A model generated the notes under the pieces. It had not been told where the DNA came from, searched no databases, and saw only the letters and a list, made by a program, of their open reading frames with translations. This document shows positions 1-64,000 of a stretch of 64,000 bases of DNA, piece by piece. The position numbers were made by a program, and so were the translations under genes. This stretch comes from Gemmatimonadota bacterium (GTDB lineage Bacteria > Gemmatimonadota > Gemmatimonadetes > Palauibacterales > Palauibacteraceae): the NCBI GenBank assembly GCA_963666735.1, contig OY762926.1, positions 352,001 through 416,000 on the forward strand. The letters are read 5' to 3'. Numbering within the stretch: the stretch's first letter is position 1; each line of letters starts with the position of its first letter.

Positions 1-435
1 CACAACTGGGTCCGGGGCTACACTTACGCGCAGGACCACCAGCCGCTCCTCCCGAAGGGGACGGTCCTTCACATCATCGGTTACATGGACACCTCCGAGG
101 CGAACCGGAACGTCCCGGACACCCGCAACTGGCAGGGTTCGGGGAACCGTTCCGTCGCGAACATGTTCATCGATCTCGGCATGCGCGTGGAGATGACGGA
201 TGAACAGTTCGTGGAGGAGATGGCGATGCGCCGGCACCGGCTCGCGCTCGGCCCCAACGACCATGTCGTCGGATGCCCCCTATGCATGGTCATCCCCGCG
301 AACGGCGACATGAGCTACTTCGCGGGCGCCGAGTGGACGCAGCCTGACACCGCTGCCGAGGCCGAGTCCTCCGGCGCCGGCGAATCGGGGTCCGGTGACG
401 GCCGCGACCCCGGCGGCGACCGCCGGGAACGGTAA
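1..435 (+). CDS. C-terminal part of a copper type II (PHM/DBH-like) monooxygenase-domain protein, 5' truncated by window edge
   Basis: Frame is open from base 1 (HNWVRGYTYAQDHQPLLPKGTVLHIIGYMDTSEANRNVPD..NWQGSG..NM), resembling the NW..Y..P.LPKGT...D.S..N..NPD pattern of bacterial Cu-monooxygenase-like C-terminal domains; a CPLC motif lies near the end. Confidence 0.55.
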   Translation, partial: HNWVRGYTYAQDHQPLLPKGTVLHIIGYMDTSEANRNVPDTRNWQGSGNRSVANMFIDLGMRVEMTDEQFVEEMAMRRHRLALGPNDHVVGCPLCMVIPANGDMSYFAGAEWTQPDTAAEAESSGAGESGSGDGRDPGGDRRER

Positions 436-437
436 TC

Positions 438-1448
438 GTGGCCGAACCGGGCTCCATGCCCCGGGCCGCGCGGCCCGGGGCGCCGGCCGCGCCGCTTCTG
501 GCGCTGGTCCTCGCCGTGTCCGCGCTTCCCGCGGACTCCGCCGCCCAGACCTACGCGCGGGGTCAGAACGTGGCCCCGGCGTTCGAGGGATGGGAACAGA
601 ACGGGGACGGGTCGTTCAACTTCCTGTTCGGGTACATGAACCGGAACTGGATCGAGGAGCTGGACGTCCCCGTGGGCGAGCACAACATGTTCTCGCCGGG
701 TCCCTCCGACCGGGGGCAGCCGACCCGCTTCCTCCCGCGCCGCAACCGCTTCGTGTTCAAGGTTCGCGTGCCCGCCGACTGGGGCGACCGGGAACTCGTG
801 TGGACGCTGACGAGCCACGGGGTCACCGAGCACGCCTACGCATCGCTGCGTCCCGACTACATCGTGGACAACACGGTGATCATGTCGGAGACCGGCGCGC
901 TCGGCGCGGGTTCGAGCAACGCCGAGATGCGGGCCAACGAGCCGCCGAAGATCACGCTCGAGGGTGAGCGCAGGCGGGAAACGATCGTCGGCCAGCCGGT
1001 GACGGTGAGCGTCATCGTGGAGGACGACAGCCTGCTGCGAGCGTTCCGCCAGGGGCCGCCCGATCCGCCGGAGACGGCGGAGGACTCCGCTCGGGTCGAC
1101 TCGATCGCGAACGCCTTCCCCAGCTTCAGCGGCCGCCAACTCCGGCCCCCGTCGCGAGTGACGGTGCAGAAGGTGAACGGCCTGTTCATGTCGTGGTTCG
1201 TCTATCGCGGCGAGGGGGAAGTGAGGTTCGATCCGCCGCAGGTGAAGGTGTGGGAGGACACGCGCACGGGCGCGAACTCGCCGTGGGCGCCGCTCTGGCG
1301 CCCCCCGGACCTGCCGGAAGATGGCCGCTGGACCGTGACGGTGATCTTCTCCCGGCCCGGCACCTACATCCTCCGCGGCCGCGCCGACGACGGCGGACTG
1401 TTCTCCGACGAGGAAATCACCGTGGTGGTCCGCCCCGCCGCCAGCTGA
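438..1448 (+). CDS. Exported hypothetical protein with C-terminal PKD/Ig-like segment
   Basis: Signal peptide ending SAA-Q; GQNVAPAFEGW..NGDGSF...GYMNRN start; C-terminal FSRPGTYILRGRADDG; starts 2 nt after the previous stop. Confidence 0.75.
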   Translation: MAEPGSMPRAARPGAPAAPLLALVLAVSALPADSAAQTYARGQNVAPAFEGWEQNGDGSFNFLFGYMNRNWIEELDVPVGEHNMFSPGPSDRGQPTRFLPRRNRFVFKVRVPADWGDRELVWTLTSHGVTEHAYASLRPDYIVDNTVIMSETGALGAGSSNAEMRANEPPKITLEGERRRETIVGQPVTVSVIVEDDSLLRAFRQGPPDPPETAEDSARVDSIANAFPSFSGRQLRPPSRVTVQKVNGLFMSWFVYRGEGEVRFDPPQVKVWEDTRTGANSPWAPLWRPPDLPEDGRWTVTVIFSRPGTYILRGRADDGGLFSDEEITVVVRPAAS

Positions 1449-1666
1449 ATCTGCCGGACGGAAGCAAGCTGGGCGGAGCCGGGGCCGGGTCTTCCCGCCG
1501 CGGCTCTCCACCGCTTCCGCGAGGACCTTGATGCGCACGGAAGAATCCGTTCCCGATGGGAGGGAACCCATTCCCCGACGGGGGGTATCGGTGTGATCGA
1601 TGGATTCCGGTCTTGCGACGAATTGATCCGGGTCGGAAACCACCATAACCAAAGGAGTGTGCCTCG

Positions 1667-1891
1667 ATGATCAGCCTGCGAAGGACTCTTCAAGCCCTCC
1701 TCCTCGCCGCCTGCATGGCGGCCACCGGTATCGCGAGCAATGCGTCTGCGGCGATTAGCGGCGATTGCGACGACGACTGCCCTTGGGATAGCAGCGGCTA
1801 TCTGTCCAGTTGTAACGAGGACGATGTCGGCGGGATCTGGTGCGACTATTCGGACGGTCACTACTACTATAGTCTCGGAGGTAGTTGCTGA
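1667..1891 (+). CDS. Small secreted Cys/Asp/Tyr-rich peptide (74 aa)
   Basis: Strong SD (AAAGGAG 1651-1657); signal peptide with ASA-A site or LAAC lipobox; 5 Cys in the mature part; followed by hairpin 1888-1915. Confidence 0.7.
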   Translation: MISLRRTLQALLLAACMAATGIASNASAAISGDCDDDCPWDSSGYLSSCNEDDVGGIWCDYSDGHYYYSLGGSC

Positions 1892-1920
1892 ACCGAGGCG
1901 AACCGGTCGGTTCGGTGACG

Positions 1921-3000
1921 ATGCGCCCCTTGGGTCTCGTGCATCGTCCACGGCAGCATGTGCGGCGCGGCTTGGCGTTCGCCCAGTCTGATCGATCCCT
2001 CTCCGTTGCGGGCATCTGCGTGCTCCTGTCCTCGTGCTCTAGTGCGGAGCCGGAGCCGCTGGGGCGTGCGGTGACGCTTGAGCGCGTTCGAACGGTCGTG
2101 CGCCAGGACGCGACTGCGGAGACTGCCTGGCTCAGTCGACCCTCGGGATTGCACTATGACGCCGGCGGTGATCGGCTCTTCGCTTTGGACCGCGATGACC
2201 AGCGCGTGCTTGAATTCACTACCTCCGGGGAGTTCGTTGGCGCTTTCGGTCGGCACGGCGAGGGTCCGGGCGAATTACGCAATATCAGGGCGGTTGGGAT
2301 CGCGGCCGGCAATGTCGTTGTGCTGGACCAGGGGAACAGTAAACTTCTCGTCTTCGACCGCAAGACGCGCGAACCGATGACCGAAGTTCGGCTTACGGGA
2401 CGTGTTCCGATCAACATGGCGACGATCGGCGACACGCTCGTCGCCGTGATTCCCGGCCCCGGCGGAAACCTGTTCGAGCTGTTTTCTTCGGCCGGCCTCA
2501 GCTTGGGCGCGTTCGGCGATGGCGGCTTTCTTGGCGGGTATCCGGGCTATCTCATCGCGGACATTGGGAGCGGTCTGATTGTCGTCGTCAGGCCTGAGCT
2601 CCCCGAAGGTCGGATCTATCGGTTGGATGGATCACCGGTTGAGATCTTCGTGTTCTCGGAGTTGAGTCATGTGCTGGCGGAATGGCGCGACACCTTCGCC
2701 GAAAACGTCCGGCGCCGAATGGGTGCGCTTGCCTCGGCCGACGCCGGACGCATCTCTGCGGGGAAGCGGTACGTGACAAGCCTTGGTGCGGCAGGAGATG
2801 GTTTGTTCTTCGTCGTGGCCGTGCCGGAGAACCTTGACGTTACTCCCAAGGAGATGTGGATTCTCGACAATAGAGGCCGAGTCAAGCAGCGATACGCGTT
2901 CGACCGGCCGTGGGTCGGTGGCCTGACCGCCTCGTTTCCGCGCATTTTCGCGGCAGGGCAGGAAGACGAATACGGGATCCACGAATACCGGATCCCCTGA
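1921..3000 (+). CDS. 6-bladed beta-propeller (NHL-like) lipoprotein
   Basis: Lipobox LSSC; FGRHGEGPGEL motif typical of this propeller family; start uncertain (1921 ATG or 1960 GTG). Confidence 0.75.
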   Translation: MRPLGLVHRPRQHVRRGLAFAQSDRSLSVAGICVLLSSCSSAEPEPLGRAVTLERVRTVVRQDATAETAWLSRPSGLHYDAGGDRLFALDRDDQRVLEFTTSGEFVGAFGRHGEGPGELRNIRAVGIAAGNVVVLDQGNSKLLVFDRKTREPMTEVRLTGRVPINMATIGDTLVAVIPGPGGNLFELFSSAGLSLGAFGDGGFLGGYPGYLIADIGSGLIVVVRPELPEGRIYRLDGSPVEIFVFSELSHVLAEWRDTFAENVRRRMGALASADAGRISAGKRYVTSLGAAGDGLFFVVAVPENLDVTPKEMWILDNRGRVKQRYAFDRPWVGGLTASFPRIFAAGQEDEYGIHEYRIP

Positions 3001-3047
3001 CTTCTTGTGGCGGAGCTTGCGCGGCGCGTACTGGCCTCGCGCCGCCG

Positions 3048-3290
3048 CTACTTCGAGCGCTGCCCGTACTCCACGGCTTCGAGCGCCTGGAACACGTGGA
3101 CGGCCGCGCAGACGATGAAGCACATGAGGTCGAGCGGCTCGCCGTCCGCAAGCCAGTGGGTTCCCGTGTAGGCGGCCATGGCGGCGTTGGCCAGCGAGAC
3201 GCCCGTCGCGCGGACTCGACTCTGCAGGAGTTGACCGAGACCGGGGATGAGAAGGCTCGCGAACCCCGCGGCGTGCGGCGTCAGCTTCAT
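3048..3290 (-). CDS. Small membrane protein (80 aa)
   Basis: ATG overlaps the stop of the upstream MBL gene (ATGA); SLLIPGLGQ motif and hydrophobic segments. Confidence 0.6.
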   Translation of the reverse strand: MKLTPHAAGFASLLIPGLGQLLQSRVRATGVSLANAAMAAYTGTHWLADGEPLDLMCFIVCAAVHVFQALEAVEYGQRSK

Positions 3291-4231
3291 GTGGCTGCGG
3301 CTCGCTTGCGCCAGTAGCGGGCGAGGCCCCACCACGAGTCGCCCGCGCCGAACGCGTTGACGTAGGTGTCCACCGGCTCCGCCGGCATGCGCCCGCGCAG
3401 GTCTTCCTCCACCCACGCCGCGAACGTCCCGGCCCGCGCCGGGTCGGCCGGCGTATCCGGGTTCGTCGGGTCCTCGTCCCCCAGCGACTCGCGCACCGTG
3501 CGGGCCCAGCGGGCGAGTTCGTCGCGGAGCTCCGCGAAATGGGCGGCCGGGTCCTCGACCGCCCCGAAGTGGGTCGGGATGATGCGGTCGGGATCCCACT
3601 CCATGACCCGCGCCATGCTCGCGTTCCAGGCTTCGACATCGATGTCGGGCACCGGCGTGACCGGGATCACGCCCCCGGGCGGGATGCGGATGCCGCCCAC
3701 ATCGCCCACCCACGCCGTCCCCCCGTCCTCCTCGCAGTAGGCGACGTGGTGCTTCGCATGGCCGGGCGCGTAGGCGACGCGAAGCATGCGGTCGCCGAGC
3801 CGCACCGTGTCCCCTTCGTCCACTGCGGTGACGGACTCCGCGGGAACCGGAAGGAACTCTCCCCACAGCGTCTCCATCCGGTCGCCGTAAATGCGGCCGG
3901 CGGAGGCGAGAAGACGCTCGGGCCGGATCATGTGAATCGCCCCCACGGGGTGGACGTAAACCCGCGCTTCGGGCACCCGGCTCACGATCGTCCCGGCGGC
4001 TGTGGCGTGATCGAGGTGGATGTGCGTGAGCAGGACGGCGCGGACGTCGGCGAGGCCGAATCCGGCTTCCCCGAGCCCGGCCTCCAGCGCCGCGAGACAG
4101 GTCGTGGGCCCGGGGTCGACGAGCGCGACGCCCTCGCCGGTCTCCAGAACTCCGGTGCCGATGGCGAGGTCGAAGCCCTGGAACTTCAGGTCGACGATCG
4201 AGGTCCGTCGATCAAGAGTGTGAAGCGTCAT
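3287..4231 (-). CDS. MBL-fold metallo-hydrolase
   Basis: THIHLDHA, PGHAKHH, GD and PTHFG metal-binding motifs. Confidence 0.9.
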   Translation of the reverse strand: MTLHTLDRRTSIVDLKFQGFDLAIGTGVLETGEGVALVDPGPTTCLAALEAGLGEAGFGLADVRAVLLTHIHLDHATAAGTIVSRVPEARVYVHPVGAIHMIRPERLLASAGRIYGDRMETLWGEFLPVPAESVTAVDEGDTVRLGDRMLRVAYAPGHAKHHVAYCEEDGGTAWVGDVGGIRIPPGGVIPVTPVPDIDVEAWNASMARVMEWDPDRIIPTHFGAVEDPAAHFAELRDELARWARTVRESLGDEDPTNPDTPADPARAGTFAAWVEEDLRGRMPAEPVDTYVNAFGAGDSWWGLARYWRKRAAAT

Positions 4232-5168
4232 CTATTCTCCCTGGGGGCGGGGAGGGGCGCAGTTCGATCCAGAGCCCGCCGGCGCTGCCGAGCACGATGT
4301 TGTCGGAGACGGACTCGGGTCCGCCGCGTACGGTGAGCGACACGACCGGCGCCGAGCCGGGGTCGGCCATCCAGAGGCGTGCGTCGACGACGTACACGGT
4401 CCCGCCCCGGATGCCGACGGCGCGGCCATACAGGTGCTCGGGGTGCCGCGACGGGCCGCAGTCGCGGGCCCCGAAGGCGAGCAGGAACCGCGTGAGGCGC
4501 TCCGGATCCTCCACCATGATCCAGACCGCCTGCAGACCCCGGGCTCCGTTCGCGTGCCCGGGCGCCCCGGGCAGGTTCGGCGGCTCTCGTGCACCCGGAT
4601 CGGAGTCGACGAGGAACACCGGATGCAGCGGATGGTCCGGCGGGAAGGACGCCGTTCGACCCGCGCCGGAACCGGCGGCCGCGAGATCCGGTTCGACGTC
4701 CCGGGCAACGGCGACGAGTTCATCCAGGCCGGTCGCAGCGGCCCCAGCGGCCCCAGCGGCCCCAGCGGCCACGCCGGCCCCATCCGCCCCGGAGAGAGCC
4801 AGGTACGCTCCACCCCCGCCGTCGGCGATCAGGTCGGCATAGCGCCGCACCTCGGTGATACCGGAGGCGTCCGGATCGGCCGAGCCCCCGACGGTCCTGA
4901 GCTCGAGCCGGGTCCCGTCGCCGAACCCGATCTCCGCCGTCTCCATTCCGTTCGCATCGCCTCGCCCGTCCTGGACGTGGAAGCCGAACTCGTCAGTGAG
5001 CCGGCTCGCCAGGGCCTCGAGGCCGCCGACGGCGACGGGTACGTGGTCGAGGCGCAGCGAGGAGCCCGGCGCCACGCACGCCGCCGGCGTGCCCTGGGCG
5101 AGGGCGTCCGCAGCCGTGCCGAGCAGTGCACAGGCGACGATCGCGATCATGCGTCGCTGGTATGTCAT
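4212..5168 (-). CDS. Exported VOC/glyoxalase-like domain protein
   Basis: Signal peptide; LDHVPVAV..L......FGF, IGFGDGTRLEL and HANGARGL motifs of Glyoxalase_3-like proteins. Confidence 0.65.
   Translation of the reverse strand: MTYQRRMIAIVACALLGTAADALAQGTPAACVAPGSSLRLDHVPVAVGGLEALASRLTDEFGFHVQDGRGDANGMETAEIGFGDGTRLELRTVGGSADPDASGITEVRRYADLIADGGGGAYLALSGADGAGVAAGAAGAAGAAATGLDELVAVARDVEPDLAAAGSGAGRTASFPPDHPLHPVFLVDSDPGAREPPNLPGAPGHANGARGLQAVWIMVEDPERLTRFLLAFGARDCGPSRHPEHLYGRAVGIRGGTVYVVDARLWMADPGSAPVVSLTVRGGPESVSDNIVLGSAGGLWIELRPSPPPGRIDDASHS
4736..4770. repeat. 9-bp tandem repeat (CAGCGGCCC, ~4 copies) encoding an Ala/Gly linker
   Basis: Read directly; in frame within the VOC gene. Confidence 0.85.
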
Positions 5169-5214
5169 GCGGACAAGATGTCGCCGGGACGGCGAGGTCG
5201 ATAGTTTGCCCGCC

Positions 5215-5745
5215 ATGAAACGACCTGGACCCGACGAACACGCCGACGACTACTCCACCTACATCGACCGGGTGCCGACGGACCGACCCTTGGCGGATGT
5301 CCTCGGCGAAGCGCCCGACGCGCTGGAGGCGCTTCTCTCCGGCCTCCCCGGAGAACGCGAGACGTTCGCATACGAGCCGGGCAAGTGGACGTGCCGCGAA
5401 GTCCTGGGCCATGTCATCGACACCGAGCGGCTCTTCTCCTACCGCGCGCTCCACATCGCCCGCGCGGATTCAGCGGAGCTGCCGGGAATGGATCAGGATG
5501 AATGGGCGGCGGCCTCCAACGCGGCCGGTCGCCCCATCGCGGAACTGCTGCGGGAATTCCGGGGACTGCGCGCCGCGAACGCGGCCTTCTTCGCCTCGCT
5601 CGACGAAGACGCGCTCTCGCGCCGCGGCGTCGCGAGCGGCAGCGAGTGCACGGTGCGTGCGATCATCCACATTATCGCCGGCCACGAACTTCACCACCGG
5701 GACGTGCTCAGGGAACGATACCTGCCCGCCCCTCCCGCCAACTGA
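5215..5745 (+). CDS. DinB family protein
   Basis: YEPGKWTCREVLGHVIDTER and GHELHH motifs; the real start is ATG 5215, not 4855. Confidence 0.85.
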   Translation: MKRPGPDEHADDYSTYIDRVPTDRPLADVLGEAPDALEALLSGLPGERETFAYEPGKWTCREVLGHVIDTERLFSYRALHIARADSAELPGMDQDEWAAASNAAGRPIAELLREFRGLRAANAAFFASLDEDALSRRGVASGSECTVRAIIHIIAGHELHHRDVLRERYLPAPPAN

Positions 5746-5755
5746 GGAGATCGAG

Positions 5756-6079
5756 ATGACCGAGATCGCGCTCTTCTACCAGCGCCCGGGCTGAACGAGT
5801 TGCAAACGCACCCGTGCGGTGTTCGACGAGACCGGCGCGACGATCGCGGAGGAACGATCCGCCACGAAGGCTCCGCTGACGGATGACGACGTGCGGGCGC
5901 TCCTGGCGACCGCCGAGCGGGTGGTCGTCGCCAGAGGGAGGAGCCGGCGCGATCTGAGTCCCGGGGAAACCGAACTCGACGCGCTGAAGGGGCCCACGGG
6001 GAAGTACCGCGCGCCGATCGTGCTGGCGGGAGCCACGCTTCTGGTCGGCTTCAGCGCCGAGGCGCTCGCCGAACTCTGA
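5756..6079 (+). CDS. ArsC/Spx-like thioredoxin-fold selenoprotein (UxxC; TGA 5792-5794 read as Sec)
   Basis: SD GAGGAG plus ATG 5756; MTEIALFYQRPG-TGA-TSCKRTR continues in frame into GPTGKYRAPIV...LLVGF; TGA occupies the first Cys position of CxxC. Confidence 0.85.
5795..5825 (+). promoter_or_regulatory. Candidate bacterial SECIS hairpin
   Basis: Stem GCACC (5808-5812)/GGTGT (5818-5822), loop CGTGC with G at the second position; loop starts 18 nt after UGA. Confidence 0.55.
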
Positions 6080-6440
6080 AGCCGAAGTCGCCGCGGATCG
6101 TGTGGCCGTCCTGCGCCATGGCTCGCCACATGACCTCGTAGTCGCCGTCCGCGAGCCCCTCGCCCACGTCCAGCACGACGACGCTTGGGTCGTCCTCTTT
6201 CGCGGTCGCCGGTTCCAGGTCGAGGGGTTCGCCTCCCTTCGGCAGGAGCCGGACCGACGTCCCGGCCATCTGCGGGGCCTGCGTGAACCACAGCGTGACC
6301 GTCTCGGGGCTGGCCGCCACCGTCTCATCCTTCTTCGGAGACGACTCCTTGAGAGCGAGGTGAGCGCAGACGTAGATGCCCGCCGTCGCCAGCACGGCGG
6401 TCGCTACGACGACGGCCCGGTTTCGGATCCACCTGGTCAT
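6051..6440 (-). CDS. copC: Copper resistance protein CopC
   Basis: Signal peptide followed by N-terminal His (A-HLALKESSP); YEVMWRAMAQDGH with the DGH Cu(II) motif. Confidence 0.85.
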   Translation of the reverse strand: MTRWIRNRAVVVATAVLATAGIYVCAHLALKESSPKKDETVAASPETVTLWFTQAPQMAGTSVRLLPKGGEPLDLEPATAKEDDPSVVVLDVGEGLADGDYEVMWRAMAQDGHTIRGDFGFRVRRAPRR

Positions 6441-6685
6441 TGAACTGCCCATCGAACTTCGCCCCGGTCCTGGTGCGGTCCTGTGTCGATCCGGGGTCGG
6501 ACGATGGCGCATCCATCGCCCGCCCACCGAATGCACCTTCCAAATGCTATCCGTTTAGCTGTGCGCGGCAACCGCCCCGGGCCGGAAAGGGTTGCCAGCT
6601 TGACTCGCCATGCCACCTGACTCAGCTTGATGCCCTGATCCGGAGTGCCCCGCGACGGCATTCCAAATACTCTGGCGGCATAGCC

Positions 6686-7042
6686 GTGAAGCCGATTTCT
6701 CCTCGAAAGCCTAAGGATCTTCGCCAGCGCGGTGTGCTGGCCATCGTCCTCCTTCAGGCCGTGGCGTTCGCCGTCCTGCCGGCGGCGGATGCGGTGCTTG
6801 AAGCCGGCGCATCGAGCACCGTCGCGCACTTCGAAGGGGAACACAGCGAGCACTGCGACAGCGGGCACAGCCACCTGCTGTGCCAGTTGTCTCGCACGGT
6901 GTCACTGGGGTTCCCCCCCCTGATACCGATCGATCTGCCGCTGGCATTCGAAGCCAGCCCCGACACTCCGGCCGCGTCCGCCTGGCATCGCCGCCCGATT
7001 CCGTCCGGCGGGAGCGGTCCCAGGGCCCCTCCTCGAGCCTGA
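6686..7042 (+). CDS. DUF2946/CruR-like leader protein with C-terminal RAPP ribosome-arrest motif
   Basis: N-terminal hydrophobic segment; His/Cys cluster HFEGEHSEHCDSGHSHLLC; Pro-rich tail ending GPRAPPRA; directly upstream of a TonB-dependent receptor; start codon uncertain. Confidence 0.7.
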   Translation: MKPISPRKPKDLRQRGVLAIVLLQAVAFAVLPAADAVLEAGASSTVAHFEGEHSEHCDSGHSHLLCQLSRTVSLGFPPLIPIDLPLAFEASPDTPAASAWHRRPIPSGGSGPRAPPRA

Positions 7043-7142
7043 CCCGCTGCCGGGCAAGATCCGCCCCGGAAGCCCCCGACCGCCCCATGGGCGGCGGATC
7101 GCAAGTCTCCCGAAACACACGTTACCGACTGAAGCATTTCAG

Positions 7143-7190
7143 CGAGACACGCCGCGCTTCTCCAGCAGGAGCGGTCATCGGCGGGTCTCG
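7143..7190 (+). promoter_or_regulatory. Long stem-loop immediately 5' of the receptor RBS
   Basis: Nested pairings CGAGAC/GTCTCG, CGCCG/CGGCG and CGCTTCT/AGGAGCG; AAAGG follows at 7191. Confidence 0.5.
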
Positions 7191-7201
7191 AAAGGCTGTG
7201 C

Positions 7202-9418
7202 ATGGCGATAAGGCGTCTGGCCGGTCTCATCCCGGCCGTCCTGGCAATGGCTCTTGGAGCCGTCGGTTTGTCCGCGCAGGTTGAGCACGCGGGCGAGATC
7301 GAGGGTGTCGTGCGCGATGTCGATTCCAAAGAGCCTCTCGCCGGCGCCCTGGTCTCCGTCGCGGCGCCGGGTGTGAGGGCGGTCTCGCATGGCGATGGCA
7401 CGTTTCACATTCCGGTGCCGGGTTTGCGCGTGTACACGGTGCGGGTGGAACGCCTGGGCTACCGCACGGTCTCGCTGGAAGTGGATGCGTCGAGGGGCGA
7501 GATCGTGGACGTGGAGATGGAAGCCAATCCCATCTCCCTGCCGGATCTCGTGGTCACCGGGTCGGTTGTGGCGCGCGCGGTCAACGAAGTGTTGCGCCCA
7601 ACCAGCGTATTCGCGGGAGAAGACCTGCAACGCCGCCTGACCGGAACTCTGGCCGAAACGCTGTCCTCCGAGCCCGGCCTCGCGGTGACCAGCATGGGAC
7701 CGGGCTCGGCGCACCCGGTGATCCGGGGCCTGAGCGGAGACCGCATCCTGATGCTCGAGGACGGGGAACGGGTCGGGGACGAGTTTGCGAGCGGCCCGGA
7801 CCACGCGACCGCGCTCGACGCATCGTCGGCGCGCCGCGTCGAGGTCATCCGCGGACCGGGCGCGATCCTCTACGGCAGCAACGCGCTGGGGGGCGTCATC
7901 AACGTCGTCCGCGATGACGTACCCTCATCCGTGCCGCACCATCTTACGGGCGCGTTCACCCTTCAGGGAGAGAGCGTCAGCAACGCAGCCGGCGGAAGCC
8001 TCAATCTCACGGTTGGCCTCACGGACCACATTCCCGTGCGGCTGGAACTCTCGCGTCGCGGGAGCGGCGACCTGAAGACCCCGGTCGGACTCCTGGAGAA
8101 TACGAATACCGATACGCGGGAGATTTCCGGCGGAACCTCGTGGGTGGACGACTGGGGCCATGCCGGCGCGACCTTCCGGTACTACGGCAACGACTACGGC
8201 ATCCCCGGAGGATTCGTCGGAGGTCACGAGGCCGGGGTTCGCGTCGAGATGGAGCGGACCGCGACCAGACTGCGCAGCGTGCTGCGGCCACGAACGGTCT
8301 TCGAGAGCATCGAGATCGACGCGGGACACACCTGGTACGAGCACAGAGAGATCGAGCCTCCCGACATTCCGGGAACGCTCTTCGAGCGCCGGACGGCGAG
8401 CGGCGAGATCCTGGCCCGCCACGGCGGCTGGGGCCCCTTCTCCTCGGGAGCGGTGGGGACGCGGGGTTCCCGGGAAGACCTCGGATTCGGGGGCGCGCTC
8501 TTCACTCCGAACTCCACGCACACGTCCTTTGCCGTATTCGCGCTGGAAGAGGTCGACCTGAATCCGATACGCCTGGAAGCGGGCCTTCGCTACGACTGGG
8601 CACAGGTGCGGCCCGACCGCGAGGACCCCTCGTCCGATATCGGCCACATCCGGGCGAGGTCGTTTCGCGCGGCGTCGGGCTCCCTGGGGGCCTTGGCACA
8701 GCTGACGCGGAACTTCACGGTGGGCGCTACCATCGCCCGGGCCTTCCGCACCCCCAGCGTCAACGAGCTGTTCTCGGAGGGTCCCCATCTGGCAGCCTAT
8801 GCCTTCGAGGTGGGGAACCCGTCGCTCGATATGGAACGCGGGACCGGCCTCGACCTGTTCGTCCGGATCACCGGCGACCGGCTGAACGCCGAGGTGACGT
8901 GGTTCCGCAACGCCATTACCGACTACGTCTTCCCACTCGAAACCGGAGAGCTGAGCCGCGTGCGGCTGCCGATCTTCCAGTTCCAGGGCGAAGACGCGGT
9001 GCTCACCGGATTCGAGAGCGCGCTCGAGTGGGCGGCGGTCGGCGATCTGACCTTGGAGGCGGTGGCTTCGTACGTTCAGGGCCGGATCAGGGCAACCGAC
9101 GAGCCGCTGCCCCTGATCCCGCCGCTGCAGGGGCGTTTCGCCGTCGGCTACGCGCCTCGCGACTGGTTCGTCGAAGCCGAAACTCGAGTTGCGGCTCGTC
9201 AGGATCGGACGGGGGCCTTCGAAGGCCCGACCGATGGGTATGCCGTTTTCGATCTCTCCGCCGGCATGCGGATCACGGTCATGGGGCGGCTGAACGTGAT
9301 CACGGTGCGGGGAGAGAACCTTGGCAATGCGGTATACAGAAACCACCTGTCGCGCGTGAAGGAGATCATGCCCCAGGCGGGGCGATCCATCAGCGTGGCA
9401 TATCGCGTCGTTTTCTAG
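7202..9418 (+). CDS. TonB-dependent receptor, ZnuD-like metal uptake type
   Basis: Signal peptide, carboxypeptidase-regulatory-like domain, plug motif VEVIRGPGAILYGSNALGGVINV, GPDHA, GPHLA, YRNHLS, terminal Phe. Confidence 0.9.
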   Translation: MAIRRLAGLIPAVLAMALGAVGLSAQVEHAGEIEGVVRDVDSKEPLAGALVSVAAPGVRAVSHGDGTFHIPVPGLRVYTVRVERLGYRTVSLEVDASRGEIVDVEMEANPISLPDLVVTGSVVARAVNEVLRPTSVFAGEDLQRRLTGTLAETLSSEPGLAVTSMGPGSAHPVIRGLSGDRILMLEDGERVGDEFASGPDHATALDASSARRVEVIRGPGAILYGSNALGGVINVVRDDVPSSVPHHLTGAFTLQGESVSNAAGGSLNLTVGLTDHIPVRLELSRRGSGDLKTPVGLLENTNTDTREISGGTSWVDDWGHAGATFRYYGNDYGIPGGFVGGHEAGVRVEMERTATRLRSVLRPRTVFESIEIDAGHTWYEHREIEPPDIPGTLFERRTASGEILARHGGWGPFSSGAVGTRGSREDLGFGGALFTPNSTHTSFAVFALEEVDLNPIRLEAGLRYDWAQVRPDREDPSSDIGHIRARSFRAASGSLGALAQLTRNFTVGATIARAFRTPSVNELFSEGPHLAAYAFEVGNPSLDMERGTGLDLFVRITGDRLNAEVTWFRNAITDYVFPLETGELSRVRLPIFQFQGEDAVLTGFESALEWAAVGDLTLEAVASYVQGRIRATDEPLPLIPPLQGRFAVGYAPRDWFVEAETRVAARQDRTGAFEGPTDGYAVFDLSAGMRITVMGRLNVITVRGENLGNAVYRNHLSRVKEIMPQAGRSISVAYRVVF

Positions 9419-9446
9419 AACACACAACACAACGAGGTGAGGAGCA

Positions 9447-9944
9447 ATGAGACACTTCCAGCCGAAACTCCCACTTGCCCTGCTGACCGCGGGACTCCTG
9501 GTGCTTTCCGCCTGCGGCGACAGCGCCACGGAACCGGACGATCACGATGATGACGACGATCACGCCGGAGAGGTCGAGGGCCTGACGTTGACCCTGAGCG
9601 GCCAGACCGTTGCGGCCTACGATGGAGACGATGGAGCCTGGACCGGAGAACTGGAGGTCGAGCCCGGCGAGGAAACGGCCCACATCTCCGTGCAGTTCGT
9701 GGACCACAACGGGCAGGCGGTGGCGCTCGACGACAACTACTACCTGGAAGTGGAGGTCGAGGATGAATCCGTCGCCGAATTCGAGCAGGACACGCCCGGT
9801 GAGTTCGGGGGACACCTGCACGGAGGGATGGAGGGAGATACCGAGATCACCTTCAGCCTGATGCACGGCGCGGTCGGATCGGGACACGCGGATTTCGTGA
9901 CTGCACCGTTGCACGTGCATGTGCACGAGCACGACGACGGCTAG
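9447..9944 (+). CDS. His/Asp-rich putative metal-binding lipoprotein
   Basis: SD GAGGAG; lipobox LSAC; DDHDDDDDH, GHLHG, MHG..GHADF and HVHVHEH segments. Confidence 0.8.
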   Translation: MRHFQPKLPLALLTAGLLVLSACGDSATEPDDHDDDDDHAGEVEGLTLTLSGQTVAAYDGDDGAWTGELEVEPGEETAHISVQFVDHNGQAVALDDNYYLEVEVEDESVAEFEQDTPGEFGGHLHGGMEGDTEITFSLMHGAVGSGHADFVTAPLHVHVHEHDDG

Positions 9945-9970
9945 CGTCTCAGCCCGTCTCATGAGTCCCG

Positions 9971-10006
9971 CAAGCCCTCCCCGGAGCGATTTCCGGGGAG
10001 GGTTTG
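9971..10006 (+). terminator. Intrinsic terminator-like hairpin
   Basis: CAAGCCCTCCCCGGA / TCCGGGGAGGGTTTG 15-bp stem after the lipoprotein gene. Confidence 0.7.
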
Positions 10007-10140
10007 TCCGTTGTCGCGAGCAAGGTTTACGCGCGGTCCCCGTCGCTTGACCGCCGGATTGGGCGAGGCTCATGTTCAGCGCCCGTGTGCCGCCGCCCGT
10101 CCGCGGCCGCGTCGACTGTCTACCGTGAACCGAGGTCTCG

Positions 10141-12156
10141 ATGAGAACAGCACGCGCCACAGCCCCCGCGCCGCCGTCCGTGTTCCGCCGTTTTCCACTC
10201 CTGCTCGTGCTCGGCTTCGCCGTTGCGGGCTGCGCGGAAGGCGGCGAGAGCGTAGCCGACCATGCCGACTGGAAGCACATCGCCGGCAACGACATGGGGC
10301 AGCGCTACTCGTCCCTCGACCAGATCGATCCGGAGAACTTCGAGAGCATCGAGGTGGCCTGGGTCTGGGAGGGATCCGACTACCCGGCCGTGAACGCCCG
10401 CGCCACGCCGATCTACGTGGACGGGATGCTGATCTCGGTGGCGGGCGAGAAGCGGCACACCTACGCGATCGACGCGGGCACGGGGGAGAGGGTCTGGGAG
10501 TACGTCGAGCCCGAGACCTTCCGCTGGGAGTACTCGATGCGGAAGAACCACGGGAAGGGCGTCGCGTACGGCGAGATCGACGGTCGCGCGGTCGTCTACA
10601 TGGCGAGTCCCGCCTTCTTCCTGCACGCGCTGTGGGCCGACACGGGCGAACACGTGGAGGGCTTCGGCGGTCCCGTCGGCGTCCCGGGCTTCCCGGAGTC
10701 GGGGGTCGTCGACCTGCTCGCGGGGCTCGGGCACGAGTTCGACCCGTACCACGGCATTCCGCTCGAGACCGGCTACATCACGAGTTCGTCCCCTCCGATC
10801 GTCGTAAACGGCGTGATCGTGATCGGGAACTCCGCCGAGCAGGGCTACAACCAGTCGCGGCGCGAGAACGTGCCGGGCGACATCCTCGGCTACGACGCGC
10901 GCACGGGCGACTTCATGTGGAAGTTCAACGTCCTCCCGGGACCCGGCGAGTTCGGCCACGAGACGTGGGAGAACGACGCCTGGGAGTGGACGGGCGACAT
11001 CTCGTCGTGGGCGCCGCTCTCCGCGGACGAGGAGCGGGGCATCGTCTACATCCCGACCAACGGGGCCACGATGGACTTTTGGGGCGGTTTCCGGCCGGGA
11101 GACAACCTGTTCTCGACGAGCCTGATCGCGCTCGATGTGCAGACGGGAGAGCGGGTTTGGCACTATCAGCTCGTGCACCACGACATATGGAACTACGACA
11201 CGCCGCAGATCCCCGTGCTGATGGACGTGACGGTGGATGGCGAGGATGTGCCGGCGGTCGTGCAGGTCACGAAGCAGGCCTTCGCGTACGCCTTCAACCG
11301 GGAGACGGGCGAGCCGATCTGGCCGATCGAGGAGCGGCCGGTGCCGGAGGGGCTCATGCCGGGCGAGGCGCTTTCGCCGACGCAGCCGTTCCCGACCAGG
11401 CCGGCGCCGTACGACATGCAGGGGCTGACGCACGACGACCTGATCGACTTCACGCCGGAGTTGCGGGAAGCCGCGATCGAAGCCCTCGACGACTACGTGA
11501 TCGGCCCGCTGTTCACGCCCCCGCTTCACCGGGACAACGACCTCGGCAAGGTGGCGTCGATGTGGTGTCCGGGAGATGTGGGAGGGACGAACATCGACGG
11601 GACGCCGGCGGCGGACCCGGAGACGGGGATCCTGTACGTGACGTCGCAGAAGGGGTGCGGGTCGCGGATCATGGTGCCGGGGGAGGAGCGCGACGCGCGG
11701 GAGCCGGCGCAGACGGGGACGACGATCACGAAGTTCGCGGTCGGGGGGTTCGCGGGCGTCCGGCGGGTGCAGGGTCTTCCGCTCTTCAAGCCGCCGTACA
11801 GCCGGATCACGGCGATCGACATGAACACGGGCGAGCACCTGTGGTGGATTCCGGTGGGCGACACGCCGAACAGCGTGCTCGAGCACGACGCGCTCCAGGG
11901 CATGGACGTCCCGAACACGGGCACGGGGCGGCAGGCGGCGCAGATCGTCACGAGCACCCTGCTCATGTACACGGGGGAGGGGAGCGACGGGACCTCCTAC
12001 CTGTTCGCCGTGGACAAGGCGACGGGCGAACGGCTGGGGCAGGTCGAGCTTCCGGCGCAGCCGCGGTACGGGATGATGACGTACATGCACGAAGGCAGGC
12101 AGCATGTGGTGATCCAGGCTCCCAACACGCTGATGGCGCTGCGTCTCGCCGACTGA
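10141..12156 (+). CDS. PQQ-dependent dehydrogenase (quinoprotein glucose DH-like), lipoprotein
   Basis: RYSSLDQID, WHYQLVHHDIWNYD and KPPYSRITAIDMNTGEHLW motifs; VAGC lipobox. Confidence 0.9.
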   Translation: MRTARATAPAPPSVFRRFPLLLVLGFAVAGCAEGGESVADHADWKHIAGNDMGQRYSSLDQIDPENFESIEVAWVWEGSDYPAVNARATPIYVDGMLISVAGEKRHTYAIDAGTGERVWEYVEPETFRWEYSMRKNHGKGVAYGEIDGRAVVYMASPAFFLHALWADTGEHVEGFGGPVGVPGFPESGVVDLLAGLGHEFDPYHGIPLETGYITSSSPPIVVNGVIVIGNSAEQGYNQSRRENVPGDILGYDARTGDFMWKFNVLPGPGEFGHETWENDAWEWTGDISSWAPLSADEERGIVYIPTNGATMDFWGGFRPGDNLFSTSLIALDVQTGERVWHYQLVHHDIWNYDTPQIPVLMDVTVDGEDVPAVVQVTKQAFAYAFNRETGEPIWPIEERPVPEGLMPGEALSPTQPFPTRPAPYDMQGLTHDDLIDFTPELREAAIEALDDYVIGPLFTPPLHRDNDLGKVASMWCPGDVGGTNIDGTPAADPETGILYVTSQKGCGSRIMVPGEERDAREPAQTGTTITKFAVGGFAGVRRVQGLPLFKPPYSRITAIDMNTGEHLWWIPVGDTPNSVLEHDALQGMDVPNTGTGRQAAQIVTSTLLMYTGEGSDGTSYLFAVDKATGERLGQVELPAQPRYGMMTYMHEGRQHVVIQAPNTLMALRLAD

Positions 12157-12214
12157 TCGCGGGCCTCCGGCGGCCCGGGTTGGCGCCCATGGCGGCGCCT
12201 CGCGACATTTTGGC

Positions 12215-13984
12215 ATGAGTTATCGCTTCTTCGCGGGAGTCCGGCCTTCCAGGGTCTGGCTTGCCGCCGCCCTGCTCGTCGTGCCGGCTTCGCGGCTGTG
12301 GATCGCAGCGCCCGCCGCGGCCCAGGCGATCAGCGGCACCGTGCGCGAGACCGGCGGCGGCCGACCCATCGCGGGCGGCTTCATCAGCCTGCTGAACAGC
12401 GAGGGCGAGGGCCTGGAGGCCGACTTCACGGCGGCCGACGGGCTCTTCTCGCTCAGGGCCCCCGGCCCGGGCCGGTACCGGATACGGGTGGAGCGTATCG
12501 GGTACGCCAACTGGGTCACGGAGCCCTACGAGGTGACGGCCGGGCAGTCGCTCACGATCACGGTGGAGGTCCCGCCGGAACCCGTCCGGCTCGGCGACCT
12601 GCGCGTCGAAGTCAGCGGATCCTGCCTGGACGATCCGAGCGAAGGGGCCGCCCTCGCCACGGTGTGGGAGGAGGCGCGCAAGGCGCTCGAGACCGCGGTG
12701 TGGGCCGAGGGCCGCGGTGAACTCACGTTTACCCTCCGGGAGTACCAGCGTACGCTCGATCCGCGCCATCTCACGACCCTGGAGGTAGAGAGCCGCACGC
12801 GGCGGCACGTTCGACTGCCCCCGTTCCGCAGCCTGCCGGCCCGCCAGCTCACGACATCGGGCTACGCACTCGTGGACGCGGACTCGGCCATGTTCTACGC
12901 GCCGGACGCGACGGTGCTGCTGTCGTCGGAGTTCCGGGACACCCAGTGCTTCGGCCTGGAGCGCGCCGAGGTCGACGACGAACCGATGCTCGGCATCACG
13001 TTCCGCCCGCGGCGAGGGCGCGACGTGATCGACATCGAGGGCACGCTCTGGCTCGCCGAGGAGAGCGCGGAACTGCGCCGCGTGCAGATCCGGTACCGCA
13101 ACGTCCCGCTGCCCAGAAACGCGCAGCGTCGGCACATTGGCGCGGATCTTACGTTCGACCGCCTGCCGGACGGCCCGTTCTATGTCCGCGACTGGTGGGT
13201 GCGGTTCCCGATCGGGAGCCGGTCCTCACGCTTCAGGGCGGGTCTGTCCGGCCGTCGGGATCCGGTACTCGTGGCGTACCGCCAGGCGGGCGGCACGGTG
13301 ACGGACGCCTTTGCGGGCGGCGTGTCCTTCGAGGTGGGCGAGGGTGCGGTCACGGGCGTTCTGCGAGACAGCGCGGGCGGCGAGCCGCTCGCGGGCGCGG
13401 AAATTGTCGTCCGCGACTGGGACGACGCGGCGGCCTTGCTGCCCCGGCCTCGGGCCGCGGATGTCCCCTTCAGCGCGGTCACGGACGAGGCGGGGGGGTT
13501 CCAGGTGGCGGGACTGCCCGATGGCGTCTACGCGCTGGGCGTGGACCACCCGAAGCTTCAGGCTGCGGGAGTGCGGGTCAACGAGACCCGCGTGGTCGTC
13601 GAGGATCGGACGAGCGAGCCGCTGGAGCTGTGGACGCCGTCCGCCGACGCCCTCTTCGCGCGCGTCTGCCCCCGGTCGTCGCCCTACGGGAGCAGGGGCG
13701 CCGTGGTCGGGTTCGCGCGCGATGCCGGCACGGGGCTACCGCTGCCGGACATCGAGGTCGAGGCCGTGTGGCGGGTGCAGCGGCTTCAGGGCACGGTGCG
13801 AAACGCCGTCACGTCCGAACGGTCGGAGTACGCCGCCGGCGCGTCCGACGAGCGCGGCCGGTTCACGATCTGCGGCGTCCCGCTCGGCGAGCCGGTCCTG
13901 CTGCGGCCGCGGGGCGTCGACGAGGCCGTGGAGCTCGAGCTGATCACGCGCATCGCGTGGCGCGACGTGTTCGTCGAGCCGTAA
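12215..13984 (+). CDS. Exported protein with carboxypeptidase-regulatory-like domains
   Basis: Signal peptide; repeated ISGTVRE..G.PIAG / VTGVLRDS..G.PLAGA / GRFTICGVP modules. Confidence 0.75.
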   Translation: MSYRFFAGVRPSRVWLAAALLVVPASRLWIAAPAAAQAISGTVRETGGGRPIAGGFISLLNSEGEGLEADFTAADGLFSLRAPGPGRYRIRVERIGYANWVTEPYEVTAGQSLTITVEVPPEPVRLGDLRVEVSGSCLDDPSEGAALATVWEEARKALETAVWAEGRGELTFTLREYQRTLDPRHLTTLEVESRTRRHVRLPPFRSLPARQLTTSGYALVDADSAMFYAPDATVLLSSEFRDTQCFGLERAEVDDEPMLGITFRPRRGRDVIDIEGTLWLAEESAELRRVQIRYRNVPLPRNAQRRHIGADLTFDRLPDGPFYVRDWWVRFPIGSRSSRFRAGLSGRRDPVLVAYRQAGGTVTDAFAGGVSFEVGEGAVTGVLRDSAGGEPLAGAEIVVRDWDDAAALLPRPRAADVPFSAVTDEAGGFQVAGLPDGVYALGVDHPKLQAAGVRVNETRVVVEDRTSEPLELWTPSADALFARVCPRSSPYGSRGAVVGFARDAGTGLPLPDIEVEAVWRVQRLQGTVRNAVTSERSEYAAGASDERGRFTICGVPLGEPVLLRPRGVDEAVELELITRIAWRDVFVEP

Positions 13985-14020
13985 CGGTCCGCCGCTCCTG
14001 TCCGGCCGCCCCTCCGGCGG

Positions 14021-15337
14021 TCAGTCGGTCGACGGGCGGCGCGACTTCAGGTAGTCGAGGAGCAGGTTCGACATCGCGCGCATCCCGATCGAAATCGAGG
14101 CGTCGTCGGCGCGGAAGTCCGGCGTGTGGTGGCCCCCGGAGCCCAGTTCGGGATTCACGGAACCCAGCCGGTAGAAGAAGCCGGGCACCTCGTTCGCGAA
14201 GTAGGCGAAGTCCTCTCCGCCCATCGTGGGTTCGATGACGAGGAGGTTTTCGTCGCCCACGATCTTCGCCAGCGTCGGGGCCATCTGCGCGGTCAGTGCG
14301 CGGTCGTTGATCGTCGCCGGCGTGCCGCGGTCGTAGTCGAGGACGTAGCTGCCGCCGCCGGCCCGCGTGATCCCGTCGAGAATCTCGTCCATGCGCCGTT
14401 CGACGGCGTCGCGCACGTCGGGGTTGTAGGTCCGGACCGTGCCCTCGAGCCACATCTCCTGAGGGATGATGTTGAAGCGCTCGCCGCCCCGCATGACGCC
14501 GACCGTGATCACGCTGGGCTCGAGCGGAGAAAGGTTGCGCGACCGGATGGTCTGGAAGGCGGTCACCGCCTGCGAGGCCATTACGACGGGATCGATGCTC
14601 GTATGAGGCTGGGCACCGTGCGCCTGCCGGCCGATGATCCGGATCTTGAAGTGGTCGACCGCCGCCAGCGCGGGCCCCGGCGTATAGCCGAGCGTCCCGA
14701 CGTCCATCGAAGAGAAGGTGTGGAGTCCGAAAATGGCGGAGGGGACGACGCCGTCCAGCGCGCCTTCACGGACCATGAGTTCGGCGCCGCCTTCCTCGCC
14801 CGGGGGTGGTCCTTCTTCGGCTGGCTGGAAGATGAACTTGATCGTGCCGGGGATCCGGTCGCGCATCGAGGCGAGGACCGAGGCCACGCCGAGCTGCACG
14901 GCGGTATGCACGTCGTGGCCGCACGCGTGCATCACGCCGACTTCCTGGCCGCCGTACTCGGTGCGGACGGTGGAGGCGAAGGAATATCCGGTGTTCTCGG
15001 TCACGGGGAGCGCGTCCATGTCCGCCCGAACCGCGACCACGTCACCGGGCAGGCCCCCCTTCAGGATCCCGATGACTCCGGTGTGCGCGACCCCTTCGAT
15101 GACTTCGTCGAAGCCCAGTTCACGCAGATGGGCCGCGACCATGGCCGCGGTCTCGAACTCGCGGTTGCCGAGTTCGGGGAACTGGTGGATCCGGTGGCGC
15201 ATCTCGACGATCCGGTCGAGCACGCCGTCGACCGCCGCGTCCACGGCGGGATCCTGACCCGCCAGCGGAGTCGCGAGCGTTCCGGCAAGCGTTCCGGCGA
15301 GGAGCGCGAGGGCAAACGGAGTTCGGGGAGTACGCAT
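14021..15337 (-). CDS. M20D family amidohydrolase, exported
   Basis: HQFPELGNRE, RADMDALP, MHACGHD, FQPAEEG and GGEDF motifs; signal peptide from ATG 15337. Confidence 0.9.
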   Translation of the reverse strand: MRTPRTPFALALLAGTLAGTLATPLAGQDPAVDAAVDGVLDRIVEMRHRIHQFPELGNREFETAAMVAAHLRELGFDEVIEGVAHTGVIGILKGGLPGDVVAVRADMDALPVTENTGYSFASTVRTEYGGQEVGVMHACGHDVHTAVQLGVASVLASMRDRIPGTIKFIFQPAEEGPPPGEEGGAELMVREGALDGVVPSAIFGLHTFSSMDVGTLGYTPGPALAAVDHFKIRIIGRQAHGAQPHTSIDPVVMASQAVTAFQTIRSRNLSPLEPSVITVGVMRGGERFNIIPQEMWLEGTVRTYNPDVRDAVERRMDEILDGITRAGGGSYVLDYDRGTPATINDRALTAQMAPTLAKIVGDENLLVIEPTMGGEDFAYFANEVPGFFYRLGSVNPELGSGGHHTPDFRADDASISIGMRAMSNLLLDYLKSRRPSTD

Positions 15338-15506
15338 GCTTCTTCCTGGTCGCGGATTCACACGAAGGACCGTTGCGGCGACGGTCTCGACTGGGGCAGG
15401 GAAGGTGGGCCGGCGGGGCCCGCGCGGGCAACGGTGAGAGACCGGCGGCGAAGGCCGGCGACTGCGGCTGGCGGCGGCGGGCGGTGGAGGCGAGACTTCG
15501 ACTCGT

Positions 15507-15535
15507 TGCGTCCTTTCGCCGTCTCGTTCGTCTAA
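15507..15535 (+). promoter_or_regulatory. Candidate ECF sigma promoter TGCGTC-N16-CGTC
   Basis: ECF-like -35/-10 spacing upstream of an operon encoding an ECF sigma; lies inside an imperfect inverted repeat 15502-15570. Confidence 0.4.
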
Positions 15536-15593
15536 CGGGATGAGAAGACGAAGTAGAGGACGACAACGAGCCACGAAACCGGAGAATCGAACC

Positions 15594-16055
15594 ATGCGAC
15601 TGCAACTCGCCCTCAACGTCAGGGATATCGACGAGGCGGTGGACTACTACGCGAAGTTCTTCGGCGCGACCCCGCACAAGCGCCGTCCCGGCTACGCCAA
15701 CTTCGCGATCGACGAGCCGCCCCTGAAACTCGTCCTGTTCGAGAACCCGGACGCGTCGGAGCGCATCAACCACCTGGGTGTGGAGGTGTTCGACGATGCA
15801 TCGGTGCGGAGCGCCGGGGCGAGGCTGGAGGCGGCGGACATCCTGACGGCGGTGGAGGAAGAGACGGTGTGCTGTCACGCGGCCCAGACGAAGGTGTGGT
15901 CTCACGAGCCGCAGGGTCTCCGCTGGGAGTGGTACGTGGTCACGGACGACGCTCCGGGCGAAGGGGCCCCGGGTGAGGAAGCGCCGGCCGCCTCGTGCCT
16001 GCCCGGCACCGGGTGCGAGGCCGACGCCGAAACCGAGGCCTGCTGTGCCGGTTGA
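15594..16055 (+). CDS. ArsI/CadI family heavy-metal(loid) VOC metalloenzyme
   Basis: RLQLALNV, RPGYANFAI..PPLKLVL, NHLGVEV, CCHAAQTKVW..P.G..WEWY; Cys-rich tail ending ACCAG. Confidence 0.85.
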   Translation: MRLQLALNVRDIDEAVDYYAKFFGATPHKRRPGYANFAIDEPPLKLVLFENPDASERINHLGVEVFDDASVRSAGARLEAADILTAVEEETVCCHAAQTKVWSHEPQGLRWEWYVVTDDAPGEGAPGEEAPAASCLPGTGCEADAETEACCAG

Positions 16056-16653
16056 GTCGGGTGCCGCACACGCCGTGCCCGCGTGGTCCGACTTTCAAAG
16101 TCGCCTGGGGCGCTACGTTGCCGGGCGCGTGGATCCTGCCTGGGCGGACGATGTCACGGGCGACATCCTCGTTCGGCTGCTCGAGCGCCAGGGCGACCTC
16201 GCGCGAGCGCGGGATCCGCTCGCCTGGGCCTATCGGGTCGCCACGAACGTCATCACCGATCACTACCGGCGCCGGGCCGCCGAATCGCGAACACTGACCC
16301 GGGTGGGACAGGAGGCCGGCGGACGTGAGCGGACCCCGGACTCGGAGGACCACGAAGCCGTGCGGCGGGACCTGGAAGCGTGTCTGCTTCCGTTCGCCCG
16401 CGAGCTGCCGCCGAAGTACTCGGAGGCGTTGATCCTCACCACCTTTGGCGGACTCACGCAGGTGGAAGCCGCACGCCGACTCGGACTCGGCACGTCGGGG
16501 ATGAAGTCGCGGGTGCAGCGGGCGCGCGCGCTGCTGAAGCGGCGGCTGCTGGAGTGCTGCGATTTCGAGATGGACCGTCGTGGGGGCGTGATCGACATGC
16601 GACCCCGGCGGGCGCGCTCCACGGACGCCCCGCAACCTGCAGCGCGTGCGTGA
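16045..16653 (+). CDS. ECF sigma factor, SigZ-like
   Basis: Region 2 (AWAYRVATNVITDHYR), region 4 (LTQVEAARRLG..SGMKSRVQRAR), C-terminal LLECCDFEMDRRG; start uncertain (16045 or 16075). Confidence 0.8.
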   Translation: MPVESGAAHAVPAWSDFQSRLGRYVAGRVDPAWADDVTGDILVRLLERQGDLARARDPLAWAYRVATNVITDHYRRRAAESRTLTRVGQEAGGRERTPDSEDHEAVRRDLEACLLPFARELPPKYSEALILTTFGGLTQVEAARRLGLGTSGMKSRVQRARALLKRRLLECCDFEMDRRGGVIDMRPRRARSTDAPQPAARA

Positions 16654-17918
16654 GAGTCGCGGTGGTCGGCGGCGGCATCATCGGGCTGTGTGCCGCCCAC
16701 TATCTGGAACGTCGCGGAGCCGAGGTCGTCCTCCTCGAGCGAGGCGAGGTCGGCGGCGGGTGCTCGAAGGGAAACGGCGGTTGGGTCTGTCCGTCGATCT
16801 CCCGCCCGCTGCCGGCGCCGGGGCTGACGCTCACTTCGCTGCGTTGGATGCTCCGCTCCGACAGCCCGCTCTACATCAAGCCGTCGGCCATGCCCGGGCT
16901 CATGGGCTGGCTGTGGGCCTTTCGTCGTCACTGTAATGCCGGGAGCTACGGGGCGGGGGTTGCCGCGCTCGCGGCCCTGAACGCGGCGACGGACCGGTTG
17001 TACCGCGGACTCGCGGATGAGGGCGTGGAGTTCGAACACGCCGAGCGCGGGACCATTCTCGCCTACGATGACGAGGGCGAACGCCGGCAGGCCGCGGAAT
17101 TGCTCACCAGGCTGGGCGAGGAGCGGGTCGGGCCGGTCGACTTGCTCGACCGCGAGGCTCTCAGGAAGGCGGAGCCGGACCTGGGCGGGAATTTGATCGG
17201 CTTGCGGATGCGCGGGGATACGCATGTGCGCCCCGAGTCGCTCTGTGCCGGGATTGCCGCGAGCGTGGAGGCCCGCGGCGTCGAGATCAGGACGGGAGTG
17301 CGTGTCGTCGGCTTCACGCGGGCCGGCCGTCGGCTCCGGGCCATGGTCGCCCGGAACCACGGAACCGGGGGAGCGGACGTCGGGAGGGCGGAGGAGATCG
17401 GTGCGGATGTCGTCGTGCTCGCCGCGGGGGCCGAGACGGCCGCCCTTGTGGCGACCCTTGGGCGGAAGCTCCCCGTGCAGGCGGGGAAGGGCTACAGCAT
17501 CACTGTCAGGAACGCGCGGGTCCGGCTCTCACAGCCTTTGCACGTGACGCCGGCAAGGATCGGCTTCACGCCATTTCGCGGGGCCGTGCGCACGATCGGG
17601 ACCATGGAGTTCTCCGGCATCAACCTGCGCCTCGACCGGCGCCGCGTCGCCATCCTGGAGCGGGCCGCGCGCCGCTTTCTGCCCGGCGCGCTCGATGGGG
17701 CCGAGCGCGTCGACTGGGTGGGCATGCGGCCGGTGACGCCGGACGGCCTGCCCGCGATCGGATGGCTGCCGGGTCTCCCCAACGTGTGCGTGGCCACGGG
17801 CCACCAGATGCTCGGCGTCACGCTGGCCCCCTCGACCGGCCATGCGCTCGCCCAACTCGTCCTCGATGGACGCTCGGAACTCGATCTCGCGCCCTTCGAT
17901 CCCGCGCGCTTCACGTGA
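16650..17918 (+). CDS. FAD-dependent D-amino acid dehydrogenase (DadA-like)
   Basis: VAVVGGGIIG, CSKGNGG, WVGMRPVTPDGLP and GH..LG.TLAP motifs; GTGA overlap with the sigma gene. Confidence 0.85.
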   Translation: MRVAVVGGGIIGLCAAHYLERRGAEVVLLERGEVGGGCSKGNGGWVCPSISRPLPAPGLTLTSLRWMLRSDSPLYIKPSAMPGLMGWLWAFRRHCNAGSYGAGVAALAALNAATDRLYRGLADEGVEFEHAERGTILAYDDEGERRQAAELLTRLGEERVGPVDLLDREALRKAEPDLGGNLIGLRMRGDTHVRPESLCAGIAASVEARGVEIRTGVRVVGFTRAGRRLRAMVARNHGTGGADVGRAEEIGADVVVLAAGAETAALVATLGRKLPVQAGKGYSITVRNARVRLSQPLHVTPARIGFTPFRGAVRTIGTMEFSGINLRLDRRRVAILERAARRFLPGALDGAERVDWVGMRPVTPDGLPAIGWLPGLPNVCVATGHQMLGVTLAPSTGHALAQLVLDGRSELDLAPFDPARFT

Positions 17919-18032
17919 TGTCGCCGGCCTCGAACCCCGCGTGACCGTGCCGATCCGCGATCCGGGTTGACCGTTCGGGTCGCGCCACGGACACTGTGGG
18001 CACGCGAATTCCCCGTACCGAAGGCCAGCCGA

Positions 18033-18710
18033 GTGAGCAAATTTGATGATCTGCGCGCCCACCTGCGGGCGATCCGCACGCTCACCAGGGGGGTGACGCA
18101 CGGTCTTCCGGTCCTTGAGGCCGCCGAGGATCCCTACGACCTCTTCGGCGACTGGTTCCGGGATGCCGAGGCGTCGGGGCTGCTTCTGCCGGAGTCGATG
18201 GCGCTCGCCACGGCGGCCGGCGAGGGGCGGCCCTCGGTGCGGATGGTCCTCCTGAAGGGATTCGATCCCGGCGGCTTCCGTTTCTACACCAACTACGGCA
18301 GTCGCAAGGCCACGGAACTGGATGACAATCCGCAGGCTTCGCTCTGTTTCCACTGGTCGGTGCTGGAGCGGCAGGTGCGCATTGAAGGGCGTGTCGAGCG
18401 CCTCTCCGCGGAGGACTCGGCGGCGTACTTCGCGACGCGCGACCGGGGGAGCCGGATCGGTGCCTGGGCTTCCGCCCAGAGCCGCCCGATCGCCGGCCGC
18501 GCCGGGCTCGAAGCTCAGGTGGCGGAGGCGGAGGCCCGGTTCGAAGGGAGGGACGTGCCGCTACCCGGCTTCTGGGGCGGATACGTCCTCGTGCCCGACC
18601 GGATCGAGTTCTGGCAGGGCCGGGCGAACCGGCTGCACGACCGTCTCGAATACACGCCGCGCCACACACCCCACGACGGAAGCTGGAAGATCGCCCGCCT
18701 CCAACCGTAG
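18033..18710 (+). CDS. pdxH: Pyridoxamine 5'-phosphate oxidase
   Basis: RMVLLKG, FYTNYGSRK, RQVRIEG and EFWQGRANRLHDR motifs. Confidence 0.95.
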   Translation: MSKFDDLRAHLRAIRTLTRGVTHGLPVLEAAEDPYDLFGDWFRDAEASGLLLPESMALATAAGEGRPSVRMVLLKGFDPGGFRFYTNYGSRKATELDDNPQASLCFHWSVLERQVRIEGRVERLSAEDSAAYFATRDRGSRIGAWASAQSRPIAGRAGLEAQVAEAEARFEGRDVPLPGFWGGYVLVPDRIEFWQGRANRLHDRLEYTPRHTPHDGSWKIARLQP

Positions 18711-18760
18711 TGATCCTCTCCAGCCGCGGGTCAGCGGCCTGGGGAGCACCGGTCGGGCCG

Positions 18761-20110
18761 CTACCCCAGGAGGCCGAGTCCGGCGAGCACGACGAGCCCC
18801 ACGGCGACCGGCACGAGGAAGCGCATGACCGGACCCCAGGCCGCGGTGACCCTGAAGCGCCCCGCCCCCTGGTTCGTCTCGGCGCGGTACCGTTCGAAGC
18901 CCCAGGCGAAGGCGACATAGAGGGAGATCGCGAGCCCGCCCACCGTGAGAAAGAGGTTCCCGGACACATAGTCGGCGAGTTCGAACAGACCGCGGCCTCC
19001 AAGCTGTACCGCGGCCCAGGGCCCGCCGCCGAGCGCGAGCGGGACTCCCGAGAGGAGGATGGCCCCGAGCACGGTCCAGAGCGATCGCCGGCGGCTCCAG
19101 CCCAGCGAGTCCATGGCGCTCGACGTGAGGGCTTCGAGCAGCGCGAGACACGAGGTGAGTCCCGCGATGAACACGAAGAAGAAGAAGAACGCCGCGGCCG
19201 CCTCGCCCGCCGGCAGGCGGCCGAAGAGACCCGCCATCGTGATGAAGAGGAGGCCCGCCCCCTGGTCGGGCTCCATGCCGAAGGCGAAGAGGGCGGGGAA
19301 CATGACGAACCCCGCGAGGACGGCGGCGAGCGTGTCGCAGGCCACGATGGAGGCGGCGCTCCCGGGGATGTCGCTGTGGCGCGGGTGCAGGTGGCTCCCG
19401 AACACGAACGCGCCCATCATCCCGACCCCGATGGAATAGAAGGCCTGGCCGAGCGCCGCGAGCCACGTCTCCGGACCGATGGCCGAGAAGTCGGGCGCGA
19501 GATACCAGCGGACGCCCTCCCACGCCCCGTCGAACCGGAGCGAGACGATCCCGAGTCCGATGAGGAAGAAGAAGAGGATGGGAATCAGGAGTCGCGCCGT
19601 ACGCTCGATCCCCCGCCGCAACCCTCGGGTGATGATGAGTCCCGCCAGCAGCATCACGGGGATCGTATGGGCGAGCACCTCTCCCGGGCGCGCGGTGAAG
19701 GCCGCGAACGACTCCGCCGCGGCCTGTACGCTTCCGGTGTCGTAACCCCCTCGGAAGGCACGGACGAAGTAGGCCGCGATCCAGCCCATGATGAGCTGGT
19801 AGTAGGACATGATGAGGAACGCGGCTCCCACGCCGAGCCAGGCGATCGCGCGGAACGGGCTTCGTCCCGCGAGCTTTCGCATCGCGGCCGGCGGCGTCGC
19901 CTGCGCGCGGCGCCCGAGGCTGATCTCGGCGGTGAACAGCGGAATCCCGATCAGGACCGCGAGCAGCACGTAGATGAGAAGGAACGCGCCTCCCCCGTTC
20001 TCGCCCGCCAGGTACGGAAACCTCCAGATGTTGCCGAGCCCCACCGAGAACCCGGTGGTGGCGAGAATGAAGCCCAGGGGGCTGCCCCAGCGTTCGCGCG
20101 GCGTACTCAT
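18761..20110 (-). CDS. Sodium-dependent transporter (NSS/SNF family)
   Basis: RERWGS..GFILA..G.SVGLGNIWRFPY..GENGGGAF; ALGQAFYS. Confidence 0.92.
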   Translation of the reverse strand: MSTPRERWGSPLGFILATTGFSVGLGNIWRFPYLAGENGGGAFLLIYVLLAVLIGIPLFTAEISLGRRAQATPPAAMRKLAGRSPFRAIAWLGVGAAFLIMSYYQLIMGWIAAYFVRAFRGGYDTGSVQAAAESFAAFTARPGEVLAHTIPVMLLAGLIITRGLRRGIERTARLLIPILFFFLIGLGIVSLRFDGAWEGVRWYLAPDFSAIGPETWLAALGQAFYSIGVGMMGAFVFGSHLHPRHSDIPGSAASIVACDTLAAVLAGFVMFPALFAFGMEPDQGAGLLFITMAGLFGRLPAGEAAAAFFFFFVFIAGLTSCLALLEALTSSAMDSLGWSRRRSLWTVLGAILLSGVPLALGGGPWAAVQLGGRGLFELADYVSGNLFLTVGGLAISLYVAFAWGFERYRAETNQGAGRFRVTAAWGPVMRFLVPVAVGLVVLAGLGLLG

Positions 20111-20192
20111 GTTCGAACAGTTGCCGGGGGACGCGGTTCCGTCCAGAGTAGGGCACCCGAGGGAGGTGTCGGATGCCCGATACGGGCCGTTC

Positions 20193-21824
20193 GTGAAATA
20201 CGATCTGCAGACGCTCCGCGGCGACCTCTTCGGAGGCGCCACGTCGGCGGTGGTCGCGCTCCCGGTGTCGCTCGCCTTCGGCGTCGCGTCGGGCCTCGGC
20301 GCCGTTGCCGGACTCTACGGCGCGATCGCCGTCGGCTTCTTCGCGGCCGTCTTCGGCGGCAACCGGTTCCAGATGTCCGGCCCCACCCCTTCCATGACCG
20401 TCGCCATGGCGGTCGTCGTGACCACGCATGCGTCCACGCTGAGCGAGGCCTTCACCGTGGTGGTGCTGGCGGGACTGATGCAGATCGCATTGGGTCTGTT
20501 GAAGACCGGCCGCTTCGTCGTCTACACACCGCACGCCGTCATCTCGGGGTTCATGTCCGGGATCGGCGTCATCGTCATGCTGATCCAGACGCTGCCGTTC
20601 CTTGGCGCCGCCCCCGCGGAGGGCGGTCCCATCGGCGCCATGCGGGCGCTGCCGGCGGCCGTGGCCAACATGAACGTGAGCGCGTTCGCCATCGGCGCGG
20701 TCACGCTCGCGGCCGGCATCCTCTGGCCTCGGCGGTGGTCACGCCTGCTGCCGGGTCCCCTTGTCGCCCTCCTCGTCGGAACGACGCTCGGCCTGTTCTG
20801 GCTGACCGACGTCCCCATCATCGGCGCCATCCCGACCGGCCTGCCGGAAATCCAGTTCGGTCTGCCATCCTTCGGTTTCTTGGCCCAGGCCTTTCATGCG
20901 GCACTCATCCTCGCCCTCCTCGGCTCGGTCGACAGCCTGCTTACGTCGCTCGTGGCCGACTCGCTGACCGGCACGCAGCACGACTCGAACCGCGAACTCG
21001 TCGGCCAGGGCATCGGCAATGTCGTCTCCGGCCTGTTCGGAGGGTTGCCGGGCGCGGGCGCGACGATGGGCACGGTCGTAAACATCCGCGCCGGCGGCCT
21101 CACGCGGATGTCCGGGGCTCTGCGCGCGATCTTCCTGCTGGGGGTTCTGCTGGGCCTGGGGCCGTTCCTGGAACCGATTCCGCACGCCGTGCTGGCCGGC
21201 ATCCTGATCAAGGTCGGGTGGGACATCATCGACTGGCCCCTTCTCGTCCGCATCCACCGCATCCGCCGCGACCAACTCTTCGTCATGGTGCTGACGCTCG
21301 GCCTGACCGTGTTCGTCGACCTCGTGACCGCCGTCGCGATCGGTCTCATCGTCGCGGGGATGGCTCACGCGCGGCAGTTGGAGACCCTCGAACTCGACAA
21401 CGTCCTCTCCGTACCGCTGCTGGATCGCACGTTCTTCGCCGGACTCGAGACCGCGGACGAGATGATGGCGGACGGAATGGGGGAATATTCGGCCAGGGTC
21501 GGCCTCGTGCAGCTTCGCGGCGCCTTCACGGTCGCCTCATCCCACAAGCTCGTTGGGGTCATCGGGAAGGACATCAGGGACCATGAGGTCGTCATTTTCG
21601 ATTTCTCCAGAGCGACGTACCTCGACGACAGCGCCGCGGTCCTCATCGGGCAGCTCCTGGCAGCGGCGGCGCAAGCGAATACCGACGTCGTCGTCGCGGA
21701 GGTTTCGGGCGCCGTAGCCAAGGTGTTCGAAGCCCTCGACATCCTGTCCGCCGTACCGGAGGACCAGGTCGTCGATACGACGGAAGAAGCGCGGGGCGTC
21801 GCCCTCGGCGTCCTGAATCGCTGA
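20193..21824 (+). CDS. SulP family anion transporter with STAS domain
   Basis: GDLFGG.T..VVALP..LAFG, SGPT, NRELVGQGIGN, and C-terminal FDFSRATYLDDSA; start 20166 or 20193. Confidence 0.9.
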   Translation: MKYDLQTLRGDLFGGATSAVVALPVSLAFGVASGLGAVAGLYGAIAVGFFAAVFGGNRFQMSGPTPSMTVAMAVVVTTHASTLSEAFTVVVLAGLMQIALGLLKTGRFVVYTPHAVISGFMSGIGVIVMLIQTLPFLGAAPAEGGPIGAMRALPAAVANMNVSAFAIGAVTLAAGILWPRRWSRLLPGPLVALLVGTTLGLFWLTDVPIIGAIPTGLPEIQFGLPSFGFLAQAFHAALILALLGSVDSLLTSLVADSLTGTQHDSNRELVGQGIGNVVSGLFGGLPGAGATMGTVVNIRAGGLTRMSGALRAIFLLGVLLGLGPFLEPIPHAVLAGILIKVGWDIIDWPLLVRIHRIRRDQLFVMVLTLGLTVFVDLVTAVAIGLIVAGMAHARQLETLELDNVLSVPLLDRTFFAGLETADEMMADGMGEYSARVGLVQLRGAFTVASSHKLVGVIGKDIRDHEVVIFDFSRATYLDDSAAVLIGQLLAAAAQANTDVVVAEVSGAVAKVFEALDILSAVPEDQVVDTTEEARGVALGVLNR

Positions 21825-22066
21825 GCGAAGATCTCCCTGCGGGCAGGAGGCGGCTTGCGCAAGACATGTGGCGGGACTTCAACGTGGCTTGCGGGCGCAC
21901 TCGGCGGGCACACTCATCAGGGACATCCCGGCCGGTCTCCCCGGGGGGGCGGGGCACGCCGGTTTGTCTGGCGACATCCCTCGCTGCGTCGCTAGCTTCT
22001 CTGCCGTCGGGGACTCCGGGTGTTCCCTTACGCGATGAGAAACGCGACCAATCCGAAGGGGGATCC

Positions 22067-25000
22067 ATGGTGCCCAAGAAGCCCTGCCTGCCAACGCTCA
22101 GTGCCCCGGCCGCGTTACTTCTCGGACTGGTCATTTCGGGCTGCTCGGAGAGGGACCTAGACTCGCTGGGACCCGCACCTTCTCCCAGCAGTGGAGAGGT
22201 CTACCTCGACGGTTTCTCCCCCGGCCTGGAGTACCACGCCTTCGGCGGCTCCAAGGTCGATGCGCTGGACATCGATGAGACCGGCGGCCGCGCCGGTACC
22301 CCCAGCCTGAAGTTCACGATTCCGCTGCCGAACGATCCCGCCGGCGGCTACGCGGGCGGCGTATTCGTCGGCAGGCCGCCCCGCGATCTTTCCGTCTTCA
22401 CCGCGCTCACTTTCTGGACCCGGGCGAGGCAGGCGGCCACGCTCAACACCGTGGGCTTCGGCAACGACAACAGCGGCAATTCCAGATTCCCCGCCGAAGC
22501 GGGAGATGTGACCGTGTCGACGACGTGGAGCAAGGTCATCCTCCCCATCCCGGACCCCTCGAAACTGAGCGGCGAAGGCGGTCTGTTCTACCTCGCCGAG
22601 GGGGCGGAAAACAACCAGGGCAACGAGATCTGGTTCGATGAGGTCCGGTTCGAGGACATCCGGACCATCGCCAACCCGAGGCCGGCCATCGCCAGCGCGG
22701 ACATCGCGGGCGAACCCGGCGGCACGGCTCAGGTGATGGGAACGCAGATCACCTACGACGTGGCCGGCGAGGACCGGGTGATGAAGGCGAGCCCGGCCTA
22801 CTTCAGCTTCGGTTCCTCGGATCCGGGCGTGGTCACGGTCGACGCCGACGGAAAAATGACGTTCATCGGGCTGGGCACGGCGACCGTGACCGCCTCCCTC
22901 GGTTCGGTGCGGGCCGCCGGGACCGTCACGGTGAACGTGGGCGCCGCACCCGATGGCGGCCCGCCGGCTCCGGCGCGGCCCGCCGAGAATGTGATTTCGC
23001 TCTTCAGCGACGTGTACGACGACGTCACGGTGGACACCTGGTCGGCCGAGTGGGATCAGGCGGACTTCGAGGATGTGCAGCTTGCCGGCGACAACGCCAA
23101 GAAGTACTCGAACCTCGCGTTCGCCGGGATCGAGTTCACTTCGGCGCCGGTCGACGCTTCCGACATGAGCCATTTCCACTTCGATCTGTGGACTGGCGAT
23201 GAGACGGCGCCGCCGGCCGCGTTCAGGGTGAAACTCGTGGACTTCGGAGCCGACGGCTCGTTCGGCGGTGACGACGACAGCGAGCACGAGATCACGCTGA
23301 CCGCGGAATCGGGTCTCGCATCGCGAACATGGGTGAGTTTCGATGTGCCGTTGACGGACTTTGCGGGCTTGAGGGCCAGATCCAGCCTGGCGCAGCTCAT
23401 CATCTCGGGCGATCCGAACACGATCTATCTCGACAACATCTACTTCTGGGGCGAGGGCGCGCCTCCGCCCCCGCCTCCACCGCCGCCGGGCGCGATGGCG
23501 CCGGAGGAGCCGGCTCCGGCTCCCGAGCGTTCCGCGGATGACGTGATCTCCTTGTTCAGCGACGCCTACGAGGACGTGACGGTGGACACCTGGTCGGCGG
23601 AGTGGGACCAGGCGGATGTCGAGGACATCCAGGTGGCGGGCGACAACGTGAAGAAGTACTCGAACCTCGTGTTCGCGGGGATCGAGTTCACGTCGGCGCC
23701 GGTCGACGCCTCGGCGATGACGCACTTCCACCTGGATGTGTGGACGCCGGACCCGACGGCGGATCCGGCCGCCCTCAGGGTGAAGCTGGTCGACTTCGGC
23801 CCGAACGGGGTGCACGACGGCGGCGGAGACGACAGCGAACACGAGCTGTCGCTCACGGCAGCCTCGACGACGCCGTTGGCGACGGGGATGTGGCTGAGCT
23901 ACGACCTCGCGTTCGAGGAGATGTCGGGCCTCGCGGCGCGGGCGAGTCTCGCTCAGCTGATCATCTCGGGCGACCCGAACACGATCTTCGTCGACAACGT
24001 CTACTTCTGGGGCGAGAGCGCCCCGGCCCCGTCCGAGCCGCCGGTGGCGGCGCCGACGCCGAGCGTCGCGGCGGGCGACGTGATTTCGTTGTTCAGCGAC
24101 GCCTACGAGGACGTGACGGTGGACACCTGGTCGGCGGAGTGGGACCAGGCGGATGTCGAGGACATCCAGGTGGCGGGCGACAACGTGAAGAAGTACTCGA
24201 GCCTCGCGTTCGCGGGGATCGAGTTTACGTCGGCGCCGGTCGACGCCTCGGCGATGACGCACTTCCACCTGGACGTGTGGACGCCGGACCCGACGGCGGA
24301 TCCGGCCGCGTTCAGGGTGAAGCTGGTCGACTTCGGCCCGAACGGGGTGCACGACGGCGGCGGAGACGACAGCGAACACGAACTGTCGCTCACGGCAGCC
24401 TCGACGCCGCCGTTGGCGACGGGGATGTGGCTGAGCTACGACCTCGCGTTCGAGGAGATGTCGGGCCTCGCGGCGCGGGCGAGTCTGGCTCAGCTGATCA
24501 TCTCGGGCGACCCGAACACGATCTTCGTCGACAACGTCTACTTCTGGGGCGAGCGCGCCCCGGCCCCGTCCGAGCCGCCGGTGGCGGCGCCGACGCCGAG
24601 CGTCGCGGCGGGCGACGTGATTTCGTTGTTCAGCGACGCCTACGAGGACGTGGCTGTGGACACCTGGTCGGCGGATTGGGACCAGGGAGACGTCGCGGAT
24701 GTCGAGGTCGACGGGAATGCGGCGAAAATGTACTCGAACGTCGCCTTCGTGGGTGTGGAGTTCACATCGGCGCCGGTCGATGCCTCCGAGATGACCCACT
24801 TCCATATCGACCTCTGGACGGCGGACGAGACGGCCGATCCGGCGGCGTTCCGGGTCAAGCTGGTCGACTTCGGGGCCAACGGCGTGCATGACGGCGGGGG
24901 CGATGACAGCGAGCACGAGCTGTCGCTCACTGCGACCTCCGACCCGCCGCTGGCGACGGGGGTTTGGCTGAGCTACGACATCCCGCTGGCCGACTTCTCC

Positions 25001-25096
25001 GGTCTCGCCGAGACGGGCCATCTGGCGCAGCTGATCTTCTCGGGCGATCTGGGGGCCTTCTGGATCGACAACGTCTACTTCCGTCGCGACCAATGA
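22067..25096 (+). CDS. Multidomain lipoprotein: beta-sandwich domain, Ig-like (Big_2) domain and four putative glycan-binding repeats
   Basis: Lipobox ISGC; SSDPGVVTVDADG..T..G.GTATVTA Ig motif; four AP.P....DVISLFSD.Y...THFH.D.WT...VKLVDFG...DN.YF units separated by Pro-rich linkers; adjacent to GH16. Confidence 0.8.
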   Translation: MVPKKPCLPTLSAPAALLLGLVISGCSERDLDSLGPAPSPSSGEVYLDGFSPGLEYHAFGGSKVDALDIDETGGRAGTPSLKFTIPLPNDPAGGYAGGVFVGRPPRDLSVFTALTFWTRARQAATLNTVGFGNDNSGNSRFPAEAGDVTVSTTWSKVILPIPDPSKLSGEGGLFYLAEGAENNQGNEIWFDEVRFEDIRTIANPRPAIASADIAGEPGGTAQVMGTQITYDVAGEDRVMKASPAYFSFGSSDPGVVTVDADGKMTFIGLGTATVTASLGSVRAAGTVTVNVGAAPDGGPPAPARPAENVISLFSDVYDDVTVDTWSAEWDQADFEDVQLAGDNAKKYSNLAFAGIEFTSAPVDASDMSHFHFDLWTGDETAPPAAFRVKLVDFGADGSFGGDDDSEHEITLTAESGLASRTWVSFDVPLTDFAGLRARSSLAQLIISGDPNTIYLDNIYFWGEGAPPPPPPPPPGAMAPEEPAPAPERSADDVISLFSDAYEDVTVDTWSAEWDQADVEDIQVAGDNVKKYSNLVFAGIEFTSAPVDASAMTHFHLDVWTPDPTADPAALRVKLVDFGPNGVHDGGGDDSEHELSLTAASTTPLATGMWLSYDLAFEEMSGLAARASLAQLIISGDPNTIFVDNVYFWGESAPAPSEPPVAAPTPSVAAGDVISLFSDAYEDVTVDTWSAEWDQADVEDIQVAGDNVKKYSSLAFAGIEFTSAPVDASAMTHFHLDVWTPDPTADPAAFRVKLVDFGPNGVHDGGGDDSEHELSLTAASTPPLATGMWLSYDLAFEEMSGLAARASLAQLIISGDPNTIFVDNVYFWGERAPAPSEPPVAAPTPSVAAGDVISLFSDAYEDVAVDTWSADWDQGDVADVEVDGNAAKMYSNVAFVGVEFTSAPVDASEMTHFHIDLWTADETADPAAFRVKLVDFGANGVHDGGGDDSEHELSLTATSDPPLATGVWLSYDIPLADFSGLAETGHLAQLIFSGDLGAFWIDNVYFRRDQ
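22946..25081 (+). repeat. Four intragenic domain repeats (spacing 552, 537, 537 bp)
   Basis: GACGT(C/G)(ACG/GCT)GTGGACACCTGGTCGGC anchor at 23021, 23573, 24110 and 24647; copies 2 and 3 are nearly identical in DNA. Confidence 0.95.
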
Positions 25097-25947
25097 GCGG
25101 CGTGTGCGCGGTGACTCGGTTCGGATCCATCGCGAGAGCCTGTTCCGGAATGGGGCCGCTGGCGGCCCTGGTCGTCATCTCGGCGGGGTGCGGCGGCGAG
25201 GAGGAGCCCACGGCCCCGAGCCCGGCGCAGCTGATTTGGGAGGATGAATTCGATGGGCCGGCCGGCCAGTTGCCGGACCCGTCGCGCTGGGCGTTCGACA
25301 TCGGCACCGATTGGGGAAACCGGCAACTCGAGTTCGACACGGACCGTCCCGAAAACGTCTCCCTCGATGGGAACGGGAACCTGGCCATCACCGCTCGTCG
25401 CGAGGCTTTCAGCGGCAGTCAGTTCACGTCGGGCCGGATCAAGACCCAGCGGCTCTTCGAACAGGCCTATGGGCGTTTCGAGGCCCGCATCGACCTCCCC
25501 GCGGGCCGGGGCATCTGGCCCGCCTTCTGGCTGTTGGGCGCCGACATCGACACGGTCGGCTGGCCGGAGTGTGGCGAGATCGACGTGATGGAGTTCCGGG
25601 GGCAGGAACCGTCGGTCGTCCATGGCAGCCTGCACGGGCCGGGCTACTCGGCCGGCAACGCCGTGACGGCGCGCTACGCGCTGAACAACGACCGCTTCGA
25701 CACGGGCTTTCACACCTTCGCCGTCGAGTGGACCGAAGACCGGATCGAGTGGTTCGTGGACGGAGAGCGCTACCAGTCGGTCGGGCGTGACGACGTGCCG
25801 GGGCGCTGGGCCTACGACCACCCCTTCTTCATCATCCTGAATGTGGCGGTGGGCGGCGGCTTCGTCGGCCCGCCGGGCGAAGGCACGACCTTCCCGCAGA
25901 CGATGCTCGTCGACTGGGTGCGCGTCTACGGAATCGACGACTCGTGA
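25093..25947 (+). CDS. GH16 beta-1,3-glucanase (laminarinase-like) lipoprotein
   Basis: WEDEFDG, GIWPAFWLLG, catalytic GEIDVME, NVAVGG and VDWVRVY motifs; SAGC lipobox; ATGA overlap. Confidence 0.92.
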   Translation: MSGVCAVTRFGSIARACSGMGPLAALVVISAGCGGEEEPTAPSPAQLIWEDEFDGPAGQLPDPSRWAFDIGTDWGNRQLEFDTDRPENVSLDGNGNLAITARREAFSGSQFTSGRIKTQRLFEQAYGRFEARIDLPAGRGIWPAFWLLGADIDTVGWPECGEIDVMEFRGQEPSVVHGSLHGPGYSAGNAVTARYALNNDRFDTGFHTFAVEWTEDRIEWFVDGERYQSVGRDDVPGRWAYDHPFFIILNVAVGGGFVGPPGEGTTFPQTMLVDWVRVYGIDDS

Positions 25948-28007
25948 CCCACCGCACGGCCCCCGGCGACCGGATCTCCTTTCCGCACAAGATCGTCTAC
26001 GGGGTCGGCGGATTCGTAAACAACCTCCTTGCGCAGGGAATCGGCGGGATGACCGTCGTGCTCACGCTGGCCCTCGGCATGGATTTCCGGCTCGTGGGCC
26101 TGCTCGGCATGCTGCCGAGGTTCTTTGACGCGATCACGGACCCGCTCGTCGGTTTCGTCTCCGACCGGACGCGCTCCCGGTGGGGTCGGCGCCGACCGTT
26201 CCTGTTCGTTGGAGCGATCCTCTCCGGCGTCATCTTCGCGCTCCTGTGGCAGATGCCCGCGCCGACCCAGTTTCGGATCAAGCTGGTCGATTATGGCGCC
26301 GACGGGGTGTACAGCGGCGATGTCACCGGCGAGCCGGTCAGCATATTCGAAGCCGTTGGAGAATCGCTGCGCGACATCGTGACCATCGAAGTCACGGACG
26401 ATGTCGAGGACGAGGTCGCAATTCTTCCCCCGACGCTCGTCACCGGTGGCTGGGTCGGAATCGACGTGCCGCTCTCCGATTTCGACGAGCTCACCACGCG
26501 CGGGCACCTGTCCCAGATCCTGATTTCGGGCGACCTCACCGAAGTGTACGTCGACAACGTCTATCTCTATCGGACGGACGACACGGCGAGAGTGACGGTC
26601 TCGGGCGAGGACCGGGAAGGCCGCACGGCGCCGGACGTGCCCGCGCCCGTCCCCGCGTACCCGGCCGACAATGTGATCTCGTTCTTCAGCAACGAGTATG
26701 ACGATGTGCAGGTGGACTTCTGGTCCACGGACTGGGACGAGGCCGACGTGAGGGACGCCGGGGCCGCCGGCGACGACGTCAAGCACTACACCAACCTGAG
26801 GTTCGCCGGCATCGACTTCGGCCGGCAGCCGGTGGACGCCGGCGCCATGACGCATATCCATATGGATATCTGGACGCCGGAGACCACCGGCGAGGGCCGC
26901 AGTCAGGCGTACTATTTTTGGTACTTTCTGGTCGGGTCGCTGATCTTTTTCCTTGCTTACACCATCTTCGCCACGCCCTGGGTGGCGCTGGGGTACGAAC
27001 TCACGCCCGATTTCCATGAGCGCACGCGCCTCATGGGCGTGCAGAACTTCGTCGGGAACATCGCCTTCGTGATCGCTCCGTGGTTCCTCGTCGTAATGAC
27101 GAATCCGGCGTGGTTCCGGAACCAGATGGCCGGGGCCAGATTCCTGGCGCTCGGGATCTGCGTGACCGTCATCGCACTCGGGGTGCTGCCGGCGCTCTTC
27201 CTCCGCGAGCGGATCCCCGCGACGGCGGGGAACGAAGAGCGGAGCAGTGGACGCGAAGCCGTGGGCGAGTTCTTCGGAGGCCTCTGGCAGACGGTTCGAA
27301 CCGGCCCCTTCCTTCTGCTCTGCGTCGCGACCTTCCTGATCTTCAACAGCTTCATCATGATCTCGGCATTCCAGTTCTGGGTGTTCGTGTACTACGTCTC
27401 CGGCGGCAGCGTGGCGGACGGAGCGTCGCTAGCCGGACTTGTGGGCACGCTCGGCATCGTCGCCGGATTCGCGGTGATCGCGATCGTGACCTGGCTGGGT
27501 ACGAAGATCGGTAAGCGGAACGCCTTCTTCATCTCCACCGGGATCTCGATGTTCGGCTATGCGCTGAAATGGTTCTGCTACCACCCCGAATATCCCATGC
27601 TCACCCTGCTTCCGGCTCCCTTTCTGGCCTTCGGGCTGGGCGGCCTGTTCACACTGATGGGATCGATGATCGCGGACGTGGTGGACCTCGATGAGCTGAA
27701 CACGGGCGAGCGGCGCGAGGGGATGTTCGGGTCGGTGTACTGGTGGGTCGTAAAGGTGGGACAGAGCATCGCGCTGGGAGCGGGAGGCTTCCTGCTCGCC
27801 TCGACGGGACTCGATATCGACCTCGGCGCGAACCAGGCCGCGCGGACCATCACTCTACTGCGGGCGTACGACGCCTTCATACCCTTGATCGCTTCCGCGA
27901 TCGCGATCTTCGCGATCTACAAGTACCCGGTCACGGAGAGTACCGCCCTCAAGGTGCGGGCGCAGCTGGAGGAGCGGAGAGGGGCTGGCGCGGCAGCCGC
28001 CACCTGA
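25944..28007 (+). CDS. GPH/MFS sugar:cation symporter with an inserted, circularly permuted glycan-binding repeat
   Basis: FDAITDP..G..SDRTRSRWGRRRPF, ELTPDFHERTRL and ADVVDLDELNTGERREG motifs; ~205-aa soluble insert at 26271-26882 homologous to the lipoprotein repeats. Confidence 0.9.
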   Translation: MTHRTAPGDRISFPHKIVYGVGGFVNNLLAQGIGGMTVVLTLALGMDFRLVGLLGMLPRFFDAITDPLVGFVSDRTRSRWGRRRPFLFVGAILSGVIFALLWQMPAPTQFRIKLVDYGADGVYSGDVTGEPVSIFEAVGESLRDIVTIEVTDDVEDEVAILPPTLVTGGWVGIDVPLSDFDELTTRGHLSQILISGDLTEVYVDNVYLYRTDDTARVTVSGEDREGRTAPDVPAPVPAYPADNVISFFSNEYDDVQVDFWSTDWDEADVRDAGAAGDDVKHYTNLRFAGIDFGRQPVDAGAMTHIHMDIWTPETTGEGRSQAYYFWYFLVGSLIFFLAYTIFATPWVALGYELTPDFHERTRLMGVQNFVGNIAFVIAPWFLVVMTNPAWFRNQMAGARFLALGICVTVIALGVLPALFLRERIPATAGNEERSSGREAVGEFFGGLWQTVRTGPFLLLCVATFLIFNSFIMISAFQFWVFVYYVSGGSVADGASLAGLVGTLGIVAGFAVIAIVTWLGTKIGKRNAFFISTGISMFGYALKWFCYHPEYPMLTLLPAPFLAFGLGGLFTLMGSMIADVVDLDELNTGERREGMFGSVYWWVVKVGQSIALGAGGFLLASTGLDIDLGANQAARTITLLRAYDAFIPLIASAIAIFAIYKYPVTESTALKVRAQLEERRGAGAAAAT

Positions 28008-28036
28008 CCGAACCGCCACCTGGCCGTCAGGAGCCG

Positions 28037-29923
28037 TCAGGAGGCTTCCGCTCGCCCTGCCCCGGGGCGAGAGCCCATGGTGAGTCCATAGCCGACGGGG
28101 AACCGCGTCTCGTCCGGTTCGCCCCGGGCAACATCGTTCGCGGGCCATGTGTGGGCGAGGCGGCCCTGGAACTCGTGGTCGCCGAACAGCACTTCGGCGA
28201 CGCCGGCTCCCTCCGAGCCCGGCAGCCAGGCAGCCACGAACGCGTCCGCCGCCTCCAGTTCCTCCGTGACGACCAGCGGCCGCCCGGAAACGAGGACGGC
28301 CACCACCCGGATACCTCGGGCTCTCAGCGACCGAATGGTAGCGAGGTCCTCGGGGTGCAGCCGCGATAGCCGCAGGGTGTCGCCGTAGGGGCGAAGACGG
28401 GCGGGGCCCGGGGCGGGGGGCTGGACCTCGTCCGCGCCCGGAGCTTCCGGAGGAGGCGCAGTCCAATCTCGGATGTCGCCCGGACCCTCGGCGTAGGGTT
28501 CTTCTCCGATCACGACGATGGCCACTTCAAAGTGTCCGTCGTCCTCCGCCCCATCGTTCTCGCCCAACCGTTGCGCGCGCGGTGCGATCTGCCTGATGCC
28601 CTCCCAGACGGACGCGCCCCCCTCGATCCGGCCGTTCCCCCGCACGCCCTGCCATTCCACCGTGAAGCCCCCGCACAACGCCCCTCGATCATGCGCGTTG
28701 CGCCCCGCGACGAGTATCCGGGCGTCGCGGTGGAGCGGGAGGACACTCTCTTCATTCTTCAGCAAAACCAGCGACTTTCGTACGGCCTCTCTCGCCACCT
28801 CGCGGTGGCCCGCGGACCCGAAGCTGGCGTGGTTCGACCACTTTCGGGCGGCCGGACGCGGTTGGTCGAAGAGTCCGCAAGCCTCCTTTACGGCGAGGAT
28901 CCGCCCCGCCGCATCATCGATGCGCGCTTCGTCCACGGCACCCGCCTCCACCTGTCTCACGACTTCCGAGATGAACCGCGGCCATTGTTCCGGAACCATG
29001 AAGAGGTCGATCCCCGCGCTGACCGACCTGCGGACGGCCTCACCGAAATCGTCCGAGATCGCGAAGATGCCGTTCCAGTCCGACACGACGAACCCGGAGA
29101 AGCCCAGCTCGCCCTTGAGCACATCCGTGATGAGATACCGGTGCTCGTGACACAGGACCCCCTTCCAGCTGCTGAGCGAGACCATGACGGCGAGAGCGCC
29201 GACTTCCAGTGCCGGGACATACGGAGACAGGTGCGTTCTCCGCAGCTCCGCCTCCTCCGCCAGGGTCTGCCCCTGATCCACGCCGTCCATCGTGCCGCCG
29301 TCTCCGGCCCAGTGCTTCGGACAGGCGAGGACCCCGTCATCGCCGAAACCCGCCTGCAGACCCCGGACGATCCGCGGAGCGTATTCCGCGACGAGATCCG
29401 GCACTTCGGAGAAGCTCTCGTAGCTTCGGCCCCAGCGGCAGTCACCGGCGACGGCCAGCGTGGGCGCCAGATTCCAGTCCAGCCCGGTCGCCAGCACCTC
29501 CCGGGCGGTCACGCGGGCGATGCGTTCCACGAGTGCCGGGTCGTGAGCCGCGCCCAGGCCGATATTGTGTGGGAAGACGGTGGCGCCGAGGACATTGTTG
29601 TGCCCGTGGACGGCGTCCACCGCGTAGATGAGAGGGATGCCGGGCTGTCCGTCCCACCCCTCCGTCGAGGCGGCCCAGTAGGCGTCGTTCGTTGCGACCC
29701 AGTCCGCGGGGCGGTTGCGGCCGGGGAGTGAGCCCGCGCCGCTGAGGACCGAACCCACACCGAAGCGGCGGACCTGCTCAGGCGAGATGTGCAGCCTCTC
29801 GGCCTGCACCATCTGCGCGGCCTTGCGCGGAAGGCTGAGCCGCGAGAGAAGGCGCGCGACACGCGTCGATGGCTTCACCTGCGGGGGTCGGAACGATGCC
29901 TGGCGGTTGGGCCGGCCACTCAC
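28037..29923 (-). CDS. GH3 beta-glucosidase / beta-glucan exohydrolase, no evident signal peptide
   Basis: DAVHGHNN, RWGRSYES, KHWAGDGGT, nucleophile VSDWN, GEEPYAE and AWLPGSEG motifs; GTGA overlap with the upstream gene. Confidence 0.92.
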   Translation of the reverse strand: MSGRPNRQASFRPPQVKPSTRVARLLSRLSLPRKAAQMVQAERLHISPEQVRRFGVGSVLSGAGSLPGRNRPADWVATNDAYWAASTEGWDGQPGIPLIYAVDAVHGHNNVLGATVFPHNIGLGAAHDPALVERIARVTAREVLATGLDWNLAPTLAVAGDCRWGRSYESFSEVPDLVAEYAPRIVRGLQAGFGDDGVLACPKHWAGDGGTMDGVDQGQTLAEEAELRRTHLSPYVPALEVGALAVMVSLSSWKGVLCHEHRYLITDVLKGELGFSGFVVSDWNGIFAISDDFGEAVRRSVSAGIDLFMVPEQWPRFISEVVRQVEAGAVDEARIDDAAGRILAVKEACGLFDQPRPAARKWSNHASFGSAGHREVAREAVRKSLVLLKNEESVLPLHRDARILVAGRNAHDRGALCGGFTVEWQGVRGNGRIEGGASVWEGIRQIAPRAQRLGENDGAEDDGHFEVAIVVIGEEPYAEGPGDIRDWTAPPPEAPGADEVQPPAPGPARLRPYGDTLRLSRLHPEDLATIRSLRARGIRVVAVLVSGRPLVVTEELEAADAFVAAWLPGSEGAGVAEVLFGDHEFQGRLAHTWPANDVARGEPDETRFPVGYGLTMGSRPGAGRAEAS

Positions 29924-32900
29924 ATGGCGATGTGGACGTACGTCCGGATCTCCCACTCGCTCCCGTCATCGCCCGAGCGTCCCGGCTCGCAGGTGGCGAA
30001 GCCGTTGGCGTCGACCGACGGGGCGGCGCAGTAACGGGGTGAATTCATGTCCAGCGACCGCCATCCGGCCCGGATTCCGAACCGTGTCCCCGGCATGTCG
30101 AACCAGCCCGGCCGGCCCAGGGAGTAGGAAAGGTCGGCCATCAACTGAAGCGGGAACGTGTGGTTGAAGTCGCGGTGATAGTCGTAGGGTCCCCAGTCGT
30201 TCACCCTCGCGAACGTTTCCAGCTTGAGCGGCCCGCTGATCGCCCGCAGTTGGATCCCATGCCGGCGGATGAGACGCTGGCTGTCTCCGTTCGGCTCGCC
30301 GGTCCCCGTGTAGATGTTGGCGATGAAGCCGGAACTGCCGGTCCGCTTGGAGACGAGGCGGGCGTTCACCTCCCACACGTCCCGCGCGGGCGGGGCGCCC
30401 GGGAAGGCGAAGATGGATCGTCCATCGGCCAGGATCCCGATCCCCGCGTCCTGCGTTGTGCCGAAGCTCTTGTAAGTGAATCCGACGGTGGCCGCGAAGG
30501 CCGCATCCTCGCGTATGTCGCTGTCCCACGAGTGCATCCACGTCGCGGGCGTGGGGTCGTAGGTGAGGAGGAACTCCAGCGCTCTCGTCTCCCGGTTCCA
30601 TCCGCGGACGGCGAACGGGTCGTCGACGACGTTGCGCGGACGCGCCGGCGCCGGGGCGTCCGCCGGAACCGGTCCCACGATCGGCCTCTGCCACAGGAAA
30701 TTGGGCGCGATCTGCCAGTTGCCCGCGTTCAGGGCCACGCCCGTGAGGACGTTGTACTGGTTTCCCATCCCGCTGTCGCGCAGCCACCAGCCGGTGAAGG
30801 TCTGCGTCGCGGTGGGCCCGCCCTCCGCGACCAGGCCCATCGCGGCCCCCTGGACGTACCAGTTCCAGCGGCCCCTGGTGAGAGTGAGCTTGGCCTTGGC
30901 GCCGAACGCATCCCTCGCCTCGATCTGGTCTCCGAGCACCTCGTAGCTTCCAGGGTCGCCGCGCACGATCTGGAACGCCTGCCCCTCCTTGGTGGATCCG
31001 GACCAGATGCCGCCCACCTCGATCACGGCGTCGCCGCGAGTGGCGGCAACGTGCACGGTCGCCTTGCGGGTCGGGGGCAGCGGCACGGCGAACGAACTCG
31101 CCACGGCCCCCTGTTCGGCGAGGTCCTCCTGATAGACGACCGTCGTCTGGAACGGCCCCACGTTCTTCGTCAGCTTGCCGAGGACCGCCGGATTCGCGCC
31201 CCACCAGAGTTCGGGACCGAACGCCACGGACAGACCGTCGAACAGTCTCTTGCCCTCGATCTCCACTCCCAGCGGCGCCATGCCGTTGTAGATGTCGATA
31301 TTCGGACCGTAGTTGGCCTCGCGGTACAGTCCGAAGAAGTCTCCCTCGTAGCCCCAGTGATAGTGGCCGGTGCGATAGAAGCCGTTGAGGCGGAACCATG
31401 AATCGTCCCACGACAGATTCGCCTGGTAGACCTTCAGCCGTTCGAGGTCGCCGAGAACGAACTGTTCGCCGTCGGCCTCCACGGTGCGGGGCCGCCCGCG
31501 GTTCTCGTAGAAGATCTCGTCGATGGGGTTGTTCGGGACCGCCCCGAGCACGTTGACGATGACTTCGCCCTCAATGCCTCCGGCCGGCCGCGCCGTGATG
31601 CCGCCGTAGAACGACTGCAGCTGGTCGAAGCCCCGGAACGATGGCCGCCCACGCGAGACGGTTGGGGCATCCTCCGGAGTGCTGATGACCGAACCGCCGG
31701 TGCTGAACGTCTCGAACTCCGCCCGCAGACTACTCACCTGGAAGCGATCGAGGATCGAGGAACTGAACGCCGCCCGGTCGCCGCGCGCCTGAAGCTCGGC
31801 CGTCTCGGGCATGATCGACGCAAAATGCCGCCCGATCGTCTCCATCGTCGTCCCCGGCCCGTAGGGATCGAGTTCGTAGACGTCGCGGAGGGCATAGTAC
31901 GCGGCGCGCGGGAACAGTTCGTACAGGCCCTCGTGGTCCGTCGGTCCCTTCGCGACGATACCCCACCACTCCTCGTTCATGTTGTTCTGGCCGGGCACGT
32001 AGTCGTCGGGATACGCATCGTTGGCCCAGGAGGCGTTCGTGTCCTGGACATCGAGGTTGTCCTCCTGCCCGAACTTCCACCAGCCGTCCGTCCACTGGAA
32101 CGTCATCCCGCCGATGGAATTGCCCACGCCGCCCTTGCCGGCGGACTCTTCGTAAATCTCCTGCCACTGGTCGAGGAGATAGCGTGTCTGCATGAGCTGG
32201 TCTTCGCGCATCGCGCGCGCGTTCCACACGTCCGCTCCGAACTCCGTGAACAGCACGCCCATCCCGAGCTTCTCGTCGACTTCCTCGAAGAAATCGTTGA
32301 ACGACCGGCCGCGGTACACGTTCGCGCCGAGGACGTCGAGGTTCCCCGCCTCCTCGGCGATGAGGTCGATGTACTGCAGGTCGCCGTTCGCGTAGGCCAC
32401 GGGACGCGTGGGATCCATCTCCTTGATGAGCTCCGTCGCGTCCCCGACGAGCGAGTACAGGTAACGGGCGCGGCCGATGTCCCGCTCGCCCTCCGGCATG
32501 TCCTCGGTCTCCGCCGAGCTCCAGAAAAGACCGTAGTTGTTCTCGTTGCCGAGCAGCCACATCAGCACGCCGGGCGTGTCCCTGAACGCCTCCACCATGT
32601 CCTCGACCTCGGCGAGAACGACGGCGCGGGATGCGGGGTCCGCGTAGTTGGTGTTGGCCTCGAACACGCCGTTGACCGTCACGCCGTAGCGGCCGAGCGC
32701 GTGGTTGAGGACGGTCCAGATGCCGTAGTTCTCCCAGATGTACTCGACCCACTCCGGCGTAATCCCGACGTAGGCCCGAATCGCGTTGACTCCCATCGCC
32801 CTGGCGAGACCCATCTCCCGGTCGAGCGCCGCCTTGATCAGGTCGTCCGACTCGGTCCAGAAGTTGTAGTTGTAGGTCGTGCCGCGGGGGAAGTAATCCC

Positions 32901-33105
32901 AGTTAATGCCGAGGACCATGAAGTCGTCGCCGTCCACCTGCAGCCTGATCCCGCTGTCGTCCCTCACGAGTTCAATCCCGGGGAGCGGAGGATCGGCGGA
33001 TTGCGCTGCGACACCGGGGAGACCGAACAGGGCGATCGACACGACAAGGGCGCTCCCGAGGCCGAGGAGGCGCTGCCGGAGTCGGGGGAAAGTCGCGCCG
33101 GGCAT
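29920..33105 (-). CDS. Clan GH-A (GH2-TIM-like) glycoside hydrolase fused to a probable outer-membrane beta-barrel
   Basis: Signal peptide; LLGNENNYG (acid/base) and FTEFGAD (nucleophile); C-terminal ~600 aa of aromatic-rich amphipathic strands ending WEIRTYVHIAM. Confidence 0.7.
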   Translation of the reverse strand: MPGATFPRLRQRLLGLGSALVVSIALFGLPGVAAQSADPPLPGIELVRDDSGIRLQVDGDDFMVLGINWDYFPRGTTYNYNFWTESDDLIKAALDREMGLARAMGVNAIRAYVGITPEWVEYIWENYGIWTVLNHALGRYGVTVNGVFEANTNYADPASRAVVLAEVEDMVEAFRDTPGVLMWLLGNENNYGLFWSSAETEDMPEGERDIGRARYLYSLVGDATELIKEMDPTRPVAYANGDLQYIDLIAEEAGNLDVLGANVYRGRSFNDFFEEVDEKLGMGVLFTEFGADVWNARAMREDQLMQTRYLLDQWQEIYEESAGKGGVGNSIGGMTFQWTDGWWKFGQEDNLDVQDTNASWANDAYPDDYVPGQNNMNEEWWGIVAKGPTDHEGLYELFPRAAYYALRDVYELDPYGPGTTMETIGRHFASIMPETAELQARGDRAAFSSSILDRFQVSSLRAEFETFSTGGSVISTPEDAPTVSRGRPSFRGFDQLQSFYGGITARPAGGIEGEVIVNVLGAVPNNPIDEIFYENRGRPRTVEADGEQFVLGDLERLKVYQANLSWDDSWFRLNGFYRTGHYHWGYEGDFFGLYREANYGPNIDIYNGMAPLGVEIEGKRLFDGLSVAFGPELWWGANPAVLGKLTKNVGPFQTTVVYQEDLAEQGAVASSFAVPLPPTRKATVHVAATRGDAVIEVGGIWSGSTKEGQAFQIVRGDPGSYEVLGDQIEARDAFGAKAKLTLTRGRWNWYVQGAAMGLVAEGGPTATQTFTGWWLRDSGMGNQYNVLTGVALNAGNWQIAPNFLWQRPIVGPVPADAPAPARPRNVVDDPFAVRGWNRETRALEFLLTYDPTPATWMHSWDSDIREDAAFAATVGFTYKSFGTTQDAGIGILADGRSIFAFPGAPPARDVWEVNARLVSKRTGSSGFIANIYTGTGEPNGDSQRLIRRHGIQLRAISGPLKLETFARVNDWGPYDYHRDFNHTFPLQLMADLSYSLGRPGWFDMPGTRFGIRAGWRSLDMNSPRYCAAPSVDANGFATCEPGRSGDDGSEWEIRTYVHIAM

Positions 33106-33319
33106 GGTGGCCTCCGCTTGCTCGGGACTGGTTTTGAAGCATCGTCGCGTTCACGGACCAAGCTACCGGTCTTGGGGGCGTGACCGCCAGAAGAAGCGTT
33201 GTCCTGTGAGAAGCGAGCCTGAACGGGGGACCGGGTTTCCACCCGGAGGCGAGTCTGGAGCGCGCGTGGGCTCCATCGCTGAACGGGTATGGCCCGTAAA
33301 CGGCCCCGCCTCCGGAACG

Positions 33320-34024
33320 TCAGCGGGGCAGGCCGATCCCCACGGAGAGCGTCGCCCCGCTGGCGGAATACGCGTAGTCGAAAAGCATACCGGGAATCTC
33401 TTCCGCCCACTCGGTCAGGGAGCGCGAGTAGCCGAGGCGCAGATCGATCCGCCAACCCCTGTCGAGCAGCAACCCGAGGCCGACCGTCACCGGCCGCCGG
33501 GCGCGTTGCTCTCGCCGCTCTCCCCGTTCGCCGTTCTCCGGGTTGACGCCGCTCGTCGCGAACTCGCTCCACATCCGGCGGATCCCGCCGAACACATAGC
33601 CCTGCGTCGAGTTGCCCCCGGCACCGAGTCCGAGGAATACGTTGACCCCGACTCCGAAGCGGTCGTGGAGGTCCCACTCGCCGGGCCACACATCGTGCGG
33701 TTCGCCGTTCGGCGTGGGTTCGATCGTCCCCTCGATCTTTCCCCGTCCGTCAACCACTCCCTCGAACTCCAGGCCCGCGAGCAGCCCGCCGAGGATCCGC
33801 GTGCGGAGCCCGACGGAGGGGTTGATCGCGAAGGTCGGACCCGAGGCCGTCGTGGCGCTCTCGCTCGAGCCGTCGCCCACCGTCACGCGCTTGGAGTGTT
33901 CCGCGGAGAGCCAGCCGGCCTCGGGCGCCAGCCGAAGGAACATCTCGGACTGAGCGCGGATCGGCGGCGCGGCCAGCATGGAGACGCAGACAGCGAGGGT
34001 TTTGGGTCCGGCGAACCGGATCAC
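33320..34024 (-). CDS. Small outer-membrane beta-barrel-like protein
   Basis: Signal peptide; alternating strands (FGVGVNVFLG, WRIDLRLGYS, ATLSVGIG); GTGA overlap. Confidence 0.6.
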   Translation of the reverse strand: MIRFAGPKTLAVCVSMLAAPPIRAQSEMFLRLAPEAGWLSAEHSKRVTVGDGSSESATTASGPTFAINPSVGLRTRILGGLLAGLEFEGVVDGRGKIEGTIEPTPNGEPHDVWPGEWDLHDRFGVGVNVFLGLGAGGNSTQGYVFGGIRRMWSEFATSGVNPENGERGERREQRARRPVTVGLGLLLDRGWRIDLRLGYSRSLTEWAEEIPGMLFDYAYSASGATLSVGIGLPR

Positions 34025-34452
34025 CGAGGCGCGGATCTTCCGGTCACCGCGACCACGCCGCAGTTCGTGAGCAGGCGCTGCGCGTCGGCCTTGCCGGAGT
34101 CGGAAGGTCCGAGCCGGTTCTCGCCTTGTTCGTCCTCGTCCTCGAGGCGCGAGGCGACGACGCGAATATGCGTGTTTCCCGTGGCGGGATTGTCGAACAC
34201 GCTCGCCGTCAGGATGTCGTGCCGCGCCCCGGCGAAGAGTGCCTCCACGACGCCGGAGGTCTGCCTGCGACCCCGCACGAACCCGGCCTCGAGATTGCCG
34301 TCCTCGATCGTGTAGTCCATGAGGTTCAATTGCGCGACCGCGCAGCGATAGGCCGTTTCCAGCCCCGGCGGAGCGACGCCCTGGAGTGAGACGGGCGCGG
34401 TGGAACAGCCCGCGAGCACGATCGCGACCGGGATTCCCGCGACTCTCTTCAT
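34021..34452 (-). CDS. Hypothetical lipoprotein
   Basis: SD GGAG; MKR..LAGC lipobox. Confidence 0.7.
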   Translation of the reverse strand: MKRVAGIPVAIVLAGCSTAPVSLQGVAPPGLETAYRCAVAQLNLMDYTIEDGNLEAGFVRGRRQTSGVVEALFAGARHDILTASVFDNPATGNTHIRVVASRLEDEDEQGENRLGPSDSGKADAQRLLTNCGVVAVTGRSAPR

Positions 34453-34507
34453 GTCTTCAATCTCCGGGGATTGCAGATTCGCCGCCAGTAGTGAAGCCTT
34501 CGATCCC

Positions 34508-35479
34508 ATGACGATCCGAGTTCGCGCGCCGTCACGCGCCGCCGCCGCAGTGATCCTCGTGACCGGTTCGATCGCGCTGGGCGGAGGGGCCTGCTCTTCT
34601 CATCCCGGCACGGTCACCGGCGGGGGAACCCCCCGGGTCTTGTTGATCGGGATCGACGGCGTGCGCCCGGATGTGCTCGCGGACGTGCCGACTCCGGTCA
34701 TGGATTCCCTCGCCGCGGGCGGATGGTACACGGCGGACACGCGCACGACCATCCCACCGGTCAGCGGCCCGGCCTGGTCTTCGATCCTCACCGGCGTGTG
34801 GCCGGCGAAACACGGTGTGCTGGATAACGGATTCCAGGGGCGGCGATACGCGGAGCACGCGGATTTTCTGACGCTCGTTGAGCGGGAGCGACCCGGCCTC
34901 TCGACGTTCGCGGCCCTCGACTGGTTGCCCCTGGCCGTCCTCGATGGGGGAGGCCCGGCGCTATCCGATGCCATCGACACGCGGTTTGTCGTGGACGGGT
35001 ACGAACTCGGGTGGGCGGAAGCGGACAGCACCATCGCGGGCCGAGCGGCGGAACATCTGGCGGAAGCAGACCCGGCCGCGGCTTTCGTCTACCTCGGGAA
35101 TCCGGATGAGACGAGTCATCGACACGGGTCGGTCGGGGCCGAATACCGCGACGCGATCGCCCTGTCGGATCGCCACGTCGGCTGGATGATGGAGGCGCTG
35201 CGGGCGCGGCCCACATACGAGGAGGAGGACTGGCTCGTGCTCATTAGCACGGACCACGGCCGGCGCGAGGACGGCGGCCACGGCGGAGACTCGCCGGAAG
35301 AGATGACGATCTTCATCCTCGCGAGCGGTGAGGCGACGAGACACTGGCCCGCGGCGGGATCCGGCCCCACCTACATCGTCGATGTCCCGGTCACGGCGCT
35401 CCACCACCTGGGCGTGTCCGCCGGTTCCGACGCCGACTTCGACGGTACGCCGCTCGGTACTCCGCGCGTGGACCCGTAG
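34508..35479 (+). CDS. Alkaline phosphatase superfamily (nucleotide pyrophosphatase-like) lipoprotein
   Basis: LLIGIDGVRPD, SGPAWSSILTG, DETSH and STDHG...HGG motifs. Confidence 0.85.
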   Translation: MTIRVRAPSRAAAAVILVTGSIALGGGACSSHPGTVTGGGTPRVLLIGIDGVRPDVLADVPTPVMDSLAAGGWYTADTRTTIPPVSGPAWSSILTGVWPAKHGVLDNGFQGRRYAEHADFLTLVERERPGLSTFAALDWLPLAVLDGGGPALSDAIDTRFVVDGYELGWAEADSTIAGRAAEHLAEADPAAAFVYLGNPDETSHRHGSVGAEYRDAIALSDRHVGWMMEALRARPTYEEEDWLVLISTDHGRREDGGHGGDSPEEMTIFILASGEATRHWPAAGSGPTYIVDVPVTALHHLGVSAGSDADFDGTPLGTPRVDP

Positions 35480-35674
35480 CCGGGGACACGCTGCGGCGCG
35501 GGGGTTCATGTGGCCGCCTCGAGCCAATCGAACGGTCGTCCGAAACGTCCACGCGCCGGAGTCATCGTACCGTTGCGCGCGTGCCGTGGCGGACCCCGCC
35601 CGAACGCTGGCGGGACGTACCGGTGTCGCGCCAGTTTGAGGCAGGGGAGATTCACACCAGGAACGGGGGATGAG

Positions 35675-36883
35675 ATGTCCGAGATGAGTCGTCGCGGTTT
35701 CATCGGCCGGGGTTTGAGCCTTGGGGCGGCAGCCGCCGTCGCGGGCGCGGCGCCGGCCCAGGCTTCGGCCCGGCGGGGGTGTCCCTCGCTGGCGTCGAGC
35801 GGGCGCGCGCAGACGCCGATGATGATCACAAGCCATACGAACGATACGGGGCGCCGAGCCGCCACTGCGGCGTGGCAGATCCTGTCGGGCGGCGGCGGGG
35901 CGATGGACGCGGTCGAACGCGGCGCGAACATCATCGAACTCGACCCCGACGGGACGAGCGTCGGCTGGGGCGGCTTGCCCAACGCCGACGGCGTCGTCCA
36001 GCTCGATGCGTCCGTCATGGACGGGGCCACCTACAACGCCGGCTCGGTCGCCGGCATTGAGGGAATCCGCACTCCCGCGTCGGTGGCCCGGCTCGTCATG
36101 GAGCGCACCGACCACGTCATGCTGGTCGGTGAATTTGCGCAGCGCTTCGCGGTCGGCTTCGGCTTTGAGGTCCAGGATCTGATGACGCCGAAGTCGCGTG
36201 AGATCTGGCTTCGCTGGCGCGAGCGCCTGTCCGACTCGGACGACTGGGGACCGCCGGACCACCTGCGGCGTCCGGGCGGAGACTCCGGCGGTGGCTCCGG
36301 CGGCGGGCTCGCCCGCGCCGGATTCGGCGAGGATGCCTGGAGGCGGGAAGCGGAAGAGTGGGCGGAACTGCTCGACCTGCCCGGCCGCGACGGCCCCGGC
36401 CGCGACTACGTCCTGGCGGACGCCCTCATCCACCGCTACGGGACGACGAACGTGCTCGCCGTCGACGCGCAGGGGAACGTTTCGGGCATCACGACGACGA
36501 GCGGACTCGCCTGGAAGGTCCCCGGCCGCGTGGGCGACTCGCCGATCATCGGCGCCGGCCTGTACGTGGACAACGACATCGGCGCCGCCGCCGTGACGGG
36601 ACGGGGCGAGGACGTGATCAAGTCGTGCGCCGGATACTACATCGTCTCGCGGATGGGCGAGGGGCGCACGCCGCAGCAGGCCTGCGAGGACGCCGTGGCC
36701 ATGATCCGCCACAAGTACCGGAACGTGGCGCCGGATTTCATCCCGTCCGAGAAGTTCGTCGCGATCAACAAGGACGGGGACCATGGCTGCGCCTGGATGC
36801 CCTTCCGCGACACGCCGCCCCGCATGACCGTGGCGAACGCGGACGGGATCCAGACGTACGAGGGGGTGAGCGTCGCCGACTGA
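35675..36883 (+). CDS. Tat-exported Ntn-hydrolase (glycosylasparaginase / isoaspartyl peptidase family)
   Basis: SRRGFI twin-Arg signal; SVGWGGLPN, LDASVMDG, TTTSG..KVPGRVGDSPIIGAG and TGRGE motifs. Confidence 0.9.
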   Translation: MSEMSRRGFIGRGLSLGAAAAVAGAAPAQASARRGCPSLASSGRAQTPMMITSHTNDTGRRAATAAWQILSGGGGAMDAVERGANIIELDPDGTSVGWGGLPNADGVVQLDASVMDGATYNAGSVAGIEGIRTPASVARLVMERTDHVMLVGEFAQRFAVGFGFEVQDLMTPKSREIWLRWRERLSDSDDWGPPDHLRRPGGDSGGGSGGGLARAGFGEDAWRREAEEWAELLDLPGRDGPGRDYVLADALIHRYGTTNVLAVDAQGNVSGITTTSGLAWKVPGRVGDSPIIGAGLYVDNDIGAAAVTGRGEDVIKSCAGYYIVSRMGEGRTPQQACEDAVAMIRHKYRNVAPDFIPSEKFVAINKDGDHGCAWMPFRDTPPRMTVANADGIQTYEGVSVAD

Positions 36884-36914
36884 CGAGGCGCCCGGCCCCG
36901 ACCCCGAGTCCGCC

Positions 36915-37370
36915 GTGTCCGAAGTGACCGTGATCGTCAGGGAAGCGGGTCTCGAGGATGTCGGCCGCCTCGCGCCGCTGTTCGACGGATACCGCCAGTT
37001 CTACCGCCAACCGGCGGATCCGGAGGGTGCCCGCCGGTTCCTGGCCGAACGTCTGGGAGCCGGCGAGTCGCGCATCTTCCTGGCGGAGACCGAGGACCGC
37101 TGGCCGCTGGGGTTCGTGCAACTCTTCCCGTCCTTCTCCTCCGTATCGATGAGGCGGCTCTGGATTCTCAACGACCTCTTCGTCGCGCCGGACGCGCGCC
37201 GGTCCGGGGTCGCGCGCGCCCTCATGAACCGAGCGCGGGACCTCGCCGTCGAAACCGGCGCCAAGGGCCTCATCCTGGAGACCGAATCCCACAACGCCCC
37301 CGCAAGGAGACTGTACGAAGGCCTGGGCTGGGCGCTCGACGGCGCCGACCACTACGAGTTGTTCGTGTGA
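36915..37370 (+). CDS. GNAT acetyltransferase
   Basis: LFDGYRQFY, QLFPSFSS, ILNDLFV..ARRSGVA and N.PARRLYE.LG motifs. Confidence 0.9.
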   Translation: MSEVTVIVREAGLEDVGRLAPLFDGYRQFYRQPADPEGARRFLAERLGAGESRIFLAETEDRWPLGFVQLFPSFSSVSMRRLWILNDLFVAPDARRSGVARALMNRARDLAVETGAKGLILETESHNAPARRLYEGLGWALDGADHYELFV

Positions 37371-37846
37371 ATCCCCGTGTGAGCACCGCGGTCCGCACGG
37401 TGGTTCCGGTGCTGCTGCTGCCCGCGCTCGCGGCTGTCGCATGCGCTGCCGGATCGGCGGAGGGACCCGGCGCCGGGAGATCCGGCCGGGAGTTGCGACT
37501 GTCGCTATCGGCCGGCGAAGAGTCGCCGGCGGCCGCCACACCCGTCGTCCTCGAGTTGACCGGCACGAACGAGGGCCAGGCCGCGCTCATCCTCGATTTC
37601 CCCGACGGGCAGCGCTACGATTTCGAGGTGATCTCGGAGGATGGGGCCGTCGTCTGGCATTGGGGGGAGGGCAGGTTCTTCGCCCAGGTGCTGGGACGCG
37701 AGACGCTCGAACCCGGCGCCTCTCTGCACTGGACCGGGAGAATCGAAGCCGGGCTGCCGGCTGGTGTTTACCGCGTCCTCGCCACACTCACCACGGTGGA
37801 GCCTCACACCATCGAGGCCACGCTCACCGTCCTTCCGCGGAGCTAG
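37367..37846 (+). CDS. BsuPI-like (intracellular proteinase inhibitor domain) exported protein
   Basis: FPDGQRYDFEV....VWHWGEGRFFAQV...TLEPG motif; signal/lipoprotein-like N-terminus. Confidence 0.7.
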   Translation: MNPRVSTAVRTVVPVLLLPALAAVACAAGSAEGPGAGRSGRELRLSLSAGEESPAAATPVVLELTGTNEGQAALILDFPDGQRYDFEVISEDGAVVWHWGEGRFFAQVLGRETLEPGASLHWTGRIEAGLPAGVYRVLATLTTVEPHTIEATLTVLPRS

Positions 37847-37852
37847 CGACCG

Positions 37853-39661
37853 TTGAACGACACACCCTCGAACGACACGACGCCGACAGGACTCGCCACG
37901 GATCCCGACGCACTCGAGCCCGACCTTCTGCAAGCCGTCTCCTTCGATGCGGGGTGGTCCCTGCTCGAGCGCTTCTCGACTCTCGTGCGAGAGTCCGGAA
38001 GCGAAGACGAGCACGCCGCGGCCGAGTACATCGCCGCCGTACTTGGCGGGATGGGCGTGCCGTTCGAGATGCACGAGCCGGATCTCTACCTCTCCCTCCC
38101 CCGCGAGTCCTCGGTGGAGTGGAGCGGCGGGTCGATACGGGCCAAGCCGCCGTCCTTCGCGGTACCGACGCAGGGTGGCGGGCTCGAAGGGGAACTCGTC
38201 TTCGTCCCGGCCGCGGCCGCGACGGGGCAGCGAGACCTGTTCGCGAAACGGCTCGGCGACGACCTGCCCGACGTGGCCGGCAAGATCGTGCTCAGCGAGG
38301 GATTCGCGATGCCGGGCATGGTCTCCGCCTTCGAGGCGGCGGGCGCGGTGGGACAGGTCTTCATCAACCCCGGGCGGAACATCCACTGGGGGATCTGCAC
38401 GTCGATCTGGGGCACGCCGACGGCCAGGAACCTCGCCACGAAGCCCGGGACGCCCGTGGTCGCGGTCAACAACCCCGATGGAGAGCGGCTGAAGGAGGCC
38501 GTGGGCGAAACCGTCGGGCTGCGCGTCCGGCTGGAAGAAGGCTGGTATCCGTGCAAGCTGCCCGTGGCGCACATCGCCGGCGCGTCGGAGGAGTTCATGC
38601 TCGTGCACGGGCACTACGACTCGTGGGATGCCGGGATCGGCGACAACGCGGTCGGCGATGCGACGCTGCTGGAACTGGCCCGGATCTTCCACGCGGAAGC
38701 GGGGCGGCTGAAGCGCTCGCTGCGCATCGCCTGGTGGCCGGCGCACTCGACGGGGCGCTACGGCGGCTCCACCTGGTATGCCGACACGCACGCGCTGGAA
38801 CTCCGCAAGCGCTGCGTGGGCGCGATCAATATCGACTCGCCGGGCTGCTGGCACGCGACGGAGTATGACGACGTGATGTGGATGGCCGAGGCGGGGCCGC
38901 TGTGCGCGCGCGCAATCGCAGACGTCACGGGGAAGACGGCGAAACGGCTGCGGCCGCTGCGGGCCGGCGACTATTCCTTCAATCAGATCGGGCTCACCTC
39001 GTTCTACATGTTGCTCTCGAACATCCCCGCGGAGGAGCGCGCGGCGCTCGGCTTCTATCCCACCGGCGGGTGCGGGGGAAATATCGCGTGGCACACCGAA
39101 GACGATGTCATGGCCGTCGCCGAGCGGGAGAACCTCGAGCGCGACCTGAGCGTCTACGTGGCATCGATCGCGCGTGTGCTCAACGCGCCGATCCTCCCGT
39201 ACGACTTCCGCGAGACCGTCTCGGAACTGACGGGGTTCGTCGACGACTACGCGGAGGCGGCCGGGGATCTGCTCGACCTCGGCGCGGTCCGTGCGGAACT
39301 CCGGACGCTGAGCGTGGCGCTGGACGACCTGTACGCCGCCATCGGGGAGGGACGACCGGATGGGGCGGCGGCCGGGACCGTGAATGAGTTGTTCCTCGAG
39401 TTGTCCCGCATCCTGGTGCCGATCGGCTACGCGGAGGGAGGGCCGTTCGACCACGATCCGGCCCTGCCGCGGACGCCGATCCCGCGGCTCGCGAGGGTGG
39501 CCGAGTTGTCGAGCCTCGCGGAATCCGGCTCCGACGCGCTGCCCTTCCTCGTGAACGAACTGCGTCGGGAGGCGAACCATGTGGCGAACGGCTTCCACGA
39601 GGCGGCCCGGGCGGTGCGGCGCGTGCTGGCGCGGTTGACGGCTTCGGCGCCGGCGGGCTGA
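37853..39661 (+). CDS. M28 family metallopeptidase-like protein with PA domain
   Basis: HGHYDSW, GDNAVG, NIDSPG and WHT..D motifs; WPAHS in place of the canonical GEE. Confidence 0.8.
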   Translation: MNDTPSNDTTPTGLATDPDALEPDLLQAVSFDAGWSLLERFSTLVRESGSEDEHAAAEYIAAVLGGMGVPFEMHEPDLYLSLPRESSVEWSGGSIRAKPPSFAVPTQGGGLEGELVFVPAAAATGQRDLFAKRLGDDLPDVAGKIVLSEGFAMPGMVSAFEAAGAVGQVFINPGRNIHWGICTSIWGTPTARNLATKPGTPVVAVNNPDGERLKEAVGETVGLRVRLEEGWYPCKLPVAHIAGASEEFMLVHGHYDSWDAGIGDNAVGDATLLELARIFHAEAGRLKRSLRIAWWPAHSTGRYGGSTWYADTHALELRKRCVGAINIDSPGCWHATEYDDVMWMAEAGPLCARAIADVTGKTAKRLRPLRAGDYSFNQIGLTSFYMLLSNIPAEERAALGFYPTGGCGGNIAWHTEDDVMAVAERENLERDLSVYVASIARVLNAPILPYDFRETVSELTGFVDDYAEAAGDLLDLGAVRAELRTLSVALDDLYAAIGEGRPDGAAAGTVNELFLELSRILVPIGYAEGGPFDHDPALPRTPIPRLARVAELSSLAESGSDALPFLVNELRREANHVANGFHEAARAVRRVLARLTASAPAG

Positions 39662-39690
39662 CGCGGGTGCGAGGCAGGAGGGGAGGATCG

Positions 39691-40380
39691 GTGCGCGCGG
39701 CTGCGGCGGCGGCACTGGCGCTGGTGGCGGCACCCGCGCTGGCGGGCCTGTCCGTGGCGGCGCCGGCGGCGGCGCAGACGACGGACACGGTATTCGTCCG
39801 GCTGGATGCCGACGGCGCGGCCCACGTTCGGCAGGGCCTCCCGCCGGAGGGCGGTGCCGTGCGGGCATTCGCGATTCGGATCGAGCACCAGGCCCTGTCG
39901 CTGACGGAAGCGGCGCCGGACGGCGGGCGCCCGCCCGACGTCGATGCCGCGCTGACCCCGGTCGACGGCGCGTACCGCATCGACGTGGTCTCCGACGCGC
40001 CGGTCGTCGTGTCCTACACCGTCCGGAATCCGGTGCGCGGACGGCTGGACCGGATCCCCCTCTTCGTCGCCGGCCGGGAGGCCGAGGAGACCGTCGTACA
40101 GGAGGTCACGGCGCCGTGGCTGATTCGGCTGGAGGGAGATCCGGACGTACTCGATGCGCTGGACCTGTCGACCAGCCTGCCGCGCTTCGTCCGAACGGGC
40201 GATGACATCGTGACGGCCACCCTGTCGAGCGTGCCGGGGCTGCTGCGGCTGTCCCGCGGGGGCGCGCTCTCGTTCGCGCGCATCGCCGACTTCGCCGTGC
40301 TCGCGCTGCTCCTGGCCGGGGCGATCTGGACGTGGCGGAACGCGCGTGCGCGCCGCGAGGGAGCCGGAGCCGCCCCGTGA
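39691..40380 (+). CDS. Exported hypothetical protein with C-terminal membrane anchor
   Basis: SD GGAGG; signal peptide AAA-Q; C-terminal TM plus basic tail. Confidence 0.6.
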   Translation: MRAAAAAALALVAAPALAGLSVAAPAAAQTTDTVFVRLDADGAAHVRQGLPPEGGAVRAFAIRIEHQALSLTEAAPDGGRPPDVDAALTPVDGAYRIDVVSDAPVVVSYTVRNPVRGRLDRIPLFVAGREAEETVVQEVTAPWLIRLEGDPDVLDALDLSTSLPRFVRTGDDIVTATLSSVPGLLRLSRGGALSFARIADFAVLALLLAGAIWTWRNARARREGAGAAP

Positions 40381-40583
40381 CGATCATCCTGATCGCGGCG
40401 GGCTTCTTCGCCCTCGGCCTCACGGTGATCCTCCTGTTCCGGAAGACCATCCGCGCCGACGACGAGCTGGACCGCCGTTGGGCCGAGGTGGTCGCACAGC
40501 GCTCGCGACGTACGGCCTCGCCCTCCCCGCCCGGGAAGACCGCGGAACCCGACGGGCGCGAACCGCCCGGCGCGCCGACATGA
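40377..40583 (+). CDS. Small single-TM protein, putative SSS symporter accessory subunit
   Basis: GTGA and ATGA overlaps on both sides; one hydrophobic helix; directly precedes the SSS gene. Confidence 0.6.
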   Translation: MTIILIAAGFFALGLTVILLFRKTIRADDELDRRWAEVVAQRSRRTASPSPPGKTAEPDGREPPGAPT

Positions 40584-42028
40584 GCGACGTCTTTTTCGTC
40601 GTCCTCGGCGTCTATGTGGCGATCATCATGGGCATCGCGATCTGGAGCTACTTCCAGACCGAGACCGAAGTCGACTTCCTCGCCGCCGGCCGCTCGATCG
40701 GCCCCATCGTCGGCGGCGCCGTCCTCGCCGCCACGCAGATCTCCGCCGGCACCTTCGTGGGCACCGCCGGCCGCCACTACCTGGCCGGCGTCTCCTGGGT
40801 CTTTCCCTGGCTCGGTCTCTGGACGGGGTGGCTGGTGTGCGCCTTCTTCGTCGCCCCGAAACTGCGGCGTCTCGGCGCGCTCACGGTCCCCGACTACATC
40901 TCCGCCCGCTACGGCAGCCCGAAGGCCGGAGCCCTCGCCGGCATCCTCATCGTCGTGGCCTACACGATCTACCTCGTGGCGCAGTTCCAGGCGGGCGGCG
41001 AGATCGCGGAGGTCGTGTTCGGTATCCGCCCGCTCACCGCGATGCTCATCATCGTGGCATCGACTGCGCTCTACACCCTCCTCGGCGGGGTCCGGTCCAG
41101 TTCCTACATCGACTTCCTGCAGACGCTGATCATGGTCGCGGCGCTCATCGTGGCGGTCCCCGTCCTTCTCAACCAGGTCGGCGGCGGCAGCCCCCTCGCG
41201 GCGGTCGAACGGTCGCTCGACTTCCTGGACACGCTGGACGACCGTCTCGTGGGCTGGTACTACTCACCGCGCGAACTGCTCGCCTTCGCGATCGCGTTCG
41301 GACTCTCGATCGCGGCGGCGCCCTATGAACTCACGCGCTTCTACTCGATGCGTGACGAGCGAACGGTGCGGAAGGCGATCTTCGTGGCGATCGGCTTCCA
41401 GGTCGTGATTGCGACCAGCATCATGTCGATCGGCATGCTCATGCGGGTACTGTTCCCGAACCTCCCTTCCCAGGACCAGGCGACGGCGACGATGGCGCTG
41501 CACGTGCTGCCTCCCGTGGTCGGCGCGCTGCTGCTGGTCGCCATGCTGTCGGCGATCATGTCGACCGTGAACTCGATCCTCCTCGTGACCGGCGCGGGCG
41601 TCGCGCACGACCTGTACGGGAAGTTCATCCGGCCCGACGCGAGCCAGAAGCACCTCGTCAACGCGAACCGGGTGGCGATCGTCGTCCTCGCGATCATCCC
41701 CCTCTTCTTCGCGTTGCAGAAACTGGGGGATGTCCAGGGCATCGTGCTGGAACAGGCGAAGTTCATCGCCTCGTTCTTCTTCGTCCCCATCGTCATCGGT
41801 CTCAACTGGCGGCGGGGGACGGCGAAGGGCGCGGTCGCCTCCATGATCGGGGGCTTCCTGGCCTGCCTTGTGTGGACGCTCTGGTTCCAGGAACACTACT
41901 TCGATCTGTACGGTATCGACTCCGTGGAATTGGGTGTCGGTGCGAGCCTCATCCTGTTCATCATGGTCTCGCTGATGACGAAACCGAATCCCGGCCAGAC
42001 GCTGGAGCCGTTCTTCGGGAACAAGTGA
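40580..42028 (+). CDS. Sodium:solute symporter (PutP/PanF-like)
   Basis: DFLAAGRSIG, SAGTFVG, TVPDYISARY and SAIMSTVNS motifs; many TM helices. Confidence 0.9.
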   Translation: MSDVFFVVLGVYVAIIMGIAIWSYFQTETEVDFLAAGRSIGPIVGGAVLAATQISAGTFVGTAGRHYLAGVSWVFPWLGLWTGWLVCAFFVAPKLRRLGALTVPDYISARYGSPKAGALAGILIVVAYTIYLVAQFQAGGEIAEVVFGIRPLTAMLIIVASTALYTLLGGVRSSSYIDFLQTLIMVAALIVAVPVLLNQVGGGSPLAAVERSLDFLDTLDDRLVGWYYSPRELLAFAIAFGLSIAAAPYELTRFYSMRDERTVRKAIFVAIGFQVVIATSIMSIGMLMRVLFPNLPSQDQATATMALHVLPPVVGALLLVAMLSAIMSTVNSILLVTGAGVAHDLYGKFIRPDASQKHLVNANRVAIVVLAIIPLFFALQKLGDVQGIVLEQAKFIASFFFVPIVIGLNWRRGTAKGAVASMIGGFLACLVWTLWFQEHYFDLYGIDSVELGVGASLILFIMVSLMTKPNPGQTLEPFFGNK

Positions 42029-42081
42029 CCTGCGGACCGCGATCCCGTCCGCGGGTCCGCCAACCATAGGGAGGCCTTCGA

Positions 42082-42861
42082 ATGTCGGACGTACTGAGCC
42101 GCCTCGTGGAGGAACTGGACGCGGGCACGGTTCGGGTGGTGGATCTCACGATCCCCCTCGGTCCCGATACCGTGGTCATCGACCTCCCTCCGATGTTTGC
42201 GCCGTCAAATGGAGTGACGATCGAGCGGATCTCGAGATATGACGACGATGGGCCGGCCTGGTACTGGAACAACCTCACGCTCGGCGAACACACCGGGACG
42301 CACTTCGACGCCCCCATCCACTGGGTGACGGGGAGGGATGTGCCCAACGGCGCGACGGACACGATCCCGCCGCGGAAGTTCGTCGGTCCGGCGTGCGTCA
42401 TCGACGTGGAGGAGGAAGTCGTCGCGGACCCCGACTTCCTCCTCGCTCCGGGGGGACTCGAGGCGTGGGAGGCGGAGCATGGACGCGTGCCCGCGGGCGC
42501 CTGGGTCTTTCTGCGCACCGGGTGGAGCCGAAGGGAAGGGAAGGAGGCGTTTCTCAACGTGTCGGAAGACGGCCCGCACTCGCCGGGCTTTCACTGGGAA
42601 ACCTCGGCCCTGCTGGCCCATGACCGCGCAGTGCTCGGGGTCGGAGTGGAGACGGTCGGAACCGATGCGGGTCAGGCCGGAGGGTTCGATCCGCCGTTCC
42701 CGAACCACGGGATCATGCACGGGGCGGGGAAGTTCGGCCTCGCGAGCCTGTGCAACCTCGACCGGTTGCCCCCTACGGGCGCAGTGGCGATCGCCGCCCC
42801 GCTCAAGATCGTGGACGGGAGCGGGAGCCCGTTGCGCGTGATCGCGCTGGTCCCGGCATAG
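42082..42861 (+). CDS. Cyclase family metal hydrolase (kynurenine formamidase / isatin hydrolase-like)
   Basis: GEHTGTHFDAPIHW, GTDAGQ and GSGSPLRVIA motifs. Confidence 0.88.
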   Translation: MSDVLSRLVEELDAGTVRVVDLTIPLGPDTVVIDLPPMFAPSNGVTIERISRYDDDGPAWYWNNLTLGEHTGTHFDAPIHWVTGRDVPNGATDTIPPRKFVGPACVIDVEEEVVADPDFLLAPGGLEAWEAEHGRVPAGAWVFLRTGWSRREGKEAFLNVSEDGPHSPGFHWETSALLAHDRAVLGVGVETVGTDAGQAGGFDPPFPNHGIMHGAGKFGLASLCNLDRLPPTGAVAIAAPLKIVDGSGSPLRVIALVPA

Positions 42862-42883
42862 CGGGCGCGGAGGGGGCGCGGGG

Positions 42884-43714
42884 ATGGACGGCGGCGAGCG
42901 GCAGCGATCCGCCTATCGGAAGATCCTGAGGGCGCTGGACGAGGCCATCTTCTGTCTGGAGCGGGAGCCCCCGGAGGATCCGGATGACCATGATGCGGAA
43001 CAGCAGGGGGTCTTTCGCCTCGGAGAAGCGGGCGGGATCGCCTTTGCCAGCCATTTCGCGGGAACGGGCTCCGGAGCCCTCTTCGACGAGATCTCCGACG
43101 CGGCCGAAGCGGAGGATCTGGATCGGATCCGCCAGATACGGGGCCTGGTCGAATCGAGGCTGCGGTCGGGCGAAGGCGCGACTGCGGGAGAGTCGGGCGA
43201 GGGTGCGCTCGACTGGGATGCCGGCTACCTGCAGCTCCTCGCGGTCCTGAACGAGTCGCGGCGAGCCCGGGAAGAGGGAGACGCGCATCGATACCGGATC
43301 ATGGCGGGTTTCCTCGCCGGCTTCCTGCAGCGGGACGCGAGACCGGGGGAATACGAGCCCGGATCCCTGCGAGACGCGGTCATCGCCGCGTGCAACGAGG
43401 GGTGGGGCGAGACCCTGTGGAGGGAGTGGGAGGCGATTCGGGACGAGTGGCTGGCCGGCGATTCTCCGGGAGCCCCGGAGGACCCGGACCTTCTCCTCAG
43501 GTGGCTCGGTCTGCGGCTGGCCGCCGCCGAGTCGGTGACCGGTTCGCTCGTTTCCAGCCAGGTCGGCGGGGCGCACGACCATCGAAGCGGGGGGGAGCTG
43601 GACGATGGTGCGCGCTTCCTGCGCTGCGAACGCTCGACCCGCCGCGCGCGGAACTTCGGCGCCGGAATCGCGCGCCGCGACATGCACGACGAGATTCCGG
43701 ATCCCGCCATCTGA
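42884..43714 (+). CDS. Hypothetical protein
   Basis: Helical, charged composition; fills the gap on the operon strand; no recognised motif. Confidence 0.5.
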   Translation: MDGGERQRSAYRKILRALDEAIFCLEREPPEDPDDHDAEQQGVFRLGEAGGIAFASHFAGTGSGALFDEISDAAEAEDLDRIRQIRGLVESRLRSGEGATAGESGEGALDWDAGYLQLLAVLNESRRAREEGDAHRYRIMAGFLAGFLQRDARPGEYEPGSLRDAVIAACNEGWGETLWREWEAIRDEWLAGDSPGAPEDPDLLLRWLGLRLAAAESVTGSLVSSQVGGAHDHRSGGELDDGARFLRCERSTRRARNFGAGIARRDMHDEIPDPAI

Positions 43715-43803
43715 GCGATCCCTCCGGCTCTTGTGCCCGGGGCTCGGAGGGAGGACGATGTCGAGTGGGCCGGAGGTCGTACGCGTAACGCGAGGAGTGT
43801 TCA

Positions 43804-44151
43804 GTGGCGGACAACGGAAGCGCAGGCAAGGCCGTCAACGTGGCGTCGATTCTGCTGGCGCTGCTCTTCCTCCTCAACGGAGGGCTAAAGGTGGCCGGGA
43901 TAATGGTCGATCAGTTTGCGCTGTGGGGTTATCCGGCGTGGTTCCAGTACCTGATCGGCGTCATGGAGGTGCTGGCGGGGGTCGGATTCCTGAGGCGTCA
44001 GACGCGGTTTCTCACGTCGGTCGTGGTCATCGTGATCATGGCGGGCGCCATCTACACGCTCCTGAGGGCGGGGACGGCGGCGCAGGCCGCGGTGCCGGCC
44101 GTCGTGCTGGGCCTCGCCCTCTTCGTGGGCAAGAACTCGCGCCGGAGCTAG
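43804..44151 (+). CDS. DoxX family membrane protein
   Basis: SD GAGGAG; GGLK, F..WGYP.WF..LIG..E and MAGA..T motifs. Confidence 0.85.
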   Translation: MADNGSAGKAVNVASILLALLFLLNGGLKVAGIMVDQFALWGYPAWFQYLIGVMEVLAGVGFLRRQTRFLTSVVVIVIMAGAIYTLLRAGTAAQAAVPAVVLGLALFVGKNSRRS

Positions 44152-44287
44152 CAGCCCGCGGAAGACCCCTGCGCCGGGCTGTACGTGGACCCGCAACGGT
44201 GCCGGCCGGACCGCCGCCGGCGCTTCACGAGGCCCGGCCGCCTGGGCGCGGTGTTCCCGGTTCCCCTTCGTGCGTGGGGCCGTTCGA

Positions 44288-45622
44288 TCAGTCGCCTTCG
44301 GCGGTCTCCAGCAGCCGGTCGCCCACGAGACGGACCACGCGGATGCGCTGAATGTCGAGTTCGTCGCGGTCGATGTAGGCCAGCAGGCCATCCGGGCCGA
44401 ACGCGGCCGGGATGCGGAGCCCATCGGAGGGGATGGTCCCGAAATACTGCCCATCGGCGGTCAGGATGTCCGTCGGCCCGGGTTCGCCCATCAGCGCGGA
44501 GCGCTGGACCCAGATGCGGTCGCTCCAGTCCACGGCGAGTCGTGAAATGACCGGAACCTCCTCCGGGAAGACCATGTTTTGGATCTGATTTTCAGCCATC
44601 CGATTCAATTCCTCCTGGTCGGGAACGCCGAGCGATCCAGGGTTGGCCGCCCCCGCGGCCGACGCGGCGCGCGTCATCATCAGCGTGAAACCGCCGCCCC
44701 CTCCACCGGCACCCCCGCCCGCGCCCCCGCCTTCTCCCAGCGCGGCGAGCCGCCGTTCGCGTTCCTCGTCCCGGACTTCGTCGGTGACCGTGATGGGCGC
44801 GATCGGCCGTGCGAGCGTCCCCATCACCTGGCCGGAGGGGTCGAGAAGCTTGATCCGATAACCGATCGAGTCCGCGAGTGCGACGCGGCCATCCCGCAGT
44901 ACGCCGAGACTCAGGGGAAGGGGGAAGGCTTCCATCGCGGACATGATCATTCGAACGTTGCCGGCCTGTGTCTCCGTTTCCTCGCCCGGCGGCAGCGCCC
45001 AGGCCATGTGGAATTCCTCCAGCGTTCCGTCGAGCCGGAACCGGCCGATGGACCGGCCTTCGGGCTCTTCTTCCTCTTCCCCTCCCATGAGCGTGGCGAA
45101 CGATGGCGCGCTGAACTGCTCGGCGACGAGGGTCCGGTCGGGCATGGCGTGGATGGCGGCACCGGGCATCCCGGTCTGAAACGTGAATTCGGCGTCCTGG
45201 AGGAATTGGCCTTCGCGATTGAAGAGGTGAATGCCTCTCCTGTCATGTACGGCGATGCCTCCATCGGCGAATACCGCCAGACTACGCGCCCCGTTGAGTT
45301 CCCCGGGGCCCTCGCCCTGGTTGGAAATCGTGCGGACGAACTGGCCGGCCGGATCGAGGACGACGACATGCCCGGCGTCGTTGTCGAGGATGTAGAGCGA
45401 GCCGTCTTCGCCGAAAGCGACGCCCCTCACGTTGCCGAACATCTCCCAGTCCGCACCATCGAGCACGCCGACCGCATACAGATCCTCCGCGGCGGGTTCG
45501 AGGGGGATGTCGGGGCTGTCGAGCCCGGCCGTGGCCGTTCCGGCATCGCCACCGCAACCGAGGACCGCAAGCGGAAGGGAAAGGAGGACGATTTGAGGCG
45601 TTGGGATGGGAACCTTGCGCAT
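44288..45622 (-). CDS. 6-bladed beta-propeller lipoprotein
   Basis: Lipobox VLGC; GEGPGEL motif; C-terminal DELDIQRIRVVRL. Confidence 0.8.
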   Translation of the reverse strand: MRKVPIPTPQIVLLSLPLAVLGCGGDAGTATAGLDSPDIPLEPAAEDLYAVGVLDGADWEMFGNVRGVAFGEDGSLYILDNDAGHVVVLDPAGQFVRTISNQGEGPGELNGARSLAVFADGGIAVHDRRGIHLFNREGQFLQDAEFTFQTGMPGAAIHAMPDRTLVAEQFSAPSFATLMGGEEEEEPEGRSIGRFRLDGTLEEFHMAWALPPGEETETQAGNVRMIMSAMEAFPLPLSLGVLRDGRVALADSIGYRIKLLDPSGQVMGTLARPIAPITVTDEVRDEERERRLAALGEGGGAGGGAGGGGGGFTLMMTRAASAAGAANPGSLGVPDQEELNRMAENQIQNMVFPEEVPVISRLAVDWSDRIWVQRSALMGEPGPTDILTADGQYFGTIPSDGLRIPAAFGPDGLLAYIDRDELDIQRIRVVRLVGDRLLETAEGD

Positions 45623-45824
45623 GGGTCTTACCTCGGGGTTCGGGGCGCGTTCAGCGTGCGTCTTGAATCTGTTGGCGGTCACGACGGCGAATCCGGGGAC
45701 GGGCCGGACACCGGCTGTGACAGCGGAGGCCGGAGCAACGGTTGCCCGCCGCGGGAATCAAGGGGTGCCCTCCGGCAGTTCGCCCGCCGCGAGCCGGGCC
45801 ACGCGGACGTGCTGGACGCCGAGT

Positions 45825-48800
45825 TCAGGTTGCGGTCAGCCGCCGCACCAGCGCCTGCAGCCATTCGCTCACCTCCCGGACCTCCTCCCGGAGCGTCTCG
45901 TGTCGTTCGTAGGCGTCTGCGCCCGGCGCCTGGTCGGCCCGCCCGGTCATGCCGGCGAGATAGTTGAGCTGGCTCAGGAGCATGGGGCGCGGATAGCTGC
46001 CCTCCGCGTCGTTCACGCGGGCATCGAGTCGGGCCAGTTCCGCGGCGAGCTCGTCGAGCGTCTCGTTGCGGCCGCCGCCGATGCCGGCGCGCGCTTCCGC
46101 GATTTGCTCGCGCAGATCGTCGATGCCGTCCGCGACCTCACGGGCCTCCGCCCGCGTCTCCCGCACGGCGAGGTTGAAGCGGTACTGCTCTTCGAGGTCC
46201 GCGATGGTCACGCCCTCCGCCGCCACCCGCGGGTCGATCCGCAGTTCGAGCCCGGTCTCGGCCGTCACGTCGCCCGCCGAGAGGCGAACCGTGTAGTTCC
46301 CCGGCGGTACGATCGGCCCGCCGCGGCCCGAGCCCTGCGACCGCAGGTCCCAACGCAGCCGGTGCATGCCCGGCGCCGACGAAACGCCCCGCACCGGACC
46401 GCCGCCGCGGGGGGCTATGCGCTGCATCGCCGCCCCCCCCGCCCGGGCCGCGCCGCCGTCCCCGCCGCCGGCGTAGGAGCGGATCACCTCGCCGCCGGCG
46501 TCGAGGATCTCGATTCGCACCGTCTCGCCGGGGCCGAGATCCGGCGAGATCCAGTAGCTGATGTCGGCGCCCGCTCCCGGGTAGTCCGGCCGGGCCGTAT
46601 TCGAAGCCCATTCGAAGCCCGAGTTCCGTCCGGGCCGGGTGCGGTACTGCGGCCGCCCCTCGAACAAGTGCGCCCCGTCTCCCGCCGCCACCGATCCGTC
46701 CGCGCCGATCTCGTGCAGCGGGGTGAGGTCATCCAGCACCCAGAACCCCCGGCCCATGGTCGAGAGCGCCAGGTCCTGCCGGTACACCTCGATGTCCGTC
46801 ACGGGCGTCACCGGCAGGTCGAGCTGGAACGGCTGCCACGTCGCTCCGTCGTCGAAGGAGATGAAGAGCCCGAACTCCGTCCCCGCGTACAGCAGGCCCG
46901 CGCGGTCCGGATCCTCGCGCACGACCCGCACGGGCACGTCCGCCGGGATCCCGTTCGTCCCATCGGTGAGAAGCGTCCACGTCTCCCCCGCGTCGTCCGT
47001 CCGGTAGACGTAGGGGCTGAAGTCGCCGAGCAGGAAGCGGTACCCGGCCACGTACACCCTGTCCGGATCGTGCCGGGAGATGTCGATGGAGTTGATGCGG
47101 CCCTCGGGCGGCATGTCCGGGGGCGTCACATTCTCCCAGGACGCCGCGCCGTCCAGCGTCACGTACACGGGGCCATCGTTCGCCCCGGTCCAGATCACGT
47201 CCGTGTCGTGCGGCGAGGCCTCGATCACATAGAGCGTGGAATAGTGCTCCTCTCCCGTCGCGTCGCGCGTGATCGGCCCGCCCGACACCATCTGCCGCTC
47301 CGGGCGGAACGCGGTCAGGTCCGGCGAGATCCGCTCCCACGTGCGGCCTCCATCGCGGGTGCGGTGCACGTACTGCGAGCCGTGATAGACGAGGTTCGGG
47401 TCGTGCGGCGACACCTCGATGGGCACGACGCGCTGGAAGCGGTAGGGGAGGTTGGCGGGGTTCGTGCCGTACATGTTCACCGCGCCGACGTAGTACTGCT
47501 GCTCCTGCCCGGTGCGCTGGTTGTAGACCCCGAAACGCCCCTTGCAGTTCGCGTACACGATGTCCGGGTCGCCCGGCTTCGGCACGGCGGGTCCCGTCTC
47601 GCACCCGCCCGGCGAGCGCCAGTACGCGTCGGGGCCGCCCGGCGCCGAGAGCGAAGGCTGCCGACTCGGCACCGCGACCGTATACGCGTCATCCTGCTGC
47701 CCCGCGTAGAGCCAGTAGGGGAAGCGGTCGTCCACATCGACCTGGTACAGTTCCGCGGTGGGCTGGTTGTTGACCGGCGACCACGTCTGCCCCCCATCCA
47801 GCGTCACGACCCCGCCTCCGTCGCTCCCGTGCACCATGATCCGCGGGTCGTCCGGGTTGATCCACAGGTCATGGTCGTCCCCGTGCACGTTCGGGATCGT
47901 CCGGAAGGTCTCGCCCCCGTCCGTCGACTTCCAGGTGGCCAGGTTCAGGACATAGACGACGTTGCCGTCCGTCGGATCCGCAGTGATGTTCGTGAAGTAG
48001 AAGGGCCGGTGCATGAGCTGGTTCCGCGGGTCGTCGTTGATCAGCTCCCACGTCTCCCCGGCGTCGTCCGACCGGTACAGGCCCTCGATCGGTTCGGGCG
48101 CCTCCACGAGCGCGTAGACGCGGTCGGGCATGTCCGCCGAGACGGAGAAATCCACCTTTCCGATGAGTCCGTCCGGGAGCCCCGCCGTGATGCGCCGCCA
48201 CGTGTCGCCCCCGTCCGTCGTCTTCCAGATGCCGTCCTCGTCGCTCGCCCCGGAGATGATCGACCACGGATGACGCTGCGCCCGCCACATCCCGGCATAG
48301 ATGACGTCCGGGTCCGCCGGATGAAACTCGAGATCCACCGCGCCGACGGAGTCCGACGTGAAGAGGATGCGCTCCCAGTCGAGACCGCCGTTCGACGAGC
48401 GATAGACGCCCCGCGTCTCATTGTTGATGAACGGGTTTCCCATCGCCGCCGCATAGACGAGATCCGGGTTGTCCGGGTGAGCCTTAACGGACGCGATTTG
48501 GCCCGCATCCTCCAGTCCGGCGTGTTCCCACGTCTCCCCGGCGTCCGTCGACTTATGGATGCCCCTTCCGATGATGATATTCGAGCGGATGCCGTCCGAG
48601 CCCGTTCCCACATAGAGGATATTCGGATCCGAGTCCGCCGCTTCGATATGGCCGATGGAGGGAGACCGAAAATACCCATCGGAGATATTCTCCCATGTCA
48701 TCCCGTAGTTCGTCGTCTTCCACACGCCGCCGCCGGTCGCCCCCTGGTAGAACGTGTGGGGATGGGAGCGGTGGCCCTCGACCGCCGTGACGCGACCGCC

Positions 48801-49004
48801 GCGCGAGGGACCGACGAAGCGGAAGGAGAGGCCGCCGAAGAGACTCGGGTCGACCGTCTCCGCGGCCGGGGGCGGGTTTCGGACGCCGGCCGGAAGTTCA
48901 CCCATGCGCGCGCCGTCCTGTGCGGCGAGGGGCCACGCGAGGGCGGCGGCGACCAGAGGCATGAGGACGGTTCGCGTTCCGGGAATCGGGGTGGGGAATT
49001 GCAT
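45825..49004 (-). CDS. VPS10/BNR-repeat glycosyl hydrolase-like exported protein
   Basis: GPSRGGRV, repeated S.D.G.TW Asp-boxes, HGDDH, LYAGTEFG and C-terminal PG.YTVRL plus coiled coil. Confidence 0.85.
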   Translation of the reverse strand: MQFPTPIPGTRTVLMPLVAAALAWPLAAQDGARMGELPAGVRNPPPAAETVDPSLFGGLSFRFVGPSRGGRVTAVEGHRSHPHTFYQGATGGGVWKTTNYGMTWENISDGYFRSPSIGHIEAADSDPNILYVGTGSDGIRSNIIIGRGIHKSTDAGETWEHAGLEDAGQIASVKAHPDNPDLVYAAAMGNPFINNETRGVYRSSNGGLDWERILFTSDSVGAVDLEFHPADPDVIYAGMWRAQRHPWSIISGASDEDGIWKTTDGGDTWRRITAGLPDGLIGKVDFSVSADMPDRVYALVEAPEPIEGLYRSDDAGETWELINDDPRNQLMHRPFYFTNITADPTDGNVVYVLNLATWKSTDGGETFRTIPNVHGDDHDLWINPDDPRIMVHGSDGGGVVTLDGGQTWSPVNNQPTAELYQVDVDDRFPYWLYAGQQDDAYTVAVPSRQPSLSAPGGPDAYWRSPGGCETGPAVPKPGDPDIVYANCKGRFGVYNQRTGQEQQYYVGAVNMYGTNPANLPYRFQRVVPIEVSPHDPNLVYHGSQYVHRTRDGGRTWERISPDLTAFRPERQMVSGGPITRDATGEEHYSTLYVIEASPHDTDVIWTGANDGPVYVTLDGAASWENVTPPDMPPEGRINSIDISRHDPDRVYVAGYRFLLGDFSPYVYRTDDAGETWTLLTDGTNGIPADVPVRVVREDPDRAGLLYAGTEFGLFISFDDGATWQPFQLDLPVTPVTDIEVYRQDLALSTMGRGFWVLDDLTPLHEIGADGSVAAGDGAHLFEGRPQYRTRPGRNSGFEWASNTARPDYPGAGADISYWISPDLGPGETVRIEILDAGGEVIRSYAGGGDGGAARAGGAAMQRIAPRGGGPVRGVSSAPGMHRLRWDLRSQGSGRGGPIVPPGNYTVRLSAGDVTAETGLELRIDPRVAAEGVTIADLEEQYRFNLAVRETRAEAREVADGIDDLREQIAEARAGIGGGRNETLDELAAELARLDARVNDAEGSYPRPMLLSQLNYLAGMTGRADQAPGADAYERHETLREEVREVSEWLQALVRRLTAT

Positions 49005-49017
49005 GTCTACTCCTGAG

Positions 49018-50694
49018 TTATCGCGTCTTGACGAGCGCTTCGCCGGCGAGCGCGTCCGTGAAGCGGCCCTCGTCGATCGCGAGCGTGCCGTTGACGAGGG
49101 AGTACTCGACCCCCTCGGCGAGACCGTGCGGGTCGTCGTACTCGGCGGTGTCGCGGAACCGCTCGAGGTCCACGACGATCACGTCGGCGACTGCGCCCGC
49201 CTCGAGCACGCCGCGACCTTCGATCCCGTACACGCGGGCCGGGAGCGCCGTCATCGCGTGAATCGCCTGTTCGAGCGTGGTGACGCCCTCCTCCATCACG
49301 TACTTGCGGATCCGCCGCGGGAAGGCGCCGAAGCCGCGCGGGTGCGGGTGTCCTTCGCCCGGCACCCAGAGAGAGCCGTCGGAAGACGTCATCATCCACG
49401 GCTGCGTCATGAAGCGCTCGATGTCCTCGTCGTTCATGTTGAAGGAGGTGAGGCCGGTGCCGCCGCCTCCTCCCTCACGCGCCTCCACGAGCAGGGCGAG
49501 CGCGGTTTCGATTGCGTCCATCCCGCGCTCCTCCGCGACATCGGTCAGCGTCCGGCCCCCGTGCGGACCGCCCTGGAGCATGAGCCGGTCGGCGCCGCCG
49601 CGACGGTCGAGGTTCTCCCACATGTCCGCCACGAGCCGCGTGCGTTCCTCCGCAGTCTCCATGCGCGCGTACAGGGCGCCATCGTCGCCGGCGAGCGCCC
49701 AGCGCGGAACCAGCGCCCCGACGATGCTCGTGCCGGAGGCCTCGTAGGGATACTGGTCCGCGTAGACCGCGAGACCTTCCGCCCGCGCGGCCTCGATGCG
49801 GCGCACGACCTCGGCGGACTCGCCCCAGACGCGGGGGCCGAGCGCCTTGATGTGCGTGACGACGCCGGTGATGCCGGAGCTCCGCGAGATCTCGATGACC
49901 TCGTCCACGGCCCCGAGCAGGCCGATCGAATAGTCCGACTCGTCGCGGATGTGGCTCTGGTACACGCCTCCGAACCCTGCGGCGACCTTCGCGAGCTCGA
50001 CGACCTCGCCGGTGGGGGCGTACGACCCCGGAGAGTAGTAGAGGCCGGAGGAGAGCCCGAAGGCGCCTCCGTCCATTCCGTCGCGCACGATGGTCCGCAT
50101 GCGGTCGAGTTCCTCGGGCGTGGCCTCGCGCGCCTGCATGCCGAGGACCGCGCGGCGCACGCTGCCGTGCCCGACGAGCTGCCCGACGTTCACTCCGATG
50201 CCGGGGTCCCGGAGCCGCGCCCGCTGGTCGGCGAGGTCGACCGTGCCGCCGCCATCGGGGTTCGCGAAGATCGTCGTGATCCCCTGTGCGAGGAGTGGGT
50301 GCGCCGTCCGCAGTGCGCCGCGCAACAGCGCCGGCATGGCGTGGGAATGCGTGTCGATGAAGCCCGGGAAGATGTGCAGGCCGTTCGCGTCGATGACCCG
50401 GTCGGCGGTTGCGCCGCCCAGGTCTCCCACGGCCGCGATCCGCCCGCCGTCGATCGCGAGGTCTCCGGAGCGGGCCGCGCTCCCGGATCCGTCGACGAGC
50501 ATGCCGCCCCGGATGATCACGTCGTAGCTCTGCGCGTCGGCGGGTCGGGCGGTCCAACCGCCGCCGGTGAGGAGCGCCGCCGCAGCGATGAGAGTTGTGG
50601 CAGCCCGCGGCGCTGGCGCGGGGTGTTGCCGCGGGCTGCGGAGCGCCCGGGCGGCGTGGCGGGGTGCAGTCGAAAAAAGCATGTTGTAGGTCAT
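49018..50694 (-). CDS. N-acyl-D-amino-acid deacylase family amidohydrolase, exported
   Basis: PGFIDTHSH, GLSSGL.Y.PG, SHIRDE, DQYPY, HPRGFG and MT.LPA motifs. Confidence 0.9.
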   Translation of the reverse strand: MTYNMLFSTAPRHAARALRSPRQHPAPAPRAATTLIAAAALLTGGGWTARPADAQSYDVIIRGGMLVDGSGSAARSGDLAIDGGRIAAVGDLGGATADRVIDANGLHIFPGFIDTHSHAMPALLRGALRTAHPLLAQGITTIFANPDGGGTVDLADQRARLRDPGIGVNVGQLVGHGSVRRAVLGMQAREATPEELDRMRTIVRDGMDGGAFGLSSGLYYSPGSYAPTGEVVELAKVAAGFGGVYQSHIRDESDYSIGLLGAVDEVIEISRSSGITGVVTHIKALGPRVWGESAEVVRRIEAARAEGLAVYADQYPYEASGTSIVGALVPRWALAGDDGALYARMETAEERTRLVADMWENLDRRGGADRLMLQGGPHGGRTLTDVAEERGMDAIETALALLVEAREGGGGGTGLTSFNMNDEDIERFMTQPWMMTSSDGSLWVPGEGHPHPRGFGAFPRRIRKYVMEEGVTTLEQAIHAMTALPARVYGIEGRGVLEAGAVADVIVVDLERFRDTAEYDDPHGLAEGVEYSLVNGTLAIDEGRFTDALAGEALVKTR

Positions 50695-50768
50695 GCGGTC
50701 GAATCTGTCGGCCCGGATGGGAACCGCACAAGCAAAAGCGTACGCAGGCAAGCTCATCGGAGGCACTC

Positions 50769-52166
50769 ATGCGCCGGAATCGACTTCCGCTTTCGTCCCT
50801 CACGCTCGCCGGGATCGCGGCCGGCCTCGCCGTCGGGGCCGGGACCGCCCTCGCCACGCCGACATCGCTCGAGGCGCAGGCGTTCGAGGATGCGCGCGGG
50901 AACGTGTCCATCGCCCTCGCCGGCGACGCGATCATCTCCCGGAAGATGTCCCCGTACCGGGAGCCCGAATTCCTTGCGCTGCGGGACATCATCCAGAGCG
51001 CGACGACCGCGTTCGTGAACCTCGAGATCCTCTTCCACGACTATGAGGACGACGTGATCCCGGCGGCGGCCAGCGGCGGCACCTACATGCGGGCGGAGCC
51101 CGAAATCGCGCAGGAACTCGCCTGGTTCGGCTTCGACATGGTGAGCCTGGCGAACAACCACACGATGGACTTCGGGGCCGGCGGGGCCCGGCGCACGGTG
51201 GCGGCGGCCGAGGCGGCGGGACTCGCCGTCGCCGGCTTCGGCGAAAATCTCGCGCGTGCGCGGGCCCCGGCCTACGTGGACACGCCCGGCGGCCGGGTCG
51301 CGCTGATCTCGATCGCCTCGACCTTCAACGACGCGATGCGGGCCGGCCATCAGCGGCCGGACATAAGGGGTCGTCCGGGGCTGAGCCCGATCCGCTACGA
51401 GCGCCGCGTGACGGTGACGGCCGAGCAGATGGCGGGTCTTCGCGAGGCCCTCGCCGTCGCGGGCCGCGGCGGCGGCTCCGGCTCCCGGGTGAACTTCGGC
51501 GGCATCACGTTCATGGAGGGATCCAGGCCGGGCGTGAAGACGGTGCCGCACGCCGGGGATCTGGCCGAGATCATCGAGGTCGTGAAGGAGGCGCAACGCC
51601 AAGCCGAGTGGGTCATCGTGACGAGCCACACGCACGAGGGCGCCGACCGCCGCGAGGTGCCGGCGGACTTCATCGTGGACGTCGCGCGGGCGGCCGTCGA
51701 CGCGGGCGCGGACATGTTCGTGGGCCACGGCCCCCACATCCTGCGCGCGATCGAGATGTACCAGGGCAAACCGATCTTCTACTCGCTGGCGAACTTCGCC
51801 ATGCAGAACGAGACGATCGAGTTCCAGCCGCAGGACAACTACGAAGCCCAGGGACTGGGGTACGAGGACCTGCCGGGCAGGTTCCAGGACGTGCGGATCG
51901 AGCGGGCCGGCGCGTCCTCCTTCCCGGCGGGGAAGGGGTTCTGGGAGAGCGTCGTCCCCGTCGTCGAGTACGAGGGCGGGATGCTGAAGGAGATCCAGCT
52001 CCACCCGATCACGATGGGCTGGCAGCTGCCGCGGCCGGTACGCGGGCGCCCGATGATGGCGGACGACGCGCACGGACAGGAGATCCTCGAGGGTCTGGCG
52101 AAACTCTCCGCCGAGTTCGGGACGACGATGACGATCGAGGACGGCGTCGGCGTCATCCGGCCCTGA
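50769..52166 (+). CDS. CapA family metallophosphatase-like protein
   Basis: LAGD, NLE, ANNHTMDFG, SHTHE, GHGPH and FYSLANF motifs; signal peptide. Confidence 0.88.
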   Translation: MRRNRLPLSSLTLAGIAAGLAVGAGTALATPTSLEAQAFEDARGNVSIALAGDAIISRKMSPYREPEFLALRDIIQSATTAFVNLEILFHDYEDDVIPAAASGGTYMRAEPEIAQELAWFGFDMVSLANNHTMDFGAGGARRTVAAAEAAGLAVAGFGENLARARAPAYVDTPGGRVALISIASTFNDAMRAGHQRPDIRGRPGLSPIRYERRVTVTAEQMAGLREALAVAGRGGGSGSRVNFGGITFMEGSRPGVKTVPHAGDLAEIIEVVKEAQRQAEWVIVTSHTHEGADRREVPADFIVDVARAAVDAGADMFVGHGPHILRAIEMYQGKPIFYSLANFAMQNETIEFQPQDNYEAQGLGYEDLPGRFQDVRIERAGASSFPAGKGFWESVVPVVEYEGGMLKEIQLHPITMGWQLPRPVRGRPMMADDAHGQEILEGLAKLSAEFGTTMTIEDGVGVIRP

Positions 52167-52188
52167 CGCGGGGTTTTTTCGGGGCCTG

Positions 52189-53406
52189 CTAGGAACCGGC
52201 GCCCAGGAACCATGGGAGGATCCGAACCCCGCCGAGGTCGAAATCCTCTGTCCCGCCGTGGACCAGCACGCCGCCCCGATTCGGGTTGGAGGGAATCGAG
52301 GTCCACCACTGAAGCGACGAGATGGCATCCGGGGGTACCGTTCGGCCCGACTTGACTTCCACGGGAATGAGACGGCTGCCTGCGTCGATCAGAATGTCGA
52401 TCTCGTGGCCTGTCGCGTCGCGCCAGAAATACAGATTCGGATCGCGACGCCTGGCGGCGCAGGCCTTGAAGAGTTCCGCGACGATGAAGGACTCGAAGAT
52501 GGCGCCACGCAGCGGATGTCTTTCGAGCGTCGCCGCATCTTCGATGCCCAGCAGATAGCACACCAGCCCGGAATCGAGAAAGTGAAGTCGCGGACGCTTG
52601 CGGAGTCGCTTACGGTAGCTGGCGTGATGCGGTGGCAGCGTTGTCGCGAGATACCCGATCTCGAGGGCGGTGAGCCATCGTCGAGCGGTCTGGTGCGTGA
52701 CGCCCGCGTCGGCGGCCAACCCGCTGAGGTTGAGTTCGGTGGCGGTACGAGCCGCCGCAAGCCGCACGAACGTCTCAAACGTTCTCAGATCAAGAACCTG
52801 GGTGACCTCGCGAAGATCGCGCTCGACGTACGTTCGGAAGTAGTCCGCCATCCATTCGCGCGGCGAAAGGCCTCGGTCGTGTACCGGCGGATAGAAGCCG
52901 GTCAAGAGAGTCGCCCAGGGATCCATTTCCGACAGCCGCTTCGCCACTGCTGGTGCCGGGGCCGCACCGCGTCGATCAAGTTCGCTCGGGTCCAGCGCCG
53001 GGGACCCGTGCAGTTCGGCGAGCGAGAACGGCAGCAGGAGGAGAAGCGCGGTTCGGCCGGCCAGGGTCTGCGAGACGGACTTCAGGAGCAGGATGTTCTG
53101 CGATCCCGTGACTACAAACCGGCCGGGTCGCCCGTCCTCGTCGACGAGTCCCTGCACGTAGGACAGCAGTTCGGGTGCCCGCTGGATCTCGTCGAGGATC
53201 ATCCGGTCGCCCTGCGCCAGAAACCCGCGCGGATCCGCGATGGCTCGAGCGCGCACGTCCGGCGCTTCGAGCGAGGCGTACCGGTGTTCGGGGAAGACCG
53301 CCCGCACGAGCGTGGTCTTCCCGGATTGGCGGGGCCCGGTGACGGTGACGACGGGATACTGCTCCGCAGCCTTCCGAAGCGTGGGGGTCAGGTGTCGGGG
53401 GATCAT
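52189..53406 (-). CDS. AAA_14 ATPase with C-terminal DUF4143 (PD-(D/E)xK-like) domain
   Basis: GPRQSGKTT, ILDEIQ, TGS, LAGR, D.G and FWRD..G.EID...PVEVK motifs. Confidence 0.9.
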   Translation of the reverse strand: MIPRHLTPTLRKAAEQYPVVTVTGPRQSGKTTLVRAVFPEHRYASLEAPDVRARAIADPRGFLAQGDRMILDEIQRAPELLSYVQGLVDEDGRPGRFVVTGSQNILLLKSVSQTLAGRTALLLLLPFSLAELHGSPALDPSELDRRGAAPAPAVAKRLSEMDPWATLLTGFYPPVHDRGLSPREWMADYFRTYVERDLREVTQVLDLRTFETFVRLAAARTATELNLSGLAADAGVTHQTARRWLTALEIGYLATTLPPHHASYRKRLRKRPRLHFLDSGLVCYLLGIEDAATLERHPLRGAIFESFIVAELFKACAARRRDPNLYFWRDATGHEIDILIDAGSRLIPVEVKSGRTVPPDAISSLQWWTSIPSNPNRGGVLVHGGTEDFDLGGVRILPWFLGAGS

Positions 53407-53412
53407 GACAGC

Positions 53413-53441
53413 AGTCTGACGGCTGCGCCGGTTCGTGTCAA
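53413..53441 (-). promoter_or_regulatory. Sigma70-type promoter TTGACA-N17-CAGACT, 6 nt before the ATG (leaderless candidate)
   Basis: Perfect -35 and 17-nt spacer; no SD before ATG 53406; palindrome GATGAT-AGC-ATCATC at 53445-53459 just upstream. Confidence 0.55.
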
Positions 53442-53490
53442 ACCGATGATAGCATCATCAAAGTGGCACGATCGTGAATGTGTCTCGGCG

Positions 53491-54225
53491 TCAGGCGGGA
53501 GCGGTCGCGATCGCCTTGCGGGGCGGAGGGTAGGCGCGCGGGGACGGCCTGACACCGGTGGCCGCGAACGACTCCGCCGCCTTGAGCGCAGCGAGAACGG
53601 GGTTGATGACGGGTACGCCGAGACGCTCAGAGAGCGTTCGGGCGACATCCAGGAATCCCATCGTCATACAGCCGAGCACGAGCGTGTCCGCCCCTGCGCT
53701 CAGCGCCGCGTGGGCCTCGAGCTCCATCGCCTCGAGCACCTGATCCGCGCGATGCCGGAGTTCGAGCACCGGGACGTCCACCGCCCGGATGTCGGCCACG
53801 AGGCCTTCGAGTCCGTAGCCCCGCATCTGGCGGCGGATCGCCGGGATGACCTCCTCGACCACCGTGATGATCGCGAAGCGCTGTCCCATCTGCGCCGCGG
53901 CGAGCGCTCCGGCCTGGCCCGGACCGATGACGGGGAAGTCGACGAGTTCGCGGGCCGGCGCGAGTCCGGGGTCGCCGAAGCAGCCGATGATCATCGCGTC
54001 GAACCCCTCCGCCTCGAGACGCGGCGCGGCTTCGAGGATGCCCGGAACCGAGAGATACTCCTCGGCGGACGACTCGACCGAGGCGGGACCGTTATCCGTC
54101 TCGCGAACGACGGCCTCCGTCCCCCGAAAGGCATGCTCGTTGAGGAAAGTCTGGCGCCGAACGAGTTCCTCCGGCCCGAGAGGACCGCGGGACATCGGTC
54201 CGGGGAGGAAGTAGACAATGCGCAT
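53491..54225 (-). CDS. Asp/Glu/hydantoin racemase family protein
   Basis: GPASVES, IIGCFGDPG, LVLGCMTM and GVPVINP motifs (two catalytic Cys). Confidence 0.88.
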   Translation of the reverse strand: MRIVYFLPGPMSRGPLGPEELVRRQTFLNEHAFRGTEAVVRETDNGPASVESSAEEYLSVPGILEAAPRLEAEGFDAMIIGCFGDPGLAPARELVDFPVIGPGQAGALAAAQMGQRFAIITVVEEVIPAIRRQMRGYGLEGLVADIRAVDVPVLELRHRADQVLEAMELEAHAALSAGADTLVLGCMTMGFLDVARTLSERLGVPVINPVLAALKAAESFAATGVRPSPRAYPPPRKAIATAPA

Positions 54226-54358
54226 ATCTTGATCCCTTTCGGTTTGCTCGGCTGCTCGAAGATCGCGGCTTAGGTGTTCCGGGTACGAAACAGGCTGTAC
54301 GTTGCCGCACGGGCGGCTTCTGCTTGCCGCGTGGCCACGTCCACATAGCCTGATCGCC

Positions 54359-55651
54359 GTGAACTCGATGATCAAGTCGCTGCGTCTCGCCAACTTTAAG
54401 AATTTCGCGGACGAAACCCTACGCATGGGGCCGTTCACGGTCGTGGTGGGTGCGAACGCGAGCGGAAAGAGCAACATCCGCGACGCCTTCCGCATCCTTC
54501 ATGGGATCGGCCGCGGCTACGGCCTCGCCGAAATCCTTGGGGGCAGGTACGGTCCCGGAGGGGAACTTCAGTGGAACCCGATCCGCGGCGCGCCAAGTGA
54601 GATCGCCCGCCTCGGCTCAGCTTCCCTCACGCTGCAAGTCGAAATGAATCTTACCGGCCAGGCGCGAGCGCGGCCGCCGCTGATGAAGTACGGCATCAAG
54701 ATTGCCGTAGAGCAGGGAGCCTCACGGGAGTTCCGCGTCGTTTCCGAGAACCTGACCGTGAGGAACAAACCCATCTATACGAGTCACCCGCCGGCACCTG
54801 ATCCTGTAGCGAAACAAGATGACGAGACAAACTTCCTGCTGCGTATGGCCAAGACCGGCGATCAGAGGAAATACGGGCACCGCGTGATGGTGAGACCGGA
54901 TCAGCCCGCGCTCACACAGATTCGAGAACACAAGAAGGTGGTGCGGCCGCACAAGGATTATGCGCAGCAGGTCATCGAGACGTTGGCGAACATGCGGTTC
55001 CTCGATCTCCTCCCCGATAGAATGCGTCGACCGGCATTCCCTGGGCAGAGCACCTTAGGGGACAGAGGCGAGAACCTGCCCACGGTGCTCAAGGAGATCT
55101 GTGAGGACCCTTCTCGCCGCAGTGCCCTGGTGTCATGGATCCGAGAACTGACCCCAATGGATGTAGAGGATCTCAAATTCGTCAGCGACCCGACGACGGG
55201 ATTGATCCAACTCGTATTCCGTGAGACGGATGGAAGCGATATCTCAGCCTATTCCGCTTCTGATGGGACGCTCCGGTTCCTCGCTGTACTGGCGGCTCTT
55301 CTGGCGAAGAATCCTGTGGGTCTGCATGTATTCGAAGAGATCGATAACGGCATTCACCCGTCGCGCCTGCGGTTGCTACTCGATCTGATCGAAAGTCAGA
55401 CCAAGAAGGGGCGGACGCAGGTTGTAACCACAACTCACTCCCCAGGCCTCCTCTCGATGGTTGGCGACGAGACCTTCGACAGCACGGGTGTGGTCGTCCG
55501 GCGACCGCATGCGAACGATAGTGTCATTGCCTCGGTGGCAAACCTTCCCGACGCCAAAAACCTGAGAGGATCCACGGGCCTCGGCAGCCTGCTCGAGTCG
55601 AACTGGCTGGAGGATGCCGTGATCTTTATGCTCCCGGACGACGGCACTTGA
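54359..55651 (+). CDS. ABC-type (AAA_15/AAA_21-like) ATPase
   Basis: NFKNF, Walker A GANASGKS, SDGTLRFL, Walker B FEEIDNGIHP, H-loop TTHSP; start GTG 54359 or ATG 54368. Confidence 0.88.
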   Translation: MNSMIKSLRLANFKNFADETLRMGPFTVVVGANASGKSNIRDAFRILHGIGRGYGLAEILGGRYGPGGELQWNPIRGAPSEIARLGSASLTLQVEMNLTGQARARPPLMKYGIKIAVEQGASREFRVVSENLTVRNKPIYTSHPPAPDPVAKQDDETNFLLRMAKTGDQRKYGHRVMVRPDQPALTQIREHKKVVRPHKDYAQQVIETLANMRFLDLLPDRMRRPAFPGQSTLGDRGENLPTVLKEICEDPSRRSALVSWIRELTPMDVEDLKFVSDPTTGLIQLVFRETDGSDISAYSASDGTLRFLAVLAALLAKNPVGLHVFEEIDNGIHPSRLRLLLDLIESQTKKGRTQVVTTTHSPGLLSMVGDETFDSTGVVVRRPHANDSVIASVANLPDAKNLRGSTGLGSLLESNWLEDAVIFMLPDDGT

Positions 55652-55661
55652 GGATCCTGAA

Positions 55662-56243
55662 TTGAACGTGCTCATCATCCCGGAGGACTTTCGCAACGAT
55701 CAGTACATCCTGCGGCCGCTCTTCCAACGGCTCTTTCGGCGTCTCGGAAAGCCAACTGCGAGGATCCGAGTTTGTCAGAATCCGCGATTGGGAGGAGTCG
55801 ATCAGGCTCTGAGAGTCGAGCGCCTTGCCGCGATCGTCGAGCAGTATCGCGGGATGACCGACCTATTCATTCTCTGCGTTGATCGCGATGGGCAGGTTGG
55901 CCGACGGAGTCGACTCGACAGCATCGAACGGCAGTTGGCCGGTCCGCCCGTATTCCTGGCCGAGAATGCCTGGGAGGAGCTGGAGACCTGGCTTCTGGCC
56001 GGCGTGCAGCTTCCAGCCGGTTGGCATTGGTCGCAGGTCCGAGCCGAAGTACACGTCAAGGAGGCGTACTTCGAAAGGCTCGCACGGCGCCGGGGTCTGG
56101 AGGACCATCCGGGAGGAGGACGCAAGCCACTCGGGGAGGAAGCGGCGCGGAGCGTGGAAGGTATTCGGACGAAGTGCCAGGAGGACTTCGACGCGTTGGC
56201 CCGACGGATTGAGGACTGGCTGGCTCTACCAATAGGGACGTGA
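55662..56243 (+). CDS. DUF4276/TOPRIM-like partner protein
   Basis: IIPED..D and CVDRD acidic motifs; ELETWLLAG; directly follows the ATPase. Confidence 0.65.
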   Translation: MNVLIIPEDFRNDQYILRPLFQRLFRRLGKPTARIRVCQNPRLGGVDQALRVERLAAIVEQYRGMTDLFILCVDRDGQVGRRSRLDSIERQLAGPPVFLAENAWEELETWLLAGVQLPAGWHWSQVRAEVHVKEAYFERLARRRGLEDHPGGGRKPLGEEAARSVEGIRTKCQEDFDALARRIEDWLALPIGT

Positions 56244-57520
56244 CTGACATCCATCTTAGGGACCGCGACCTCGCCCTACTGCAAGGAGATGCGGGGGAGG
56301 GCACGCGGCTCGCGATGTCGATCCTCGCGCGCATGGCCGATGTGGCCGGGGCGCGGGAACTGCTCGACATCACGGCGGCGCACATCGATTCGTCGCTCTA
56401 CCAGGGACCGGCGACGCTCGAATTCGCGGAGCGTCTGGCCGAGGGCGGCGCACGGGTCCGGGTCCCGACGACGCTCAACGTGTCGGGCGTGGACGAACAC
56501 GGATGGCGCGAGTGGGACGTATCCGAATCCTGGGCGGAACCGGCGCGCCGCCAGATGGAGGCGTACGAGGCGATGGGTTGCGAGCCCACCTGGACGTGCG
56601 CGCCGTATCAGACACAGCCGCGCCCGGGGGTCGGGGAGCAGGTGGCGTGGGGCGAGTCGAGCGCGATCGTGTTCGCGAACTCGGTGCTGGGCGCGCGCAC
56701 CGAGCGCTACCCGGACCTGCTGGACATCTGTTGCGCGGTCACGGGCCGGGCCCCGGCCGCGGGGCTCCACCTGACCGGGAATCGAGCGGGGCAGGTGCTC
56801 GTCGATCTATCGGGCGTCCCGCGGCGGCTCGCCGAGGAGCCGGCGCTGTACCCGGTGCTGGGACACTGGACCGGGTTGCGCGTGGAGGGGCGGATCCCGG
56901 TGCTCGACGGACTTCGGGCCCGGCCGGGAGAGGACGACCTGAAGGCGCTGGGCGCCGCCATGGCCTCCTCCGGCGCCGTAGGCCTGTTCCACTGGGTCAG
57001 CCTCACGCCGGAGGCGCCGGACCTGGACGCGGCGTTTCAGGGGAGGGGACCGGCGACTCGGCTGCGTCCGGGGCCCGCGGCGCTGCGAGCGGCGCGGGAT
57101 GAACTCGGCTCGGGGCTGTCCGACGCGGACGGGCTCGACCTCGTCGTGCTGGGGAGCCCGCACTTCTCACTGTCGGAATTCGCGGGTCTAGCCCGGCTCG
57201 TGGAAGGGCGGCGGCGTCACCCGGGCGTTCGCGTGCTCATCACGACGGGCCGCGCGGTACGCGCGCTGGCGCGGGAGGCCGGGTACCTCGACGCGATTGA
57301 ACGGTTCGGAGGCGAACTGACCGTGGACACCTGCATCCTGACGACGCCCATGCTGCCCGAGAGCATCCGGCGACTCATGACCAACTCCGCCAAGTACGCC
57401 TGGTACACCCCCGGCTTGCTCGATCGCGCCGTCGCCTTCGGGAGCCTGGCAGACTGTGTGGATTCTGCCGTCGCCGGGCGCGTCACGCGGGACGACGGCG
57501 CATGGACCGCCGAACCGTGA
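56240..57520 (+). CDS. Aconitase X catalytic subunit (DUF521)
   Basis: AHID, TWTCAPY, WGESSA..FANSVLGART, GSPH.S, DTC and TNSAK.A.Y motifs. Confidence 0.9.
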   Translation: MTDIHLRDRDLALLQGDAGEGTRLAMSILARMADVAGARELLDITAAHIDSSLYQGPATLEFAERLAEGGARVRVPTTLNVSGVDEHGWREWDVSESWAEPARRQMEAYEAMGCEPTWTCAPYQTQPRPGVGEQVAWGESSAIVFANSVLGARTERYPDLLDICCAVTGRAPAAGLHLTGNRAGQVLVDLSGVPRRLAEEPALYPVLGHWTGLRVEGRIPVLDGLRARPGEDDLKALGAAMASSGAVGLFHWVSLTPEAPDLDAAFQGRGPATRLRPGPAALRAARDELGSGLSDADGLDLVVLGSPHFSLSEFAGLARLVEGRRRHPGVRVLITTGRAVRALAREAGYLDAIERFGGELTVDTCILTTPMLPESIRRLMTNSAKYAWYTPGLLDRAVAFGSLADCVDSAVAGRVTRDDGAWTAEP

Positions 57521-57957
57521 GTGATCGACGGGCCGCATCGGGTTCCGGTCCGCTGGCCGGCCGAGCGCTCGTCCCGGGTGCCGCGGAAGGCGCCGTCCTC
57601 TACTCCTCCGAGCCGCTCAGCTTCTGGGGCGGCTACGACGCCGAGACCGGGGAGATCATCGACCGGCGCCATCCGCTGGTCGGCCGGATCGGGGCCGGCC
57701 GCATCCTGGCCATCCCGGCGACCCGCGGGTCCAGCACGACGACCGCCGTCCTCCTCGAAGCCATCCGCCGCGGCACGGCCCCGGCGGCGTTTCTGACCCG
57801 CGGCCCCGACACCTTCCTCGCGCTCGCCGCCATAGTCGCCGCCCAGCTCTACGCCCGGTCTCCGCCGGTCGTCGCACTCTCCTCTGCAGACTTCGAGAAG
57901 GTAGAGGAGATCCATCGCGCCCGCGTCGACTCCGCAGGCGCGATTATACCCATCTAA
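57517..57957 (+). CDS. Aconitase X swivel subunit (DUF126)
   Basis: LSFWGGYD..TG.IID..HPL and RGSST motifs; GTGA overlap. Confidence 0.9.
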   Translation: MSDRRAASGSGPLAGRALVPGAAEGAVLYSSEPLSFWGGYDAETGEIIDRRHPLVGRIGAGRILAIPATRGSSTTTAVLLEAIRRGTAPAAFLTRGPDTFLALAAIVAAQLYARSPPVVALSSADFEKVEEIHRARVDSAGAIIPI

Positions 57958-57971
57958 ATCTAAACCGGAAT

Positions 57972-59444
57972 TCAGCGCCGGTAGTCGAGCGGCGGCGGGC
58001 GGTCGCCCAGCAGCGCCTCGTATGCGAAGTTCAAGCCGCGCCGCTCCGTCAGTTCCTCCCACGCCGAGGCGATCACGTTCGGCGACTGGAAGAGTTCGAT
58101 CGTGGTCAGCGCAAGCGTCTTGGCCGCGACCATCATCCCCTTCGTGCCGATGTCCGTGCCGCCGGCCGCGACCGCCTGCCAGCTGTGCGCGGAAGTGCCC
58201 GGCACCCACGTGGCCGTCCCGAGACCTGCGGTCGGCACGACCCAGCTGATGTCGCCCACGTCGGTCGACCCGCCGCCGACGCCCTCGACGCCGAACTCGA
58301 CGATCTCGCTCTCTGATCCCAGCGGCCGCGAAGGGCCGCCCTCGAAGGTGGCCTGGATCTGCCGGGCGAAGGCGCGTTCCGCCTCCGTGTACTCCACGCC
58401 GCCCACCTTGCGCAGATTCGCGTCCATCACCTTGCCGAGGGCGACGTTGGGCACGAGGTCGTACAGCCCGTGGATGACCTCGTACTCCATCTCCGTCCCC
58501 GTCCCGAGCGCCGCACCCTCGGCCGCCCGCGCCACGCGTTCGAACAGCTCCAGCACCGTCGGGGCGTAGGGGTGCCGTACGTAGTAATAGACCTCGGCGA
58601 AGTCCGGCACGACGTTGGGGGCGAACCCGCCCTGCGTGATGACGTAGTGGATGCGCGTCTCCTGCGGGACGTGTTCGCGCATGAGGTTCACCATGTGGTT
58701 CATCGCCTCCACCCCGTCGAGGGCGCTACGCCCCCGGTCCGGCGCCCCCGCGGCGTGCGCGGAGTAGCCGCTGAAGCGGAACTTCGCCGACTTGTTGGCG
58801 AGCGAGCGTCCGGCCTGTGCGCTGTTCCGCGAACTCGGGTGCCAGTGCAGCGCCACGTCCACATCGTCGAACAGGCCGTCGCGCACCATGTACACCTTGC
58901 CCGCGCCGCCCTCCTCGGCCGGCGTGCCGTAGAGCCGGATCGTCCCCTCATGGCCCGACTCGTCGAGCCACTCCTTGACCGCGATGGCCGCCGCCACGGA
59001 GCCGGTGCCGAACAGGTGGTGGCCGCACGCGTGACCCGCGCCCCCCTCGATGATGGGCGAGCGCTCCGGCACCGCATCCTGCGAGATGCCCGGCAGGGCG
59101 TCGTATTCCGCCAGGATCCCGATGATCGGCCCTCCGGAACCGTAGCTCGCCACGAAGGCGGTGGGCATCCCCGCAACCCCGGATTCGACGGAGAACCCGG
59201 CCGCCTCGAGTTCGCCCTTCAGCAACTCGGAACTCTGCTCCTCCTGGTAGCCGACCTCGGCCCACTCCCAGATCTGCCGCGCGACGCCCGCGTAGTGGTC
59301 GCGACGCGCCTCAATGCCCGCGATCTGCGCGTCCTGAGCCGCCGCCACGAGGGGCAGCGGGAATACGGCCACGAAGGCGCCGACGAGGAGCCGGCGGCCG
59401 AGGAGCTTCCTGTTCGCGACGGGACTTCCGGCTGACATGGACAT
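57972..59444 (-). CDS. M20 amidohydrolase, AbgB-like, exported
   Basis: EYDALPG, GHACGHH, GTPAEEG, HWHP, GRSALD, GSTDVGD and HSWQ motifs. Confidence 0.88.
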   Translation of the reverse strand: MSMSAGSPVANRKLLGRRLLVGAFVAVFPLPLVAAAQDAQIAGIEARRDHYAGVARQIWEWAEVGYQEEQSSELLKGELEAAGFSVESGVAGMPTAFVASYGSGGPIIGILAEYDALPGISQDAVPERSPIIEGGAGHACGHHLFGTGSVAAAIAVKEWLDESGHEGTIRLYGTPAEEGGAGKVYMVRDGLFDDVDVALHWHPSSRNSAQAGRSLANKSAKFRFSGYSAHAAGAPDRGRSALDGVEAMNHMVNLMREHVPQETRIHYVITQGGFAPNVVPDFAEVYYYVRHPYAPTVLELFERVARAAEGAALGTGTEMEYEVIHGLYDLVPNVALGKVMDANLRKVGGVEYTEAERAFARQIQATFEGGPSRPLGSESEIVEFGVEGVGGGSTDVGDISWVVPTAGLGTATWVPGTSAHSWQAVAAGGTDIGTKGMMVAAKTLALTTIELFQSPNVIASAWEELTERRGLNFAYEALLGDRPPPLDYRR

Positions 59445-59559
59445 GCTTCTGGAACTCCTCGAAGGGGGACGGATAGAACGGTCTGGAGAAGCTGGCCCGG
59501 CGAAGCGCGTCTGGCTAGCCTTGCTCGCCATTTCTCGTACCGGTCGCGGAGGGTTGGGG

Positions 59560-60432
59560 GTGGAGAAAACGAAGTTTCCGGGGGTTCTGTGCGTACTGGC
59601 CGCGGCCCTCACGGCCGTGCCCGCGGAATCCTTGCAGGAAGCACGGGAAGAAACGGACCCGAGTTGGGAGTACAACGCCGAGTTGAGCCTGCTCTTCACG
59701 TCGGGCAACTCGACCGTTCGCACCTTCGGAATCGGCGGAGGAGCCCGGCGTGAGTGGGCAGGCGGTGAGCTGTCCCTGCGCGCGGGCGGCCTTCGGACCG
59801 AGTCCGGCACGACCCGGCGCATCGCCGTCGGCACGGCGGAAGACTTCACGGTGAGGAGCGAGTCCGATCCCGAGCCGACGGCCGAGAACTACTTCGCGCG
59901 GGGCGAGTTCGAGCGTTCGTTCTCGGACCATGTCCACCTTACGATGGGCGCCGGCTGGGAGCGGAACACCTTCGCGGGGTACGAGAGCAAGCTCTCCCTG
60001 GTCGGCGGCATCGGAAACGTGTGGATCGACAACGAGAGGACCCGGCTCAAGAGCGACTACGGGTTGACCCTCACCGCCCAGAACGACGTCATCGAGGATC
60101 CCGGCAAGAGCTCGACGTTCGGCGGAGTCCGCGTCTCCACCAGCTTTCGGCGCCAATTGACGGAGACGGCCAACCTCGAGAGCACGCTGACGCTGGACGA
60201 GAACCTCACGGATGCCGCGGACCTCCGCGCCGATCTCGCCAACTCCCTGGCGGTCGACATCAACAGCTCCCTGGCCGTGAAGACGGGCCTCCGCCTCGTG
60301 TGGGACAACGCGCCGGCCCTCACGCGGGCGCCGCTGGAGGAGCCCGGAGGGATCTCGGCCGGTGAGACGGTTCTCGTCCCGCGCCACAAGCTGGACTCCA
60401 CGCTGACGATCGCGCTCGTCGCCAACTTCTGA
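59560..60432 (+). CDS. DUF481 (YdiY-like) outer-membrane beta-barrel
   Basis: Signal peptide; TSGNS, WERNTFAG, DN.P motifs; terminal ANF. Confidence 0.75.
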   Translation: MEKTKFPGVLCVLAAALTAVPAESLQEAREETDPSWEYNAELSLLFTSGNSTVRTFGIGGGARREWAGGELSLRAGGLRTESGTTRRIAVGTAEDFTVRSESDPEPTAENYFARGEFERSFSDHVHLTMGAGWERNTFAGYESKLSLVGGIGNVWIDNERTRLKSDYGLTLTAQNDVIEDPGKSSTFGGVRVSTSFRRQLTETANLESTLTLDENLTDAADLRADLANSLAVDINSSLAVKTGLRLVWDNAPALTRAPLEEPGGISAGETVLVPRHKLDSTLTIALVANF

Positions 60433-61035
60433 CCCCGCGAGCGGCCCGTCCCGCGCCCGGAACCGGGGCGCTCCAGCCCGGGACGGGAAGCTCCGCGAGC
60501 CCCTCGGTGACTCGCTGGCCTGCGGTCATGCCTCCGACGATGAAGGCTCGGTCGCCCGCCAGTGCGATGCCGCGGTGGTCCATCGTGGACGTGCCCGGCG
60601 CCTCGGCCGCGATCCAGCTCTCGGTCGCGACACCGAAGGCGAACGCACCCGCCCAGGGCTCGGCCGTCCGTCCGTCGTATCCGATCCCGTCTCCCGCGAT
60701 GCCTCCCGCGTATCCGAAGACGGGCGGACCCGGGATCGGCGTCGCCTGCTCCCAGGCGTTCCGCTCCGGATCGTAGATCTGGACGGCGGCCACGTTGTCC
60801 GAGTCGTGCCAGCCCGAGACGAGGTAGATCAGCGAGTCGCGCCACACGCCCGAGACGGCGTCGTCCACGGGTAGGGGCATGGGAGCGGCGGCGGGGCATC
60901 CGGGCCGGAATCCCCGCTGTTCCCGGGCGTCCCGCACCCGGTGCCCGCGAGCGCCGCCCCCAGGCTGAAGGCGCGAAGCCCGGCACGCACGGGGATCGGC
61001 GCCCCGTGCGGCAGGACCGGCCTCACGGCCTGCAT
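60320..61035 (-). pseudogene. Disrupted Kelch-repeat lipoprotein
   Basis: Lipoprotein-like N-terminus (AGTGC) is in one frame; Kelch fragments (PLPVDDA, IYLVSGW, VQIYDP..NAW, MDHRG, IVGG) are in another; too few blades; 3' end runs into the convergent gene. Confidence 0.6.
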
Positions 61036-61047
61036 GTCATCCGCATG

Positions 61048-61788
61048 TCAGAAGAACCCGAGCTGGTCCGGGGGCGTGTCGCCGGCAGCGGGGCGCTCCC
61101 GCCAGCCCGCTGCCTCCCGGATCGGGGCGCTCCGCGGCTTCGCGCAGGCCGCATCGTCCGCGGCCACGCGGTTGACCCGGCGGCTGACCGCGAACACCTC
61201 CAGCGTCTCCGCGTCGAACGGCTGCAGCGGCGCCATGGTGCGCTCCGAGATGTCGAGATCGAGCCACATCTGCGCGCCCTCGCCCTCGAGGATGACCGGC
61301 ATGCGGCCGTGCAGCGGTTCGAGCAACTCGTTCGCGTCCGTCGTGACGATCGTGCAGGAGGGGATCGGGCCGTTCGGTCCCGGCCACACGTCCCACAGGC
61401 CCGCGAGCGCCATCGGCTCCCGGTCCCGCCGCCGGATGAGGTACGGCTGCCTCAGGCCGCCCTCCTTCCGCCACTCGTAGAAGCCGTCGGAAAGGACAGC
61501 GCAGCGCCGGTCGATGAGGAGGTCGCGAAATGCCCGCCGGGTCTCGAGCGACTCGGAGCGGGCGTTGATCATGAGCGGGAGCGAAGCGGGGTCCTCCGCC
61601 CAGTGCGGGATCAGTCCCCAGCGCAGCAAGACGAGTTCGCGCCCCGCCTCTCCTCGCCGCAGCGCGATGACATCGTCGGTGGGCGCCACGTTGAACCGAG
61701 CCCCCCGGTCGCCGAGTCGCGACGGGTCGGCCTCGAAGAGTTCGGCCAGGTCCGGAACCGGGGTCCGAAGGCTGAATCGTCCGCACAT
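61048..61788 (-). CDS. SOS response-associated peptidase (SRAP/YedK family)
   Basis: MCGRF N-terminus, FNVAPT, WGLIP, INARSE, DGFYEW and H.RMPVIL motifs. Confidence 0.93.
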   Translation of the reverse strand: MCGRFSLRTPVPDLAELFEADPSRLGDRGARFNVAPTDDVIALRRGEAGRELVLLRWGLIPHWAEDPASLPLMINARSESLETRRAFRDLLIDRRCAVLSDGFYEWRKEGGLRQPYLIRRRDREPMALAGLWDVWPGPNGPIPSCTIVTTDANELLEPLHGRMPVILEGEGAQMWLDLDISERTMAPLQPFDAETLEVFAVSRRVNRVAADDAACAKPRSAPIREAAGWRERPAAGDTPPDQLGFF

Positions 61789-61926
61789 GCCGCCAAGGTA
61801 ACGCGCGGCACAGCCGGCGGCCCCGTTGCGGGTCCCGGCGCGCGCGCCGACAATCCTCCGGCCCGGTGACCGAGCCGGGCCTTGTTCCCCGAACCGCAAA
61901 CCAGCCACTCGAAGGGCATGGATCAG

Positions 61927-62781
61927 ATGAAGATCGCACTCGTCCAGCAGTCAGCCGGACCCGACCGCACCCACAACCTCGAGCGGGCGCTCGACGCGAT
62001 GGGGCGCGCCGCGTCGGAGGGTGCCGGTCTCGTCGCGTTCCCCGAACTTGCGATCGACCGCTTCTTCCCGCAGCGGCCGGACGACCCCGGCGCCGCGGAG
62101 ATCGCGGAGCCGATCCCCGGCCCCACCTGCGACCGAATCGCCGCCCGCGCCGGCGAACTCGGACTCGTCACCGTGTTCAACCAGTACGAACTCGGGCCCG
62201 ACGGGGGATGCTACGACAGCACACCCGTCTTCGACGCGAACGGCTCGCTGCTCGGCGTGACGCGCATGATGCACATCACCGAGTACGCGTGCTTCCACGA
62301 GCAGCACTACTACGCGAAGGGCGACACGGACGCGCTCGTCTACGACACCGCCGTGGGACGGGTGGGCGTCGCGATCTGCTACGACCGCCACTATCCGGAG
62401 TACATGCGGCGGCTGGGGGAACAGGGGGCGCAGCTCGTCGTCATCCCGCAGGCCGGGGCGGTCGGAGAGTGGCCCGAAGGGTTGTTCGAAGCCGAGTTGC
62501 GCGTGGCGGCCTTCCAGAACGGCTACTTCGCCGCGCTGGCCAACCGGGTCGGCGCGGAGCCCCGCCTCACGTTTGCCGGAGAGTCCTTCGCCGTCGATCC
62601 CGAGGGCGTCGTCCTTGCACGGGCGCCGGAAGGGGAAGAGACGATTCTCTACGCCGACGTGGACCTCTCGCGGTGCGCGGCCTCCACCGCGCGGCGGCTG
62701 TTCTGGCGCGACCGGCGCCCGGACGTGTATGCACGGTGGACAGAGCGCCTCGCCACGGCGTCGGCCGTGCCCGGCCGCTGA
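61927..62781 (+). CDS. Carbon-nitrogen hydrolase (N-carbamoylputrescine amidase-like)
   Basis: FPEL, ICYDRHYPE, ANRVG and RDRRP motifs; RMMHI where RKxHI is usual. Confidence 0.85.
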   Translation: MKIALVQQSAGPDRTHNLERALDAMGRAASEGAGLVAFPELAIDRFFPQRPDDPGAAEIAEPIPGPTCDRIAARAGELGLVTVFNQYELGPDGGCYDSTPVFDANGSLLGVTRMMHITEYACFHEQHYYAKGDTDALVYDTAVGRVGVAICYDRHYPEYMRRLGEQGAQLVVIPQAGAVGEWPEGLFEAELRVAAFQNGYFAALANRVGAEPRLTFAGESFAVDPEGVVLARAPEGEETILYADVDLSRCAASTARRLFWRDRRPDVYARWTERLATASAVPGR

Positions 62782-62810
62782 CTCAGGCCGTCCGCCGCCG
62801 GCTCCCGCTC

Positions 62811-63674
62811 GTGGAACTCCTCATCATCGTGGCCGTCCTCGTCGGCCTCATGGCCGTCGTTCGGCTCTTCATGCCCCGGATCGTCCCCTTCTTCGTCTTC
62901 TATCCGGAAACGCTCGAACCGCACGAGACCCACCCGCGGTACTGGGGATTCCCGCAGGCCACCGAGGTGCGCATCCCGACGGAGGACGCCGTCGAACTGC
63001 ACGCGTGGTGGTTTCCCGCGAACCCGCCGGAATCCAGGCGCGGGACCGCGATCTACTTCCACGGAAACGCCGGGCACCTGGGAGATCGCGGGGCGGTGGC
63101 CGCGGCGCTCTCGAACCTCGGACTCGACATCCTCCTGCCCGACTATCGAGGCTACGGAGCGAGCGGGGGGAAGCCCTCGGAGGAGGGACTCTACGCGGAC
63201 GCGAGAGCCGCATACCGCTGGCTGGTGGACCGGCGGGGCGCCGATCCGGAGCGGCTCCTTCCCCTGGGGAACTCTCTCGGAAGCTCCGTGGCGGCGGAAC
63301 TGGCGGTCACCCGCCCGGTGGCCGGCGTCGTTCTTCTCGGGCCGTTCACGGATACCCCGGCGATCGCCCGGCACCGCCTGTCCTGGCTCCCCGACTGGTA
63401 CCTGGACTGGCTGCACAACCGCTTCGACACGCTGGACCGGGCGCCCCGCATCGAGGTGCCGACGTTCGTCGCCGCCGGCGAGGAGGACCAGGTCATTCCA
63501 CCCGGACAGAGCCGCGAGGTCTTCGAGGCGCTGCGGGGACCGCGCCGCTGGCTCGAGATTCCGGGGGCGGGGCACAACGACATCTTCTCGCACGAGTTGC
63601 TGTGGCGAGAATTGCACCGCTTCACCCGGGACATACTGGTTGGTGAGCCGCCCGAACGGCGACCGGAGCCCTGA
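62811..63674 (+). CDS. Alpha/beta hydrolase (ABHD/BEM46-like)
   Basis: YFHGNAG, DYRGYG.S.G.PSE.G, GNSLG, D.VIP and GAGHND motifs. Confidence 0.9.
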   Translation: MELLIIVAVLVGLMAVVRLFMPRIVPFFVFYPETLEPHETHPRYWGFPQATEVRIPTEDAVELHAWWFPANPPESRRGTAIYFHGNAGHLGDRGAVAAALSNLGLDILLPDYRGYGASGGKPSEEGLYADARAAYRWLVDRRGADPERLLPLGNSLGSSVAAELAVTRPVAGVVLLGPFTDTPAIARHRLSWLPDWYLDWLHNRFDTLDRAPRIEVPTFVAAGEEDQVIPPGQSREVFEALRGPRRWLEIPGAGHNDIFSHELLWRELHRFTRDILVGEPPERRPEP

Positions 63675-63682
63675 ACCGTCCG

Positions 63683-64000
63683 CTAGGAGCCTGCGCCGTA
63701 GAAACCGATGGTGCGGCGCGTTTCGGGTGGTTATGGTGATGGCGTGCTGTGACGGGTTCAAGTTCGGCGCGGGGAGTTGGCGATGAGTGCGAGGTCTCTA
63801 CCGTACGATCCGGAGAGGATGCGGACGAGGTTCCGCCCGTACGATCCGGACCAGCGGTTGCTGCTGCCGCAGGATCTTCGCGAGTGGGTGCCGGCGGGGC
63901 ATCTGGCGCACCACGTGAGCGATCTGGTGGACGCGCTGGACCTGTCGGCGTTCTACGCGCGGTACGAGGGGGACGGACGCCGTCGGAGCCCGTACGATCC
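63683..64000 (+). mobile_element. Left end of an IS1182-family insertion sequence (truncated by window)
   Basis: CTAG-GAGCCTG putative target/IR junction right after the hydrolase stop, followed by the transposase start. Confidence 0.7.
63819..64000 (+). CDS. IS1182-family transposase, N-terminal part
   Basis: FRPYDPDQRLLLPQDLREWVPAGHLAHHVSDLVDALDLSAFY..Y..G..PYDP; alternative in-frame ATG at 63783. Confidence 0.85.
   Translation, partial: MRTRFRPYDPDQRLLLPQDLREWVPAGHLAHHVSDLVDALDLSAFYARYEGDGRRRSPYD

Follow-up and report, generated by a model that had tools for sequence, protein, structure and literature searches.

A candidate zinc-sensing RAPP arrest leader in front of a ZnuD-like receptor gene in Gemmatimonadota

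Does the small open reading frame (ORF) that precedes a TonB-dependent receptor gene in a Gemmatimonadota bacterium encode a peptide that arrests its own ribosome, and, if so, to which metal does it respond? We addressed this question in a 64,000-nucleotide stretch of DNA (the window) and in related loci. In the literature searched, an arrest-leader metal switch has so far been demonstrated only for copper. CruR (Bp2923; DUF2946/PF11162) of Bordetella pertussis is a copper leader that works through Rho, with a 162-nt spacer and ~45 residues between its CxxC and its RAPP (PMC9426467), and the RAPP of CruR arrests in vitro (PMC12992588). CutF of Rhodobacter capsulatus stalls on copper and, through the melting of a Shine-Dalgarno (SD) hairpin, turns on a detoxifying oxidase (PMC9973294; bioRxiv 10.1101/2025.02.05.636593). 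Non-copper CutF-like members, with His-only clusters and located upstream of HupE/UreJ, have already been predicted (PMC9973294), and in Caulobacter a DUF2946 gene, not studied there as an arrest peptide, heads a Zur-activated zinc efflux operon (PMC4176598). A genome-wide survey lists RAPP/RGPP small proteins before TonB-dependent receptors across Gram-negative bacteria; copper is the only metal that we saw assigned in it, and the words 'zinc' and 'Gemmatimonad' are absent from its main text (PMC12992588). Roy et al. pointed out that neither copper nor zinc has a known riboswitch, and showed that in the case of copper an arrest-peptide leader takes that place (PMC9426467). We found no demonstrated zinc-sensing arrest leader in the literature searched, a search with most subscription journals outside its scope. 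A zinc-sensing version would extend the arrest-peptide principle from copper to zinc, and would be a protein counterpart of the zinc riboswitch, which has not been found.

A constrained leader ORF at the head of the operon

The leader ORF (6686..7042, + strand) starts with GTG, stops with TGA and encodes 118 residues. Its translation bore out the features that an earlier note on this DNA had listed, namely a ~118-aa ORF with a hydrophobic segment, a Pro-rich tail and RAPP at 7022-7033: the hydrophobic stretch GVLAIVLLQAVAFAVL is followed by HFEGEHSEHCDSGHSHLLC and then by the Pro-rich tail, in which R113-P116 form the RAPP arrest motif (7022..7033, +; AGG GCC CCT CCT), two codons before the stop. 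We predicted a Sec signal peptide (6686..6793, +) on the basis of sequence pattern, family conservation and a model helix. The pattern consists of a basic N-region, hydrophobic residues 16-31 and a P-A-A-D-A cleavage region at residues 32-36, where P32, D35 and A36 recur in 121, 134 and 119 of 143 family members, respectively. A metal site was predicted at residues 48-70 (6827..6895, +) with H48, E50, (C57), H61, H63 and C66, while S69 occupies the position of the second Cys in most family members. The AF2 model of the leader (pTM 0.38) contained a signal helix at residues 12-42, a short helix at 63-73 and an unstructured tail. The genome holds 172 stop-delimited frames that end in R[AG]PP, and the leader was the only one to combine this ending with a correctly spaced metal motif and a hydrophobic segment; the combination of motifs is more than chance.

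We used the receptor as query against 61 related genomes and recovered 20 loci at 86% identity or above, the window included. The leader ORF was intact in 18 of these (window counted); of the other two, L005 lies at a contig edge and L020 carries deletions. Among the 18 orthologs, which are close kin so that all selection figures are descriptive, dN/dS was 0.086 over GHSHLLCQLSRTV and 0.087 over RRP..RAPP, 0.48 in the hydrophobic part and 0.92 in the linker, and the two shifted forward frames gave 1.03 and 1.05. There were 39 invariant leader columns, 29 of which vary synonymously. Conservation of RAPP in orthologous loci, a check that the earlier note had named, was complete: the motif was invariant near the C-terminus of all 18 intact orthologs, with synonymous changes. 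The linker from C66 to R113 was 46 residues in every ortholog, all indels lay upstream of it, and 43 residues separate position 69 from RAPP in the window leader. The fixed linker length together with the two motifs of low dN/dS indicates that the motifs are held at a fixed distance. We conclude that the GHSHLLC region and RAPP of the leader are under purifying selection and that the ORF is real.

Individual residues fared differently. Three of the five histidines of the cluster noted earlier (H48, H61 and H63) were invariant in the 18 orthologs and the other two were not. Cys57 was kept in 7 and lost in 11, and the second Cys of CxxC was absent from all 18, the window reading C66-Q-L-S69. The use of AGG for the RAPP Arg, to which the earlier note drew attention, is correct for the window, but the codon itself is not conserved (AGG in 6, AGA in 9 and CGA in 3 orthologs). 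We therefore rejected AGG as a special codon and retained rare Arg codons as a class, since all three are rare in this genome.

The leader is the first gene before a 159-nt spacer and a transporter gene, the gene upstream is divergent, and promoter-like hexamers are conserved. The predicted promoter (6600..6628, +) consists of TTGACT (6600-6605), 17 nt and CAGCTT (6623-6628); both hexamers were conserved above their surroundings in an alignment of 18 orthologous upstream regions, and a strict sigma-70 scan did not call this promoter. From sequence and ortholog alignment, the 5' leader region (6642..6679, +) contains a predicted hairpin, GGAGTGCC/GGCATTCC, at 6642-6664 upstream of the leader ORF and a weak SD-like TGGCGG (6674-6679). 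The intergenic region behind the leader (7043..7201, +; 159 nt) has predicted hairpins, a C-rich stretch, a hairpin closing 7143-7190 and an SD-like AAAGG (7191-7195), and its length was 154-161 nt in 17 of 18 orthologs. Behind the receptor gene lies a gene for a His/Asp-rich predicted lipoprotein of 165 aa (9447..9944, +) with no Pfam family, which is probably the operon's third gene; it followed the receptor in 19 of the 20 orthologous loci and did so in 24 of the 39 family loci where a receptor match was present. Unnamed clusters of look-alike proteins occur in Gemmatimonadota and Balneolota (Atlas), and the lipoprotein is a candidate periplasmic zinc acceptor.

The divergent gene is copC-like (6051..6536, - strand; PF04234, E 2e-20) and encodes a copper-binding periplasmic protein. 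It was found in 18 of the 20 orthologous loci of the genus; among loci L053-L142, with 1-1.5 kb upstream inspected in each, it was present only in six from this genus. The copC gene probably lies outside the regulated unit. It is single copy in the genome by tblastn, and there was no copD among the genes that neighbour it.

The receptor, the leader family and its targets

The TonB-dependent receptor that the earlier note had placed downstream starts 159 nt behind the leader (7202..9418, +; 738 aa, no Cys). Its description as ZnuD-like stood up: ZnuD was the best solved match of the window receptor alone, and the receptor profile scored 356 bits on ZnuD, 182 on PhuR and 141 on OprC. Against NCBIfam NF038289 the receptor reached 210 bits, below the cut-off of 950 but still the best of 27 families. 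The zinc ligands of Neisseria meningitidis ZnuD are Asp99, His100, Glu340 and His499 (PDB 4RDR; PMC4557270), and D200, H201, E383 and H529 of the window receptor align with them, so that all four high-affinity ligands are kept in the alignment. Unlike ZnuD, the window receptor has an extra N-terminal carboxypeptidase-regulatory-like domain and, where aligned, no clear counterpart of the His-rich loop 3 clusters. The tetrad may also serve other divalent ions, ZnuD being the only solved member of the group.

A search of the leader ORF against Pfam and NCBIfam returned nothing over threshold, PF11162 included. We built a family profile from the leader ORF and 51 close homologs, and the search with it returned 259 cluster representatives at E ≤0.001. 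The labels of close homologs in public records read Candidatus Palauibacter or Gemmatimonadales, and the profile matches 242 of 401 Gemmatimonadota genomes, a tally that takes in one unpublished genome (G212), which enters no other result. The family alignment comprised 143 sequences, with six partial or over-long matches and most close orthologs left out. H48 was present in 142 of them, E50 in 135, C57 in 139, H61 in 141, H63 in 111, C66 in 142 and R70 in 137, and R-x-P-P in all 143; members were picked by likeness to the query, so part of this conservation is built in. The comparison with DUF2946 that the earlier note had suggested was positive for the relatives and negative for the leader ORF itself: 55 of the 143 matched PF11162 weakly (E up to 1, best 1.7e-4), and the next Pfam family matched at most 4. 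The proposed likeness to CruR and DUF2946 is thus borne out at the level of the family, and by its profile matches the leader belongs to a remote DUF2946-like family. The distance from the second-Cys position to RAPP is 42-47 residues in the family.

Cys66 aligned as the first Cys of the family motif C-Q-x-C, and position 69 was Cys in 89 of 143 members and Ser in the window. The earlier view that HxxC plus a His cluster had replaced CxxC has to be given up: the second Cys was lost, and H48, H61 and H63 occur also in members with CxxC, which makes the histidines of the family ancestral in this alignment. We computed a quick tree, leaving out receptors of <600 aa, with long N-runs or of a second class. 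The CxxC leaders sat on deep branches, and most single-Cys leaders fell in one 36-row clade (100% SH-aLRT) with the same receptor tetrad, suggesting that the second Cys was lost without a change in the receptor ligand set. Single-Cys leaders branched from within CxxC leaders whose receptors have the same tetrad; loss of the Cys is therefore not a mark of a changed target or metal, and the leader family as a whole looks zinc-linked.

We chose 60 regions by hand from the 150 matches listed, so as to cover several families; the sampled genomes are kin and not independent observations. The genes behind the 64 leaders in these regions comprised 38 window-type receptors, ~12 receptors of the second class, 11 porin-like/ZnuA/ABC-3 operons and 3 unclear cases. 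The D/E-H-E-H tetrad was complete in 35 of 39 receptors behind family leaders; of the rest, two were masked by N, one was a fragment and one belonged to another class. The 11 operons consist of a porin-like gene with ZnuA and/or an ABC-3 permease, for which the best NCBIfam models were AztC/AztB, below cut-off, and their binding proteins also matched Mn/Fe models weakly. Mn or Fe can likewise be the cargo of cluster A-I ABC systems. In the scanned part of the genes downstream of the 64 leaders we recognised no copper family and no HupE/UreJ, nickel or cobalt gene.

Several further features of these loci were recorded. The porin-like protein is 420-450 aa long and ends in GPHKHE, and its operon encodes a ZnuA/AztC-like binding protein and an ABC-3 permease, with no ATPase gene recognised adjacent (L103, L107, L115, L116, L119, L121, L122, L137, L139, L141 and L142). 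Receptors of the second class (L113, L122-L125, L128-L131, L135, L136 and L140) have many conserved histidines (HIRGQHAEY, NFHN, DLDHDQR) and no solved relative by sequence. Two leader-headed units adjoin in one region at L095, L119, L122 and L137. In the window's genome, which is 94% complete so that absences are provisional, ZnuA and PCuAC were not found. At G000:C1 ~3195000-3196000 lie a 110-aa protein that repeats His-rich units and a membrane protein whose tail is His-rich, ~3 kb from a third receptor with the ZnuD tetrad, which has no leader.

An operator box in sister loci

Receptors of a sister clade, 56-61% identical, had no leader of the window's family. Among 15 sister loci, six had a 10-2-10 palindrome directly upstream, six had a Fur-family gene and the palindrome, and the remaining three had the palindrome (one of them weak) followed by a different CxxC-RAPP leader. 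We built a box matrix from 8 sister sites; of the 26 further loci that surround homologs of the Fur-family regulator, 22 had a site of >15 bits. The box precedes zrgA in 4 loci, in two of these between zrgA and a divergent DUF3299 gene, and MerC-domain genes in 4. Both zrgA and the DUF3299 gene are members of the Vibrio Zur regulon (PMC9817125), and on this ground we read the palindrome as a Zur-type box and the regulator with its box as a candidate Gemmatimonadota Zur regulon. In NCBIfam the regulator does not carry the name Zur, and some of its homologs stand beside a CopD gene or a FecCD-type ABC system. The consensus of the box is about TAATGATAAT-NN-ATTATCATTA (L031-L045, L143-L172; before ZnuD-like receptors, zrgA, DUF3299 and MerC-domain genes).

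When the window was scanned with the sister-clade pattern, the only pattern scanned, the best score in 6000-7250 was 0.2 bits as compared to 38.5 for the one strong site of the genome; in this the locus differs from Zur-controlled ZnuD. No box of >16 bits was found near the 64 family leaders. The genome's only strong box is at G000:C1:2948443-2950340, before a split, truncated sister receptor. The Fur family is represented in the genome by two genes, with Fur and PerR models as their closest, and the sister Fur-family regulator had no match in it at E 1e-25, provisionally in view of the 94% completeness. Leader and operator thus appear to trade places between sister loci. We put forward tentatively that Gemmatimonadota use a nascent-peptide zinc sensor as their main control of zinc uptake, interchangeable with a Zur-type operator in sister loci. 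If this were true, one leader family would, throughout the phylum, stand at the head both of ZnuD-type receptors and of unrelated operons of the porin-ZnuA-permease kind. In this genome, which yielded neither a Zur-like regulator nor ZnuA, outer-membrane uptake would then have the single-Cys leader as its only zinc switch.

A second set of leaders, with HSH...CxxC and then RAPP, stands before receptors with the ZnuD tetrad (L021, L026-L029, L031, L032, L046-L050, L147 and L148) and was not read as the window's family. Some of these leaders lie behind an operator box, which would give two layers of control. In L032, a box-plus-leader receptor operon, genes for an FAD-dependent oxidoreductase and a FeoB-C/Gate-domain protein lie downstream of the lipoprotein gene. 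A link of these two proteins to zinc starvation was not confirmed in the literature search.

Proposed mechanism and alternatives

Like CruR, the window leader is the first gene of its operon, has an export signal and a Cys metal motif ~45 residues before a C-terminal RAPP, and is followed by a ~160-nt spacer and a TonB-dependent importer; the C-rich 3' end and the predicted poor structure are shared as well. Unlike CruR, it has CxxS and three conserved His in place of CxxC and no direct PF11162 match, its target is ZnuD-like and not CrtA/OprC, its third gene encodes a His-rich lipoprotein and not PepSY_TM, and its phylum is Gemmatimonadota. It is therefore a DUF2946/CruR leader by architecture, and not by the CxxC and copper context of the strict type. 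With CutF it shares a Sec signal, a Cys/His metal motif and a Pro-rich stalling tail, as far as the sequence can tell; its target, however, is an importer, and equilibrium folds predict no stall-dependent opening of the SD.

We consider it reasonably probable that the leader is a CruR-type arrest leader that senses zinc, so that synthesis of receptor and lipoprotein would be restricted to times of zinc scarcity. The leader is likely to stall its own ribosome at RAPP, and by analogy with CruR the prolines of RAPP would then occupy the P and A sites. Arrest at this point would separate H61-C66 from the peptidyl-transferase centre by ~50-55 residues and bring them just beyond the tunnel, a placement that follows from the lengths of tunnel and translocon. 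Without metal, the stalled ribosome would sit over the C-rich stretch of mRNA where the ORF ends and keep Rho off, and transcription would reach the receptor. Zn(II) bound by H48/H61/H63/C66 (with C57 or a carboxylate) would fold the nascent chain and relieve the arrest, whereupon Rho would terminate in the 159-nt spacer. The direction, with metal as the off signal, is suggested by the target being an importer. The conserved signal peptide would fit both cytoplasmic sensing, as in CruR, and periplasmic sensing, as in CutF.

The output is the weakest step of this scheme. We rejected a riboswitch, since there was no Rfam match in 5800-10300 (no cobalamin or NiCo riboswitch), and an intrinsic attenuator, since no intrinsic terminator was found in the spacer and a terminator-like match occurred in 6 of 64 family regions, one of them ≤100 nt from the stop. 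The C-over-G excess around RAPP had a family median of 0.28 versus 0.13 in 1782 control gene ends, with the window at the 95th percentile; the signal comes from amino-acid content and a mildly C-rich spacer, as synonymous sites had a C/(C+G) of 0.50 versus 0.49. The gene rho is present in the window's genome. We lean slightly towards Rho, because CruR with its 162-nt spacer works through Rho, the RAPP region is C-rich and rho is present; taken as one share of the zinc reading, Rho-dependent output is possible though doubtful in itself. The rest of that reading is a translational output, rather unlikely when taken singly, in which the leader end would pair with the receptor start region and a stalled or queued ribosome would free the start in a CutF/SecM-like manner. 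A consensus fold paired 7005-7015 with receptor codons 4-7, at least 4 tail-to-start pairs were expected in 13 of 18 orthologs (free folds), and codons G108, S110 and G111 of the leader had no synonymous change in the 18 orthologs. A hairpin just after the stop was also enriched in the family (mean z -1.04, 31% < -1.5) relative to 120 controls (0.0, 7%). On the other hand, compensatory change was seen in only 3 of 59 consensus pairs, the SD is ~160 nt from the stall site, and masking by a stalled ribosome left the opening energy of the start region unlowered in equilibrium folds of the 18 orthologs (11.6 versus 11.7 kcal/mol; 5.7 versus 5.5 for the SD alone and 23.4 versus 23.1 kcal/mol for a wide window). 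An SD-sequestration switch was accordingly not supported.

Zinc is our best guess for the metal, and of the three metals named in the earlier note (Zn, Ni and Co) it is the one that retains specific support. Four observations point to it: the ZnuD tetrad of the receptors, the porin-like/ZnuA/ABC-3 operons behind 11 of the 64 leaders, the lack of a recognised copper family in the downstream genes scanned, and the palindrome that sister receptors share with zrgA. An ordinary copper-responsive relative of CruR, with a receptor that imports Cu(II) or a copper chelate, would agree with the two characterised DUF2946 leaders, both of which sense copper, with the absence from the genome of a receptor over the OprC-type cut-off, and with the receptor CrtA, which uses His without Cys or Met (PMC12914433). 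The main point in its favour is the divergent copC in 18 of 20 orthologous loci, but that adjacency is confined to one genus. The ZnuD tetrad, the ZnuA/ABC-3 and zrgA links and the lack of a recognised copper gene downstream speak against copper, as does the loss of two of the three family cysteines in 11 of 18 orthologs, which disfavours Cu(I) binding, and we regard this reading as improbable. An arrest leader that responds to Ni, Co or Mn, or to more than one divalent ion with no strict selectivity, could draw on a His3-Cys-carboxylate set that could bind several ions and on the weak Mn/Fe matches of the ABC binding proteins. His-rich CutF-like proteins upstream of HupE/UreJ are predicted to bind Ni or Co (PMC9973294). 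The scanned downstream genes included no recognised HupE/UreJ, nickel or cobalt gene, however, there was no cobalamin or NiCo riboswitch, and the best matches were ZnuD, AztC and ZrgA; we therefore hold a leader for these ions to be fairly improbable.

Two further readings would do without metal sensing by the nascent chain. The conserved signal peptide and cleavage region would suit a SecM/ApdP-like secretion monitor, in which pulling by export releases the arrest, receptor synthesis is tuned to Sec capacity and the His/Cys cluster has a structural role; Sec/YidC monitors are known among the RAPP peptides. The targets are metal importers and not Sec or YidC genes, however, and constraint is as strong on the ligand residues as on RAPP, with the distance between the two fixed, which makes a monitor very improbable. 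The least probable reading takes the product for a small metal-binding protein or chaperone that is exported and plays no part in cis regulation. It would explain signal peptide and metal ligands, and relatives are annotated as hypothetical protein, but it leaves aside the first-gene position, the long spacer, R-x-P-P in 143 of 143 members and the rare codons at the motif. The 46-residue linker, kept in length and not in sequence (dN/dS 0.92), and the low pTM of 0.38 with an unstructured tail likewise argue against it.

Two things make the zinc claim specific and testable: across the phylum the family is linked to two unrelated zinc-type uptake systems, and it exchanges with a Zur-type box. 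The leader family would provide a test set, in which CxxC and CxxS alleles occur naturally with one and the same receptor type, loci carry the leader only, the operator only or both, and one leader has been deleted naturally, and it would show how few cysteines such a sensor needs. The natural leader loss is L020 (G033:C42), in which two deletions took the leader start, the ligand region, RAPP and most of the spacer. The lipoprotein gene is also gone from this locus, and the promoter is kept ~130 nt from an intact receptor.

Follow-up and report, generated by a model that had tools for sequence, protein, structure and literature searches.

A five-gene cassette (A–E) of a Gemmatimonadota bacterium, at positions 22067..33105 of the window (the whole analysed stretch of 64,000 nucleotides), likely degrades the beta-1,3-glucan laminarin, and the beta-barrel of its protein E is likely the TonB-independent channel by which the glucan enters through the outer membrane, with no SusC/SusD taking part. 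We assign this reading a probability of about 0.6. In the proposed flow, lipoprotein A would collect glucan with its CBM-like repeats and lipoprotein B, a GH16 enzyme, would trim it, both presumably at the cell surface. Oligomers may then diffuse through the plug-less, 24-stranded barrel of E past its loops of conserved aromatic residues, as the model and the conservation suggest, and a clan GH-A domain of the same protein, tethered in the periplasm, would cleave them on entry and so keep the gradient directed inwards. The symporter C would import short oligomers, perhaps aided by a periplasmic, permuted copy of the repeat, and cytoplasmic D would free glucose. In most relatives, a ROK repressor is predicted to control both units of the cassette.

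Organisation of the cassette

Genes A (22067..25096), B (25093..25947) and C (25944..28007) lie on the plus strand and converge on D (28037..29923) and E (29920..33105) on the minus strand; all five open reading frames were found at these positions. The A/B and B/C junctions overlap as ATGA and GTGA, and at the E/D junction an in-frame GTG at 29923, the probable start of D (whose longest open reading frame runs from 29956), overlaps the stop codon of E. The two convergent units proposed in the sequence-only reading are thus confirmed, while their translational coupling is what the overlaps would suggest. As that reading also held, no open reading frame for a TonB-dependent transporter (TBDT), SusD, ABC transporter or regulator lies within 22067–33105. 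Upstream genes at 33320–34509 were rejected as members of the cassette because they are present in just one of 80 related loci.

Lipoproteins A and B

Protein A, the predicted glucan-capture protein, is a lipoprotein (lipobox ISG-C26, putatively lipidated at Cys26) with an N-terminal domain (aa ~41–206), an Ig-like domain (aa ~207–292; weak Big_2/Big-like matches under the cut-off) and four CBM-like tandem repeats of ~165 aa. The repeats, delimited by alignment to one another, are encoded at 22955..25087 on the plus strand (aa 297–462, 481–649, 660–828 and 839–1007) and resemble galactose-binding-domain-like CBM clusters. In C. forsetii-type PULs, SusD is followed by lipoproteins of ~700 aa whose own repeats are matched by the profile of the A repeats over its length (i-E 1e-17 to 1e-24); by this sequence match, the A repeat is a homologue of the SGBP repeats encoded after SusD in laminarin PULs of flavobacteria. 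Its relation to the laminarin-binding CBMxx of Cf-SGBP, which we take to be CBM102, runs solely through these SusD-adjacent SGBPs and not through direct comparison with the characterized protein, and the N-terminal part of A differs from that of the Cf-SGBP lipoproteins. PDB sequence searches with the repeat and with a flavobacterial SGBP returned nothing relevant. Pfam family PF26918 matches many of the repeat proteins.

Protein B, the sole GH16 found in the genome, carries a lipobox-like SAG-C33 and the motif EIDVME (GH16 E 4.9e-27) and is a predicted endo-beta-1,3-glucanase. Its best PDB match is a beta-1,3-glucanase (2hyk, E 1.9e-76), and its ten top PDB matches are glucanases or laminarinases, or unnamed hydrolase or GH16 entries. 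With a GH16 fold, the ExDxxE motif and beta-1,3-glucanases as nearest characterized relatives, B has the features of a GH16 laminarinase (GH16_3).

Protein E joins a glucanase-like domain to a predicted barrel

Protein E consists of a Sec-type signal peptide, a clan GH-A glucanase-like domain (aa 44–409, a TIM barrel encoded at 31879..32976, minus strand, delimited by structure model and alignment), two helices, and a predicted outer-membrane beta-barrel (aa 455–1060; 29926..31743, minus strand). The AlphaFold2 model (pLDDT 80, pTM 0.72) was read as secondary structure and not as coordinates, so closure of the barrel, width of its lumen and the side on which the enzyme lies are deduced.

Pfam places a GH2_C-like TIM barrel (Glyco_hydro_2_C, E 2.7e-10) in the enzyme domain. 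In the model, E188 follows strand 180–186 and E288 falls within strand 283–289; N187-E188 and E288 are invariant in 116 of 116 aligned sequences. As modelled, the domain is a clan GH-A (beta/alpha)8 fold with the catalytic glutamates at the ends of strands 4 and 7. It is labelled GH2 in databases and begins directly after the signal peptide, with none of the sugar-binding or Ig domains that precede the TIM barrel in GH2. GH158 and GH157 were the top Foldseek matches. A wide structural search gave GH157 (Z 28.2, rmsd 3.0, 314 residues aligned), GH2 (Z 27.2), GH158 (Z 27.1) and a GH5 mannanase (Z 26.6); the first three are tied within about one Z unit with the mannanase next, so the fold leaves the substrate of E unfixed. 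Sequence profiles matched the GH158 entries 6PAL (E 7.6e-5) and 9ORO (E 9.4e-4), with a GH2 similar at 6.9e-5, and a PDB search with E as a single sequence returned nothing relevant. E shares the TIM barrel and the catalytic Glu positions of GH158 (BuGH158, 6PAL; GH158(Pro), 9ORO) and GH157 (LaGH157, 9FZ9), but is only 12–20% identical to them and is fused to a 610-aa barrel region. The closeness of E to GH158/GH157, the nearest solved relatives of B and the homology of the A repeat all favour the beta-1,3-glucan substrate that had been proposed from the sequence.

The 610-aa C-terminal region matches no Pfam family. It is predicted to form 24 strands with no plug; in 23 of them one face is clearly the more lipophilic, and strand 1 lacks such alternation. 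Nine of 11 barrel turns span 2–6 residues and two are longer; one side has mostly short turns, and the opposite one has long loops rich in conserved aromatic residues. Three of these loops (579–611, 630–640 and 970–986) are 93–98% conserved and hold 16 near-invariant aromatic or His residues. The amphipathic strands and the asymmetry of turns and loops support the earlier description of a hydrolase-barrel fusion. E is not a TBDT by its domains: helices lead into the 24 strands, and neither a PF07715 plug nor the 22-stranded PF00593 barrel is matched. Full-length fold searches were filled by enzyme-domain matches, and a model of the isolated barrel, built with no alignment, reached a pLDDT of 29.5. 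A predicted complex of the E barrel with the N-terminal and Ig domains of A scored 0.00, which is evidence neither way.

LamB, ScrY, ChiP and CymA are substrate-specific, TonB-independent sugar porins. E likewise is predicted to be a barrel with no plug and with many aromatic residues in its loops, and its gene lies next to catabolic ones; unlike them, it has more predicted strands and a covalently fused hydrolase, and it has no Pfam match to any of the four.

E could instead resemble an autotransporter, the helix before strand 1 threading the barrel and the GH-A domain being displayed at the surface, so that the barrel would serve secretion and anchoring and not import. In type V secretion, a signal peptide and a passenger precede a C-terminal barrel, which has 12 strands in type Va and 16 in type Vd. 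The order of signal peptide, enzyme, helices (421–448) and C-terminal barrel in E fits this layout; its 24 predicted strands do not fit either count, no autotransporter Pfam family is matched at E≤1, and some homologues (P0190, P0216, P0260) consist of the barrel alone behind an N-terminus that resembles a signal peptide. As this arrangement would also leave the locus without any outer-membrane route, we consider it improbable. For an entry channel of standard barrel topology, the enzyme would sit behind the pore in the periplasm and cleavage would follow passage. The sequence-only reading had glucan cut before passing through the fusion; the barrel it invoked is supported, whereas the order is better reversed for the enzyme of E.

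Symporter C and glucosidase D

Protein C is a GPH/MelB-like MFS symporter (MFS_2, PF13347, E 2e-58; score 156 against TIGR00792, under that model's cut-off of 231) and a predicted inner-membrane importer of short glucans. It belongs to the same MFS_2 family as MelB and the GPH symporters, and its helices 1–3 align with MelB (E 1.8e-10), FDAITDP with WDAINDP and YT with YT, residues that presumably form the helix 2 cation-site motif of GPH symporters. By alignment, a predicted periplasmic loop between helices 3 and 4 holds an insert of ~210 aa (26259..26894, plus strand) homologous to the repeats of A. Profile positions 86–168 come first and 2–86 second, a circular permutation. The permuted insert occurs in nine of 57 MFS homologues of related loci, all in Palauibacter/Longimicrobiales-type Gemmatimonadota. 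Like the MFS-GH17 fusion of Formosa (PMC6246565), C joins a transporter to a carbohydrate-active domain; in C, however, that domain sits within loop 3–4 as a permuted, CBM-like module and is no C-terminal enzyme.

Protein D is a predicted beta-glucosidase (GH3 E 1.7e-69). It has no signal peptide, in agreement with the cytoplasmic GH3 of the initial proposal. In two related loci (L046, L052), a single open frame spans both MFS and GH3.

Conservation of the cassette and its relation to SusC/SusD

A core made up of E, the repeat protein and GH16 is conserved in several phyla. Of 44 related loci of at least 20 kb, 41 contain A, 40 a GH16 and 3 a TBDT, with ~13% expected by chance at the TBDT density of the source genome; for all 80 related loci, the number with a TBDT is likewise 3. 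In one locus (L003), a TBDT follows GH3 in the same direction. Around a constant E-A-GH16, the loci differ in their inner-membrane transporter (MFS or Opp-type ABC) and in their glucosidase (GH3 or GH1), and extra enzymes include GH17 (14/80), GH30 (10/80) and GH1 (19/80). Eleven of 61 relatives have E, and each of these 11 has the repeat and GH16 as well.

The glucan could also be degraded by these enzymes with the E barrel a mere anchor or accessory, its oligomers entering by an unlinked TBDT/SusC or by general porins. Candidates for such a route exist in the source genome. Four SusC score above the TIGR04056 cut-off, all more than 150 kb from the cassette and each with a lipoprotein-like ORF behind it, and 22 TBDT barrels exceed the cut-off of PF00593, the nearest TBDT gene ending ~12.6 kb upstream of A. 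The SusD families PF07980 and PF12771 miss the partner lipoproteins of these SusC proteins and are therefore insensitive in this phylum; they were not used as evidence. Neither TBDT type tested tracks the cassette: SusC is present in 10 of 11 genomes with E and 37 of 50 without, and the nearest TBDT, a ZnuD/heme-like one rejected as a partner, in 8 of 11 and 16 of 50.

In Flavobacteriaceae, E was found in 31 of 121 sampled genomes, and directly after a BguR-type regulator in 16 of 30 E loci, a position where 10 of 10 control loci without E have SusC/SusD. SusC/SusD share the locus with E in 10 of these 30, which speaks for the anchor role and rules out strict mutual exclusion. A laminarin-type SusD occurs somewhere in 14 of the 31 E genomes; 17 have no close one, some of these perhaps being false negatives since the query missed one of ten known in-locus SusDs (G113). 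On a quick tree of E, the SusC/D block was gained or lost at least six times while E-A-GH16 stayed together. These 17 genomes and the gains or losses of the SusC/D block both count against an anchor, as does a 600-aa barrel whose conserved aromatic loops far exceed what anchoring needs; we regard that role as unlikely, if still worth weighing. The E route, initially framed as an alternative to the Sus model, would be such an alternative, but one able to coexist with SusC/D and not exclusive of it.

Regulation and catabolic context

A ROK operator is present in 37 of 37 ROK-bearing loci. Genome-wide, it stands at both cassette ends in nine of nine ROK-bearing Gemmatimonadota and marks no TBDT, which again argues against an unlinked TBDT as the partner of E. 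These genomes have one extra site, with 3 mismatches, inside a Cas10-like ORF. Ten off-cassette sites in two Krumholzibacteria had no TBDT BLAST match, and three off-locus operator-like sites in G188 carry 3 mismatches, a reversed control giving equally many matches in that genome. The co-regulated TBDT that the sequence-only reading had proposed to look for elsewhere was thus not found in these relatives (nine Gemmatimonadota, two Krumholzibacteria), to which this regulon test applies, the source genome itself having no operator site with ≤3 mismatches. A remnant operator in the window was considered and rejected, the best intergenic match having 8–10 mismatches. The missing ROK repressor and operator are a recent, lineage-specific loss; the locus does lack a regulator, as first described, but its relatives carry one. 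With both gone, the cassette of the source genome is probably expressed constitutively or controlled in another way. The locus has no SusC/SusD pair of a canonical PUL; it does have the clustered CAZymes and transporter of one, co-regulated in relatives through the shared operator.

Alternatively, the substrate might be a beta-glucan that the cell itself makes, in the periplasm or at its surface; the genes would then serve the turnover or remodelling of this glucan, and E its export or editing. Synthase-dependent export systems pair a periplasmic glycanase with an outer-membrane barrel, a layout that E matches. One study describes a flavobacterial GH17 from loci of this kind as a transglycosylase (10.64898/2026.01.22.701063). 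Against this, no glycosyltransferase was apparent among the inspected recurrent neighbour clusters (some representatives Pfam-scanned), and MdoG (PF04349) and GH94 (PF06165), sought as markers of an osmoregulated periplasmic glucan system, were not found in the 94%-complete genome, where positive controls were detected (the PF00332 search for GH17 had no positive control). Catabolism is what the symporter, the cytoplasmic glucosidase, the ROK repressor and the BguR-type regulator all indicate. The turnover of endogenous glucans that was raised earlier as another possibility thus finds no support and is very improbable.

Comparison with known laminarin systems

Like flavobacterial laminarin PULs of variants A and B (PMC6298971; C. 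forsetii PUL, 10.1101/2023.09.07.556657), the locus combines GH16 with GH3 and has an MFS transporter and a glycan-binding lipoprotein with several repeats. It differs from them in having E and no SusC/SusD, in a GH3 without signal peptide, and in the ROK regulation of its relatives, lost in the source genome; E-bearing flavobacterial relatives also have a BguR-type regulator, GH17 and GH30. A Muricauda laminarin PUL is described as LuxR, 'GH2', GH16, GH149 or GH3, GH17, GH30, MFS and GH17 (10.64898/2026.01.22.701063), the same gene order as in BguR-E-A-GH16 loci, a likeness drawn from the published description, whose 'GH2' is only a putative E homologue. In the main text of that paper 'SusC' occurs 0 times, and the 'GH2' is handled there as an ordinary glycosidase with the barrel unmentioned. 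Our literature search, whose scope excluded most subscription papers, bioRxiv supplements and figures, found no description of the E fusion or system.

The chances are about even that E represents a new class of glycan importer, in which a plug-less channel of ~24 strands carries its own periplasmic glucanase and laminarin would be drawn in by cleavage at the exit, with neither TonB nor SusD. Such an importer, annotated 'GH2', would head a system in a quarter of the sampled Flavobacteriaceae and in several other phyla, and would here hand off to a symporter with a permuted glycan-binding domain.

Among the carbon pools of the sea, laminarin is a major one. Published models for these phyla have it taken up by way of SusC/SusD, and the expression of SusC/D has served to gauge how fast glycans are turned over (PMC6298971). 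PUL definitions that demand susCD would miss the 17 Flavobacteriaceae E genomes without a close laminarin-type SusD. If E is a channel, it would provide a second, TonB-independent entry route for laminarin, and would constitute both a new family of outer-membrane channels and a hydrolase-channel fusion.

The locus and its genome

The window's genome is a single contig of 3.98 Mb (68.5% GC, 94% complete). Its closest named relative among the genomes searched is Ca. Palauibacter (Gemmatimonadota), with 90% identity in gene E, and the regional GC of 64–69% is close to the genome value. ORF and family searches recovered the five genes at 22067..33105, their families and their overlapping junctions as the sequence-only reading had described them. 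The plus strand encodes a repeat lipoprotein (A, 22067..25096), a GH16 lipoprotein (B, 25093..25947) and an MFS symporter (C, 25944..28007); the minus strand encodes a GH3 enzyme (D, 28037..29923, probable GTG start at 29923) and E (29920..33105), a GH-A enzyme fused to a predicted barrel. As also stated there, no TonB-dependent transporter (TBDT), SusD, ABC transporter or regulator lies within 22067..33105.

Outside the locus, the same genome contains four SusC genes, each with a lipoprotein-like ORF after it, and 22 TBDT barrels above the cut-off. Three SusC–lipoprotein pairs stand in tandem at G000:C1:1851330-1867389, and comparable arrays occur in many congeners with or without the cassette. 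The window itself has a ZnuD/heme-like TBDT (7202–9418, scores under the cut-offs) and, at 10141–12156, a gene resembling PQQ-dependent dehydrogenases of the glucose/quinate type. A TBDT 55% identical to the former lies in the cassette of one related locus (L003). Upstream of E, two unannotated genes (33320–34509) encode a 234-aa product that may be a small outer-membrane protein and a probable lipoprotein of 162 aa; they adjoin E in the closest relative only.

A conserved, probable beta-1,3-glucan cassette

At least 597 genome loci contain E, and we compared the best 80, chosen for closeness rather than at random. These span Gemmatimonadota, Krumholzibacteriota, Eisenbacteria, Ignavibacteria, Bacteroidota, Fibrobacteraceae, Myxococcota and others. 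Many lie on short contigs; with that caveat, A was found in 55, GH16 in 53, MFS in 39, a ROK repressor in 37, GH3 in 31, GH1 in 19, GH17 in 14, GH30 in 10, an Opp-type binding protein in 8, a BguR-type regulator (as in flavobacterial laminarin PULs) in 8 and a TBDT in 3. For the 44 loci of at least 20 kb, the counts were 41 (A), 40 (GH16) and 3 (TBDT). An Opp/Dpp-type ABC system (SBP_bac_5) replaces the MFS in eight loci (L023, L041, L045, L050, L051, L054, L059, L061). Of 61 relatives, 11 have E, 12 have the repeat and 18 have GH16, with repeat and GH16 both present in 11/11 E genomes; SusC was present in 10/11 E genomes versus 37/50 others and the nearest, ZnuD/heme-like TBDT in 8/11 versus 16/50, counts given without a statistic because kin are not independent. 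The cassette is real and conserved.

The four tandem repeats of A, each of ~165 aa, resemble CBM4/11/30-like clusters in language-model features, which we take as a lead. A profile built from them aligns over its whole length with the repeats of lipoproteins of ~700 aa encoded after SusD in flavobacterial PULs (i-E as low as 1e-24); the laminarin-binding Cf-SGBP has the same position and layout, according to the available part of its report (10.1101/2023.09.07.556657). The best solved relatives of B, the sole GH16 found in the genome, are beta-1,3-glucanases; GH16_3 is reported from marine Gemmatimonadota in the text available from PMC11316326. In C, the second half of the repeat precedes the first (i-E 7.9e-15 and 1.4e-35), and this permuted copy replaces a 12-residue loop between segments aligned to MelB helices 3 and 4. 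All 61 database homologues selected for alignment, out of 120 listed, carry the insert, as do 9/57 MFS homologues of related loci. By eye, D and 28 listed homologues lack a signal peptide. In two Ignavibacteria loci (L046:2212-5550, L052:1421-4825), a single open frame holds MFS and GH3, probably a transporter–glucosidase fusion, which fits a cytoplasmic GH3 partner.

Elsewhere, in L094 and L105, the MFS has a ~300-aa C-terminal extension, identified by BLAST as GH17 in L105; an MFS–GH17 fusion is described in the accessible text of PMC6246565. A second multi-repeat protein lies ~1.1 Mb from the cassette in a congener (G019:C1:1745453-1748053).

The locus is very probably a beta-1,3-glucan utilisation locus. 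Turnover of the cell's own periplasmic glucan, which the sequence-only reading had offered as an alternative, found no support and seems highly improbable: MdoG and GH94 were not found in the 94%-complete genome, and the partner genes are catabolic.

E combines an enzyme with a predicted barrel

E was modelled by AlphaFold2 on a 116-sequence alignment (pLDDT 80, pTM 0.72). The model comprises a TIM barrel (44–409), two helices (421–448) and beta strands (455–1060), with no plug in the strand region. Leaving out two hairpins within long loops, 24 membrane strands are predicted, 23 of them with one face clearly more lipophilic; judged from the secondary structure, the barrel would be closed. On one side, 9/11 turns are of 2–6 residues. 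The opposite side carries long loops, three of them 93–98% conserved and holding 16 near-invariant aromatic or His residues. With an even number of strands and an N-terminus on the same side as the short turns, standard topology would place the enzyme domain in the periplasm. An autotransporter-like arrangement, with a helix threading the lumen and the enzyme displayed on the surface, matches the domain order and appears improbable.

A Pfam search of the strand region returned no family at E-value ≤1, and an ESM Atlas search turned up unnamed clusters and, as a weaker lead, DUF6029. The E family is large (5473/8000 scored candidate clusters). Three barrel-only homologues (P0190, P0216, P0260) of ~590 aa have signal-like N-termini and a C-terminal Phe.

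In the enzyme domain, N187-E188 and E288 are kept in 116/116 sequences. Foldseek ranked GH158 and GH157 top, and a wide VIA structural search put GH157, a GH2 and GH158 level, GH5 following closely, so that the substrate is assigned mainly from context. A 342-aa enzyme-only homologue (26% identity, C-terminal motifs in common; best PDB match GH158, E-value 1.4e-8) is encoded in laminarin PULs with SusC/D (L116:2463-3491, L118:2200-3225), with GH17 on one side and GH30 on the other, in 2/10 SusC/D control loci. This enzyme could correspond to the 'GH0' of bloom PULs; the available text of PMC10108472 notes a single laminarin PUL lacking susCD, and also a 'GH0'.

The ROK regulon of relatives

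A 25-bp ROK operator was derived from 31 upstream regions and found in 37/37 ROK loci. Genome scans allowing up to three mismatches gave two sites in each of nine ROK-bearing Gemmatimonadota genomes, one at either outer end of the cassette; one of the nine genomes has a further three-mismatch site within a Cas10-like ORF. A Cas10/Cmr2-like ORF (by eye) with Cmr-like genes alongside lies at L129:618-2492 in congener G035. One Anaeromyxobacter genome and one deltaproteobacterial genome carry three sites apiece, every one at the cassette. A further 10 sites occur in two Krumholzibacteria, where the neighbours include GH1, MFS, secreted GH16s and GAPDH-like genes and gave no BLAST match to TBDT/SusC queries; these sites (G189:C3, L167-L171; G194, L172 and L173) represent a wider glucan regulon. 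A co-regulated TBDT, for which the sequence-only reading had suggested a search, was not found among the ROK-bearing relatives scanned.

In most relatives the ROK gene sits between A and GH16, corresponding to the window junction 25096/25093. Gene and operator are both present in five other genomes of the genus and both missing from the cassette in the window's genome and congeners G017, G019, G021 and G025; the regulon test therefore covers relatives and is inapplicable to the window's genome.

E and SusC/D in Flavobacteriaceae

E was found in 31/121 Flavobacteriaceae genomes, leaving out one weak match (E-value 7e-4). We compared 30 further flavobacterial E loci (≤20 kb) with 10 control BguR loci without E, all top-scoring on adequate contigs. 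SusC-SusD directly follows BguR in 10/10 controls (Pfam confirmation on representatives), as in the available text on published BguR loci (10.64898/2026.01.10.698779). E directly follows BguR in 16/30 E loci; 10 have the order BguR, SusC, SusD, further genes and then E-A-GH16, and four have no SusC within the stretch read and no BguR immediately upstream. On a quick tree of E, SusC/D presence requires at least six changes. Genome-wide, a close laminarin-type SusD (E-value ≤1e-95, on the high side of a clear gap in scores) or a SusC/SusD pair in the locus was detected in 14/31 E genomes and not found in 17/31, with a query that missed one known in-locus SusD; 31 genomes have laminarin-type SusD without E.

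The co-occurrence of E and SusC/D would suit a barrel that is a mere anchor, with glucan taken up elsewhere. We consider this unlikely given the conserved loops, the TBDT-free regulon of relatives and the E genomes without detected laminarin-type SusD. The best reading is that E, with its predicted barrel, is the candidate import channel of the locus (probability about 0.6).

A Muricauda laminarin PUL (10.64898/2026.01.22.701063) is described with its genes in this order, including a 'GH2' as putative counterpart of E; the available portion of that paper does not contain the word SusC. In the text available, PMC11345257 refers to GH2 in laminarin PULs that carry SusC/D and to a CAZyme cluster that includes an MFS, and PMC6298971 defines laminarin PUL variants. 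A hydrolase–barrel fusion or SusC/D-free E route was not found described in the open-access literature. The locus operates like a PUL yet lacks SusC/D, the feature of membership. The SusD counts and locus orders indicate that E is compatible with SusC/D and is often the only candidate outer-membrane route.

Follow-up and report, generated by a model that had tools for sequence, protein, structure and literature searches.

A stretch of about 211 residues (aa 107-317; 26262-26894) interrupts a GPH/MelB-type sugar:cation symporter of a Gemmatimonadota bacterium between its third and fourth transmembrane helices (TM3 and TM4). By sequence comparison, this stretch is a circularly permuted homolog of the repeat found in tandem in a neighboring lipoprotein, and it covers the whole of that domain once. 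The gene lies in the window (the whole stretch of 64,000 nucleotides that was analyzed, positions 352,001 to 416,000 of contig OY762926.1). With binding read from the gene context, we lean slightly toward a symporter whose permuted repeat domain captures oligosaccharides for import. The features concerned are listed here by position in the window, with strand and basis.

21866..25096, + strand: lipoprotein with lipobox LVISGC and four tandem native-order repeats (ORF, HMM domains, N-terminus)
24964..25947, + strand: GH16 beta-glucanase with lipobox VISAGC (Pfam Glyco_hydro_16, E 7e-27)
25944..28007, + strand: GPH/MelB-type sugar:cation symporter gene, 687 aa (ORF list, Pfam MFS_2, TIGR00792, MelB alignment)
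25980..26246, + strand: TM1-TM3, aa 13-101 (AF2 helices H13-44, H48-75, and H84-101; aligned to MelB 3-95)
26262..26582, + strand: B half of the permuted domain, aa 107-213, equivalent to native HMM 80-165, five predicted strands (hmmsearch, AF2)
26322..26396, + strand: extra loop of about 25 residues in the B half, aa 127-151 (BLASTP gap opposite the lipoprotein; low pLDDT)
26583..26660, + strand: linker, aa 214-239, between the C-terminus and the N-terminus of the native repeat (colinear with the lipoprotein linker)
26661..26894, + strand: A half of the permuted domain, aa 240-317, equivalent to native HMM 3-80, five predicted strands (hmmsearch i-E 1e-30, AF2)
26904..27920, + strand: TM4-TM12, aa 321-659 (AF2 helices; Pfam MFS_2 profile 92-427; MelB 110-432)
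28037..29956, - strand: GH3 beta-glucosidase-type enzyme (Pfam GH3 N and C domains)
29920..33105, - strand: 1061-aa secreted protein with a signal peptide (Pfam)

The symporter, its cassette and the native repeat

The symporter gene begins with a GTG codon that overlaps the stop codon of the GH16 gene (GTGA). Its product belongs to the Pfam MFS_2 family (E 2e-58; the score is 198 bits, where 27 is required), the match being split in two around the insert, with the second part (aa 320-665) equivalent to profile positions 92-427. The TIGR00792 (gph) model also matches (E 9e-46), at 156 bits against the curated NCBI value of 231, a shortfall that arises because the insert splits the match. In the alignment with MelB, D62 and D66 correspond to MelB D55 and D59, and the loop 2-3 motif RSRWGRRRP to MelB RSRWGKFKP; D62, D66, and the stretch R79-P85 are invariant among 59 homologs, which gives the protein both the TM2 aspartates and the basic motif of the GPH family. 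The full-length AF2 model (mean pLDDT 82.8, pTM 0.79) contains 12 long helices, as expected of a twelve-TM transporter, in addition to short amphipathic ones. Profile, helix count, and motifs together assign the protein to the GPH:cation symporter family, and sugar:cation symport is its predicted activity.

The repeats of the lipoprotein were located by HMM at aa 370-535, 554-722, 733-901, and 912-1076; the same protein has a weak Ig-like match (Pfam Big_2/Big-like) and a match to Pfam ChiC that stays below threshold (E 1.7e-4; 22 bits, where 27 is required). The GH16 protein is also matched by NCBIfam beta-glucanase models, below their cut-offs. Inspection of the N-terminus of the GH3 enzyme, whose adjacency to the transporter is conserved in related loci, revealed no hydrophobic signal sequence. 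The 1061-aa protein has a weak match to a GH2-type TIM barrel and a C-terminal part of about 600 aa without a family; the ESM Atlas offers DUF6029 as a lead. In loci of Bacteroidota, its orthologs (51-58% identity) lie immediately upstream of the repeat protein. The transporter occurs together with GH16, GH3, and tandem-repeat lipoproteins in loci of Gemmatimonadota, Bacteroidota, and Ignavibacteriota. The repeat lipoprotein, GH16, the symporter, GH3, and the 1061-aa secreted protein form a beta-glucan utilization cassette, whose substrate is probably laminarin.

A native repeat matched nothing in Pfam (E up to 10), and one repeat searched by phmmer had no match among PDB sequences. NCBIfam gave no match to the lipoprotein, and a profile of 41 repeat sequences found no related entry among PDB sequences at E up to 10. 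Its only matches, an 'A654L protein' (3qb8, E 0.051) and the discoidin-domain receptors 2 (7aym, E 0.58) and 1 (6fer, E 1), were judged to be due to chance. The ESM Atlas neighbors of the native repeat are unnamed clusters that serve as leads, a minority of their members having CBM_11 (12%) or CBM_4_9 (13%). Across Pfam, the PDB profile, Foldseek, and VIA, no CBM family matched either the native repeat or the insert.

A permuted repeat domain in loop TM3-TM4

The symporter aligns with MelB residues 3-95 ahead of the insert and with residues 110-432 behind it, which places the insert in loop TM3-TM4. Lysine and arginine occur 18 times in the 90 residues of the predicted cytoplasmic loops versus once in the 31 residues of the periplasmic ones, and the insert itself contains 12 K/R versus 43 D/E. 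The MelB alignment and this charge bias suggest that the insert faces the periplasm. An earlier examination of the letters and open reading frames (hereafter, the sequence-only reading) had proposed both this loop and a periplasmic location for it, and the alignment and predicted topology agree with it on both points.

In the lipoprotein, all four repeats run from an A half to a B half, and the last repeat forms the C-terminus of the protein, which confirms that A-B is the native order. A native-repeat HMM of 169 positions was built from these four repeats. On the symporter, its positions 80-100 match aa 106-126, positions 102-165 match aa 152-212, and positions 3-80 match aa 240-317. Positions 80-165 precede positions 3-80, so the two halves are reversed, as had been proposed, and the insert therefore represents exactly one repeat period in a shifted register. 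The proposed alignment of the halves to the repeats gave a single colinear BLASTP match, in which symporter aa 107-317 pair with lipoprotein aa 450-633 (92 of 212 positions identical, 43%; E 8e-50), i.e., with the B half of repeat 1, the linker, and the A half of repeat 2. Further alignments extend over lipoprotein residues 634-812 (E 2e-44) and 813-991 (E 5e-41). The insert is opened inside a native loop, between WTPDPTAD and PAAFRVK; its N-terminal end retains PTQFRIK and its C-terminal end retains WTPETTGE. Traces of the inter-repeat linker also persist (APDVPAPVPAYPADNVIS versus APEEPAPAPERSADDVIS), in a linker (aa 214-239) whose length varies between homologs. This remnant and the colinear alignment bear out the earlier suggestion that the captured piece spans two tandem repeats.

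The same permuted order was found in 47 of 47 transporter rows, which represent 41 distinct genes, six loci being present twice. In contrast, the 325 native-repeat domains in 114 other proteins of the same loci are all in native order. The extent given in the sequence-only reading (26271-26882, aa 110-313) lies just inside the boundaries found here, and needed only slight widening; the extra loop of about 25 residues had been overlooked. According to BLASTP, this loop has no counterpart in the native lipoprotein repeats, and its pLDDT is below 50 in both models (model residues 23-48 of the insert model, and aa 126-151 of the full-length model).

In the AF2 model of aa 104-319 (pLDDT 83.4, pTM 0.81), both halves are predicted to belong to a single beta domain of ten strands, as the sequence-only reading had anticipated. 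When the halves were modeled as separate chains, the median ipSAE was 0.56 versus 0.00 for the best control, with a contact agreement of at least 94% between runs and a partner pLDDT of at least 70. This counts as weak support. Of 157 solved complexes, 116 reach that mark, as do 2 of 215 mismatched pairs; the range up to 0.60, however, holds only 18 of the 157 solved complexes together with both passing mismatches. Foldseek found no PDB match to the insert model at E <= 0.001, and VIA-align found none at Z >= 5 among 48,161 representative chains, the best VIA score being Z 4.9 for a CBM of Cel9A; CBM32 and CBM35 scored Z 3.3-3.7. Permuted topology would be expected to depress the scores of sequential aligners; these structure searches thus neither name nor exclude a fold family.

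Proposed role, conservation and origin of the insert

Homologs both with and without the insert were found, in line with the search that had been proposed. Orthologs without it, which are 57-66% identical and occur in the same cassette, join cleanly at the insertion site (LWQLPA followed directly by GRSE) and have a TM3-TM4 loop of 4 residues. The present architecture arose from such a loop. One repeat-length piece of a tandem beta-sandwich array, cut in a shifted register (second half, linker, first half), entered it, and is predicted to refold as one complete permuted domain because the piece amounts to a whole repeat period. The old termini are tied by the old inter-repeat linker, and the new termini lie at the site of a 9-residue native loop. 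In MFS transporters, TM3 and TM4 are both part of the N-terminal six-helix bundle. With both anchors in this bundle, the domain would ride on one rigid body and leave the rocker-switch movement unblocked, presumably beside the outward-facing cavity. From the gene context, the domain may bind beta-1,3-gluco-oligosaccharides released by GH16 and retain them close to the entrance of the symporter, so that their local concentration rises, as with a tethered substrate-binding domain; after import, the oligosaccharides could be cleaved by GH3, which is apparently cytoplasmic. Capture is thus proposed from gene context, no known CBM family having been matched.

The same loop accommodates unrelated domains in related metagenomic transporters (P0128, P0131, and P0132), including a WD40-type propeller; P0128 is known from a single contig. 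An insert of the P0132 type was not found in 401 sampled Bacteroidota genomes, of which 68 contain an ortholog, with no match covering query residues 113-285. Comparison of the native-repeat profile with P0131 and P0132 by hhalign gave a probability of <1%. We tentatively raise the possibility that loop TM3-TM4 of this GPH subfamily is a general periplasmic slot for accessory domains (a permuted CBM-like domain, a WD40-type propeller, and a beta-rich domain), giving MFS symporters with built-in substrate capture. Three different domains in the same loop of related transporters also indicate that the loop may be an engineerable site.

The insert retains much of the native repeat, along with several changes at positions that are otherwise nearly invariant. 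Fifty-six native positions are conserved at >=80%, and 39 of these 56 have the same residue at >=80% in the inserts. Trp27, present in 97% of native repeats, is found in 68% of inserts, with Pro or Arg instead, and His105 declines from 90 to 28%. Glu54 is replaced by Asp in 98% of inserts, Phe91 by Tyr in 93%, and D21/T22 are also replaced. If the changed residues (W27, H105, E54, and D21/T22) line the binding site, binding or specificity may have altered. Replacements that were fixed after the change, as at positions 54 and 91, would fit a new interaction surface. The insert could, in that case, be a protein-docking module for the repeat lipoprotein, the GH16 lipoprotein, or the 1061-aa protein, channeling products without free diffusion. 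Its descent from a domain that is itself repeated in the partner lipoprotein, the persistence of the cassette genes together across phyla, and the presence in this loop of related transporters of a propeller, which is a fold typical of protein interaction, would all suit such a role. However, retention of 39 of the 56 conserved native positions would be expected if the original function had been kept, and we regard docking as unlikely.

A role other than an aid to capture could also follow from where the insert is anchored. In MelB, TM4 lines the sugar site. The MelB alignment places the insert beside TM4, and the transporter-specific loop (aa 127-151), for which a helix is predicted with low confidence, could touch the membrane domain, so that the insert might act as a regulatory lid or sensor of the outward-facing cavity or of substrate availability. 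The dN/dS of this loop is erratic, however (0.11-1.13), which does not suggest a precise gate, and we give this role little credence.

Estimated by NG86 over 14 pairs, dN/dS is 0.14-0.48 for the insert, 0.18-0.77 for the linker, and 0.07-0.23 for the TM core. The faster evolution of the insert relative to the core, the unrelated domains in the same permissive loop, and the orthologs that function without an insert in the same cassette are what a tolerated passenger would lead one to expect, i.e., a stable and harmless fold with no present function. In contrast, the dN/dS values of the insert itself show that it is under purifying selection, and its architecture is conserved: the same break occurs in all 41 distinct genes seen, which are spread over two orders of the class, and no decayed or truncated insert was seen in the loci examined. 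A mere passenger is accordingly quite improbable, and capture of oligosaccharides remains the role that we favor.

Among the protein clusters listed (60-100% identity), 117 of 120 are 674-759 aa long with a coverage of at least 95%. The insert-bearing symporter was found in 40 of 78 genome loci, all in Gemmatimonadota-labeled records, including complete chromosomes. The stretch 25900-27347 is covered by Logan contigs from two studies (0 and 2 differences), and contigs of a third study bridge both insert junctions, so that the proposed check of junction coverage gave crossing contigs from three studies. With the junctions thus present in 40 other genome loci and in the contigs of three independent studies, an open reading frame, and an insert merely 43% identical to the neighboring repeats, an assembly or annotation artefact (a chimeric contig or a frameshift) is refuted, in agreement with the sequence-only reading.

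The insert was gained once, long ago, in the ancestor of one Gemmatimonadota clade. A tree of the core with the insert removed (458 columns) groups all 25 insert-bearing rows in a single clade (SH-aLRT 99), which is nested within a set of 7 Gemmatimonadota-type rows that lack the insert, and in the domain tree, the 16 inserts form one clade with a support of 100. The position of the donor repeat is not assignable from the domain tree, in which support for the sister branch is only 53. The insert had been viewed as a copy of the present neighbor; instead, the trees show an old single acquisition common to the whole clade.

Comparison with known systems

To our knowledge, secondary sugar transporters are thought to depend on the membrane domain alone for finding their substrate. 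If the capture reading holds, the proteins described here would be the first MFS sugar symporters with a built-in substrate-capture domain that hands oligosaccharides to the outward-open cavity. Laminarin represents a large marine carbon flux, and a GPH symporter with a glycan-binding-type domain where it opens to the periplasm would provide a novel means of scavenging oligosaccharides at low concentration, for example laminarin fragments. Orthologs with and without the insert in the same cassette would amount to a natural experiment on what a tethered domain contributes to an MFS transporter. In a search of the literature on MFS transporters and symporters with a carbohydrate-binding or permuted loop domain (subscription journals and supplements lying outside its scope), the architecture was not found among the papers listed, and the term 'MFS' is absent from the relevant passages of a paper on marine Gemmatimonadota (PMC11316326). 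Within these sources, no description of a GPH symporter with a permuted repeat domain in a loop was found for this transporter class.

Like MelB and other GPH symporters (TC 2.A.2; PF13347; TIGR00792), the protein has twelve predicted TM helices, the RSRWG motif, and the aligned aspartates. MelB has few residues in loop 3-4, whereas the symporter in the window has a 211-residue beta domain there. In LacS, an extra domain is cytoplasmic and regulatory. According to the pertinent sections of a 2026 review, 400-550 aa is the rule for bacterial glycoside transporters, and LacS, likewise a GPH symporter to which a soluble domain has been added, is the only larger one named (PMC13543919). The IIA-like domain of LacS is C-terminal, whereas the domain described here lies in a loop, is predicted to be periplasmic, and derives from a repeat of a glycan locus.

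The extracellular domain of mammalian PepT1 and PepT2 is found in loop TM9-10. These MFS transporters (SLC15) have extracytoplasmic immunoglobulin-like beta-sandwich domains, as outlined in a section of PMC4597091. They differ from the symporter of the window in MFS family and in loop, and they are eukaryotic, transport peptides, and have no permutation.

Substrate-binding domains are fused to some ABC importers, and TRAP and TTT transporters depend on binding proteins, i.e., an extracytoplasmic module serves a membrane transporter. The logic proposed for the permuted insert is the same, in other superfamilies and folds; binding and hand-over are demonstrated in the ABC, TRAP, and TTT systems, whereas in the symporter they are inferred. 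If true, the symporter would be, among secondary transporters, the equivalent of an ABC importer that carries a fused binding domain.

The lipoprotein of the window resembles the laminarin-locus SGBP lipoprotein of Christiangramia forsetii, which occurs with GH16 and, in the sections concerned, is described as Ig-like modules followed by four laminarin-binding CBM repeats, each a beta-sandwich whose sheets have four or five strands (Zuhlke et al., bioRxiv 10.1101/2023.09.07.556657). The likeness described here is one of architecture; the repeat profile finds no related PDB sequence and no Pfam family. In its relevant sections, the same preprint does not mention a transporter with such a module (bioRxiv 10.1101/2023.09.07.556657).

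In the classical model, as presented in part of PMC3320104 (PLoS Comput Biol), circular permutation arises by duplication of tandem copies. The insert fits this model in that it corresponds to one period of a tandem array in a shifted register, and its former termini are connected by the former inter-repeat linker. The classical model trims a tandem fusion in place, whereas here the shifted period lies inside a loop of another gene, so that permutation and insertion are coupled. If this is correct, the symporter would be a natural case in which permutation through capture from a tandem array made a domain insertable, and one locus would illustrate both the array that can supply a permuted domain and, according to the model, new termini that suit insertion into a tight loop.

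The symporter cassette and the shifted repeat

The symporter belongs to a cassette, probably for beta-glucan use, in which the lipoprotein, GH16 and transporter genes form a tightly packed plus-strand trio, and the genes for GH3 and a 1061-aa protein converge from the minus strand.

Cassette genes in the window
21866-25096, +, tandem-repeat lipoprotein of 1076 aa (open reading frame; lipobox LVISGC read directly)
24964-25947, +, GH16 beta-glucanase (Pfam; lipobox VISAGC read directly)
25944-28007, +, GPH/MelB symporter of 687 aa (Pfam MFS_2)
28037-29956, -, GH3 (Pfam; N-terminus without a hydrophobic signal, read directly)
29920-33105, -, 1061-aa protein (signal peptide; weak GH2-type TIM-barrel match at aa 95-307)

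The GTG start of the transporter overlaps the GH16 stop at 25944-25947 (GTGA), which suggests translational coupling of glucanase and transporter. The C-terminal part of the 1061-aa protein (~600 aa) is without a family (Atlas lead: DUF6029). In many Bacteroidota loci the gene directly upstream of the one for the tandem-repeat protein encodes an orthologue (51-58% identity, ~96% coverage), which makes the 1061-aa protein an uncharacterised core component of the cassette; it might be the part located in the outer membrane or envelope.

The MFS_2 match to the transporter is broken in two, its second part covering aa 320-665 (profile positions 92-427). Residues 107-317, between TM3 and TM4, align colinearly and in a single piece with lipoprotein aa 450-633 (BLASTP, 92/212 identical, E 8e-50), and slightly less well with aa 634-812 and 813-991. 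Each of these lipoprotein stretches consists of the B half of one repeat, a proline-rich linker, and the A half of the next. An HMM built from the four native repeats of the lipoprotein finds four matches there, all in native order, with the last copy reaching the C-terminus. On the transporter, the same HMM matches at positions 80-100, 102-165, and then 3-80. The insert therefore spans one repeat period exactly, in a shifted register (B, linker, A). The native loop WTPDPTAD/PAAFRVK is split, with WTPETTGE at the C-terminal end of the insert and PTQFRIK at its N-terminal end, and remnants of the inter-repeat linker persist (APDVPAPVPAYPADNVIS vs APEEPAPAPERSADDVIS). The reversed order of the repeat halves, as proposed in the sequence-only reading, is therefore borne out by both the colinear alignment and the HMM order, but that reading did not note an extra loop of ~25 residues in the B half (aa 127-151; 26322-26396), which is absent from the native repeats. 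This transporter-specific loop has a low-confidence predicted helix and is moderately conserved among transporter copies.

Distribution and origin of the insert

In a word-indexed search over 5.8 billion proteins, 117 of the 120 clusters listed (60-100% identity) have lengths of 674-759 aa and coverage of at least 95%, and the few recorded names are MFS transporter of Candidatus Palauibacter or Gemmatimonadota. A locus scan with one genome per species returned 78 loci. The insert-bearing transporter is present in 40, all labelled Gemmatimonadota (Longimicrobiales, Palauibacter, unclassified); in 18 others (Bacteroidota, Ignavibacteriota, Gemmatimonadota) it is a tandem-repeat protein that holds the domain match, with an insert-less GPH orthologue (40-60% identity) nearby; and the remaining 20 have no GPH orthologue inside the fetched flank. 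When a broader native HMM is used, each of the 47 transporter rows (41 distinct genes, six loci being present twice) reads 80-165 then 2/3-80, and the 325 domains of the other 114 domain-bearing proteins in these loci are all in native order. Logan contigs from two studies span 25900-27347 with 0 and 2 differences, and short contigs of a related strain from a third study bridge each insert junction. The listed clusters, the 40 loci and the junction-spanning contigs uphold the earlier view that the gene is not an assembly chimera.

Orthologues with and without the insert were both found. Among 201 sampled genomes of the phylum, a transporter match is present in 14: 11 have the insert (the genome of the window, two of eight others in its genus, and eight from one family belonging to a different order of the class), and three have a close orthologue without it. 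In the latter, query residues 3-106 and 318-684 abut directly (ALLWQLPA/GRSENFYFW vs ALLWQMPA-(PTQFRIK...WTPETTGE)-GRSQAYYFW in the window), and the genes sit in the same cassette, with an adjoining tandem-repeat protein, GH16 and GH3.

In a maximum-likelihood tree of 58 transporters (458 core columns, insert columns removed), the 25 insert-bearing rows form one clade (SH-aLRT 99), nested in a group (98) that also includes seven insert-less rows and a single protein whose insert is different. In a tree of 204 domains, too, the 16 inserts are monophyletic (support 100), and their stem is long (0.30). The 77 native repeats that branch next to them are mostly from Gemmatimonadota; this sister relationship has a weak support of 53, so that the position of the donor repeat is not assignable. 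According to these trees, the insert is one old event and not a recent copy of the present neighbour.

Of the eight other genomes sampled from the window's genus, only two have the cassette, and Palauibacter copies occupy two separate places on the core tree among genes of another order; this patchiness and placement suggest horizontal movement of the locus. A Gemmatimonadota-type cassette also occurs on a contig binned as Candidatus Kuenenia stuttgartiensis (locus L058, 8258-9739 and neighbours). The symporter there lacks the insert and clusters with a gene from Gemmatimonadaceae (support 99); either the contig was misbinned or the genes were transferred.

Other domains occupy the same site. 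Exhaustive searching of 1.84 billion representatives with phmmer gave 11,478 matches at E <= 0.001 (818 at E <= 1e-30), in which the window's insert family is one full-length 50% representative. The metagenomic homologue P0128 (842 aa, single contig) has ~360 residues of WD40-type, propeller-type repeats between LWQMP and DFYFWWF, and the homologues P0132 (654 aa) and P0131 (840 aa) have one and two copies, respectively, of an unnamed ~170-residue domain with no profile similarity to the window's repeat. These inserts arise separately on the core tree, and no insert of the P0132 type turned up in 401 sampled Bacteroidota genomes. A further homologue, P0153 (789 aa), is an orthologous GPH symporter with GH17 fused at its C-terminus (Pfam E 2e-11); in the same Bacteroidota sample, 17 of 68 orthologue-bearing genomes have open frames of 782-821 aa at the symporter gene, which may be the same fusion.

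Predicted fold, topology and role

AlphaFold2, given a 59-row alignment, predicts aa 104-319 alone as a single domain of ten strands, five per half (mean pLDDT 83.4, pTM 0.81), with pLDDT below 50 only in the extra loop; the full-length model (pLDDT 82.8, pTM 0.79) has twelve long helices. The single domain expected earlier is thus predicted. The halves folded as separate chains give weak support: the median ipSAE is 0.56 (best control 0.00). Of 157 solved complexes, 116 attain this mark, as do 2 of 215 mismatches; values of 0.60 or under, however, include only 18 of the solved complexes and both of the mismatches that pass. At least 94% of contacts are shared between the two-chain runs, with partner pLDDT of at least 70.

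MelB (4m64) aligns on both sides of the insert (query 11-102 with MelB 3-95; 329-661 with 110-432), which therefore replaces MelB loop 3-4. MelB D55/D59 correspond in this alignment to D62/D66, both invariant across 59 homologues. Loops predicted to be cytoplasmic contain 18 K/R in 90 residues and those predicted to be periplasmic 1 in 31 (helix boundaries from the model); the insert itself has 12 K/R, 43 D/E and no cysteine. The MelB alignment and K/R bias support, as a prediction, the periplasmic location claimed earlier.

The native repeat has no Pfam family and no related PDB sequence by profile search. The insert model has no Foldseek match at E <= 0.001, and VIA gives the Cel9A CBM as best (Z 4.9), followed by lectins, CBM32 and CBM35 (Z 3.3-4.3), both being sequential aligners handicapped by permutation. 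Atlas neighbours of the native repeat are unnamed Gemmatimonadota/Bacteroidota clusters, a minority of whose members have CBM_11 or CBM_4_9. Gene context and general fold type thus point to a putative glycan-binding domain.

In the proposed mechanism, a shifted repeat period entered the 4-residue TM3-TM4 loop and refolds as a circularly permuted domain, which would ride on the N-terminal bundle because both TM3 and TM4 form part of one rigid body. There it would raise the concentration of GH16 products at the outward-facing cavity; GH3 would finish their breakdown inside the cell. Alternatively, the insert could serve for docking, act as a lid or sensor, or be carried as a passenger. The insert is under constraint: in 14 pairs, Nei-Gojobori dN/dS ranges over 0.14-0.48 in the insert (median about 0.23), 0.07-0.23 in the membrane core, and 0.18-0.77 in the linker. 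Native repeats have 56 positions conserved at >=80%, and at 39 of these the inserts, too, have the same residue at >=80%. Conservation falls at W27 (97% to 68%) and H105 (90% to 28%), E54 is replaced by D in 98% and F91 by Y in 93%, and D21/T22 are also changed; the window's own insert, read from the alignment, keeps W23 and W27 and has D at positions 54 and 105. Either a change in the binding site or a newly formed surface could account for these substitutions.

Comparison with known systems

The window's gene encodes a GPH symporter whose predicted periplasmic loop holds a permuted glycan-locus domain, and the literature search found no published match for a transporter with a circularly permuted CBM-like domain at such a site. 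A 2026 review of bacterial glycoside transporters (PMC13543919) gives MFS members as 400-550 aa, except LacS, whose IIA-like domain is C-terminal, in contrast to the insert between TM3 and TM4 described here. Mammalian PepT1/2 have Ig-like extracellular domains (PMC4597091). The best outside parallel to the repeat lipoprotein is the surface glycan-binding lipoprotein of C. forsetii, which has two Ig-like and four beta-sandwich laminarin-binding modules and is encoded in a GH16-containing locus (bioRxiv 10.1101/2023.09.07.556657); the likeness is one of build and locus.
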